NCBI GenBank assembly: GCA_043756785.1
Contig: JAYUQK010000046.1
Span: forward strand, 1-31,970
Length of the DNA stretch: 31,970 nt
Direction: 5' to 3'
Origin: Candidatus Lloydbacteria bacterium
Lineage (GTDB): Bacteria > Patescibacteriota > Minisyncoccia > Phycocordibacterales > UBA6899
Shown here: piece by piece, positions 1-31,970 of the stretch
Layout of the letters: the number at the start of each line of letters is the position of its first letter
How positions within the stretch are numbered: the stretch's first letter is position 1
Program-made: the position numbers and the translations under genes
Notes under the pieces: generated by a model
What the model saw: only the letters and a program-made list of their open reading frames with translations
What the model was told of the DNA's origin: nothing
Databases searched by the model: none

Positions 1-1201
1 CTTGCACTAAGAGCTCGTTGGCGGTGTTGTCTCCAATATAGATAACCTCTTTGGGAAGCGTCACCATAAGACGCGCATCTTTCCCTTGTGCACCCTCGCC
101 ATAGGAGTACGTGACGAGATATTCGATAGGTGTGTGGGTAGATACGTTTTTGGGTCCCACTTTTTCAATCGTCACTTCAATCAAACTCTTTCCCGTCAGG
201 TTGTTCCAAAAAGTTCCGAGCGGGCTTGTCGCCGCGGCCACACCTGCTGTTTGGTTTTTCTGATCGACTCCATTTTTTACCGTACCTTCAGTGTTGCTTG
301 TGGTACTCGTGCTCTTTTTGCGAAAAAAAGATCCGAATGTGGGGAGACCTTGCGGCCCAAAGGGCGACGCAATGGTGTTGTTGCTACCCGCACCACTTTT
401 TCCACTCGTCGTGGTCGTGCGCACAACACCGTCTCCACTCCCAGCGTTCGGCACATACTGAGTGATGGGCTGCTCACTCGCTATTGGTGCGGGGGCTACT
501 CCTGTGGTGGTGAAGACTCTCGTCGCACCATATGTCCGCCCACTCGCATTTTCAGCAACGATGCGATAAAAGTATGCCGTACCAGGAGTAAGATTGTTGA
601 GTGAGTCGCTGACCGAGCCTGCACTCCCCGACACATTCCTTCCGGACGTCTGTGACTCCAGCCGCATTGTAGTACCCCACTCAAACCACGCAGTCGTTCG
701 TGCGTCTCCGTGTGGGCTCACATATCCACGCATCTCCACAGAGTTCATGGTCAGTGCAGCGGGAGCATTTGTTTCCACAATAACGAGAGGTATGACAGTA
801 GGAGCACGCTTTTTTGTACTAAAATATACCGTTTGTCCTATATTTTTTCCTCGGCTACTTTCAATAACGTAGCGGTAAAAGTACTGCGTATCTGGAGCAA
901 GCCCGATAATACTCGTGTAGGTACTGACAAGCGTGTTGCGCGAGTAGACAGACTGGTGTGCGGTCTCGTAGATAATATCTCCACGGCCAGAAATCCCCCA
1001 CTCAAACCAACCCACTGCATCTTGGACTTCACTGGGGTTCCCTTCTGCGTTGAGATTTGCGCTTTTTTCAGTAATGAATGTCGCCGCTTTCGTGATGGCT
1101 ATTGGCGCCGCTTCATACGCAAAAAGGATGCTTGGAAGGAGTGCACCGCAAAGAGCGGTACAGATAAGAAAAACGACACTTTTTTGTCTCATTTTTTGCA
1201 T
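1..1201 (-). CDS. Secreted/surface protein with two fibronectin type III-like repeats, an S/T/G-rich linker and the start of a DUF11-like domain (3'-truncated by the window edge)
   Basis: Not in the ORF track because it runs off the left edge. My translation is open from ATG 1201: MQKMRQKSVVFLICTALCGALLPSILFA|YEAAP (signal peptide). Two repeats follow, 'VGWFEWG...GLAPDTQYFYRY...G..VYFST' and 'AWFEWG...NLTPGTAYFYRIVAEN..G.TYG...FTT', then 'IEKVGPKNVSTHTPIEYLVTYSY...VTLPKEVIYIG'. The promoter TTGACA-17-TACAAT lies 6 nt upstream. Confidence 0.8.
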   Translation of the reverse strand, partial: MQKMRQKSVVFLICTALCGALLPSILFAYEAAPIAITKAATFITEKSANLNAEGNPSEVQDAVGWFEWGISGRGDIIYETAHQSVYSRNTLVSTYTSIIGLAPDTQYFYRYVIESSRGKNIGQTVYFSTKKRAPTVIPLVIVETNAPAALTMNSVEMRGYVSPHGDARTTAWFEWGTTMRLESQTSGRNVSGSAGSVSDSLNNLTPGTAYFYRIVAENASGRTYGATRVFTTTGVAPAPIASEQPITQYVPNAGSGDGVVRTTTTSGKSGAGSNNTIASPFGPQGLPTFGSFFRKKSTSTTSNTEGTVKNGVDQKNQTAGVAAATSPLGTFWNNLTGKSLIEVTIEKVGPKNVSTHTPIEYLVTYSYGEGAQGKDARLMVTLPKEVIYIGDNTANELLVQ

Positions 1202-1207
1202 ATATCC

Positions 1208-1236
1208 ATTGTACACTATTTAGTAGTATTTGTCAA
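1208..1236 (-). promoter_or_regulatory. Sigma70-type promoter TTGACA-N17-TACAAT, leaderless start at ATG 1201
   Basis: The minus strand reads ttgaca-aatactactaaatagtg-tacaat-ggatat-ATG. Confidence 0.7.
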
Positions 1237-1288
1237 CAAAAGAAATACCCTATTGTTGAGCCAGCGTTTAAGGGGTACAATATCCCTT

Positions 1289-2968
1289 ATGGTCCACTTT
1301 AAAGACGCGGAGCAGAAAAAGATTTTTGACGACATGCACGAGAAGGAGGCTGAAGTGCTAGCCAAAATTCTCTCGGAGCGCTATGAAATCCCCTATGTCG
1401 ACCTATCCCGCATCATACTCAACGTCAACGCAGTAAAACTCGTCACTGAAGATATCGCCCGCAAAGTAAAAGTTGTTGTTTTTTCTATCGACAAGTACCG
1501 CGTAGGGGTGGCAGCGCAAACCCCAAAAGACCCTGAGGTGGCGCTCGTGCTTGAAGACCTTGTTCACCAAGGGTACACTCCGACACTCCACATTGCCTCT
1601 GAATTTGGGATCGCACATGCATGGGAAGGCTACAAAGAAGTATCTTACGCAAAAGCATCAACCGCTGGGGTCATGTCGGTTTCCGACGAAACGATGCAAC
1701 GCTATGTGTCCATCATTAAAACGATTGGGGACGTAAAGGCAGTGGTCGAAGAGTCGGTCGCCTCAGGAGACACACACGCACTCTCCACTGTGGTCGAGAT
1801 CATTCTCGGCGGAGCGATCGCAACGGGGGTGTCCGACGTGCACATAGAGCCAGAAAAAGAAATAGTACGCGTACGCTTTCGTCTCGACGGTATCCTTCAA
1901 GATGTAGTGGAGATAACTCCAGTAAATTACAAAAAAGTGCTTTCGCGAATCAAGCTCCTTGCTGGGGTGAAGCTCAACCTGACTCACGAGGCGCAAGACG
2001 GTCGTTTTACGATAAAAATAAATGACCTCGACGTGGAGGTTCGCACATCCATCATCCCCGCTGCATATGCGGAGTCCGTCGTGATGCGTATCTTGAACCC
2101 TCGCTCGATTTCCGTACCCCTCGAAGAGCTCGGCATGGACGAATATTTCTATAAAATAATGACCGAGCAAATAGGGAAACCAAATGGCCTGATTCTCACG
2201 ACGGGACCCACAGGCTCAGGAAAAACGACCACGCTCTATGCTTGTCTGAAAAAACTGCGCAGCCCACAAATTAAAATCATTACCATTGAAGACCCCATTG
2301 AGTATCACCTCGAAGGAATCTCCCAAACACAGATCGACCACAGTAAAGGCTACGATTTCAGCCATGGGCTTCGTGCTGCAGTGCGCCAAGACCCTGACGT
2401 CATCATGGTGGGAGAAATTCGTGACGAGGAGACCGCCTCCGTGGCTATCGACTCTGCGCTCACTGGCCATCTCGTCTTCTCCACACTCCACACAAACAAC
2501 GCTGCGGGCGCAATACCTCGCCTTATAGACATTGGTGTAAATCCAAAAATCATTAGCTCCGCACTCAACATCGCCATCGGGCAACGCCTCGTCCGCAGGC
2601 TCTGCATACACTGCAAAAAAGAGTATATTCCTGAAGGAAAAGAGCGCGAAGCCCTCCTCCGTGAATTTCCGGAGATTAAAAAATATCGCCCTGAGGTCGA
2701 ACTTCCCGAAAAAATCTGGAGGCCTGTTGGTTGTGAAAAATGTTCTCTTACTGGCTACAAAGGTCGCGTCTCCATCTACGAAGGCATACTCATGGACCGC
2801 GCCATCGAAGCCATACTCCGTGAAAACCCCAGCGAGCGTGAGATAAAAGAAGCCGCAAAGCCACAAGGTATTCTCAATATGCGCCAAGATGGCTTTGTGA
2901 AGTGCATCAAGGGGATGACTTCTCTTGACGAGGTGGGCCGCGCTGTCGGCCTCGACGAAGGAAGATAA
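1289..2968 (+). CDS. pilB: Type IV pilus assembly/GspE-PulE family ATPase (PilB-like), 559 aa
   Basis: Walker A GPTGSGKT, Asp box TIEDPIE, Walker B VIMVGEIRD, His box HLVFSTLH and tetra-Cys Zn motif CIHC...CEKC. The true start is ATG 1289 (MVHFKDAEQ), with TACAAT 7 nt upstream. The track's 710 start overlaps the opposite-strand gene. Confidence 0.9.
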   Translation: MVHFKDAEQKKIFDDMHEKEAEVLAKILSERYEIPYVDLSRIILNVNAVKLVTEDIARKVKVVVFSIDKYRVGVAAQTPKDPEVALVLEDLVHQGYTPTLHIASEFGIAHAWEGYKEVSYAKASTAGVMSVSDETMQRYVSIIKTIGDVKAVVEESVASGDTHALSTVVEIILGGAIATGVSDVHIEPEKEIVRVRFRLDGILQDVVEITPVNYKKVLSRIKLLAGVKLNLTHEAQDGRFTIKINDLDVEVRTSIIPAAYAESVVMRILNPRSISVPLEELGMDEYFYKIMTEQIGKPNGLILTTGPTGSGKTTTLYACLKKLRSPQIKIITIEDPIEYHLEGISQTQIDHSKGYDFSHGLRAAVRQDPDVIMVGEIRDEETASVAIDSALTGHLVFSTLHTNNAAGAIPRLIDIGVNPKIISSALNIAIGQRLVRRLCIHCKKEYIPEGKEREALLREFPEIKKYRPEVELPEKIWRPVGCEKCSLTGYKGRVSIYEGILMDRAIEAILRENPSEREIKEAAKPQGILNMRQDGFVKCIKGMTSLDEVGRAVGLDEGR

Positions 2969-2975
2969 CGAGTAC

Positions 2976-3079
2976 TTTTGGCGAATTTCTTCGTTGACTT
3001 CGGCTTGTGATTCGGATGACATACTCAACGTATGCCATCTCGAACACACAAACCTTCTCGCCTCGAACTTCATCCAAAA
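2976..3079. repeat. Long imperfect palindrome (REP/MITE-like or structured RNA)
   Basis: Nested pairings ttttgg/ccaaaa, ttcg/cgaa, ttgtg/cacaa, ttcg-gatg/catc-t-cgaa and catac/gtatg around the loop tcaac (3025-3029). Confidence 0.5.
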
Positions 3080-3104
3080 TTATCATTATCTTAGAGTCAT
3101 AAAA

Positions 3105-3135
3105 ACAGAAAACCCGCCATTGGCGGGTTTTCTGT
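3105..3135. terminator. Intrinsic (potentially bidirectional) terminator downstream of pilB
   Basis: Perfect 15-bp inverted repeat acagaaaacccgcca-t-tggcgggttttctgt with A- and T-tracts. Confidence 0.85.
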
Positions 3136-3577
3136 CATCTCATTATCTTGCCAGTTTGAAAAAGAGAAGGGGTGGGAGACGTCGTCTTCCTCTTATCCTT
3201 ACCCGCTCTTTTTCAAATCTACAAAATATTTTTAAACACACAACCTTTCAAATAACTACTTTAATCAAAGTTGAAAAAAGTTAAATGCATTCCTTAGGTG
3301 TCCGCCAGCACGCACGCACGGGGCGGCAACCAGTGGGTCCTAGGAGAAACATCATGGAAGCCTGTGGGGCCTTAATTATTTGAAAGGTTCTATGTTCAAA
3401 GTGGTATTGAAAATATAATCTCTATGCTGTCAACAAAACATAACGCGTGCCTTAAAACTCATTCCTTTTGGGAATGAGACATATTGTGGCATACTGAGAA
3501 AGAAATTGAGGACTGCAGCCTTCGCTGTGACTTCTACTTCTTGATTACTGTAGAGACTCTATCACAATCCAAATTTT

Positions 3578-4600
3578 ATGTCAAGTAATTCCCCTCATTC
3601 CCCAATCGACCATAAAGAAGCGCTATTTTTGGACCAAAAACTCCGCCCTGAGGTGTGGGCAGACTACGTCGGGCAAACACATATAAAGCAGAATCTTGAG
3701 ATACTCCTCGCTGCCGCAAAAGAGCGCGCGCACCCACCTGAACACCTTCTGTTTTACGGCCCACCAGGGCTCGGAAAGACGACACTCGCACACCTCATCG
3801 CCAAAGAAACAGGCACGCAGATGAAAATCACCTCGGGGCCCGCAATAGAGAAGGTGGGCGACTTGGCGTCGATACTCACCAATCTCAACGCGGGGGACAT
3901 TCTTTTTATCGACGAGATACATCGCCTCAACAAAATGGTCGAGGAGGTGCTCTACCCCGCCATGGAGTCGGGAGTGCTCGACATCATCATCGGCAAAGGT
4001 CCTTCTGCACGCACCATCCAGCTTGAGCTCCCACCATTCACCATGATTGCCGCCACCACACGCATCGCACTACTCTCTGCCCCTTTGCGCTCACGTTTTT
4101 CGGGCGGAGTCTTCCGTCTTGAATTTTATACCGAAGCGGAGATAGAGGAAATAGTTACCCGCTCCGCAAATATCCTAGGGGTGCCCTTGGAGAGTGGTGC
4201 GGGGCGGGAGATTGCCATGCGCAGCCGCTTCACCCCACGCACGGCAAACTACTTTTTGAAACGCGCACGTGACTTTGCGCAAGTGCACAAAACGGCGCTT
4301 GATGAGACCGCGGTTAAAGAAGCACTGCGGCTACTTGAAATAGACGAGATAGGACTCGGACAGCCAGACCGACACATGCTCACTATTCTTATTGAAAAAT
4401 TTGGCGGTCGACCTGTCGGCTTGGGCACCATAGCTGCCGCCACAAGCGAAGAAGCCGCTACAATCGAAGAAGTATACGAGCCTTACCTCCTGAAGCTTGG
4501 CCTCCTCGAACGCACCCCGCGCGGCCGCACTCCTACGAAGAAGGCGTATGAGCATCTTGGCTTTGACTTTCCCCAGGAGCTACAAGAAAAATTATTGTAA
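3578..4600 (+). CDS. ruvB: Holliday junction branch migration helicase RuvB
   Basis: LRP..W.DYVGQ, Walker A GPPGLGKT, Walker B FIDEIHRL, LRSRF, TPR and C-terminal EPYL...RTPRGR. Confidence 0.97.
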   Translation: MSSNSPHSPIDHKEALFLDQKLRPEVWADYVGQTHIKQNLEILLAAAKERAHPPEHLLFYGPPGLGKTTLAHLIAKETGTQMKITSGPAIEKVGDLASILTNLNAGDILFIDEIHRLNKMVEEVLYPAMESGVLDIIIGKGPSARTIQLELPPFTMIAATTRIALLSAPLRSRFSGGVFRLEFYTEAEIEEIVTRSANILGVPLESGAGREIAMRSRFTPRTANYFLKRARDFAQVHKTALDETAVKEALRLLEIDEIGLGQPDRHMLTILIEKFGGRPVGLGTIAAATSEEAATIEEVYEPYLLKLGLLERTPRGRTPTKKAYEHLGFDFPQELQEKLL

Positions 4601-4610
4601 TACAAAAACC

Positions 4611-5144
4611 ATGTCCGGACATTCAAAGTGGGCGCAAATAAAGAGACAAAAGGGAGCGGAGGACGCGAAGAAGTCCAAAGTGTTCGGCAAGCTGGGTAGC
4701 CTCATCGCGACAGAGTCAAAAAAAGCTGGTGGCGACATTAATGCACCAGGACTACGCACAATGATTGAAAAGGCGAAGAAAGAAAACATGCCCAAAGACA
4801 CCATCGAGCGGGCTATAAAAAAGGGTGCGGGGGGTGAAGCGGAGATAATGGAGTCGCTCACATACGAGGCCTATGGCCCTGGGGGCTCTGCCCTCATCAT
4901 CGAGGCATTCACGAGTAACCGCAATAAAGCCGCGCAAGAGATAAAACATTTGCTCACCCGTAGCGGCGGCTCACTTGCCGCCCAAGGTGCCGCAGCATGG
5001 GCGTTTACAAAAAATGAGGAAGGTGTTTGGGAGCCCAACAGCACCATTCCACTTTCTGACTCAGACGGCGCAATGCTCGCAACCATCATCGAAGACCTCG
5101 AAGCAAATAGCGAGGTGCAAGACGTCTACACCAACGCCGACTAA
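4611..5144 (+). CDS. yebC: YebC/PmpR family protein, short (177 aa)
   Basis: Starts MSGHSKWAQIKRQKG and contains NMPKDTIERAI, YEAYGPGG and the C-terminal LE...VQDVYTN. The real start is 4611, not 4497. Confidence 0.93.
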   Translation: MSGHSKWAQIKRQKGAEDAKKSKVFGKLGSLIATESKKAGGDINAPGLRTMIEKAKKENMPKDTIERAIKKGAGGEAEIMESLTYEAYGPGGSALIIEAFTSNRNKAAQEIKHLLTRSGGSLAAQGAAAWAFTKNEEGVWEPNSTIPLSDSDGAMLATIIEDLEANSEVQDVYTNAD

Positions 5145-5146
5145 TG

Positions 5147-5186
5147 AATTACGTTAATTACGCCGATAGCATCACTTAACGTAATT
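5147..5186. repeat. 11-bp perfect inverted repeat with 18-nt spacer immediately after the yebC stop
   Basis: aattacgttaa (5147-5157) / ttaacgtaatt (5176-5186). Confidence 0.6.
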
Positions 5187-5197
5187 TATAGGTACAT

Positions 5198-5219
5198 AAA
5201 AAAACCCCGCGCACGGGGT
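5198..5219 (-). terminator. Intrinsic terminator for the minus-strand small ORF
   Basis: Stem accccg-cgca-cggggt with an A-tract on its left, which is a U-tract on the minus strand, 12 nt past the stop at 5231. Confidence 0.6.
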
Positions 5220-5230
5220 GTGGTTTCTCG

Positions 5231-5365
5231 TTATGGGAAAATCGTTGGCACCCTTGTGTTGTGTGCGATCGAAAAAAACATCAGTAGCACCAGCGCAACG
5301 AAAATCACGTAGTGTGGGACGAGAGAATTCCAAACATTCTTCACAAAGACAATCAAGTTTTTCAT
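5231..5365 (-). CDS. Small single-pass membrane protein, 44 aa
   Basis: MKNLIVFVKNVWNSLVPHYVIFVALVLLMFFSIAHNTRVPTIFP. A strong SD (AAAGGAG) lies 6 nt upstream of ATG 5365, and it has its own terminator. Confidence 0.6.
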   Translation of the reverse strand: MKNLIVFVKNVWNSLVPHYVIFVALVLLMFFSIAHNTRVPTIFP

Positions 5366-5465
5366 AAACACTCCTTTTTTAAAAAACTCTCTGCCTATTA
5401 AAGTGTAAAACACGCGGAAAGTAAAGCGCCGCGCCACGTCCTTTTTCTCATGCTAACATAGTGAG

Positions 5466-5957
5466 ATGAAAATACTCGCTATCGATCCAGGGTTTGGGCG
5501 TTGTGGGGTTGCCATCCTCACCGGGAGTGGCTCCTCACCCACTCTCACCTACTCCACCTGCATAGAGACTGCACCAAACACAGCATTTACTGAGCGGCTC
5601 CTCTTTGTTGCAAGCGAAATAGCAACACTCCTTGATGCGCACACCCCAGACACTGTGGCGATCGAGGAGATCTATTTTACCAACAACGCAAAAACAGCAA
5701 TACACGTCGCAGAGATTCGAGGCATGCTCATCTATCTTGCCTCCTCCCGAAATATTCCTATTGTTGAGTTCAATCCCCTCGCAGTGAAAGTCGCCATTAC
5801 GGGCTATGGTCGCGCCACAAAAGAGCAGGTCACAAAAATGGTGGAGAAGCTTGTACATATCAAAACCCCCCTCAAGTATGACGACGAATACGACGCTATT
5901 GCACTGGGTATTACTGCACTTGCCTCAGCGCGCTATGCAGGTGTCCACGGTAAGTAA
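5466..5957 (+). CDS. ruvC: Crossover junction endodeoxyribonuclease RuvC
   Basis: ILAIDPG, VAIEE, VKVAITGYGRATKEQV and DDEYDAIALG. Extended -10 TGcTAACAT lies 6 nt upstream. Confidence 0.96.
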   Translation: MKILAIDPGFGRCGVAILTGSGSSPTLTYSTCIETAPNTAFTERLLFVASEIATLLDAHTPDTVAIEEIYFTNNAKTAIHVAEIRGMLIYLASSRNIPIVEFNPLAVKVAITGYGRATKEQVTKMVEKLVHIKTPLKYDDEYDAIALGITALASARYAGVHGK

Positions 5958-6087
5958 CCCCATGCACCCAATCCACTTGCAGAAAAATGGTGATTTATGG
6001 TACAAAATGGAAAGTAGTCTTTCACTTCCTTTTTGTGAGGATGCGTTCGGATTACGAATAATATTAACGTAAAAATATAATTCCATC

Positions 6088-6261
6088 ATGAGTGATGATT
6101 TTCTTACAGGAGTTCCCGTAGACGATGTTTTGGGTGATGCGGTATTTGACCCAAACGCCGTTGACAGTGACGCTTTTCTCGATGACTCAAAAGATGTACT
6201 CGGGGTAGATGCCCCCGAGGACATACTCGAGGAGGATGACGATGGCCTTCTCGACGAATAA
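6088..6261 (+). CDS. Very acidic small protein, 57 aa (21 D/E, 1 K)
   Basis: Below the ORF-track cutoff. MSDDFLTGVPVDDVLGDAVFDPNAVDSDAFLDDSKDVLGVDAPEDILEEDDDGLLDE. TATAAT (6076-6081) lies 6 nt before the ATG and a terminator 8 nt after the stop. Confidence 0.7.
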   Translation: MSDDFLTGVPVDDVLGDAVFDPNAVDSDAFLDDSKDVLGVDAPEDILEEDDDGLLDE

Positions 6262-6268
6262 AGTATAA

Positions 6269-6295
6269 AAAAAATCACCCATAGGGTGATTTTTT
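6269..6295. terminator. Bidirectional intrinsic terminator between the acidic ORF and tyrS
   Basis: aaaaaatcaccc-ata-gggtgatttttt, a 12-bp inverted repeat between convergent stops. Confidence 0.8.
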
Positions 6296-7719
6296 CATTG
6301 AATATCGAAAGAAATGAAACGAAGTTTTCCAATTTTGAGCATGATGCGCTCGTCTATCACCATGAGTGGGTCGAGGAGTTTTTCTTCACCGTTCTTTTTT
6401 ATTGCACCATCAGCGAGCAGCCTTCGGAAGTCTGTTTTTGACTCAATTACTTTTTCCTGAAGCAGTGCGTCGACGAGTAGTGTTCCCTTTTTAACTCTTA
6501 CTGTTGGGATGTCGCTAGGAATTTCTTTCTTCTGAAATGTATGCACAAAATACTCCCGTGCAGCACTTCCCGCTCCGCTTCCGTGATACATTTCGACAAT
6601 CTGCAAAGCGAGATTCATTTTTGCATCTTTCGGATGCACCACACCCACCGCAAGATCTCTGGAAAGCAGTGCGACTTCCGCCATTGGCACATATGTACAG
6701 AGTTCAAAGTACTTTACAATGGCAGTATCCGGAATACTCATGATTTTCCCAAACATATCATTCGGTGCATCAGTGATGCCCACATAATTATCAAGTGATT
6801 TTGACATTTTCTCTTTTCCGTCGAGGCCGACAAGAAGCTCAAATGCGAGGACGGCTTGAGGTATCCTTTTGTTTATTTCCATTATTTTGCGGCCCATCAA
6901 CATGTTGAACGTCTGATCCGTCCCACCCACCTCGAGCGCACAGGAACCGTATATCTGCGCAAGGACATCGGAGTCTATCCCTTGAAATACGGGGTAGAGC
7001 ATCTCGTGCATAAATAAACTCTCATTGTCCTTTATTCTGTTTTGAAACATGTCACGCTCAACAAGCTGTGCATGTGTGACATGCTTCAGCCCCCAAAGCA
7101 AGCTGCGCATCGTGACGACTGAGACATTACCATTACCGATTTTTTTCTGCATGCGCGACTCTTCAAACGCAATTGTTTTTGCAAGAAATGTGTTGGGCGG
7201 GAAGTTGATGTGCACAGGAGCATCCATCCCCGGGGCGGCCACATCCATCCCAGCCTCGTAGTCATCAGGGAGGTTGAGGTCGGTAATGGTGGTAAACCAG
7301 TCGGAGTTGCGGATCCATGAAAAAACCGCAGGGTCGGTGCTGAGAATTTTTACTACTTGGTCGAGGTAGGTTTTCATATTCTCCTCAATTGCGGCTTGCT
7401 CCATCTCAGGGCGTGATTTGCTTTTTCCGGTGGGGTCTCCTATTTGTGCGGTGTAGTCTCCGATCAAAAAGATCACCTTGCATCCCAAATCCTGCATCTG
7501 GCGAAGCTTACGGAGTATGACTGCGTGCCCCAAATGCAGGTCAGGGCGGGTGGGGTCAACACCAAATTTGATGATTATTTCTTCTTTGCTTGTGCCATTT
7601 GCCTTCGCAATAAGTTTTTTGCGAAACATATCACTGGGGTCGACAAAAGTACCCACTCCGCGCGTGAGTATCTCTTCAATTTTTGTCTCTATTTGGCTTA
7701 GTTCTCCTATTTTTCCCAT
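6295..7719 (-). CDS. tyrS: Tyrosine--tRNA ligase with C-terminal S4 domain and an insertion of about 59 aa
   Basis: KFGVDPT..DLHLGH (HIGH), YPVFQG.D, GGTDQ.FN, KMSKS and a C-terminal S4-like domain. Extended -10 TGtTAGGAT lies 7 nt upstream. Confidence 0.97.
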   Translation of the reverse strand: MGKIGELSQIETKIEEILTRGVGTFVDPSDMFRKKLIAKANGTSKEEIIIKFGVDPTRPDLHLGHAVILRKLRQMQDLGCKVIFLIGDYTAQIGDPTGKSKSRPEMEQAAIEENMKTYLDQVVKILSTDPAVFSWIRNSDWFTTITDLNLPDDYEAGMDVAAPGMDAPVHINFPPNTFLAKTIAFEESRMQKKIGNGNVSVVTMRSLLWGLKHVTHAQLVERDMFQNRIKDNESLFMHEMLYPVFQGIDSDVLAQIYGSCALEVGGTDQTFNMLMGRKIMEINKRIPQAVLAFELLVGLDGKEKMSKSLDNYVGITDAPNDMFGKIMSIPDTAIVKYFELCTYVPMAEVALLSRDLAVGVVHPKDAKMNLALQIVEMYHGSGAGSAAREYFVHTFQKKEIPSDIPTVRVKKGTLLVDALLQEKVIESKTDFRRLLADGAIKKNGEEKLLDPLMVIDERIMLKIGKLRFISFDIQ

Positions 7720-7779
7720 AAGACAAATCCTAACATAGCCCGAATATTTTGTCTTATGTGTGATAAACTTTAAAGAATC

Positions 7780-10314
7780 ATGAAAAAACGCAAACAGAGG
7801 AGCTTGAGGATTTTACACTCAATAAAAATACTCATTATTGTGTCGCTTATTGCGAGCATTTTCTTCTTGAGCGCATTGCTCGTTTGGGCGGCATCCATAG
7901 AAATCCCTGACTTCAGTCTCTTTGAAACACGTAAGGTTTCTGAGTCTACAAAAATTTACGACCGCACAGGAAAAATACTTCTCTATGACGTACACAAAGA
8001 TGTGCGGCGCACACTTGTGCCATTTGATGCTATTAGTCCTTATGTAAAGAATGCGGCAGTGGCAATAGAGGACGATCAATTTTATCAACACCACGGCATC
8101 ATCTTAAGGGCGATACTGCGCGCAACACTCGTGAATCTCGGGCTTCGTGAGGGATACGCTGGTCAGGGAGGCTCCACTATTACTCAACAGGTGATAAAAA
8201 ACGCCCTACTTACGAATGAAAAAACAATCGCACGCAAAGTGAAAGAGTGGATACTCGCGGTGAAACTCGAGCGTGTCCTCACAAAAGAACAGATATTAAA
8301 CCTTTACCTGAATGAGGCTCCATACGGGGGGAATATTTACGGAGTTGAAGAAGCGAGTATGTCGTACTTCGGTAAAAGCGCGAGCACAGTCTCGCTCGCT
8401 GAAGCAGCGTATCTTGCTGCGCTCCCTCAATCCCCAACACGCTACTCTCCGTATGGAAACAATATTGACCTACTTCAAAAACGCAAAGACGCAGTGCTGC
8501 AAAAAATGAAGGACTTAGGTTCCATCACTTTGGACGAATACACCAAAGCACGGGAAGAAAAAGTGTTTTTTATACCCCAAGAAGAGCGTGGGATGCGTGC
8601 GCCGCACTTCGTTATGTTTGTGAAAGAAAAACTTGTAGAACTTTACGGCGAGGAAACACTCAATGAAGGTGGGCTTCGTGTTATCACCACTATTGATATG
8701 GAACTGCAGGCTAAAGCAGAAAAAGTAGTAAAAAAATACGCGGACGAAAATGAAAAAATGTTTAATGCCTCAAACGCTGCACTCGTGGCGATAGATCCAA
8801 AAAATGGGGAAATACTCACCATGGTCGGATCACGAGATTATTTTAATATTAAAAACGAGGGTAACTTCAATATTGCACTCGCAAAAAGACAACCTGGGTC
8901 TGCATTTAAACCTTTTGTTTATGCAGCAGGACTTGAGGCTGGGTACACTGACCAAACAGTGCTTTTCGACGTACCTACGCAATTTTCTACGCGCTGTGAC
9001 ACAGAGGGGAAGCCACTCAATCCAGCCAACGACGAAAATATTTGCTATATGCCGGAAAACTACGACCAGCAATATCGTGGTCCGATATCCCTACGGAATG
9101 CGCTCGCTCAGTCGATCAACATACCCGCAGTAAAGATGCTTTATCTCGTAGGACTCGACCACGCAATCGACATCGCGGAACGTATGGGTATTACGACGCT
9201 CGGAAAAAAAGAACGCTACGGTTTAACCCTTGTGCTAGGTGGTGGCGAGGTGTCACTACTCGACATGACGAGCGCGTATGGAGTTTTTGCAAACGACGGA
9301 AAGAGGACTCCGTATACAGGAATACTCCGCGTTGAAGACACTCGTGGGTTGGTGCTCAGTATTTTTACCACGACATCCTCACAAGTAATAAACCAAGAAG
9401 TCGCACGAAAAATGTCTGACATGCTCTCGGACAACATTGCGCGCACACCCGCATTTGGCGCACAATCATTTCTTAACTTTGAAAACAGAGAAGTCGCAGT
9501 AAAAACAGGAACCACAAACGACTACCGCGACGCTTGGATTGTTGGCTACACACCATCACTCGCTGTTGGCGCATGGGCGGGAAATAACAACAATACTCCG
9601 ATGGAGAAAAAAGTTGCGGGTTTTATTATCGCACCACTCTGGAATGCTTTTTTCACAGAGGCATTCCCCACACTTCCTCCTGATGACTCTTTTATCAAAC
9701 CACAGCCAACGGCGCAGACCATAAAGCCCGCACTGCGTGGTGTTTGGTATGGTGGGACAACATATCAAATCGATACCGCATCAGGAAAACTCGCAACAAA
9801 CTACACTCCTCAAGAATTTATAGAGGAACGCGTTGTGCCAAATCCTCATGAAATTCTTTATTGGGTAGACAAAAAAAATCCCACAGGTCCGATACCACAA
9901 AACCCATACGAAGATGCTCAGTTCTTGCTCTGGGAAACACCAGCGCAGCGGTGGATCGCTCAAAACGGACTCCCCGCAAAGGCGTGGGTAAATATACCCA
10001 GTAGTTTTGATGACTTCCACAAACCTGAATCTGCGCCACAACTGCGTATTATTGAGCCAAATGCATCAACGACATACCTTTTTAGTCAGAAAATACTTGT
10101 CTCCCTCAATGTATCAAGTACACATGCAATAGACCGTGTTGATTTTTCAGTCAATGGTGTGTTCCTTGGGTCTACACGCGAAATGCCATATGTGTTTGCG
10201 TTCGTCCCAAACACCATAATAGGGATTCAGGATAAAAATGAATTACGAGTGAGTATATATGATGTGGTGGGCAATAAAACCGAAGACGGTGTCTTTTTCA
10301 CTGTGTCACCGTGA
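7780..10314 (+). CDS. Class A penicillin-binding protein (PBP1A family; transglycosylase + transpeptidase + C-terminal Ig-like domain)
   Basis: N-terminal TM, GT51 motifs AIEDDQFYQH and GGSTITQQ, transpeptidase motifs SAFK, SIN and KTG, and a C-terminal beta-rich 'VDFSVNGVFLG...PYVF' domain. Confidence 0.95.
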   Translation: MKKRKQRSLRILHSIKILIIVSLIASIFFLSALLVWAASIEIPDFSLFETRKVSESTKIYDRTGKILLYDVHKDVRRTLVPFDAISPYVKNAAVAIEDDQFYQHHGIILRAILRATLVNLGLREGYAGQGGSTITQQVIKNALLTNEKTIARKVKEWILAVKLERVLTKEQILNLYLNEAPYGGNIYGVEEASMSYFGKSASTVSLAEAAYLAALPQSPTRYSPYGNNIDLLQKRKDAVLQKMKDLGSITLDEYTKAREEKVFFIPQEERGMRAPHFVMFVKEKLVELYGEETLNEGGLRVITTIDMELQAKAEKVVKKYADENEKMFNASNAALVAIDPKNGEILTMVGSRDYFNIKNEGNFNIALAKRQPGSAFKPFVYAAGLEAGYTDQTVLFDVPTQFSTRCDTEGKPLNPANDENICYMPENYDQQYRGPISLRNALAQSINIPAVKMLYLVGLDHAIDIAERMGITTLGKKERYGLTLVLGGGEVSLLDMTSAYGVFANDGKRTPYTGILRVEDTRGLVLSIFTTTSSQVINQEVARKMSDMLSDNIARTPAFGAQSFLNFENREVAVKTGTTNDYRDAWIVGYTPSLAVGAWAGNNNNTPMEKKVAGFIIAPLWNAFFTEAFPTLPPDDSFIKPQPTAQTIKPALRGVWYGGTTYQIDTASGKLATNYTPQEFIEERVVPNPHEILYWVDKKNPTGPIPQNPYEDAQFLLWETPAQRWIAQNGLPAKAWVNIPSSFDDFHKPESAPQLRIIEPNASTTYLFSQKILVSLNVSSTHAIDRVDFSVNGVFLGSTREMPYVFAFVPNTIIGIQDKNELRVSIYDVVGNKTEDGVFFTVSP

Positions 10315-10316
10315 TG

Positions 10317-10583
10317 CTACTGTGTAGTGATGTCGTAAACTGACAACTCCTTTGAATCTCTTAAGCGATGGATAATTTTTTCCTTATGAAGAAATATTTC
10401 ATTTTTAAAAACAGCACTCGCCTTGATTTGCACAACGCCCTTTTTAATGACTAGTGATTTTTCGTCAATAAGTACTCCTGCCTCTTCTTTCAAGATACGG
10501 AGTATTTTTTTTCTTTTTTCATCCTCTGTATCGATATTTCTACGATACACCTCGAGAAACTGTTTTATGCTTGAAAGTTGCAT
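10317..10583 (-). CDS. Small basic protein downstream of dnaN, possibly DciA/DUF721-like
   Basis: 88 aa, in line with dnaN. The segment 'LVIKKGVVQIKASAVFKNEIFLHKEKIIHRL' resembles the KH-like DciA core. The CDS is well supported but the family call is tentative. Confidence 0.6.
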   Translation of the reverse strand: MQLSSIKQFLEVYRRNIDTEDEKRKKILRILKEEAGVLIDEKSLVIKKGVVQIKASAVFKNEIFLHKEKIIHRLRDSKELSVYDITTQ

Positions 10584-10637
10584 TTTATAATATTTTAAAC
10601 ACTTTCATTTTCATTACACAACAAGCATTTAGCTTTT

Positions 10638-11738
10638 CTATCCTTTCATTGGCATAACAATATAAGTAAAAGAGTTATCACCAACCCCTTTTATCACCAA
10701 CGGTTTTGTATTACCACTCGCCAAAAACGAAACACTGTCAGTATTAAGATACGCAAACACCTCCATAAGAAATCGTTGATTGAGGAGAAACTCCACATCA
10801 TCCCCTTTGAGCACTGCGTCTATTTGCTGTGTTGTTTCTCCTATTTCATCACTGCGTGACTCAATTTCCACAAGTTTTTCGTTTGGGTATATTTTTAAGC
10901 GTACTTGTTGGAGTTTTCCAGAAAAAACAGTGGTCAGTTTAAGTTTATCAACCACATCTTGGCGCAATAATACTACCTCAGTGAGAAATTGTTTTGGAAT
11001 AAGTTGTTTATAATCAGGAAAGACACCATCAATAAGCCTTGAGGTGATGTGCATATGCTCAGTGTGAAAAGAAATTTGATTTTTTGTCGCAAATATTTTT
11101 ACCACCCCTCCTGTGTGTTCGAGTGCGCGCACGATCTCCACAACATTCTTTCCTGGTATAAGTAGGGAAAAGTTTTCTGTATTTTTCTTAAGTGGTATAC
11201 GTTTTTCTGCAAGTCGAGAAGAGTCTGAAGCGACCATGATCAATGACTGCTCATCGGTATAGCAAAAAATACTCGCAAACTCTGGCTTGATGTCGGTCAT
11301 TGCGACTGCGTATTGCGTAGCGCGAAATGCCCCTAGGAGCGACGAAGTATCGATTTCGAGGGAAGCACCCTTGGTCACAAAAGGAAGTGTCGGGAAGTCC
11401 TCGTAGCCGAATCCTTTGATAAGTGTGGAGTAGGACGCTCCCGATATTGTGAGATGTTCACCAATTTGCTCGATGGTGATGTTTTTTTCTTGATTAAGGT
11501 TAGAGAGAAAGTTTCCTAGGGTATCTGCGGGTATGGCAATGACACCTTCTTTTTCCACGCGTGCAGGAATTTCAATCTCTATTCCAATATCAAGGTTTGT
11601 TGCGCGAATCTTCAGTACATTCTCACCAGCAATAAATAATACATACCGTAATACTGGTAACGAGAGTTGCTTTCCGGTGAATCGCTCCGCAGCAAGTAAT
11701 GCATCTTTGAGATTTGTTTTTACACACTCTACTTTCAT
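10638..11738 (-). CDS. dnaN: DNA polymerase III beta sliding clamp
   Basis: 366 aa, with ATNLDIGI, F.EDFP.LP, SDSSRLAE, SRLIDG.FPDY and the C-terminal YIVMPM. It lies downstream of dnaA. Confidence 0.97.
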   Translation of the reverse strand: MKVECVKTNLKDALLAAERFTGKQLSLPVLRYVLFIAGENVLKIRATNLDIGIEIEIPARVEKEGVIAIPADTLGNFLSNLNQEKNITIEQIGEHLTISGASYSTLIKGFGYEDFPTLPFVTKGASLEIDTSSLLGAFRATQYAVAMTDIKPEFASIFCYTDEQSLIMVASDSSRLAEKRIPLKKNTENFSLLIPGKNVVEIVRALEHTGGVVKIFATKNQISFHTEHMHITSRLIDGVFPDYKQLIPKQFLTEVVLLRQDVVDKLKLTTVFSGKLQQVRLKIYPNEKLVEIESRSDEIGETTQQIDAVLKGDDVEFLLNQRFLMEVFAYLNTDSVSFLASGNTKPLVIKGVGDNSFTYIVMPMKG

Positions 11739-11989
11739 ATATCTATATATAAATACTAATTATACTAATTACGCCTGTGGATATGTGGATGAGAGAAAAA
11801 ATACTGATTCCTCACAACGCTGAAACACTATTTTTCTATTTGGTGAACTGTTAGTATCTACCCACTTGTCCACAATGAAAAATTTTTATTTTTTTCTCTA
11901 CACACTTCATCCACAAGACAGCACTACTTTCTCCACAGCTTTTCCCTCGCTACTTGTCGACTATCAACAGACTTATCCTCATGCGTTAT
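11739..11989. other. oriC: Probable oriC (dnaA-dnaN spacer): DnaA-box cluster plus AT-rich unwinding element
   Basis: One-mismatch DnaA boxes at 11776-11784 and 11784-11792 (tandem, minus strand), 11866-11874 TTGTCCACA, 11907-11915 TCATCCACA, 11929-11937 TTCTCCACA and 11973-11981 TTATCCTCA. An AT-rich tract at 11739-11771 adjoins dnaN. Confidence 0.85.
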
Positions 11990-13342
11990 TTAAAACAATG
12001 CACGGATCTGATCTATTTCTTGAAGAAGAACGGTGTCCGTCTTCACTTCATTTTTTATTTTCTCACATGAATGAATAACTGTTGTGTGGTCCCTCCCCCC
12101 CAATTTTTGACCAATAAGCGGATAGGAGATATTGAAGTCCTGTCGGAGGATATACATCAATACTTGTCTAGGTTTCACCACTTCCTTGCGTCGAGTTTTT
12201 TCATAAATAAAACGCTCATCGATGTTATAGAAGGTTGTCACCGTCTTTACGATATCTTTTATTGATACGGGTTTTGTTGGTTTTGCGTTGTTTTTTATGA
12301 GCGTTTTTATCTCATTCAGTGAGAGGGGTTTGTTTTTTAGTTGTGCCTGGCAAACTACAAGGTTTAGTGTCCCCTCAAGTTCACGAATACTTGCTTGGAT
12401 TGTTTCTGCAACATAGGCAATAATCTCGTCGGGGATGATCACTTGCTGTTGTCTCAATTTTTCGCGCAAAATAGCAAGGCGCGACTCGTAGTCTGGCATT
12501 GTTATCTCAACGATCATTCCTGAGCCAAATCGTGATTTAAGCCTATCCTCGAGTCCATTAATGTAGTTGGGGTGCTTATCAGAAGAAAAAATAATTTGCT
12601 TATTGTTTTCGTAGAGTGAGTTGTAGAGGTGAAATAACTCCTCCTGAGTTTTTTCTTTTCCCACAAGAAACTGAATATCGTCCATGATCATGACGTCATA
12701 CTTGCGGTATTTTTCCTTGAATTCGTTTACGCGATTGTTTTGGAGTGAAGTGACGTAGTCCGTAGAGAACTTTTCCGAGCTCACGTACTGCACTTTTTTC
12801 CCAGGATATTGTTTTTTTATTCCATTACCTATCGACTGCGTGATGTGTGTTTTTCCAAACCCCGTCGAGCCGTATATGAAAAGAGGGTTATACATGATCC
12901 CTGGTTTTTTGAGCACAGCTTGTGCCGCTGCATAGGCAAGCTCGTTGAATGGCCCTATGACAAAAGAATCGAAGGTGTAGCGAGGGTTGAGACCGTCTTC
13001 CTTGTTGACATAGGTATCTTGGAGTGGAAGTTCGTTTCCTGAGAAGGGGGAAAATATTTCCTTTTTCACGACCTGTTCATTTCGTTCAGAGCCGTCATCT
13101 TTTGCGATAACATACTCGACATTTTTCACGTCAGCAGATGTGTCGCGCAATATGCGGAGAATTGTTGAATGGTATTTATTCGACAACCAGTCTCTCACAA
13201 ACTCATTCTGCACCCCCACATACACCGTACCCGCATCTTGTTTGGTGATACGCGTATTTTTGAACCATGTACTGAAGTTCGCTTTCGAAACCTCGAGTTC
13301 GACATCGACCATCGCTTTGCCCCACAATTCTTTGTTATCCAT
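11990..13342 (-). CDS. dnaA: Chromosomal replication initiator DnaA
   Basis: LNPRYTFDSFVIG, YNPLFIYG.TG.GKTH, DDIQF, RL.SRF, RELEG and GGRDHTTV. It has an SD-like GAGGA and TATAAT at 13380-13385. Confidence 0.98.
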   Translation of the reverse strand: MDNKELWGKAMVDVELEVSKANFSTWFKNTRITKQDAGTVYVGVQNEFVRDWLSNKYHSTILRILRDTSADVKNVEYVIAKDDGSERNEQVVKKEIFSPFSGNELPLQDTYVNKEDGLNPRYTFDSFVIGPFNELAYAAAQAVLKKPGIMYNPLFIYGSTGFGKTHITQSIGNGIKKQYPGKKVQYVSSEKFSTDYVTSLQNNRVNEFKEKYRKYDVMIMDDIQFLVGKEKTQEELFHLYNSLYENNKQIIFSSDKHPNYINGLEDRLKSRFGSGMIVEITMPDYESRLAILREKLRQQQVIIPDEIIAYVAETIQASIRELEGTLNLVVCQAQLKNKPLSLNEIKTLIKNNAKPTKPVSIKDIVKTVTTFYNIDERFIYEKTRRKEVVKPRQVLMYILRQDFNISYPLIGQKLGGRDHTTVIHSCEKIKNEVKTDTVLLQEIDQIRALF

Positions 13343-13418
13343 AAAAGATCCTCGCGTTTATTTCAATAACTTAAAAAGCATTATAGCGAACAACAGGGAG
13401 AGAGAGAAAAATAAACAA

Positions 13419-13450
13419 ATGTTCACAACTTGTGTATAAACTGTGGACAG
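13419..13450. promoter_or_regulatory. DnaA boxes upstream of the dnaA promoter (autoregulation or second origin subregion)
   Basis: tgtgtataa (13431-13439) is TTATACACA, a perfect TTATNCACA. Degenerate boxes lie at 13419-13427 and 13442-13450. Confidence 0.65.
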
Positions 13451-13547
13451 AAGGTTGTACGCAATAGCATGCTTGTCGCAAAACAATACAACACATCTTC
13501 AAGTGAAACAATATTGAAGAATAAAAAAAAAGTTTTATACTGCATCC

Positions 13548-13682
13548 ATGTCTGTCACATATCAACCAAAAAAGAAGAAGAGGGCAAGTACCCACGGTTT
13601 TCTCGCACGTACCGCCACCGCAAATGGCAGAAACGTCATAAAACGCAGAATTGCAAAGGGTCGTAAGCGCGTTACGGTCTAA
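13548..13682 (+). CDS. rpmH: 50S ribosomal protein L34, 44 aa
   Basis: Not in the track. [44 protein letters not shown]. Canonical position, with TATACT 6 nt upstream. Confidence 0.96.
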
Positions 13683-13696
13683 TTTGGTGCAGCTTG

Positions 13697-14032
13697 ATGC
13701 TCCCCCGTCGACACAAACTTAGCCGGAAATCTTTTCCTGCCTACAATGCGCCATCAAAAACATGGAGGGGAAATTCTCTTACCATAAGATTTTTTAGAGG
13801 GCGAGGCGCTGGTGCGCCGCAGTTTGCCGTAGTTATTGCAAAAAAATCATATAATCTTGCCACAAAGAGGAATGGTATACGCAGAATCGTTTATCTGGCC
13901 ATTCGTGAACATTTAGCTGATTTTTCTCGGTTTGTGGGTACAAAATTTGTTATTACTCCACAAAAAAATATTTCCAACATAAACGACACTATGCGTAGTG
14001 ATATAGAGGCTTTCCTTCAAACACAACAATAA
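13697..14032 (+). CDS. rnpA: Ribonuclease P protein component
   Basis: MLPRRHKL, FAVVIAKK and the RNR motif 'ATKRNGIRR'. It lies between rpmH and yidD. Confidence 0.85.
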   Translation: MLPRRHKLSRKSFPAYNAPSKTWRGNSLTIRFFRGRGAGAPQFAVVIAKKSYNLATKRNGIRRIVYLAIREHLADFSRFVGTKFVITPQKNISNINDTMRSDIEAFLQTQQ

Positions 14033-14274
14033 TGAGTATATTCACCCGAGCCGTGCTCTCTGGCATTCGCCTCTATCGTAAAACAATTTCCCCAGATAGT
14101 GGGCTAATTCGTATGATCATCCCTCTCGGTGGTGTTTGTGTAATGTATCCGAGCTGCTCGATATACATGGAACAAGCAATCATAAAATACGGCCTTTTAA
14201 AGGGATTTTTCAGGGGTATTCGTCGAATTTTGCGTTGCCACCCATATCAAAAAAAACTCATCGACGAACCGTAG
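14032..14274 (+). CDS. yidD: Membrane protein insertion efficiency factor YidD
   Basis: Y...ISP, C.MYPSCS.Y..QAI.KYG..KG and RILRCHP. Confidence 0.95.
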   Translation: MSIFTRAVLSGIRLYRKTISPDSGLIRMIIPLGGVCVMYPSCSIYMEQAIIKYGLLKGFFRGIRRILRCHPYQKKLIDEP

Positions 14275-14368
14275 TACAAGATCTGCAAAGTAGTATCTCC
14301 GAAAACTAATAGTTATTTAGAGATTGTGTTGCCTTTCAAACTTCCGAGATTCACGATAGGATAGGTGA

Positions 14369-15109
14369 ATGATTTTAAACTTATGGAATAACGCAGTATA
14401 TCAACCACTCTACAACGTGTTGATTCTTCTTATTGATAACCTGCCTGGGTACAGCGTTGGGCTGGCTATTATACTGCTCACAATTATTGTAAAAATAGTA
14501 CTTTTTCCGCTCACGGCGAAGTCTATTCGTGCGCAACGCGAAATGAAAGAACTTGAGCCTGAGCTCAAAAAATTGAAAGAAAAACACGGAGATGACAAGC
14601 AAAAACTCGCCGCCGAAACAATGGCGCTCTATCAAAAGAGAGGAGTCACGCCATTTTCTGGATGCCTCCCCCTCCTCATCCAAATACCCGTCATCATTGG
14701 TTTGTATTGGGTTTTTTCTCATGGGTTAGGAAAAGTCGATACCGCGATTCTCTATAGTTTTGTTTCTGCACCTCCAACGCTCGATATGCATTTCCTTGTT
14801 TTTGACTTGGCGGGAAAAAGCATTTTTCTTGCTCTCCTCGCTGGGGTGACACAGTTTATCCAGACGCACATTGCGCTCGGTAAGCAGGTGCCTCCAGCGG
14901 CCGCAGCCCCAGGCTCAAAGCCGTCGTTCCAAGAAGATTTTGCGCGTAGCATGCAAGTACAAATGCGCTATGTGCTGCCCGTCATTGTGGGGGGGATTTC
15001 TATGACCCTCCCTGCTGCGGTTGCACTTTATTGGGCAACCAGTAATATATTGAGTACTGGGCAGGAGTTGATCACCAAAAAGAGGGTTATTGCCTCCTCG
15101 GCCAAGTAG
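14369..15109 (+). CDS. yidC: YidC/Oxa1 membrane protein insertase (short form without a large periplasmic domain)
   Basis: GLAIILLTIIVK..LFPL, P.LKKLKEKH, GCLPLLIQIPV and ALYW..SN. Conserved position. Confidence 0.95.
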   Translation: MILNLWNNAVYQPLYNVLILLIDNLPGYSVGLAIILLTIIVKIVLFPLTAKSIRAQREMKELEPELKKLKEKHGDDKQKLAAETMALYQKRGVTPFSGCLPLLIQIPVIIGLYWVFSHGLGKVDTAILYSFVSAPPTLDMHFLVFDLAGKSIFLALLAGVTQFIQTHIALGKQVPPAAAAPGSKPSFQEDFARSMQVQMRYVLPVIVGGISMTLPAAVALYWATSNILSTGQELITKKRVIASSAK

Positions 15110-15113
15110 AACC

Positions 15114-15593
15114 ATGCAAACAAACGAATTTATTATCAGCACCATCACCACTCTTTTGGGCCACTTGGGTGTCGTGGTGGAAAGCGTGGTCGCAGAAACT
15201 GACACAAAAACTAAGTCACTTTCTTTTGCGGTCACCACGCCAGAGTCTCTTTTGTTGATAGGTGAGGGTGGTGCGCGGCTGCTCGCATTGAATCACCTCA
15301 TAAAACGTATTGTCGAAAAAAAGTTTGGTGCGGATGCACCAATTTTTTCTGTTGATGTGAACGGCTACCAAAAAAAACAGATTGACGAGGTACGCGCCAA
15401 AGCACACATGCTCGCCGAGCGTGCGCGCTACTTCAAAAGCACCGTAGAGATGGACCCCATGAGCTCCTACGAGCGCATGATAGTGCATTCAGAGTTTGCC
15501 GATACGCCGGACATTACCACATCCTCTTTGGGTATAGGAAAAGAGCGTCACGTCGTGCTCGCCTACTGTGAGCCAAAAGCGTTGAGCATATAA
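15114..15593 (+). CDS. jag: Jag/KhpB-like RNA-binding protein (KH + R3H, no Jag-N domain), 159 aa
   Basis: KH motif LLIGEGG..L.AL, VDVNGY, R3H motif PMSSYERMIVH and S.G.G.ERHVV. The start is at ATG 15114. Confidence 0.85.
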   Translation: MQTNEFIISTITTLLGHLGVVVESVVAETDTKTKSLSFAVTTPESLLLIGEGGARLLALNHLIKRIVEKKFGADAPIFSVDVNGYQKKQIDEVRAKAHMLAERARYFKSTVEMDPMSSYERMIVHSEFADTPDITTSSLGIGKERHVVLAYCEPKALSI

Positions 15594-15607
15594 CAATGAA
15601 GACTTTT

Positions 15608-16735
15608 TTATTTTAGTGGGCAGTTGCTGTATGCTCCTGGTGGAAGTGTGACGCCTGCCTTGTTCTTTCCTGTGCAAAACCAATATGGTTGGCCCACCTC
15701 ACAGACATGCCAATGGTTTCCTTCGTCTGTAAACCAAAAATTATTCAACAAATAACGACATGGATAAAAGGAGACCGCAGATTGCGTCGCACTACTACGG
15801 ATATACGCATCGAGTGCGGGTGTTTTTCTGAGGTCAAAAATAGGAGAATTTGGTTTATGTGTTGCATGCCCACTCTCTGTCCCACCAGTGATTACCACTG
15901 GAGGCGGAAGCGCTTTTATCGCAGCAATTGCAGAACTCGGCATTCCTTCAACGTTTATATACCCTGCTTTCAAGCAGTTTGAAATACCCGCAGGACAAGG
16001 TGGCTGCTTTATGGCCACAGGGATAGTCCCAAGCTGACAAAGGTTATTACCGCAAATACTATTACGGACAGCCGCCTCTCCAGACGAGGGCCCAGGTGGG
16101 GGGTTCCCTGGAGGTGGTGGGGGGACACCAACGGGTTGAGGATAGACATAGAAACAGTCAATCGTTGTACTAGGTGGTGTATAAACAATAATTCCCCCAA
16201 GTGCTACCTGCCCCTTCTTCCCCTCTATGCATTGTTCTATGGTTCCCCATTGTGGAGAGTTTAAAATGGGACCACTGGCAGAGTCTTTATAGCGATAGTA
16301 AAATCCCGGTTTTTTTGGTAGCGGTGCATTCGCTGCGGTTGTTGTTGCTGTTGGAGTAGTTGCGATGGCGGGGAGGCCAAGTAATGCAACATCGCTCGAA
16401 AGTAGCTGTGTGTTGATGGTATTTAATATAAGCCATGAGGATATAGCGAGGAGCAGCCCAAATATTGCGCTCGTAATACAATCCTTTGATGCACTTTTTT
16501 GTGATACCGACGGAGAGCCAATAAGCTGAATGCCGCATATGACGGTCATCACCACCGCGAGTATCCCTGCGACTCCTATTGTTACCTGCACAATACCCTC
16601 GAGGTATTGTGCGAGGGTGACATTTGGCCCCCCCAATGGCCCCAGTGGTGCGAGGAGTGTATAGGTCGATGGAGCAGCGAGTGCCACCACTGGAAGTAGA
16701 GTGAATAGCGCGAGTGTAAATATTTTTTTCATCAT
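15608..16735 (-). CDS. CPR-type (VirB2/TrbC-like) pilin fused to a Pro-rich linker and a Cys-rich probable M15/Hedgehog-like Zn peptidase domain, 375 aa
   Basis: The real start is MMKKIFTLALF (16735). Signal peptide, then YTLLAPL and two TM helices (GVAGILAVVMTVICG...AIFGLLLAISSWLILNTIN). The C-terminal part has ITGGTESGHATH...FDLR and EGNHWH. Confidence 0.8.
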   Translation of the reverse strand: MMKKIFTLALFTLLPVVALAAPSTYTLLAPLGPLGGPNVTLAQYLEGIVQVTIGVAGILAVVMTVICGIQLIGSPSVSQKSASKDCITSAIFGLLLAISSWLILNTINTQLLSSDVALLGLPAIATTPTATTTAANAPLPKKPGFYYRYKDSASGPILNSPQWGTIEQCIEGKKGQVALGGIIVYTPPSTTIDCFYVYPQPVGVPPPPPGNPPPGPSSGEAAVRNSICGNNLCQLGTIPVAIKQPPCPAGISNCLKAGYINVEGMPSSAIAAIKALPPPVVITGGTESGHATHKPNSPIFDLRKTPALDAYIRSSATQSAVSFYPCRYLLNNFWFTDEGNHWHVCEVGQPYWFCTGKNKAGVTLPPGAYSNCPLK

Positions 16736-16752
16736 ATGCGTCACTTTATTTT

Positions 16753-18132
16753 TTATTTCCTGATACTCCCCGCAGCGTCTCCCGCCTCTTCTATTGTGGG
16801 AGGGGTAACACTGTCTCCCTCCGTGTTTTCTGGTGCCTGCTTTATGCGCATAGACCAAAGAAAGCTCGTGTGCTTGTCGGTAAAGAATAGAAATTTTTCA
16901 GCACGATCAACAAAGGGCATTGTAGCATCGAGGCTCTTTTCCACATCCTGCTTAGGGTCCCCAAGGAGCCTAATATCAGTGGTGCGCGCGTCGACAGCCC
17001 AAAAGGTGTCGTCAAACGAAAGTAACCCTTGGTACCACTCATCAGGGATCATCTTTTTTTCAGTGTTCGTAAATGATGCACAATAGAGGCGTGCACCCCC
17101 CGCTGCCCATACACATTTTTCTGGAAGAGTAGTGAGGGGGAGTGCCTGCTCGTGGGTGACGAGCCCCTCATCCCCGTTATACCCCTTCTCGCTATATATC
17201 CCCACCGTGGCATTTCCGTTGATGTTCTCACCAAAGAGCACGTCGCCACCACTCACCATCCCGAGCGTGGTGAGTCCGTTTTTCTCACGCGCGATACGCG
17301 TCATCGACTTATCTGTGGGGTTGTAGAGATAGGAAAATCCTGCTGTGGCCGCAGAGGGCTTTGTGGTGAGTATTATTTTTCCGTCATTCAATATTTGTGG
17401 AAGCCATTCAGCAAAGGCACTCTCAAGTACTAGCTTGGGGTCTTTTATTGAGTCGAGCTGTACCACGTATCCAAGTACCCCCACCTCAGTAGGGAGAAGG
17501 TAAAACAATTTCGTGCCGTCTGGTGAGATGGAGACTGCACTGATATTGTCGGAGAGGTATTTTCCGCGAATCTCCCCTACCGCATCAGAGGAGTTTTGAG
17601 TACTACTTGGGAGGGAGATCTCACTGAGATATGTTTTTATTGTGTCGTACCCAAGCGAGCGGTCGAGATAGCGGAGCACGACAGTATCCCCATTGTTTCC
17701 AAAATACGCTTCGTACACCTGAGGGATAAGCGTATTAGTGAGCTGGCGCGTCGCAGCAGATACTGTGTCGAATTCAAATATCGTACCTCGCTCGCGCAGT
17801 ACATAGCGGACGAGTGTCTTACCGCTCTCCTCGAGCACCGTCGCACCTGCGATGGGTTTGTCGGTGATTTGCCGGAAAAGAGGCAGAAGCATATCGCTAC
17901 CTGGGATCGGCTGCCGCACACCAGGGTCAAGAGAGCCTGTGTTTGTGGCACTACTGCGCAGTGTGTCAGGGAGCACCTCTCCGAACGGTAGTACTTTTCC
18001 AATAGAGATGGCGATGGGTGAGTCTTTTGCAAAGCGCAGTACAAGAAAAGCCACAAGGGCGAGGATGAGGATGAAGGCAATTCCTCCAATGATGACCCAC
18101 TTTATGATTCCACTTTTGTTTTCTTCCTGCAT
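16753..18132 (-). CDS. Membrane-anchored beta-propeller-like (TolB/PD40-like) extracellular protein, 459 aa
   Basis: The start is MQEENKSG (18132), followed by one N-terminal TM and beta-rich repeats including 'SISPDGTKLFY' and 'PEKCVWA...LYCA'. Confidence 0.75.
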   Translation of the reverse strand: MQEENKSGIIKWVIIGGIAFILILALVAFLVLRFAKDSPIAISIGKVLPFGEVLPDTLRSSATNTGSLDPGVRQPIPGSDMLLPLFRQITDKPIAGATVLEESGKTLVRYVLRERGTIFEFDTVSAATRQLTNTLIPQVYEAYFGNNGDTVVLRYLDRSLGYDTIKTYLSEISLPSSTQNSSDAVGEIRGKYLSDNISAVSISPDGTKLFYLLPTEVGVLGYVVQLDSIKDPKLVLESAFAEWLPQILNDGKIILTTKPSAATAGFSYLYNPTDKSMTRIAREKNGLTTLGMVSGGDVLFGENINGNATVGIYSEKGYNGDEGLVTHEQALPLTTLPEKCVWAAGGARLYCASFTNTEKKMIPDEWYQGLLSFDDTFWAVDARTTDIRLLGDPKQDVEKSLDATMPFVDRAEKFLFFTDKHTSFLWSMRIKQAPENTEGDSVTPPTIEEAGDAAGSIRK

Positions 18133-18145
18133 GGTGATGGAGATA

Positions 18146-19138
18146 TTATTCGGCAGTAAATGAAATTTCAGTGCTTGCCCGCGCCTCTTGGAGTATGCGT
18201 TTTGGGTTTTGTATACGGAGCGACACCCCATACGTAGGACTGCTGCCCTCAGGCTTCACGAGGGTGAGGTATTGAGGCGAGAGTCCTGGTGAGGTGTATT
18301 TGCGGTCTACTTCCCATGTGTAAATAAGATTGCCGTTCAACAAGTTGTCCGAGGAAAAAAAGTATGGTACTGCGTAGATAGTAGCCTCCGTCTCTTTTGA
18401 GGAAAGCGTTTTGATGATGGGTTTACGTAGCTCTACGCCCAAGAGTGGGTCACGCTCGTAGAATACAATTTTTGCCTCACCCGCTGAGATGCTCGCATTC
18501 TTCACCCCCACCCAGTCGGTGCCCAAGAGGCGCACTTCTGCGGTGATGGGCACTGGTGTGCCTGCGTATCCCATGGGTATGACGACGCTGTTCTTCCCTT
18601 GCGCTTCTCCGAGGCCTTGGACGCGGTTGTACGTCCATTTATAGTAGTAGTCTTTGGGGTTGCTCGTGAGTGCACTGAAGCGAGGTATCGCCGTCACGCG
18701 CACAAGGCTTTTGAAAGTGGGGAGTGCTTTGCCTTTGTAAAATGGAGGAGTGTAGGTCTGTGCTTCCCATAGGAGGTCTACCTCCGCAGGAGCTATCACA
18801 AATTGTTTGTCGAGCTTGTCCCCTGCGGCAGTGATGATGATGACGTCGATAATTGTTTTTTCTCCGAAATAAGGGGTAGTGATGGTAATTTCTTTTTCTG
18901 CAATGCCGTTTTTGACGAACTCTTTGTTTACTATCCATGCGATATCCGCCGTATTGAGGTCGACCGCAAAAGAGTTGAGTCGTACGAGCACTTGCTCGAG
19001 AGCCCCCGGAGACTTGGGTGTGGTAACAAAATTAATGAGATCAACCGGCGCCGCCATGGAAATAATCGGCGTGGCGACTAGTGTAAAAAATACCCCCATA
19101 CCCACAAGTAAAACACGTTTTTTAAGACCAAGATGCAT
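18146..19138 (-). CDS. Secreted beta-rich (Ig/PKD-like) protein, 330 aa
   Basis: Signal peptide ending ISMA|AP and repeated beta-sandwich-like segments (IAWIVN, YYYKWTYN, LIYTWEVD). Confidence 0.8.
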   Translation of the reverse strand: MHLGLKKRVLLVGMGVFFTLVATPIISMAAPVDLINFVTTPKSPGALEQVLVRLNSFAVDLNTADIAWIVNKEFVKNGIAEKEITITTPYFGEKTIIDVIIITAAGDKLDKQFVIAPAEVDLLWEAQTYTPPFYKGKALPTFKSLVRVTAIPRFSALTSNPKDYYYKWTYNRVQGLGEAQGKNSVVIPMGYAGTPVPITAEVRLLGTDWVGVKNASISAGEAKIVFYERDPLLGVELRKPIIKTLSSKETEATIYAVPYFFSSDNLLNGNLIYTWEVDRKYTSPGLSPQYLTLVKPEGSSPTYGVSLRIQNPKRILQEARASTEISFTAE

Positions 19139-19169
19139 ACAATAATTTTACCCTATTTTACCCACGCGC

Positions 19170-19646
19170 TCAACCGCGTCTGTGAACAGCATACCGAAGC
19201 GCATGGGCGATAAGGTTGTCCTTGCGAATGGCATTTTCAAGGATACTGATGAGCACAAACATGACTGTAGTCATTGGGAGAAGCTCTAATACGGGGAAAG
19301 ACTCGATAAAAAAAGCAACGACACGAATAACAATCCGCTTGATCTGCGCCTTCATATGTAGACCACCATGTGTATAAAAATACACATGGGTGAGTATAAA
19401 CACGGCCAATGTTATACCGATACCTAAAATCCAAAAAAATATAGCGAGCGGAATCGTCACAATTGCAGCGGTAAACGCCAGCTTCATCGCAAAAAACATA
19501 AAATCGCTTGCATCATCGAGAATACAAACACCGAGCGTCATCCACCACAAAACCCCACCAAGTTTTTCGGGTGGGGAAGCCCCTGCCTCTTGGTCCGGAG
19601 AAGAGTATTCAGTTTGGTTCACATCTTGTTGTCTCGGTGAGGCCAT
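19170..19646 (-). CDS. Integral membrane protein (3-4 TM) downstream of virB4, 158 aa
   Basis: Polar N-terminus, hydrophobic core and IESFPVLELLPMTT motif. It starts 8 nt after virB4. Confidence 0.8.
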   Translation of the reverse strand: MASPRQQDVNQTEYSSPDQEAGASPPEKLGGVLWWMTLGVCILDDASDFMFFAMKLAFTAAIVTIPLAIFFWILGIGITLAVFILTHVYFYTHGGLHMKAQIKRIVIRVVAFFIESFPVLELLPMTTVMFVLISILENAIRKDNLIAHALRYAVHRRG

Positions 19647-19654
19647 AGAAATTT

Positions 19655-21454
19655 TTACCCCTGCGTCGCCAAAAGTTCTGCTTTTGCCTTTGCGATGGCG
19701 AGCATTTGGGCGGGGTCGGAGGAGACGATCTGGTCTTCGGTGTAGGATGCATAGACTTTTATTGCCACATGCTTTAGTCCTGCGAAAAAGAGCCCTTCTC
19801 CCACTCCAGACTCAAGGAGGAGGTATTTTTCCTCGTCTGTGAGGTGAAAAGTGGATTGAACGAGGTCGATAGTGGTGGGCGACTGCTTTAGGAGTATTTG
19901 TATGGAGGAATTTGTGAGGATGGGGAGCCCGTACGGGGAGCGCAAGAAGTCATTCACGTCTTGGGTAATGGTGGCCACTCCGAGGAAGTATTTGCGCCCA
20001 CGCTTGGCGAGACCAAAAAGGAAGGAGGCAGTATCTTCAGACTTCATCATCCACCACGCTTCGTCGACGACGAGGAGGCGCTTGCGGAGCTCCTTGCGTA
20101 CTGCGGTCCAGATGTGGTGTGTGACGATGTATACGGCGACGGGCTTCAGCTCGTCTTCCATGTTGCGCACAGAAAATACCGTAAAGCGCTTCGTAATGTC
20201 GACGTTGGTCGGTTTGTTGAGAAAGCCAGACCATGTACCCTTGGTATATTTTTCGAGGCGCTGGAGGAGTGACTCTGTGCCGTCCATTCCCGATAGTACG
20301 AGCTCGAAGTCGGAGAGGAGTGGCGCTTCGATATCCGCAAAATTGACGTCCCCGGTGATATCCCTCAGTGCATAGGTTTCAGCAATGGCACGGTCTACGA
20401 TAGAGTCTTCTTCTGGGGTGAGTCCGCCGAGCATGATACGAAAGAGTCCTACAAGAAAAATGATATTCGAGCGGAGCACGTCTTCTCCAGACTCATCCTC
20501 ACGCGGTGCGGGTAGGTCGAATGGATTGATATGGTGCTCTGAGTTGAGTGAAATATTAAAATATCGCCCTCCGGTAGCCTCTGCGAGGAAGCCATACTCA
20601 GACTCAGGGTCGATCACAATGACGTCCGCATCGAACATGAGTGTACGGATGATCTCGAGTTTTGTTGAATACGATTTACCAGATCCTGAAACAGCAAAAG
20701 TGACCGAGTTGTAGTTGGGCATTCCAAAGCGGTCAAAGAGAACCAAGGAGGCATTGTGGCGGTTTATACCCCAGAGAATACCTTTGTCTGACGTGAGGTC
20801 AAATGAAACAAAAGGGAATATCGACGAGAGGGGTGCAGAATTCATTTTGTAATGCACCGCGAGCTCATCGGTCATAATGGGAAGTACGCTGCGAAATGCC
20901 TGCTCTTGCTGGAATATTGCGGGCTTTAAATAGACGAGTTTTGCATCGAGGATAGACTTGATCTCACTCTCTGCTTTGTCGAGCTCCCCTTTTTCATTTG
21001 CGTAGACGGTAATGTAGAGCCCCACGTCAAAGAGTCGTTCTTGCGCCTGCTGGAGTTTGTCACGCAGGCCCTCGAGGTCTTGGTATGCGATATCAAGCAC
21101 GGGGTCACGCACAAAGCCTTTACGCTCGCGCTCGTTGATCTGGCTCTGCACCTCGGCAACTTTTTTCTGAAATGAGCGCAGTGCAAGCTCTGTCTCGATG
21201 GGGTGGATCATGATGGACACATCGTATACACGGTCGAGATTAATGATGGGCGTGAACCAGTCTTGGGAGAGGAATCGTGGGTAGGAGATCACAAAGAGTG
21301 TGCGTGCGATTTTGTCGCCTATATAAATTTCTTTTGGAGTTATTTTTATTGCTGCAGGTGCGAGAATATCCTTCATGTCGAGGTTTGTTGCCTCAAAAAT
21401 ATCTGAAGGAAGGGCACCAGTATTAAGATTTTCAAGTTCTTTTCGGTCTGTCAT
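19655..21454 (-). CDS. virB4: VirB4-like type IV secretion ATPase (C-terminal/main part), 599 aa
   Basis: GILWGIN, Walker A AVSGSGKS, VIVIDPESEY, INPFD, Walker B LLVVDEAW, KRGRKY and ITQD. It follows prgI. Confidence 0.88.
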   Translation of the reverse strand: MTDRKELENLNTGALPSDIFEATNLDMKDILAPAAIKITPKEIYIGDKIARTLFVISYPRFLSQDWFTPIINLDRVYDVSIMIHPIETELALRSFQKKVAEVQSQINERERKGFVRDPVLDIAYQDLEGLRDKLQQAQERLFDVGLYITVYANEKGELDKAESEIKSILDAKLVYLKPAIFQQEQAFRSVLPIMTDELAVHYKMNSAPLSSIFPFVSFDLTSDKGILWGINRHNASLVLFDRFGMPNYNSVTFAVSGSGKSYSTKLEIIRTLMFDADVIVIDPESEYGFLAEATGGRYFNISLNSEHHINPFDLPAPREDESGEDVLRSNIIFLVGLFRIMLGGLTPEEDSIVDRAIAETYALRDITGDVNFADIEAPLLSDFELVLSGMDGTESLLQRLEKYTKGTWSGFLNKPTNVDITKRFTVFSVRNMEDELKPVAVYIVTHHIWTAVRKELRKRLLVVDEAWWMMKSEDTASFLFGLAKRGRKYFLGVATITQDVNDFLRSPYGLPILTNSSIQILLKQSPTTIDLVQSTFHLTDEEKYLLLESGVGEGLFFAGLKHVAIKVYASYTEDQIVSSDPAQMLAIAKAKAELLATQG

Positions 21455-21463
21455 AGCTATGTA

Positions 21464-22105
21464 TTATACGGAAGCCCCCAGCTCGCCAGGGTTAAATTTT
21501 TTATAAAACAACTCTGTGACTTCTTCGGTACCCAAGCGCACCGTACGCAAGTCACAGCGGCTTAAACCTTGCTCAACAATGGAGACACGCTGCTCAAGCT
21601 GCACCCGTGCCTCCTCGAAGCTCTCAATCTCCTTCAGCTTCGCTTTTTGCGTTTTTACTGCTGGGGTAAGCCAGCCCAGCTTTCCCGTAGATTTTTCAGA
21701 TCCAGACGACTCACTGCGAGGACTAAAGGGAATAATAATAAAGAAGTTTTTTGACATAATATTCGTGCGGTCGGTAAACTCCTTAATGAATCCAATGTAT
21801 TCATGGACCTGAATTTTCATGGCGTCGATGAGTTGGGCCTTCTCTCGCTCCTCGAGTAGCTTGAGGTATGGTTTGATGTCGAGGCGTTTCGACTGGATGG
21901 ATATTTGAATAGGAAACTCAAGAGAGTTTAAAACATTTTGAAACTGCAAGAGAATTGCCGCCTGCTCATCTGTTGACTTTAGTCCGAAGTTTAAGGACGA
22001 GGTCATGAGCATCATGCGGAGGTTGCCGTTATTGAGCACGATAACCCCATTTTTAATGTCTTTTATGGGAACAAAATCTTGCGTGGGTTTTCCTAGGTTG
22101 GGCAT
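21464..22105 (-). CDS. TraC/VirB4 N-terminal-domain-like protein, 213 aa
   Basis: The start is MPNLGKPTQDFVPIKDI (22105). 'GVIVL..G...MLMTSSLNFGLKS.DEQ..I..QFQNVLNSL.FPIQI.IQS' resembles the N-terminus of Gram-positive VirB4 (PrgJ/ConE-type). Confidence 0.75.
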   Translation of the reverse strand: MPNLGKPTQDFVPIKDIKNGVIVLNNGNLRMMLMTSSLNFGLKSTDEQAAILLQFQNVLNSLEFPIQISIQSKRLDIKPYLKLLEEREKAQLIDAMKIQVHEYIGFIKEFTDRTNIMSKNFFIIIPFSPRSESSGSEKSTGKLGWLTPAVKTQKAKLKEIESFEEARVQLEQRVSIVEQGLSRCDLRTVRLGTEEVTELFYKKFNPGELGASV

Positions 22106-22122
22106 AAGTGTGTGGGGTTTTA

Positions 22123-22575
22123 TTATAGCACCAATGAGTCTTGGTGGACCTTTTGCTCCTCCACGGTCGAGGAGTGTACGTCGATAGACCAACTAAGGTC
22201 ACTGAGTTTATTTGTTGTAGTGGGGGATGTGATGAGTGTGGAAATGTGTTTTGTTGACTGAAAGTGGTCGAGGTTTAAGTGTATCTCTTCTGTCTTTTTT
22301 TCACGACGCCTCCAAATGTAGAGACGCGCACTTTTAATGAAATAGAACGCAGACTCGATCATGTCGGCAAAAGGTTTTTTGTTTGGCCTATAGTAGGCGA
22401 GTGCAGCGCCTAGCCCCACGCATCCTGCTCCTACTATGTAGCCAACGTAGGGCACAAAGCGTTGTGCTACGTACCCTAGGCCCACCCCACCGACAAGGTA
22501 AAGGAATTGCTTCATGGTAAATGGGCCAACTATTTTGTCCTCGACGTCGAGGAATTGGGGCATTTGAAACTGCAT
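22123..22575 (-). CDS. prgI: PrgI family (VirB3-like) membrane protein
   Basis: MQFQMPQFLDVEDKIVGPFTMKQF, two TM segments and RPNKKPF. It sits directly upstream of the VirB4 parts. Confidence 0.85.
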   Translation of the reverse strand: MQFQMPQFLDVEDKIVGPFTMKQFLYLVGGVGLGYVAQRFVPYVGYIVGAGCVGLGAALAYYRPNKKPFADMIESAFYFIKSARLYIWRRREKKTEEIHLNLDHFQSTKHISTLITSPTTTNKLSDLSWSIDVHSSTVEEQKVHQDSLVL

Positions 22576-22657
22576 GTACTACAGTATAGCAAAAAGTATC
22601 AAAGGTGACTTCTCATATCTTCCCTAATTTACTTTTTCCCCAAGGCTCTAGGCATTT

Positions 22658-23323
22658 TTAGTGTGGCAGTTCCCTGTACTGATCAAACGCGCGCGTTGTG
22701 GTGGTAGCTGCATCTGGCTGCGGCCTTGATGCGGGCATCGCCACTTGAGGGTTCGGGGGTATCACCTGTGTGGGGTTTGCCACCCCCATGCTTGATGAGA
22801 GCTCTCCTTTCATGCGGAATGCACCTCCTAATTTTTGCTCAAAAATACTTCCGGTAGGCACAGGAGGCACAATGGGCGCTGACACTATGGGTGCCACAGA
22901 CAGCACATTCCCTGGAGCTTTGTTTGCGAGTGCTGCTGCCGCCGACATTTCCCCAGGAAGGCAAGTCACAAGCGATGGATCTAGTGGTGCGACTACTTCC
23001 TTTTTCTCTGGAGTAGCGTGGACTTCTTGCAGCGCATCCTTCACCAGACTAAAAATGTCACGATTAATATCTTGGGCAAGGTACGCCGCTTTCTCTCTGG
23101 ATACACTGAGTTCGTCGGCTATTGTTTCGACGAATGCGACTGGTGTGATCACCCCCCGCATAAGGTTTGCAGTTATGCGCACGAGGAAGCCCCGCTCCAT
23201 GATAGGGAGACCCTGCTTTTCTCCTATGGCCTCGATTTTCTCCGCAGTATCTTCGCGACTGAGTATTTCACGGATCGCAATAGGGAGCTCTGCCCATGGT
23301 TTTTTCTGTGTGAAGTTCGTCAT
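22658..23323 (-). CDS. Soluble hypothetical protein with a helical N-domain, Pro-rich tail and terminal D.YRE motif, 221 aa
   Basis: Open frame starting 3 nt after the virB6 stop and ending FDQYRELPH. Confidence 0.8.
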   Translation of the reverse strand: MTNFTQKKPWAELPIAIREILSREDTAEKIEAIGEKQGLPIMERGFLVRITANLMRGVITPVAFVETIADELSVSREKAAYLAQDINRDIFSLVKDALQEVHATPEKKEVVAPLDPSLVTCLPGEMSAAAALANKAPGNVLSVAPIVSAPIVPPVPTGSIFEQKLGGAFRMKGELSSSMGVANPTQVIPPNPQVAMPASRPQPDAATTTTRAFDQYRELPH

Positions 23324-23326
23324 ATA

Positions 23327-25660
23327 TTAGATGGTGGGTGCGGTCGGTGGGATCACTCGCGACTGTGGGGCCGAGCGCGCCGCTGCCGCAGTCCGAGCGT
23401 TTTGCTGCGAGTCTGCCGTCCGTGTTTGCGCTTCCGTGTTGTATTTTTGGAGGTTTTCCTCGAATTTTGCTGCAAGTGCAGCATCAGTATTTTTTAGTTT
23501 TGTCCTGAGTTCACCTATGACTTTTGTGCCGTAATTACTCACGACAGCTTCATGGATGATGAGGTCGTTGGAGAGTTGGCTTATTTCTTCAGCACTACCC
23601 ATCATGCCGAGTGTCCTTTCTACCTCCTCTTTTTGTTTTACTGCATAGAGCTTGAATGCATCAGAGTCCTTGCCGAGCGCTGTCTTCTGGTTGTCATAAT
23701 CAGTGGTGAGTGTGGCGAGGCTTGCTGGAGCGTCGTAAGAGAATGGCCCAGAAACTTTCGTTTGGCTCTTCATGTAGTTTTTTGCAGAATCAGTGCCATT
23801 TTGTGCAACACCCGCAGTAATAGCACTTATCGTTTCTGGGGTGAGTTCAGTCGATTTTAGTGTGAGTGCAGTGAGGTCTTCTCTGCGTAAGGCAGAAATG
23901 ACGGGAGCCATCTTCAAGTGGTCTTGTGTGAGTAGGTCCGCAGACTCTTTTCCAGAGAGTTGGCCAAGAAGTTCCTTCATCTTCTTTGCGACATCTTTCT
24001 CGATAGTGATAAGCTCGGCAGTGCCCATACTCGAGTCTTTTGTCGCAGCCTCATAGCGAGCATGCTCTTTTTTGAATTCGTCTTTTACGCTCTGCGTCTT
24101 CTCCCCGCGGTCGAGTTCTGTCTTCACGTCCTTATTGCGCTTTGCTGCCAAGTCGACTCCGCGATCGCCAAGATACATTTTTTGTGCAGCGGGGTCAGCG
24201 GCGTAGCGCGCTTTGGCGGCGTCGATCAATTCCTTCTCTTTTGCTGTGCCACGATAACCCTTCGTGAGACTGCTGAGTACTTGCCCTGTTTCACCATAGT
24301 TTTTCTTGCTTCCGGCACCAGCATTCACACCCCCGAGGCCGAGTAGTTTATTGGCACCAGCATTGCGTGCATCCCATGTACCCTTCTTCATCTTCTCACC
24401 GCTTGCAAGGCCAAGGTTCCCTGCAAAGCGAGAAATACGACTGTCTTTGTTTGCCGCCATCTCCTGTAGTTTTTTATTTTCAGAAACCCGTTTTCCGAGC
24501 CACCCACCACCTTGCCTTCCGACCATTGCAGCACCAGCAAATGTTGCCCCCGCACCGTAGCCGAGGTATTTTTTGGCGAGCCTACTTCCCTGCTCCCCTG
24601 CACCACCAGAGACCGAGCTTGCAACGGTGAGTGACGCAAGAAGAAGAATAATAACGACGAGGAAGTTATAGATAATAGGAAAGCTTCCCACATCTCCCGA
24701 AAACACCCCTCCAAATTTTGCGCCATTTGAGTTTGTCAGTTTTTGTAGGTCGAGCCCATTGATGATGATGATGTCGAGGTAAAGCATACCCAAAAATGCG
24801 GGCGCAACAAACGCATTTCCTATGAGTTTACTCAGCCACTTGTTTGCATAGCTACCACCCCCAGGAAGCGCAAAGCTTAAAAAGGCAAATGGCGATGCAA
24901 TCATGAGTAAAATAAGTGTCACCGTGCGCACGATCATCATGATTGCCCCAGAGAGAAAGACAAATCCCGCAATAAGCATTACCAGCGCGCCACCGAGGTA
25001 GGTGAGTGTTCTTGTTTGCGCACTGCTATCCGTAGGCTTCCCATCCTTGTCTTTGAGGTCAAAGTTTGTTTGCAGCTTCAGTCCTTGCATCAAGTTTTCC
25101 GCGGCGCTTGGGTCTGGCTTCCCTACAATAGTCATTTTTTCCCAGAACCCCATGGCGAGCACGTTGCCCGCGTCGATGACTACTTTGGTGGCAAAGAGGC
25201 TGAAATTAATGAGAATGGCGGCGATGATGAGATTTGCTACCCACTTTTTTGTGCTGCTTCCCGCAAGGCCGAGAATAGTCTTGATGGCAATATACAGGAG
25301 AGCAAAGATAAAGAACATATTCGAAAAGTCGCGCACAGTAGTCCAACCAACGTTTATGACTTGGAGGTTTTGATACAAACTACTCGATATTGTCATCGCT
25401 ATTCCCATGTCGAGAAGTTTTCCCATCACGACAACAAATAGCCCCGCTACCCAGAATATAAAATTCGCAATTGGCTCGAGCAGCGTGAAGAGCAAAGAGC
25501 TTGCCCCATCCGTAACAAAATCCCATGCCTTACCGAGCATGCTTGGCTCCGCAGCATAAGAAATTTCAGGTACGAATAATAGCGCAGCAACAAAAAAGCC
25601 ACCCATGCCCAAAAAGAATGAGAGCTTCTTTTGTCGAAATGAATAATAGTACAGGTTCAT
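23327..25660 (-). CDS. virB6: Extended VirB6/TrbL-like polytopic membrane protein, 777 aa
   Basis: About 7-8 TM segments in the first 350 aa (W..VRDFSNMFFIFALLYIAI, LINFSLF...VID, IVRTV.L..L...SPFAF, W..KL...AF.AP), then a hydrophilic tail of about 420 aa. Confidence 0.75.
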   Translation of the reverse strand: MNLYYYSFRQKKLSFFLGMGGFFVAALLFVPEISYAAEPSMLGKAWDFVTDGASSLLFTLLEPIANFIFWVAGLFVVVMGKLLDMGIAMTISSSLYQNLQVINVGWTTVRDFSNMFFIFALLYIAIKTILGLAGSSTKKWVANLIIAAILINFSLFATKVVIDAGNVLAMGFWEKMTIVGKPDPSAAENLMQGLKLQTNFDLKDKDGKPTDSSAQTRTLTYLGGALVMLIAGFVFLSGAIMMIVRTVTLILLMIASPFAFLSFALPGGGSYANKWLSKLIGNAFVAPAFLGMLYLDIIIINGLDLQKLTNSNGAKFGGVFSGDVGSFPIIYNFLVVIILLLASLTVASSVSGGAGEQGSRLAKKYLGYGAGATFAGAAMVGRQGGGWLGKRVSENKKLQEMAANKDSRISRFAGNLGLASGEKMKKGTWDARNAGANKLLGLGGVNAGAGSKKNYGETGQVLSSLTKGYRGTAKEKELIDAAKARYAADPAAQKMYLGDRGVDLAAKRNKDVKTELDRGEKTQSVKDEFKKEHARYEAATKDSSMGTAELITIEKDVAKKMKELLGQLSGKESADLLTQDHLKMAPVISALRREDLTALTLKSTELTPETISAITAGVAQNGTDSAKNYMKSQTKVSGPFSYDAPASLATLTTDYDNQKTALGKDSDAFKLYAVKQKEEVERTLGMMGSAEEISQLSNDLIIHEAVVSNYGTKVIGELRTKLKNTDAALAAKFEENLQKYNTEAQTRTADSQQNARTAAAARSAPQSRVIPPTAPTI

Positions 25661-25664
25661 GTGC

Positions 25665-27893
25665 TTAATATCCCGTAGGGTCAGCGGCTGCTCCTGCGGT
25701 CACAATGACCTCAGGGCTTGTAGAGCTAAACTTCATTTCGTCGTATATCATGAGCATTGTGGCCTGTGCCCAGTCGGTGGTCTGTGCGGAAATACCAAAG
25801 TAGCCAATGTCGATAACGTCATAGAATTCACGCACAAGCTCGTTGACTGCCGTCGGTGCGTTTGCTATCCCCGCTTCGGAGTAGCCGAGGAGGCCTCCGG
25901 GGCTGGTATTGAGCTCGACCGACTGGTCCTCGAGGTCGCCTTGGGCTCCACCGTCGAGCGTATTGCCGTCCTGTACCGCCTCGAATCCCGCACTTGACGA
26001 GCGCGTGACGTTGTCTTGGTTTTGAAATTGTGGGGTGACTGCGGTGCCGAGAGTGTCTAGACAGTAAGGGTCGTCTGCGGTGCCAGAGCACTCGATGTCT
26101 GCGCGTGCTCCCGTATTTGCAAATTCGTCCCGCTTTGCCTGCTCTTGGCGCGCTAGGCGACCTGCAGTTTCTGCATCGAGCTGCGTTGCTGCGCCAAGTG
26201 GGGAGTTTTGTGGGTTTGAAAGAAGGTCTATGAACATATCCATGCCACCTACCCCGCTCGGGTCGTTGAAGTTATCTGAGAATTTTCCAAAGTCGTTCGG
26301 GTTCGCAAGTCCACATTGTGTTCTTGATGGGGCTGAAAACATTGGGTCTTCCACACTGAGCTTGTTGTTGCGGGCGCTATTTGCTGCCGTATCGAGCCGC
26401 CAAGGCTCACAAATTCCAAGCGACCCTATGGGGTCACCTGAGGCGGGGTCCCCAGCTGCTTGGGCGATGGTGTGCTCAAGGGTGCGACCTTTCACGTTGT
26501 AGATACTCTGGCTCGCATTGGTGTTGTAGACCGCTTCGGTCGAGACGACGCTGTTGTTCACCACTTCATTGCCCGACTTTGCCCAATTGAGGTTTGCGGC
26601 GGAAATCTTACCAACGAGCTGATTGTTGAGCTGCTTTGCCTGTGCGTCGGCGATGTATGTCTTGAGCATTGAGTGGATCTGAATGCTCAAGCCCAGCTTT
26701 TCCCACTCGACAAGCTCTTGCAGCAAACAGCGCAGCGATGCGCTGTTATTCACCTTCACGGATATTGTCGTGGGTATTGTGCTACTGGCACCACTGCTGG
26801 CATCCGTCCACGAACCCTCCGTGTATGCTTCTGGGTCAAGACCACCAACGCCACCGAGTATGTACGCAGGCTTTGTTGCGCACTTTGATTTTGCCACCCC
26901 ACCAGGGTTCCCTCCCGCGATGGTGTCTCGGATGGAGTCTGGTGCACCAGTCAAGGCCGAGTTCACTTGCTTGGCGTATGTGTCAAAGTTCTTTGAGTAT
27001 GTCGTAAACTTAGCAATAAGCTCAAAGTCTTTCACGGGTACGAATGGCCCCCCGAGTACTCCAGAGATAGCCGCTGATATTGATGAGGCAACCCCTGGGC
27101 CGAGTGCAGAAAGTACTGAAGAGGAAAGTGAGCCAAGGACGGATGCGGGCAAAGAGGAGAAAACCTCTGAGCCCAGTGACCCAAGCACGCCTGGGGGAAG
27201 TCCTGATAAAACACCATTGAGTGCTGTGCCTGAAAGCCCTGAAAAAATACTTGAAGGAAGACTTGATAAAAGACCTGAAGTGATACTAGGGAGAACAGCC
27301 GAGAGTTGTGTCGCAGTGAGACCTGCAAGGTTGGTTAGCCCAGCAAGTCCAACGCTGCTCATGCTGTTGATGAGCGAAGTGATTTGCGCTGCTGGTACAG
27401 CAGAAAAAAGAGTTGAGGAGAGTCCCGAAAGTAGCGCTGGAGGCATGCCGTCTAGTGCTGCGGCGAGTGCTGTGGTTGGGAGTGCCGTCAGGCTCGTGGT
27501 GAGGCCACCAAGGTTTGTCGGTAATAGCGCACTGAGAGTACCAGTGAGCTGGCTTACTGAAAAATTTAAAAATGTATCAGGTGGCAGAGCATTGAGAACA
27601 CTTTGTGCCGATGAGTCGAGGATGAGGTCGATTTGTGCTGGAGAAAGCAGTGCAAAGTTAGCCGTGGTGGGGTTGAAGGTGGGGCTTGCGGGGTCCCATG
27701 TGGCTAGGGTGGCGAGTGGGAGAGTGGCAAGAAAGTTTGTGAGTATCGTTGTGGGCAGTGCATTAATAGTACTTGTGAGGTCCCCCGCAAGTGCAGTGGA
27801 TGGAAAAAGCATAAGGAAGCCGAGAATGGTTCCCGTGGCAGACTTTTTTAGCTGTGCATGTGTCAAATACGCCCCACCAAAGAAGATAGTCAT
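25665..27893 (-). CDS. Large secreted protein: L/S/G-rich 8-residue repeats + PVxD (VirB5/TrbJ-like) motif + Cys-containing domain, 742 aa
   Basis: The start at 27893 is supported by TATACT 7 nt upstream. Signal ends PSTALA|GD, followed by about 245 aa of repeats, GGPFVPVKD and six Cys. It ends 4 nt before virB6. Confidence 0.8.
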   Translation of the reverse strand: MTIFFGGAYLTHAQLKKSATGTILGFLMLFPSTALAGDLTSTINALPTTILTNFLATLPLATLATWDPASPTFNPTTANFALLSPAQIDLILDSSAQSVLNALPPDTFLNFSVSQLTGTLSALLPTNLGGLTTSLTALPTTALAAALDGMPPALLSGLSSTLFSAVPAAQITSLINSMSSVGLAGLTNLAGLTATQLSAVLPSITSGLLSSLPSSIFSGLSGTALNGVLSGLPPGVLGSLGSEVFSSLPASVLGSLSSSVLSALGPGVASSISAAISGVLGGPFVPVKDFELIAKFTTYSKNFDTYAKQVNSALTGAPDSIRDTIAGGNPGGVAKSKCATKPAYILGGVGGLDPEAYTEGSWTDASSGASSTIPTTISVKVNNSASLRCLLQELVEWEKLGLSIQIHSMLKTYIADAQAKQLNNQLVGKISAANLNWAKSGNEVVNNSVVSTEAVYNTNASQSIYNVKGRTLEHTIAQAAGDPASGDPIGSLGICEPWRLDTAANSARNNKLSVEDPMFSAPSRTQCGLANPNDFGKFSDNFNDPSGVGGMDMFIDLLSNPQNSPLGAATQLDAETAGRLARQEQAKRDEFANTGARADIECSGTADDPYCLDTLGTAVTPQFQNQDNVTRSSSAGFEAVQDGNTLDGGAQGDLEDQSVELNTSPGGLLGYSEAGIANAPTAVNELVREFYDVIDIGYFGISAQTTDWAQATMLMIYDEMKFSSTSPEVIVTAGAAADPTGY

Positions 27894-28001
27894 ATACTCT
27901 AGTATACCTGTAATTTTATTTATACTATAGTCTCTACGCAGTACTTCCTTGTGGCACACCATGGTGATGATTTGTGTTAAATAATAAAAGTTGCGCATAT
28001 G

Positions 28002-29006
28002 CTACTGCCGACTTTCGCTACCCAAGTAAAAAGGGTACCCCGGCTCATATATAGTAAAAGCTATATTTTTTTCCCTTAAGTACATAACGACGTCTGCATA
28101 CCCTGCGATCATTTCAATGCGCATTTTCGTGTATGTTTGGTATCCCGCAGCGCCCTCAACGGGATTGGAAAAAAGGTACTGCATCCCCAGTAGCCCTCGG
28201 TACATGCCGTCGTACCCGTTCACTATTTTCAGGTGTGCGGGCGCAAGTGGCCTCGGTACCAAAAGAGCACGGAGGTCACGAGAGAAATTGCGATAGTCGA
28301 CCGCAATCAGCTGGAGGCCCTTTAGTGATTCGTCGCTCCGTGTTTTCATGCCCTCCGCGAGCACCACCTCTTCGTTTTGTGTTGTACGTCCTGTGTATTT
28401 TTTAATTATTACACCAAATGCGTTGCCGTATGCGCGCAATGCCTCCGGGCTTTCGTCTGAGGAGATGTTGAGGTCGAGAATTTCGTTCGTAGAAATAAAT
28501 TTTCTCTTGTCGAACCCCTTAATCAGGTCGCGAAAAGTCGTCTCACGCACGTCACGGCTCGCACTTGCGAGGTATTTTGCAAAAAATTCCTTTTTTATAC
28601 CCAAGAGATCTGTCGACGATGTTGCAAAACCTACTCCCTTAGGCGCCACCACCTTGTCGTTCGGTCCCGCTTTAGTGGGGTCTCTCCCCTCGCGTATCTC
28701 GGCGCCGTCTTCTGTACCATCGCCGTCCGTGTCAGCAGTAAATGGGTCAGACTGGTTTAGGCGCTCTTCCCAGTCGGGCAGCCCGTCTTTGTCGCTGTCA
28801 CGCAGTGTAATGTCGTCATTTTTTGTAATACCGCCCCTCTCTATAGTAGCAGTGTCGGCCCCCTCCTGCTTTGGGTCTATGTTCTGTGCGGAGTTATAGT
28901 AAAAACCAGTACTGGCAATAGTGAGCGCAGCAATAGCACTGATGATTAAGTTTTTGTGCAAAAATCGAGAAGTATCCATAGTTTTTCTGAGCTCCGAAAG
29001 ACCCAT
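28002..29006 (-). CDS. Membrane-anchored protein with bacterial thrombospondin type 3 (DxDxDG) Ca-binding repeats
   Basis: N-terminal TM, DSDKDGLPDWEE and DTDGDGTEDGAE, and a helical C-domain. Alternative start at 28979. Extended -10 TGaTACAAT at 29036-29044. Confidence 0.82.
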   Translation of the reverse strand: MGLSELRKTMDTSRFLHKNLIISAIAALTIASTGFYYNSAQNIDPKQEGADTATIERGGITKNDDITLRDSDKDGLPDWEERLNQSDPFTADTDGDGTEDGAEIREGRDPTKAGPNDKVVAPKGVGFATSSTDLLGIKKEFFAKYLASASRDVRETTFRDLIKGFDKRKFISTNEILDLNISSDESPEALRAYGNAFGVIIKKYTGRTTQNEEVVLAEGMKTRSDESLKGLQLIAVDYRNFSRDLRALLVPRPLAPAHLKIVNGYDGMYRGLLGMQYLFSNPVEGAAGYQTYTKMRIEMIAGYADVVMYLREKNIAFTIYEPGYPFYLGSESRQ

Positions 29007-29080
29007 GTGACCCCTCTTTGGTCACGATAAAATTAATTGTATCACTGTTTTTGTGATGCGGTCTCTACTATTTTCTAGAA

Positions 29081-29089
29081 TGTGGATAA
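29081..29089 (-). promoter_or_regulatory. Perfect DnaA box TTATCCACA in the divergent spacer between the T4SS-like cluster and lnt
   Basis: The plus strand reads tgtggataa and overlaps a -10-like TAGAAT (29076-29081). Confidence 0.5.
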
Positions 29090-29145
29090 CATTTTTTATG
29101 CATGAGTGCTTTCTTCCATGCTAAGCTTTTACTAAGTCCCTCCAA

Positions 29146-30633
29146 ATGCGCAACCCCCATTTCCAATCTCTCCTCTACCCACTCCTGTCTGGTATTTTGC
29201 TCTCTCTCGCCACGCCATATTTTGGGTTTTGGCAGCTCGTTTTCCTCGCACTCATTCCGCTCGGACTTTTTCTGCAGCACACGAGCTCATTTAGGCGTGC
29301 TTGTGTCGGAACGCTCCTCACGAGTGTTCCTTTTTGTTTTTTTTCTGCCGAACCCCTCTTTCATTTGGCGGGAACGTGGTGGGTAGTCGGCCCATCGGCG
29401 TCGCTCTTCCACGCCCTCATACCCTACTTTCTGGGTGTTGCGATGCTTATCGCACTCACGTCTCTCACCTACCTCGCCGCCACCGCGGTATACATGAATG
29501 TGCGCGACAGAGAGAGGGGGGGATTTTATGCACCACTCTTTTGTTTTAGTGCGACATGGGCACTCACTGAATTATTGCGTTCATGGCTACTCCTCGGTGG
29601 CTATAGTTGGGCCGTCGTGGGGTATGCGCTCATTGATGCTACCTACGTGAAGCATGTGGCAGTATTTGGTGGTGTGTACAGCCTCTCCTTCATCGCAGTG
29701 TTTGTGGGAATGTGGGGTGCGGGTGTTTTGGGTAGCGTGTGTGCTACGAGCGGGACTCTACTGACATGCGTACGCCACGCATTTTTTGCGAAAGAGCGAG
29801 TGCGTGAGTCACTTATTTTTTTCATATGTGTTGTGGGTGCGACGCTATTTAGCCTCTATCGCGAAATTCGTGGCCCTCAACCTACGGAGCCTATGCGCGT
29901 GGCGGTCATCTCCTCCTCGATGTCCACATTAGAGAGCATAGAAGAGGGCGCATATCGTACATATTTGCAGCTTTTAGGAAATGCACTCGACGCCTCTTCC
30001 GCCCTCGTCGTTTTTCCGGAGAATGTATTTCCCTTTTTTGTGATAGATGAAGAGGCTGGTGAGCTTCCTTCCCACACAGAAACACAGCACTCCCCGCCAA
30101 ATATTGAAGAGTTGTACGGCGAGTTGCTGGCGGTTTCTCGCGCCCACCCAAGCGTCGTGCTCGCAATTCCACTCCATAGCTACAGGCAAAAACTCACGCA
30201 CAATAGCATTTTTCTGTACCAGAATGGACAAATCATAAGTAGCTATCAAAAAAGAAAACCAATACCCTTTGCGGAGTTCTCCCCTTTTGGCCTCCGTCTC
30301 CCACTCCTTGAGACGATAGCAAAAGGGGCGCCAAAGCAAGATTTTCGGATGGGAAATATTCGCTTGGCGGGATATATGTGTGGAGAGATAGGCATCACCT
30401 CCCTCAGTGCGTTCGGGGCCCGCATCATCATCTCCCCATCAAACGAAAGTGTGCTTACTTCTCCTGTGCTCGCCACACAGCAGCACCAATTTGCACGCAT
30501 GAGAGCGCTCGAGGAGGGTGCATATGTACTGCGCTCTTCGAAGGGGGGCATATCGAGCGTTATCGACCCGTATGGGCGTGCACAAGAGAGCATGGTGGGT
30601 GAAAATGGAGTAATTATTTTTGACATTAAATAG
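29146..30633 (+). CDS. lnt: Apolipoprotein N-acyltransferase (Lnt)-like protein
   Basis: About 6-7 N-terminal TMs with 'TELLRSW..GGYSW..GY' and 'GGVYSLSF'. Nitrilase-fold triad: VFPEN, YQKRKPIPFAE and MCGE. Also RALEEG.YVLRS..GGISSVIDPYG. Confidence 0.85.
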   Translation: MRNPHFQSLLYPLLSGILLSLATPYFGFWQLVFLALIPLGLFLQHTSSFRRACVGTLLTSVPFCFFSAEPLFHLAGTWWVVGPSASLFHALIPYFLGVAMLIALTSLTYLAATAVYMNVRDRERGGFYAPLFCFSATWALTELLRSWLLLGGYSWAVVGYALIDATYVKHVAVFGGVYSLSFIAVFVGMWGAGVLGSVCATSGTLLTCVRHAFFAKERVRESLIFFICVVGATLFSLYREIRGPQPTEPMRVAVISSSMSTLESIEEGAYRTYLQLLGNALDASSALVVFPENVFPFFVIDEEAGELPSHTETQHSPPNIEELYGELLAVSRAHPSVVLAIPLHSYRQKLTHNSIFLYQNGQIISSYQKRKPIPFAEFSPFGLRLPLLETIAKGAPKQDFRMGNIRLAGYMCGEIGITSLSAFGARIIISPSNESVLTSPVLATQQHQFARMRALEEGAYVLRSSKGGISSVIDPYGRAQESMVGENGVIIFDIK

Positions 30634-30666
30634 CAATGTATATACATCTCTTTTGCCCCACCACGC

Positions 30667-30691
30667 GCATGCTGGTATAATTTCAGCATGC
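30667..30691 (+). promoter_or_regulatory. Extended -10 promoter (TGgTATAAT) within an 8-bp inverted repeat covering the start codon
   Basis: gcatgctg-gtataattt-cagcatgc. The ATG at 30688 is 6 nt after TATAAT. Confidence 0.65.
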
Positions 30692-31800
30692 TGCGCCACC
30701 ACTTTTTGCTTTCCCTGTGCGTCTCTTTTTGTGCGATATGTTTTTTCTGGCTCTCCCCCGCAAGTGCCTCCGCCACAACAGCTCAAAATTGCGCATACCT
30801 CAACCGCGGCCTCTCTCTGGGCATGAGGGGTGCGGACGTGGTGCACTTACAGCGTGTGTTGAACCAAGACGAGCGGACGAGGGTCGCTGCGAGTGGTCCC
30901 GGCTCATCTGGTTTTGAGTCGAGCTATTTTGGTGCGCGCACAAAACTCGCGGTGATTGCATTCCAGAACTTATATGCCAAAGAGATATTAGTCCCCTCTG
31001 GCTTAAGGGTGGGTAATGGTTTTGTGGGAACATTGAGTAGGGCCAAAATAGCCGCGCTTTGCCTCAGCCCCAGTCCCTCTCCAGTGGAGTCACCAGCGAG
31101 ACCTTCCCCCGCAACAACTGAATCCGTGTCAGTAGCACCCACGGCACCACTCACTCCGGTAACACCAAGTACTACTGTAGCACCACCAAGCGTACTAGAG
31201 GCAACAGTGGCCGCAGTGTCCACCCTGGGGTTTCATTCTGATACGCCAGTCCTCATGTTTCCCTCGGCGTACACGGGGCAACGGGGTGCAACAATAAAAA
31301 TCTCGGCGCTCGGGCTTGCGCCAACGGGAAACACGGTGCATCTGGACTCTTTTACGATAGCGACAGACGCGAAAAGTATCGACCAAAATGGTAACCTCTC
31401 GTTCGTCATTCCCAGTGACGCACCGTTTGGGCAGCACGCACTCTGGATAAGTAGTGGCAAGGGAGAGACAAATAAAACGTTTTTTGTGGTCGCCGACCAG
31501 AGTGCCTCACCCCCCGTGATAACCGACTTTTCTCCCAAAGAAGGACTCTTCGGACAGGTGGTTACCGTCACTGGCTCGGGCTTTCTTCCCACCGGAAATG
31601 ATGTGCGGATTTCCTATGGGACTATCTCCAACATCCCCTCAAGCGATGGCAAGACCCTGAGCTTCACTGTTTCCCCAAACATCCCAGGGCTTCAAGTTGG
31701 GGAGGATCGCCCAGAATTTGATGTGCGTGATGGGTATTGGTTTGCTATTGTGAATGCGGGTGGCATCAGTGCGCACAAGATATTTACTCTGAAAATATAA
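30688..31800 (+). CDS. Secreted peptidoglycan-binding protein (PG_binding_1-like) + P/T/S linker + two IPT/TIG-like domains
   Basis: Signal peptide, LSLGMRGADVVHLQRVLN...YFGARTKLAV..FQ...G.VG.LSR, a low-complexity linker and PVITDFSPKEG..G.VVTVTGSGF. Confidence 0.85.
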   Translation: MLRHHFLLSLCVSFCAICFFWLSPASASATTAQNCAYLNRGLSLGMRGADVVHLQRVLNQDERTRVAASGPGSSGFESSYFGARTKLAVIAFQNLYAKEILVPSGLRVGNGFVGTLSRAKIAALCLSPSPSPVESPARPSPATTESVSVAPTAPLTPVTPSTTVAPPSVLEATVAAVSTLGFHSDTPVLMFPSAYTGQRGATIKISALGLAPTGNTVHLDSFTIATDAKSIDQNGNLSFVIPSDAPFGQHALWISSGKGETNKTFFVVADQSASPPVITDFSPKEGLFGQVVTVTGSGFLPTGNDVRISYGTISNIPSSDGKTLSFTVSPNIPGLQVGEDRPEFDVRDGYWFAIVNAGGISAHKIFTLKI

Positions 31801-31846
31801 CTACATGTTTACTTACATAAAAACTGCACAGATAAAAAACTTTTTT

Positions 31847-31970
31847 GTGGAACACAAGCACAACACACGCCGCTGGCTGTTTGCCCTCCTTATCCTTGCT
31901 TTGGGAGTGGGTGTTGCATTCACCATGTACACACGCACTGCGACCGCAGGTCCAGGGCTGCCTTTTGGCG
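31847..31970 (+). CDS. 5' part of a secreted/membrane protein (truncated by the window edge)
   Basis: GTG start, reading MEHKHNTRRWLFALLILALGVGVAFTMYTRTATAGPGLPFG, a signal/TM-like segment open to the window end. Confidence 0.55.
   Translation, partial: MEHKHNTRRWLFALLILALGVGVAFTMYTRTATAGPGLPFG

Follow-up and report, generated by a model that had tools for sequence, protein, structure and literature searches.

The window analysed here, a 31,970-nucleotide stretch of a Candidatus Lloydbacteria contig, carries eleven co-oriented open reading frames (ORFs) on the minus strand that fill the whole segment from 29006 to 15608, bearing out the tightly packed gene block of the original prediction. 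From the first gene to the last (g01 to g11), the intergenic gaps measure 3, 4, 3, 82, 17, 9, 8, 31, 13 and 14–17 nt, figures that use the most plausible starts (probably ATG 27893 for g02, ATG 22105 for the TrsD-like gene, ATG 18132 for g10 and ATG 16735 for g11). The expected spacing of mostly 3–31 nt is matched, save for the single 82-nt gap, which lies just before prgI. The cluster converges on the plus-strand genes jag/R3H (15090–15593), yidC (14369–15109), yidD (14032–14274), rnpA (13694–14032) and rpmH (13548–13682), followed by dnaA (11990–13342) and dnaN (10638–11738) on the minus strand. The origin neighbourhood (11739–13693) comprises a DnaA-box cluster in the dnaN–dnaA spacer, dnaA, the dnaA–rpmH spacer and rpmH. 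DnaA-box-like sites (at most one mismatch) number 16 across the window against 7.2 expected, six of them clustered at 11776–11981 and two at 13335–13439, and the cumulative GC skew reaches its minimum at about 14–15 kb. The positions of the DnaA-box cluster and of the skew minimum therefore place oriC 2–4 kb from the 3′ end of the cluster, which abuts the rpmH–yidC–jag block as described beforehand. The GC content of the cluster resembles that of its flanks. The type IV pilus ATPase PilB is encoded 13 kb away.

The core subunits fall within T4SS families, which supports the reading as a domesticated T4SS-like machine, and the core is predicted to be a T4SS of the monoderm type. The VirB4 ATPase g07 (19655–21454, minus strand, as are all cluster genes), the T4SS motor and signature protein, earns its label by matching NF045971 (conju_CD1110) at 2.7e-109 and 366.5 bits, over the cut-off of 325, with additional Pfam matches to P-loop_TraG (1.9e-24, 86.5 bits) and CagE_TrbE_VirB. 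Next to it, g06 (21464–22105) is TrsD-like, a separate protein homologous to the N-terminal domain of VirB4 that aligns to N-terminal positions of the VirB4 models NF045975 (3e-8) and NF045971 (2.2e-4) and to the TrsD model NF041427 (0.0049); the VirB4-N label holds in this sense, but through weak, sub-threshold matches. Its orthologues, 47–72% identical, occur in all 13 loci compared across the order. The small PrgI/VirB3-like membrane protein g05 (22123–22575) scores just below the cut-off of 27 for Pfam PF12666 (25.2 bits, 2.4e-5), yet all 13 of its orthologues match this model (best 2.8e-12), and the PrgI label stands. The VirB6-like polytopic membrane protein g03 (23327–25660), present in 13 of 13 loci, displays by hydropathy seven hydrophobic segments in its N-terminal ~350 residues, followed by a hydrophilic tail of ~430 residues. 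This architecture agrees with the extended VirB6 that had been proposed, but the family matches are weak: 2.8e-4 to NF046089 (CD3337/EF1877), far below the cut-off of that model, and Pfam TrbL/VirB6 in three of 14 orthologues (best 2.2e-5).

At the 3′ end of the cluster, g11 (15608–16735) encodes a VirB2-type T4SS pilin joined to a LAS-like domain. It comprises a signal peptide and two membrane helices, a Thr/Pro-rich linker and a 157-residue Cys-rich C-terminal domain, the LAS-type (M15-like) zinc-peptidase-like domain lying at 15611–16081. The match to T4SS_pilin (PF18895; 27.3 bits, cut-off 26.6), together with the LAS-like domain, upholds the earlier description as a pilin-peptidase. The C-terminal domain has 183 relatives, with a pilin motif upstream in at least 77 of the best 150, and conserves the motifs TGGTE, H-x7-D and H-W-H. 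Among 38 sequences, the candidate zinc ligands D83 and H125 are invariant, conservation is 90% or more at H75, H123, E69 and E120, and the domain carries the LAS ligand pattern of H-x(3-8)-D plus a C-terminal H-x-H or E-x-x-H. The AlphaFold2 model of the domain (pLDDT 90.7), aligned with 48,161 chains by VIA-align, yields weak matches (Z at most 5.0) to MepA (5.0), ShhN (4.6), VldE (4.2), VanX (3.7), 1lbu (3.7) and LdcB (3.6); in the all-against-PDB structural search, LAS enzymes occupy seven of the first eight places, with MepA, ShhN, VanX, VanY and phage L-Ala-D-Glu peptidases such as Ply500 among the top matches. In addition, AFDB clusters of M15A, M15B and M15 match at E 3.7e-5 to 2.4e-3. 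No match was returned by Foldseek against the PDB, by a PDB sequence search, by NCBIfam M15, or by Pfam M15 at E ≤ 0.05 in 12 orthologues. The domain shares the ligand pattern H-x7-D ... H-x-H with LAS zinc peptidases (M15, MepA, Hedgehog-N) and differs from them in its 10 extra cysteines and its covalent joining to a pilin; we know of no described T4SS in which a pilin is covalently fused to a wall-hydrolase-like domain. In a sister genus, the pilin bears an SLT transglycosylase at the C-terminal position instead of the LAS-like domain (Pfam 5.2e-7; alignment), the same position now holding an SLT domain as in VirB1-type wall hydrolases. The putative wall-cutting domain is swapped between genera, and this substitution speaks for wall cutting as the trait under selection in the fusion; the chances that the domain here is an active wall peptidase are about even. 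Eight more small pilin genes lie elsewhere in the genome in two arrays, on contigs C65 and C106, making nine VirB2-type pilin genes in all.

Around these subunits, the cluster encodes several accessory proteins. The first gene, g01 (28002–29006; 334 residues), contains a bacterial thrombospondin type 3 (TSP3, calcium-binding) repeat, in keeping with its predicted label and with Pfam PF18884 (8.9e-6), and a C-terminal domain without an assigned fold; its neighbours in the ESM Atlas are TSP3 proteins of Minisyncoccota, and orthologues head the cluster in nine of 13 loci (tblastn). The secreted protein g02 (25665–27893), without a match in Pfam, NCBIfam or the PDB, consists of a signal peptide, an L/S/G-rich insert of ~245 residues and a 450-residue domain with six cysteines. 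Its genus and family orthologues (500–565 residues) are without the insert and start ...SYVPVxD after the signal peptide, an ORF of 330–700 residues occupies the position in the remaining loci that extend so far, and no tandem repeat was found in g02 at the DNA level. The soluble protein g04 (22658–23323; 221 residues) combines a helical N-terminal part with a Pro/Ala-rich tail, and shows no family match and, by hydropathy, no hydrophobic segment; orthologues are detectable in six of 13 loci, and the others hold one or two ORFs of roughly 130–440 residues between VirB6 and PrgI. The 158-residue membrane protein g08 (19170–19646; three hydrophobic segments by hydropathy) likewise has no family match, with sequence orthologues found only within the family and an ORF of ~110–360 residues at its position in 11 of 13 loci.

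Two further accessory genes are linked to virB4 across the class, a linkage that is new here. The 459-residue g10 (16753–18132) is a membrane-anchored beta-propeller, in which an N-terminal membrane helix and a disordered linker precede a TolB/WD40-like propeller outside the membrane. The propeller, already suspected from the sequence, is confirmed by AlphaFold2 (mean pLDDT 80.7, above 90 in the propeller) and by Foldseek matches to ODA16, G-beta and TolB in the PDB at E 1e-9, with an AFDB cluster match at 2e-24. It occurs in 75 of 101 class genomes; 73 possess both g10 and virB4, and in 63 of these the two genes share a contig and lie no more than 7 kb apart. The 330-residue g09 (18146–19138), exported or N-terminally anchored through an N-terminal hydrophobic segment, is found in 13 of 13 order loci and 55 of 101 class genomes, directly downstream of virB4 in those class genomes checked by eye. 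Its 'Ig-like' label survives as a hint only, the Ig V-set matches being weak (E 0.016–0.1). No cluster protein gave a family match to a VirB8-like bitopic protein of the PrgL/TraM type. Neither g09 nor g10 showed NTF2-like character, g09 in the family searches and g10 also in its modelled fold, which Foldseek identifies as a propeller.

Genes for DNA transfer were sought in the window and in the 90%-complete genome. Six Pfam relaxase families gave no match genome-wide, of which PF03432, PF01076, PF03389, PF08751 and PF02486 have positive control genomes, while for PF13814 the controls were also silent. Within the window, no relaxase, integrase or VirB7/9/10 families were detected, and none of its larger ORFs matches an integrase or recombinase family, and for these genes the absence claimed originally is borne out; tyrosine-recombinase-type Phage_integrase matches occur only on contigs C92 and C38. 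The claimed lack of VirD4 holds for the window, where no coupling protein (VirD4/TcpA) was found, but not cleanly for the genome: contig C63 encodes a very divergent TraD/VirD4-like ATPase (22–42 bits, far below cut-offs) set between housekeeping genes, with ClpX, an epimerase and a glycosyl hydrolase as neighbours, and with a weak match to the Ced ATPase CedD (8.6e-6). This protein may allow substrate coupling, even DNA handling.

The cluster and its position beside yidC-dnaA-dnaN are kept in all 13 loci compared, which represent 11 families of the order, and the yidC-dnaA-dnaN-PBP1 flanks are identical. VirB4 is near-universal and mostly single-copy: it occurs in 39 of 41 relatives, and among the genomes surveyed it is present in 97 of 101 for the class and 115 of 121 for the phylum, at 70–100% identity across the order and 40–100% across the phylum. 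Records of its homologues are named Lloydbacteria, Taylorbacteria, Kaiserbacteria and others. Identities of VirB4 follow those of RpoB (Spearman 0.91) and fall below them in none of the 33 genomes compared. An AU test on the VirB4 alignment gives no grounds for rejecting the RpoB topology (p = 0.09); on the RpoB data, the maximum-likelihood topology of VirB4 is rejected (p = 0.002), the conflicting nodes being weakly supported. Synteny and VirB4–RpoB congruence are both favourable to the vertical inheritance proposed at the outset, and the cluster is very probably a vertically inherited member of the Patescibacteria-clade T4SS of Quinonero-Coronel et al. 2025 (PMC12102498).

Collectively, the cluster very likely encodes a chromosomal, non-conjugative T4SS and pilus apparatus characteristic of Patescibacteria. 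The proposal, a domesticated, vertically inherited T4SS-like machine that belongs to a monoderm Parcubacteria episymbiont and has no conjugation module, is supported and survived every test run; the idea is already present in PMC10633639 and PMC12102498. The membrane platform consists of VirB4, the TrsD-like VirB4-N, PrgI/VirB3 and the extended VirB6-like protein, to which, we infer, g08 belongs; the TSP3 calcium-binding protein, the repeat protein, the 330-residue protein and the beta-propeller are its exported or membrane-anchored accessories. The apparatus probably builds a VirB2-type pilus, a claim made with some reserve. In the proposed mechanism, VirB4 with TrsD and PrgI would drive extraction and polymerisation of VirB2-type pilin through the VirB6 channel, and the zinc-peptidase-like domain on the pilin would bring peptidoglycan cutting to the assembly site or filament, opening the wall of the epibiont itself and perhaps that of the host, in the role of VirB1. 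The anchored propeller and the 330-residue protein might, speculatively, form a wall-spanning scaffold, as VirB8/9/10 do in other systems; as first proposed, accessory proteins may replace VirB8/VirB10 and serve as tip adhesins. The filament would touch the host cell and permit macromolecule exchange rather than conjugation.

A nucleic-acid import machine like Helicobacter ComB or archaeal Ced, feeding an organism unable to make nucleotides, is unlikely. The Helicobacter ComB system is not known to have a relaxase, none having been found here either, and the C63 ATPase resembles CedD weakly; subunits specific to ComB or Ced did not turn up here, however, and a filament directed outwards is what the putative wall-cutting pilin fusions and the pilin arrays suggest. 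T4SS genes of the ABY1 class co-locate with comF, recG and radA (PMC12102498) and a 2026 preprint ties VirB4 monophyly to host-RNA feeding, but loss of comEC in Southlakia abolishes competence and leaves the cells viable, whereas the T4SS is essential (PMC12857230). An organelle for adhesion or contact only, a pilus that transports no substrate and keeps the T4SS core solely as its assembly motor, is improbable: the extension of VirB6 and the extreme degree to which VirB4 is conserved speak for a channel function, PilB is also encoded in the genome, and type IV pili are already tied to adhesion in the phylum (PMC12857230), despite the nine VirB2-type pilin genes, the cluster's want of a clear coupling protein and the finding that in Southlakia the coupling-protein homologue is dispensable and the pilins essential (PMC12102498). 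An integrative conjugative element, or its decayed remnant, lying near the origin by chance is largely refuted and most improbable, since the Firmicutes ICE family CD1110 as best VirB4 model, the VirB6 hint to a 'mobilome membrane protein' family and the nesting of Patescibacteria VirB4 in the conjugative MPF-FATA class (PMC12102498) are countered by a genome without relaxase matches, a window without integrase, constant flanks in 11 families, a distribution that is not patchy, conservation at least equal to RpoB and flank-like GC content.

The favoured non-conjugative T4SS is of an already known kind, publications of 2023–2025 having covered such a system, the absence of DNA-transfer genes from it and its site close to the origin. 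Its prototype is the essential cluster SEML1_0006-0019 of Southlakia epibionticum ML1 (Wang et al. 2023, PMC10633639), a homologous cluster required for epibiotic growth, with the core genes in the same order and likewise beside the origin; a phylum-wide survey reports the same T4SS features (PMC12102498), the architecture, missing relaxase and position near dnaA being described in both papers. Possible T4SS pili have been observed at a parasite–host interface (bioRxiv 10.64898/2026.06.21.733656). The genome studied here likewise has the TrsD-like protein, the VirB2-type pilin, no relaxase and the site near dnaA/rpmH/rnpA. Specifically, the two clusters share the core order VirB6-like, PrgI, TrsD, VirB4, the VirB2-type pilins, a wall hydrolase (putative in Lloydbacteria) encoded downstream of virB4, the lack of a relaxase and of a coupling protein in the cluster, the chromosomal site by dnaA, dnaN, rnpA and rpmH, and near-universal presence. 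Southlakia has a separate lysozyme/glucosaminidase protein and pilin arrays in the cluster, whereas here the putative wall hydrolase is fused to the pilin and the arrays lie on other contigs. The Lloydbacteria cluster adds the anchored beta-propeller, the 330-residue exported protein, the TSP3 protein and the repeat protein, for which no description was found in PMC12102498 or PMC10633639. With Gram-positive T4SSs, it has in common a CD1110-family VirB4, PrgI/VirB3, a TrsD-like protein and a VirB6-like polytopic protein, and both are without a VirB7/9/10 outer-membrane complex. It departs from them in lacking a relaxase, an adjacent coupling protein and a recognisable VirB8-like protein (PrgL/TraM), in possessing VirB2-type pilins, which they are without, and in being chromosomally fixed and vertically inherited.

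The core of the cluster is that of a type IV secretion system (T4SS). Eleven minus-strand ORFs occupy positions 29006 to 15608 of the window, which is contig C46 of a genome of 0.92 Mb that is 90% complete, and with the most plausible starts they are separated by 3, 4, 3, 82, 17, 9, 8, 31, 13 and 14–17 nt. Plus-strand jag (R3H), yidC, yidD, rnpA and rpmH converge with the cluster, and dnaA and dnaN follow beyond rpmH on the minus strand. DnaA-box-like sites number 16 in the whole window versus 7.2 expected, with six in the dnaN–dnaA spacer (11776–11981) and two at 13335–13439, while the cumulative GC skew turns at about 14–15 kb. Together, the ORF map, the flanks, the DnaA boxes and the GC skew confirm the original prediction of eleven co-oriented, tightly packed genes near the origin. 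Promoter and terminator scans inside the cluster give results at or near chance level.

Among the core subunits, all on the minus strand, VirB4 (19655–21454) scores 366.5 bits against CD1110, a Firmicutes ICE family with a curated cut-off of 325, and additionally matches P-loop_TraG and CagE_TrbE_VirB. The adjacent product (21464–22105) matches VirB4 models over the N-terminal part only and TrsD weakly, and is a stand-alone TrsD-like protein, the commonest T4SS component of Patescibacteria (PMC12102498). The PrgI/VirB3 protein (22123–22575) falls marginally below the Pfam cut-off, and the PrgI family is matched by 13/13 of its orthologues, at best with 2.8e-12. The 777-aa protein at 23327–25660 combines seven hydrophobic segments with a 430-aa hydrophilic tail and weakly matches the CD3337/EF1877 mobilome membrane family; three of its 14 orthologues match TrbL/VirB6, and a profile search of PDB sequences with it returned nothing significant. 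Its designation as an extended VirB6 is thus reasonable but not proven. The last gene (15608–16735) starts with a T4SS_pilin domain scoring over the cut-off, and its orthologues carry this domain in 12/12 cases, six of them matching TrbC/VirB2 as well.

Several neighbouring features accompany this core. Should oriC be at the DnaA-box cluster (11776–11981) or in the dnaA–rpmH spacer, the whole T4SS operon would be transcribed towards the origin (window 11739–29006), and either site would place it head-on to the rightward replication fork. The relative orientation, with virB4 on the dnaA strand and yidC opposite, is kept in each of the 13 related loci. An apolipoprotein N-acyltransferase-like gene (29146–30633; LNT_N plus CN_hydrolase) lies immediately upstream of the cluster, in an organism presumed to be monoderm; a partial homologue of this gene sits on the same side of the cluster in the sister-genus genome G024 (locus L023). 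A type IV pilus motor is also near the T4SS, 13 kb away, in the form of a 752-aa PilB/T2SSE-type ATPase with an MshEN domain (710–2968); a 405-aa minus-strand ORF with weak FN3 matches (2–1216) overlaps it, which points to a wrongly called start for one of the two.

The pilin gene product continues into a 157-aa C-terminal domain that has 183 relatives among 1.8 billion cluster representatives, mostly as the C-terminus of 280–430-aa proteins, and the pilin hallmark (LILNTINP-like) occurs about 100 residues in for at least 77 of the best 150 relatives. In a 38-sequence alignment, G66, G67, D83 and H125 are invariant and T68, E69, H75, E120 and H123 nearly so, forming the pattern TGGTE...H-x7-D...E...H-W-H, which is the ligand pattern of LAS zinc peptidases. 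The AlphaFold2 model of the domain reaches a pLDDT of 90.7; Foldseek against the PDB found nothing for it, and a profile search of PDB sequences nothing significant. The structural pointer to LAS enzymes has two sources, an exhaustive VIA-align search and AFDB clusters. In the former, LAS enzymes take all but one place among ranks 1–8, which comprise MepA, the Sonic hedgehog N-domain (two entries), VldE, Drosophila Hedgehog, VanX, the Streptomyces zinc DD-peptidase and LdcB; DacB, LysB4, VanY, Ply500 and the phage T5 and RB49 peptidases follow lower, and the Z scores of the LAS matches are low (5.0 to 2.5). In the latter, the matching clusters (3.7e-5 to 2.4e-3) bear the names Peptidase M15A, M15B and M15, and the protein matched best in AFDB has an SLT domain as well.

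The pilin C-terminus differs between lineages. In G024 it is an SLT lytic transglycosylase domain (L023:4988–6157; Pfam 5.2e-7), in two other families the pilin is a 161-aa protein with no extra domain (L014:12441–12926 and L016:12477–12962), and other long tails have no assignment. An RlpA/DPBB domain suspected by eye in the pilin of another relative (G032, locus L019) is unsupported by Pfam. We read the pilin as a vehicle for exchangeable, putatively wall-cutting enzymes that would do the work of VirB1. Another eight small T4SS_pilin genes form two tandem arrays of five and three far from the cluster (G000:C65:1357–2928, L128, and G000:C106:16066–17082, L129), flanked by housekeeping genes, namely those for a solute-binding protein, an FtsJ-type methyltransferase and CorA on one side and for ribosomal protein S1 and a fatty acid hydroxylase on the other.

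For two further subunits, a propeller protein and a 330-aa protein, linkage to virB4 extends throughout the class, and for the propeller it partly reaches outside the class. The propeller (459 aa, 16753–18132, minus strand) is modelled by AlphaFold2 as an N-terminal membrane helix, a disordered linker and a beta-propeller (mean pLDDT 80.7, domain above 90), with WD40 and TolB propellers as its best structural matches and a candidate-phyla 'peptidoglycan binding-like' cluster as an AFDB match (2e-24); a profile search of PDB sequences gave nothing significant. Its profile finds one copy in 75/101 class genomes, and, counted from tables, 63 of the 73 genomes having both genes carry it within 7 kb of virB4 on the same contig. 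The phylum sample adds 28 genomes with more weakly matching relatives, 27 from outside the class; roughly half of these relatives lie 2–8 kb downstream of virB4. One class member (G085:C5:6051–9289) carries the propeller gene in two tandem copies downstream of virB4. The 330-aa protein (18146–19138, minus strand) has an N-terminal hydrophobic segment and weak Ig-like hints, with nothing significant in a profile search of PDB sequences; it is present in 13/13 order loci and 55/101 class genomes, in every case checked by eye between virB4 and the propeller gene. Its placement among the Pam donor-strand pili of CPR bacteria was dropped on literature grounds, as those pili have another gene context and no reported T4SS link (PMC13278184).

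For the TSP3 protein, the repeat protein, the 221-aa soluble protein and the 158-aa membrane protein, searches gave no assignable family. ESM Atlas look-ups with the 330-aa protein, the C-domain of the repeat protein and the TSP3 protein reached unnamed Minisyncoccota clusters only, and a profile search of PDB sequences with that C-domain returned nothing significant. The repeat protein contains an approximately 245-aa, nearly charge-free L/S/G-rich insert (27055–27790) that its genus orthologues lack, their ...SYVPVxD following right after the signal peptide. No DNA-level tandem repeat was found in the insert, which is therefore not a recent expansion.

Tentatively, and with rather low confidence, we propose that the propeller, the 330-aa protein and the pilin with its interchangeable wall-cutting enzyme could constitute a Patescibacteria-specific extracellular T4SS module replacing VirB8/9/10 and VirB1 and giving a pilus or assembly site whose peptidoglycan hydrolase would breach the host wall. 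In the mechanism that we favour overall, VirB4, TrsD, PrgI and VirB6 form a cytoplasmic-membrane platform that would assemble VirB2-type pilins, one of them carrying the wall hydrolase; the anchored propeller and the exported 330-aa protein would be candidates for the wall-spanning part, and the filament would make host contact. Two live alternatives are uptake of nucleic acid from the host and a function as a pilus only.

A conjugative role is addressed by the genome-wide searches. Five relaxase families found no match in the 90% complete genome, with signal in positive control genomes, and a sixth, Replic_Relax, found none either, its control genomes being silent too. Phage-type integrase matches lie on contigs other than that of the window. 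The predicted absence of VirD4 stands at the locus, though not strictly genome-wide, since an 805-aa ORF on contig C63 (G000:C63:3873–6290, L127) weakly resembles coupling proteins, scoring 22 bits with T4SS-DNA_transf, 42 with SXT TraD and 25 with CedD, all far below curated cut-offs. Judged from sequence, this ORF, whose neighbours encode a Rieske protein, a glycosyl hydrolase, ClpX, a surface protein and an epimerase, may be a diverged coupling protein or an unrelated HerA/FtsK-like ATPase. Its distance from virB4 agrees with a survey in which coupling-protein homologues are common in Patescibacteria yet far from virB4 (PMC12102498).

VirB4, mostly single copy, is found in 39/41 relatives covering 17 families of the order, in 97/101 genomes of the class sample and in 115/121 of the phylum sample. 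Gene order, compared by tblastn and ORF maps, is the same across 13/13 loci from 13 genomes and 11 families: TSP3 protein, 330–700-aa protein, VirB6, a single ORF or a pair (each about 130–440 aa), PrgI, TrsD, VirB4, in most cases a small ORF, the 330-aa protein, then pilin and propeller, which exchange places, and beyond them (jag) yidC, dnaA, dnaN and PBP1. Identity to the window's VirB4 (19655–21454) correlates with RpoB identity (reference G000:C58, L033:3–2813) at a Spearman coefficient of 0.91 and equals or exceeds it in 33/33 genomes compared, for example 70–75% versus 62–69% at order level; such conservation, unusual for a secretion ATPase, signals very strong constraint. Both trees fully support the family clade and share the same two deep pairs. 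In AU tests the RpoB topology is not rejected by the VirB4 alignment (p = 0.09), and the VirB4 maximum-likelihood tree is rejected by RpoB data (p = 0.002), the differing nodes being weakly supported. In the same-genus genome G020 (about 94% complete; RpoB 90% identical to the window's), the VirB4 match is a 40-residue fragment only, which points to a gap in the assembly or to a rare loss. Synteny, the VirB4–RpoB correlation and the AU result bear out the vertical inheritance originally predicted, and neither patchy distribution, incongruent phylogeny nor a flanking integrase or relaxase was found. An integrative and conjugative element is rejected because no relaxase was found in the 90% complete genome, the flanks are conserved and inheritance is congruent.

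The T4SS finding is accordingly real, correctly read and well conserved. Few machines of Patescibacteria are known to be essential for their epibiotic lifestyle, and the T4SS is one of them. VirB4 conservation, the two virB4-linked extracellular proteins and the wall-cutting enzymes fused to pilin offer handles on its cargo and transport direction; the comparative results name proteins to seek when cultured relatives are studied by tomography, pull-down and mutant screening. The genes of the proposed extracellular module are those left grey in published surveys. No mention of the propeller, the TSP3 protein or pilin–hydrolase fusions was found in PMC12102498, and no propeller in the Southlakia cluster annotation (PMC10633639). 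The new content is incremental, consisting of the class-wide linkage of two unassigned subunits and the domain-swapped pilin–hydrolase fusions.

The cluster is already known as a kind, and no new principle emerges from the locus. Quinonero-Coronel et al. (2025) surveyed 3,035 genomes and found VirB4 in 2,417, mostly in one clade nested within MPF-FATA, with TrsD, PrgI, VirB6 and VirB2-like pilins, arrays included, near virB4, hardly any relaxases, infrequent transfer between classes, and, in Paceibacteria and Microgenomatia, a position near dnaA, dnaN, rnpA and rpmH (PMC12102498); a 2025 review restates the same picture (PMC12857230). Wang et al. (2023) showed that the T4SS cluster SEML1_0006-0019, which resembles Gram-positive conjugative systems and has pilins without a coupling protein or relaxase, is essential for epibiotic growth of Southlakia epibionticum (PMC10633639). 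Between them, these studies already publish every headline claim on the cluster. The Southlakia cluster, whose gene numbers lie at the very start of the chromosome, also has a lysozyme/glucosaminidase protein downstream, and its core order of T4SS-like large membrane protein, PrgI, hypothetical protein (a TrsD homologue according to PMC12102498) and P-loop ATPase (tables of PMC10633639) is the same as that of the window.

What the first reader, a model, noticed from the sequence alone, without database searches (positions are those of the whole stretch)
15608..16735. VirB2-like pilin fused to a probable Zn-dependent cell-wall peptidase (M15/Hedgehog-like fold)
Seen: signal peptide plus two-TM pilin, a T/A- and Pro-rich linker (PPPPPGNPPPGP), then a domain with ten Cys. 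That domain carries GH-AT-H-x7-D (H 15857-15859, D 15833-15835) and E-G-N-H-W-H (15707-15724). Known: LAS-family M15 DD/LD-peptidases use H-x6-D and H-x-H Zn ligands with a catalytic Glu, and T4SSs normally encode their wall hydrolase (VirB1/CwlT/TcpG) as a separate gene. Inference: the hydrolase is carried on a pilin subunit, so the filament itself could cut peptidoglycan, possibly the host's. The H-x7-D spacing is non-canonical.
Basis: partly seen in the sequence, partly recalled or inferred. Interest (0 to 1): 0.8.

Follow-up and report, generated by a model that had tools for sequence, protein, structure and literature searches.

The report
Pilin-anchored wall peptidase of T4SS
An ultra-small (Patescibacteria/CPR) bacterium ends its type IV secretion operon with a gene that joins a pilin-like membrane hairpin to an unannotated, probably zinc-dependent cell-wall peptidase domain, which may be the "missing" wall-cutting enzyme of these secretion machines; that it sits on a filament is not shown.

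Summary
All motif coordinates are exact.

The C-terminal domain has no Pfam, NCBIfam or PDB sequence match. It defines a family of at least 185 clusters with near-invariant E287, H290, H293, D301, E338, H341 and H343. Its AlphaFold model (pLDDT 95) matches only LAS / Hedgehog-DD-peptidase enzymes, and weakly (MepA Z 5.1-5.2, ShhN, VanX, VanY-like, phage L-Ala-D-Glu peptidases). Ligand geometry could not be measured.

Context supports a peptidoglycan role:
- 100 of 113 relatives carry the same pilin hairpin.
- The gene is syntenic in the virB4 operon beside yidC/dnaA in 20 of 21 loci.
- In related genomes the same slot holds pilin+SLT, or pilin+this domain+SLT.
- Close relatives add a pilin-SLT paralogue next door.
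- Actinomycetota homologues are fused to PG_binding_1.

Best reading (0.6): a T4SS-dedicated, pilin-tethered peptidoglycan metallopeptidase that stands in for VirB1. Filament display and host-wall cutting are untested (about 0.2). This scan has reported the same kind of fusion before on other genomes. I found no paper describing it. I rate it a new variant of a known kind.

The parts
15608..16735 (-). Whole gene, 375 aa plus stop: pilin hairpin, middle domain and LAS-like domain. It is the last gene of the virB4 operon.
   Evidence: Orthologues at 38-100% identity. Syntenic in 20 of 21 related loci.
16673..16735 (-). Sec-type signal peptide, aa 1-21 (cleavage after VALA inferred).
   Evidence: Read from the sequence. 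Hydrophobic peak at aa 10-19. Cleavage site is inferred, not predicted by a tool.
16403..16615 (-). VirB2-like two-helix membrane hairpin, aa 41-111 (PF18895 T4SS_pilin).
   Evidence: Pfam 27.3 bits against a 26.6-bit cut-off, aa 45-107. AF2 helices 41-73 and 77-111.
16319..16402 (-). Thr/Ala/Pro-rich disordered linker, aa 112-139.
   Evidence: pLDDT below 50 for aa 117-132. Composition read from the sequence.
16124..16318 (-). Small beta-beta-alpha-beta-beta middle domain, aa 140-204, with Cys169 and Cys194. Function unknown. It is shared with the pilin-SLT paralogue of relatives.
   Evidence: AF2 pLDDT 85-89. R148, N159, S160, C169, C194 and F195 are invariant in A1. The paralogue match covers this region. 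No Atlas lead.
16085..16123 (-). Pro-rich linker, aa 205-217 (PPPPPGNPPPGP).
15698..16084 (-). LAS / Hedgehog-DD-peptidase-like core domain, aa 218-346.
   Evidence: AF2 pLDDT 95, pTM 0.89. VIA: MepA Z 5.1-5.2 and 14-15 LAS chains among the best 30 rows. AFDB 'Peptidase M15', E 2e-3. Atlas M15_3 cluster, TM 0.53.
15833..15889 (-). Motif 1, T-G-G-T-E287-x-G-H290-x-x-H293-x7-D301: proposed first His and Asp metal ligands plus accessory Glu and His.
   Evidence: Invariant or near-invariant in A1 and A2. Aligns to S-H-x6-D of the Actinomycetota clade and to the S-E-H...D of VanY (weak).
15707..15724 (-). Motif 2, E338-G-N-H341-W-H343: proposed catalytic Glu and third metal ligand. Which of the two His is the ligand is unresolved.
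   Evidence: Near-invariant. Lies on strand 341-346. Position 343 is Asp in Actinomycetota.
15611..15697 (-). Clade-specific C-terminal extension, aa 347-375, with Cys354 and Cys372.
   Evidence: Most family members end right after HWH at profile position ~121. Present only in the A1 subfamily.
16753..21454 (-). Upstream operon partners: beta-propeller-like 492 aa (16753-18231), Ig-like 330 aa (18146-19138), TM protein 158 aa (19170-19646), VirB4 ATPase 599 aa (19655-21454).
   Evidence: Pfam TraG P-loop / CagE_TrbE_VirB for VirB4. The others have no Pfam hit but are syntenic in relatives.

Best explanation
The gene encodes the dedicated peptidoglycan peptidase of this bacterium's chromosomal, origin-proximal type IV secretion system.

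Proposed steps, all inferred unless marked otherwise:
1. After Sec export and signal-peptide cleavage, a VirB2-type two-helix hairpin holds the protein in the cytoplasmic membrane with both ends outside. This may dock it to the T4SS the way pilin subunits dock.
2. Two flexible linkers and a small spacer domain carry a disulfide-stabilised C-terminal domain into or through the wall.
3. That domain is a very divergent member of the LAS / Hedgehog-DD-peptidase metallopeptidase superfamily.
4. H293, D301 and H343 (or H341) would bind Zn. E338 would act as general base. H290 and E287 would be accessory residues.
5. It would cleave peptide stems or cross-links of peptidoglycan and so open the wall for the secretion apparatus. 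This is the job done by VirB1, or by CwlT, PrgK and TraG in other T4SSs.
6. In relatives it works alongside, or is replaced by, a lytic transglycosylase on the same kind of hairpin.

Shown: domain architecture, family conservation, synteny, and module exchange or co-occurrence with SLT and PG_binding_1.

Inferred: metal binding, catalysis, bond specificity, topology, and whether the wall cut is the cell's own or the host's.
For: Architecture:
- PF18895 hairpin.
- Hairpin, linkers, middle domain and C-domain in the full-length AF2 model.

Family:
- 185 clusters at E<=1e-3.
- Near-invariant E287, H290, H293, D301, E338, H341, H343, plus Cys.

Fold:
- The domain model has pLDDT 95.
- In an all-against-48,161-chain VIA search the top hit is MepA (Z 5.1, 109 residues aligned). 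Fourteen of the best 30 rows are LAS enzymes: ShhN/Hh x3, Zn DD-peptidase 1lbu, VanX, LdcB, DacB, Ply500, LysB4, RB49 and T5 L-Ala-D-Glu peptidases, VanXYg and VanXYc. A further row is the VldE zinc domain.
- Among Foldseek's 342 PDB candidates only MepA exceeds Z 2.1, at Z 5.2.
- AFDB cluster named 'Peptidase M15', E 2.3e-3.
- ESM-Atlas Peptidase_M15_3 cluster, TM 0.53.
- hhalign against a VanY profile lines up S/T-H...D and HWH. Its score of 21.5 exceeds all 150 column shuffles (mean 11.1, sd 2.2).
- The CPR clade is homologous to an Actinomycetota clade with canonical S-H-x6-D (probability 99.7%).

Peptidoglycan link:
- SLT is fused to this domain in the G178 777-aa protein, in an archaeon-labelled 370-aa protein, and in 2 of 113 family members.
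- An Actinomycetota cluster carries PG_binding_1 in 100% of its members.

T4SS link:
- The gene lies in the virB4 operon next to yidC/dnaA in 20 of 21 loci.
- Genomes of the same order fill the same slot with pilin+SLT_2 (G284), pilin + this domain + SLT (G178), or pilin-like + this domain (G211).
- Lloydbacteria-like relatives carry a pilin-SLT paralogue immediately downstream.

Precedent: in Ca. Southlakia epibionticum the essential genes just downstream of virB4 are a lysozyme/Cys-proteinase protein and a protein with an ECOD Hedgehog/DD-peptidase domain (PMC10633639 Table S2; PMC12102498).

Disulfide capacity: two DsbA-like genes in the genome.
Against: - All structural Z-scores are below the tool's own noise guide: the typical best Z for unmatched models is 7-8.
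- Foldseek against PDB and Swiss-Prot finds nothing significant.
- No Pfam, NCBIfam or PDB sequence hit for this protein or its Actinomycetota relatives.
- hhalign probability against VanY is only 5-6%, and the reversed profile scores nearly as high (18.9 against 21.5).
- H-x7-D is outside the H-x(3-6)-D rule recalled for LAS enzymes.
- A Glu (E287) may sit where M15 enzymes have Arg. This comes from a non-significant hhalign alignment, and the Arg position is recalled from memory.
- Ligand co-location could not be measured.
- The domain is patchy, found in 14 of 401 sampled genomes of the phylum, so it is not a general T4SS requirement.
- No experiment exists for any family member.
Confidence: 0.6

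Rival explanations
1. The protein is a true pilin subunit, minor or tip-located, that is incorporated into a VirB2-type pilus. The filament then displays the peptidase and cuts the host bacterium's peptidoglycan at the contact site.
For: - The hairpin passes the PF18895 threshold, and the mature N-terminus carries the family's conserved T-Y-x-L-L-A-P-L motif.
- The C-terminus of the hairpin is predicted to be outside.
- Patescibacteria are epibionts whose T4SS and pilin array are essential for growth on hosts (PMC10633639; PMC12857230).
- The enzyme module differs between genomes of one order. This would fit adaptation to different host walls.
- Homologues occur in Actinomycetota, a phylum that includes the Actinomyces host of the cultured Saccharibacterium.
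Against: - No tool result bears on polymerisation.
- A 270-aa cargo on every subunit is sterically hard to reconcile with a VirB2-type helical filament (inference).
- The genome has 8 short cargo-free pilin paralogues in two arrays that look like the structural subunits. The closest is only 25% identical to this hairpin.
- Known monoderm T4SS hydrolases act while membrane-anchored (established knowledge: PrgK, TraG, CwlT).
Confidence: 0.2
2. The domain has the LAS-like shape but is not a peptidoglycan peptidase. It could be a metal-dependent binding module or adhesin, as the Hedgehog N-domain is mainly a ligand, or a protease acting on proteins such as other T4SS or pilin subunits.
For: - ShhN chains are among the best structural matches.
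- The motif differs from M15: H-x7-D, an extra His, and possibly Glu in place of Arg.
- Specificity cannot be read from the sequence.
Against: - Seven polar residues are near-invariant over at least 127 sequences, which is typical of catalysis.
- Repeated fusion or slot-sharing with SLT, and fusion with PG_binding_1, point to peptidoglycan.
Confidence: 0.1
3. The LAS resemblance is a chance similarity of a small alpha/beta sandwich. The domain is a new fold or enzyme class, for example an amidase or another hydrolase, that happens to carry His, Asp and Glu motifs.
For: - Best Z is 5.2, under the tool's noise guide.
- Foldseek finds nothing in PDB or Swiss-Prot.
- No HMM link.
- The reversed-profile control is nearly as good as the real alignment.
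Against: - LAS chains are a tiny share of the 48,161 representatives (my estimate, not counted), yet they fill about half of the best 30 rows and come from four different families.
- MepA is the only Foldseek candidate above Z 2.1.
- Independent AFDB and Atlas hits to M15-named clusters.
- Motif order and secondary-structure placement match LAS: Asp in a strand after a His-bearing loop, and HxH on the last core strand.
Confidence: 0.1

Closest known systems
SEML1_0007 and SEML1_0006 of Ca. Southlakia epibionticum ML1 (Wang et al. 2023, PMC10633639, Table S2)
   Same: They are encoded directly downstream of virB4 in a Patescibacterial T4SS cluster next to the replication origin. SEML1_0007 carries an ECOD Hedgehog/DD-peptidase domain, and SEML1_0006 carries lysozyme-like plus Cys-proteinase domains. 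Both are essential by Tn-seq.
   Different: SEML1_0007 is 1113 aa with the domain at its extreme C-terminus (951-1105), and the table lists no PF18895 hairpin for it. Homology of its domain to the one here was not tested because I had no sequence. In this window the domain rides on a pilin hairpin of 375 aa.
T4SS peptidoglycan hydrolases: VirB1 (Agrobacterium), CwlT (ICEBs1), PrgK (pCF10), TraG (pIP501), TcpG (pCW3)
   Same: They are encoded inside the T4SS operon. The monoderm versions are membrane-anchored and often combine a glycosidase with a peptidase. Here the peptidase and SLT modules occur in one protein (G178) or in tandem genes (L062-L066) (background in PMC12102498).
   Different: Their peptidase modules are CHAP / NlpC-P60 or M23, not a LAS/M15-like domain. 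Their anchor is an ordinary TM helix, not a VirB2-type pilin hairpin. No sequence similarity was detected.
LAS metallopeptidases: MepA (M74, 1tzp/1u10), VanX/VanY/LdcB (M15), Streptomyces albus Zn DD-peptidase (1lbu), Ply500 and T5 L-Ala-D-Glu peptidases, Hedgehog N-domain
   Same: These are the best and almost the only structural matches. The motif order is the same: a His-bearing loop, an Asp-bearing strand, then E-x-x-H / H-x-H on the last core strand. Like 1lbu (recalled), Actinomycetota homologues pair the domain with PG_binding_1.
   Different: Z is only 3-5. There is no HMM-level similarity. The spacing is H-x7-D rather than H-x(3-6)-D. There is an extra conserved His (H290) and Glu (E287), and four disulfides. 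The family has no Pfam or NCBIfam model.
Stand-alone VirB2-like pilins of Patescibacteria (Pfam PF18895; pilin arrays, PMC12102498; SEML1_0014-0019)
   Same: Signal peptide plus two-helix hairpin, encoded near virB4. This genome has 8 such short paralogues.
   Different: Those are 100-200 aa with no cargo. This one carries about 265 aa of extracellular domains and is single-copy at a fixed operon position.

Membership tests
PF18895 T4SS_pilin (VirB2-like pilins of Patescibacteria) | Match to the Pfam model above its gathering score | tested here: met
   27.3 bits against a 26.6-bit cut-off, aa 45-107. This is a marginal pass. Orthologues P0003-P0013 also carry PF18895.
PF18895 T4SS_pilin (VirB2-like pilins of Patescibacteria) | Signal peptide followed by two long hydrophobic helices forming a hairpin | tested here: met
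   Hydropathy peaks. AF2 helices 41-73 and 77-111.
PF18895 T4SS_pilin (VirB2-like pilins of Patescibacteria) | Encoded in or near a virB4 cluster | tested here: met
   Four genes downstream of VirB4. Syntenic in 20 of 21 loci.
PF18895 T4SS_pilin (VirB2-like pilins of Patescibacteria) | Polymerises into an extracellular pilus | not testable with these tools
   No tool addresses assembly. It has not been shown for any Patescibacterial VirB2-like protein in the papers read.
LAS / Hedgehog-DD-peptidase metallopeptidases (MEROPS M15, M74; Pfam VanY, Peptidase_M15_2/3/4) | Sequence-profile match to a family model | tested here: not met
   No Pfam or NCBIfam hit. No PDB sequence hit with profiles A1, A2 or A4. 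hhalign against a CPR VanY profile gives 5-6% probability.
LAS / Hedgehog-DD-peptidase metallopeptidases (MEROPS M15, M74; Pfam VanY, Peptidase_M15_2/3/4) | Shared fold with solved members | tested here: inconclusive
   MepA Z 5.1-5.2 with 109-111 residues aligned. LAS chains make up 14-15 of the best 30 rows. AFDB 'Peptidase M15', E 2e-3. Atlas M15_3, TM 0.53. However, all Z are below 8 and Foldseek against PDB and Swiss-Prot is negative.
LAS / Hedgehog-DD-peptidase metallopeptidases (MEROPS M15, M74; Pfam VanY, Peptidase_M15_2/3/4) | H-x(3-6)-D motif supplying two Zn ligands | tested here: not met
   This protein and its CPR clade have H293-x7-D301. The homologous Actinomycetota clade has S-H-x6-D, so the deviation is a one-residue insertion.
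LAS / Hedgehog-DD-peptidase metallopeptidases (MEROPS M15, M74; Pfam VanY, Peptidase_M15_2/3/4) | C-terminal H-x-H or E-x-x-H motif supplying the third ligand and the catalytic residue | tested here: met
   E338-x-x-H341-x-H343 is near-invariant and lies on the last core strand.
LAS / Hedgehog-DD-peptidase metallopeptidases (MEROPS M15, M74; Pfam VanY, Peptidase_M15_2/3/4) | The three ligands converge on one metal site in 3D; Zn is bound; peptidase activity | not testable with these tools
   Structure prediction returns no coordinates (one search shows no model file). No experiment exists.
T4SS-associated peptidoglycan hydrolase (functional class: VirB1/CwlT/PrgK/TraG) | [quoted passage not shown] | tested here: met
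T4SS-associated peptidoglycan hydrolase (functional class: VirB1/CwlT/PrgK/TraG) | Contains a recognised peptidoglycan-hydrolase domain (SLT, CHAP/NlpC-P60, M23) | tested here: not met
   None is detected in this protein. SLT occupies the same slot, or is fused to the same domain, in relatives.
T4SS-associated peptidoglycan hydrolase (functional class: VirB1/CwlT/PrgK/TraG) | Needed for T4SS assembly or function | not testable with these tools
   The only analogy is that SEML1_0006 and SEML1_0007 are essential in S. epibionticum.

The most novel reading that the evidence does not exclude
Patescibacterial T4SSs use the VirB2 pilin hairpin as a universal carrier that loads exchangeable wall-cutting modules (LAS-like peptidase, SLT, or both) onto the pilus or its tip. 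The secretion filament itself would then drill through the host bacterium's cell wall, with the module swapped to match the host's wall chemistry.
Probability: 0.2. Interest if true: 0.85.

Novelty: new variant of a known kind. Interest (0 to 1): 0.55.

Why it matters
The T4SS of Patescibacteria is essential for their epibiotic life, yet its function is unknown (PMC11665869, PMC12857230). A published survey concluded that most genomes with VirB2-like pilins lack a VirB1 homologue (PMC12102498).

This gene, its syntenic relatives, and the SLT modules that share its slot suggest that the wall-opening enzymes are there after all. They may have been missed because they are fused to what is scored as a pilin, and because one of the enzyme domains belongs to a family with no Pfam or NCBIfam model.

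That gives three concrete things:
- A testable candidate for how these ultra-small cells breach a wall, their own or the host's.
- A new, widely distributed LAS-like domain family (Patescibacteria plus secreted Actinomycetota proteins) that deserves a family model.
- A reason to re-annotate 'pilin' counts in CPR genomes.

Tried and rejected
- Sequence routes to a known family all failed: Pfam and NCBIfam on the whole protein and on sub-ranges, and PDB profile searches with A1, A2 and A4.
- A 37-aa motif segment of an Actinomycetota homologue against PDB gave only chance hits, to a dockerin and a coat protein. It did not retrieve Hedgehog. My recalled resemblance of G-H-x6-H-x2-G-x3-D to the Sonic hedgehog zinc motif therefore stays an untested lead.
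- Foldseek against PDB and Swiss-Prot gave nothing.
- hhalign against a VanY profile built from 28 CPR loci gave 5-6% probability. Column shuffles were all lower, but the reversed profile scored 18.9 against 21.5. I treat this as weak support only.
- Peptidase_M15_3 is too rare in the phylum (2 of 151 genomes) to build a profile.
- The search for related loci with A2 failed for lack of a conserved stretch. A1 worked.
- The middle domain got no Atlas lead.
- I looked for the pilin-SLT paralogue in the window's own genome. Only the gene itself matched. An SLT fragment at the start of contig C44 is unrelated to that paralogue.
- VKOR was not found in the 90%-complete genome.
- I considered calling the 507-aa pilin protein of G337 an M15 fusion from its H-x6-D-like string. 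Neither Pfam nor my VanY HMM detects it, so I make no claim.
- The C-terminal part of the G256 581-aa pilin protein stays unassigned.
Full report
**1. What is there**

Window 15608-16735 on the minus strand is an uninterrupted 375-codon ORF. It is the last gene of a co-oriented cluster and ends 15 nt from the convergent jag gene. The cluster contains, in order:
- a TSP3-repeat protein
- a 777-aa repeat protein
- a 777-aa VirB6-like protein
- three small proteins
- a VirB4 ATPase (TraG P-loop 86.5 bits, CagE_TrbE_VirB)
- a 158-aa membrane protein
- a 330-aa protein
- a 492-aa protein
- this gene

The neighbours are yidC, yidD, rnpA, dnaA and dnaN.

The genome is 0.92 Mb in 127 contigs and 90% complete. 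Its sampled relatives in the same phylum are 0.5-1.6 Mb. The closest named relatives are Candidatus Lloydbacteria, followed by Zambryskibacteria and Paceibacterota MAGs. This is therefore the origin-proximal chromosomal T4SS of Patescibacteria described in PMC12102498.

**2. Check of the observation**

The N-terminus has a Sec-type signal peptide and two hydrophobic stretches. In the full-length AlphaFold model these form one helical hairpin, 41-73 and 77-111. Pfam PF18895 T4SS_pilin matches aa 45-107 at 27.3 bits, just over the 26.6-bit threshold.

After the hairpin come:
- a disordered T/A-rich linker (pLDDT below 50 for 117-132)
- the PPPPPGNPPPGP linker at aa 205
- the C-terminal domain

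The 'ten Cys' are eight in that last domain plus the two in the middle domain.

**3. The C-terminal domain is a real, conserved, unannotated family**

It has no hit in Pfam or NCBIfam. PDB searches with profiles also found nothing.

An exhaustive phmmer search of 1.84 billion cluster representatives found 185 proteins at E<=1e-3 and 35 at E<=1e-10. In an alignment of 127 domain sequences:
- C247, G285 and D301 are invariant.
- G284, E287, H290, H293, E338, H341 and H343 are at least 90% conserved.

The core motifs are T-G-G-T-E-x-G-H-x-[TS]-H-x7-D and E-x-x-H-W-H. Most members end two residues after HWH. The last 30 residues here, with Cys354 and Cys372, are a subfamily extension.

In this subfamily the usual G-C-T-N-V cysteine is Tyr, and a new Cys (C254) appears five residues earlier. 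I read this as a shifted disulfide partner for C247; that is inference.

The genome encodes two DsbA-like thioredoxin-fold proteins. This is compatible with an oxidised extracytoplasmic domain.

**4. Fold**

With the 127-sequence alignment AlphaFold2 gives pLDDT 95 and pTM 0.89. The results from structure searches were:
- Foldseek finds nothing significant in PDB or Swiss-Prot.
- VIA-align against 48,161 representative chains puts MepA first (Z 5.1, 109 residues).
- It fills the top of the list with one superfamily: ShhN/Hedgehog (4.3, 4.0, 3.8), the VldE zinc domain (4.0), Streptomyces Zn DD-peptidase 1lbu (3.6), VanX (3.4), LdcB, DacB, Ply500, LysB4, RB49 and T5 L-alanoyl-D-glutamate peptidases, VanXYg and VanXYc. 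That is 14-15 of the best 30 rows.
- In a re-alignment of Foldseek's 342 candidates only MepA exceeds Z 2.1, at Z 5.2.
- AFDB clusters give a 101-aa 'Peptidase M15' at E 2.3e-3.
- The ESM Atlas gives a Peptidase_M15_3 cluster with TM 0.53 on the hit side.

The grouping of these entries into the Hedgehog/DD-peptidase (LAS) fold rests on established classification, not on a tool.

The absolute scores are low. The tool's own guide says Z under 8 can be a common arrangement. I therefore call the fold test inconclusive but pointing one way.

Secondary-structure placement agrees with LAS (my recollection of the LAS arrangement). The first His lies in the loop after the V-V-I-T-G-G strand. The Asp is inside the next strand. 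H-W-H is on the last core strand.

**5. Sequence-level link to M15**

I built a VanY profile from 28 Patescibacterial loci. hhalign gives only 5-6% probability.

It does align [TS]-H-x-x-G...D with S-E-H-x-G-x-A-x-D, and H-W-H with E-P-W-H. The score of 21.5 exceeds all 150 column-shuffled controls (mean 11.1, sd 2.2). A reversed profile reaches 18.9. This is weak evidence.

More informative is a clade of small secreted proteins (about 130 aa mature) found by the genome scan in Micromonospora, Promicromonospora, Nocardioides, Actinophytocola and a Streptomyces.
- They are clearly homologous to the CPR clade: hhalign 99.7%, E 4e-27.
- They read T-G-G-T-E-T-G-H-x6-H-x6-D and E-G-N-H-W-D.
- The 'non-canonical' H-x7-D of the window protein is therefore a one-residue insertion relative to a canonical-spaced sister clade.
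- Position 343 can be Asp, while E338 and H341 stay fixed.

Which of H341 and H343 is the third ligand cannot be decided. By my recollection, VanX-type enzymes use E-x-x-H, and MepA and Hedgehog types use the second His of H-x-H.

**6. Evidence that the substrate is peptidoglycan and the client is the T4SS**

(a) Of 113 full-length family members, 100 carry PF18895 and 2 carry SLT.

(b) In 20 of 21 related loci the gene sits in the virB4 operon beside yidC and dnaA. Two arrangements occur:
- VirB4-TM-Ig-propeller-gene, as in this window and the Lloydbacteria-like loci.
- VirB4-Ig-gene-propeller, as in the Zambryskibacteria and Paceibacterota loci.

(c) In genomes of the same order, the slot between the Ig-like and propeller genes holds a pilin hairpin with different cargo:
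- SLT_2 in G284 (435 aa)
- this domain plus SLT in G178 (777 aa)
- this domain alone in G211 (276 aa)
- an unassigned domain in G256 (581 aa)

(d) Five close relatives (L062-L066) have, immediately downstream, a paralogue with the same hairpin and middle domain. Its C-terminus matches the SLT model above threshold in the two loci where it passed (L062, L063) and below threshold in L065; L064 and L066 were not scanned. The window genome lacks that paralogue in the assembled 90%.

(e) An archaeon-labelled MAG protein combines SLT with this domain.

(f) An Actinomycetota cluster of structural look-alikes (TM 0.64, 120 residues, rmsd 2.8) carries PG_binding_1 in all 50 members.

(g) In Ca. Southlakia epibionticum the two essential genes just downstream of virB4 are a lysozyme/Cys-proteinase protein and a protein with an ECOD Hedgehog/DD-peptidase domain (PMC10633639 Table S2).

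Taken together, this domain occupies the niche of a T4SS wall hydrolase. It does so as the peptidase partner of a lytic transglycosylase, like CwlT, TraG or PrgK in monoderm conjugation systems (background).

**7. How it most likely works**

The hairpin is predicted to leave both termini outside. It anchors the enzyme and probably docks it to the machine. About 100 residues of linkers and spacer domain would place the catalytic domain in or beyond the wall. There a Zn site would hydrolyse stem-peptide or cross-link bonds.

All catalytic steps are inferred. Whether the target is the cell's own wall or the host's is open. I give 0.6 to the tethered T4SS peptidoglycan-peptidase reading.

It is neither supported nor excluded.
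- The genome has eight short cargo-free pilin paralogues in two arrays. The closest is 25% identical to this hairpin. These are better candidates for a shaft.
- The exchange of cargo between close relatives would suit host adaptation.
- I give this reading 0.2.

**8. Distribution and novelty**

The domain was found in 14 of 401 sampled genomes of the phylum. It is concentrated in the window's order (4 of 7 others) and in a few other families.

The papers I could search describe the pilin arrays and note that most VirB2-bearing genomes lack VirB1 (PMC12102498). They call the T4SS function unknown (PMC11665869). I found no description of pilin-hydrolase fusions or of this domain family.

This scan, however, has already reported the same kind of fusion on other genomes. 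Searches returned several follow-ups describing 'pilin-anchored zinc cell-wall peptidase' and 'swappable wall enzymes'. I re-tested two of their claims here:
- The module exchange holds within this order.
- The Hedgehog/DD-peptidase assignment holds only weakly.

Verdict: a new variant of a known kind (a T4SS-associated peptidoglycan hydrolase), with an unusual pilin-type anchor and an unmodelled LAS-like domain family.

Noticed in passing
L119:5812-6315, L096, L098, L113, L120, L133 and about 25 further loci: Free-living Actinomycetota (Micromonospora, Promicromonospora, Nocardioides, Actinophytocola, one Streptomyces) encode small secreted homologues of the domain. Mature size is about 130 aa and the motifs are T-G-G-T-E-T-G-H-x6-H-x6-D and E-G-N-H-W-D. 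They have no Pfam or NCBIfam model. An Atlas cluster of look-alikes carries PG_binding_1. This could reflect gene exchange between CPR and Actinomycetota.
   Followed up: partly
L062:7325-8554, L063:7117-8391, L065:7161-8417 (also L064 and L066): Lloydbacteria-like relatives carry a second gene directly downstream of the orthologue, with the same pilin hairpin and middle domain but a Cys-rich SLT lytic-transglycosylase domain. The window genome has jag at that position and no such paralogue in the assembly.
   Followed up: yes
L057:5897-9508 (G324): In one genome of the same order the LAS-like domain sits near the N-terminus (aa 199-338) of a 1203-aa protein encoded upstream of the VirB6-like gene. 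That is the position of the window's 777-aa repeat protein (25665-27998). It also has MgtE_N-like repeats. Several 1000-1400-aa database proteins (P0116, P0134, P0145, P0158) have the domain at a similar N-terminal position.
   Followed up: partly
G000 contigs C65:1357-2928 and C106:16066-17082: The genome has eight further short PF18895 pilin ORFs (110-200 aa) in two tandem arrays away from the virB4 operon. This matches the published 'VirB2 arrays'.
   Followed up: partly
L054:5420-8453 (G337): Two tandem pilin-cargo genes lie outside any virB4 neighbourhood. One is pilin+SLT (498 aa). The other is pilin + coiled coil + an unassigned C-terminal domain containing an H-x6-D-like string (507 aa), which neither Pfam nor my VanY HMM recognises.
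   Followed up: partly
L089, L091, L106 ('Bdellovibrionales' MAGs) and L075 ('archaeon' MAG): Contigs labelled as non-CPR lineages encode the same domain. The three 'Bdellovibrionales' contigs have it behind a pilin-type hairpin, and the 'archaeon' contig has it behind SLT. This is either mis-binned CPR/DPANN DNA or lateral transfer. I did not resolve which.
   Followed up: no
window 7780-10314 (+): A class A penicillin-binding protein (transglycosylase + transpeptidase + Big_7) lies in the window, so the organism makes peptidoglycan of its own that a T4SS would have to cross.
   Followed up: no
window 15970-15996 (aa 247-255): In this subfamily the family's near-invariant Cys of G-C-T-N-V is Tyr, and a new Cys (C254) lies five residues upstream. 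This looks like a relocated disulfide partner for the invariant C247.
   Followed up: no
G000:C44:2-121: An SLT-domain ORF is cut off by the start of contig C44. It is unrelated to the pilin-SLT paralogue of relatives, and its N-terminus is unknown.
   Followed up: partly
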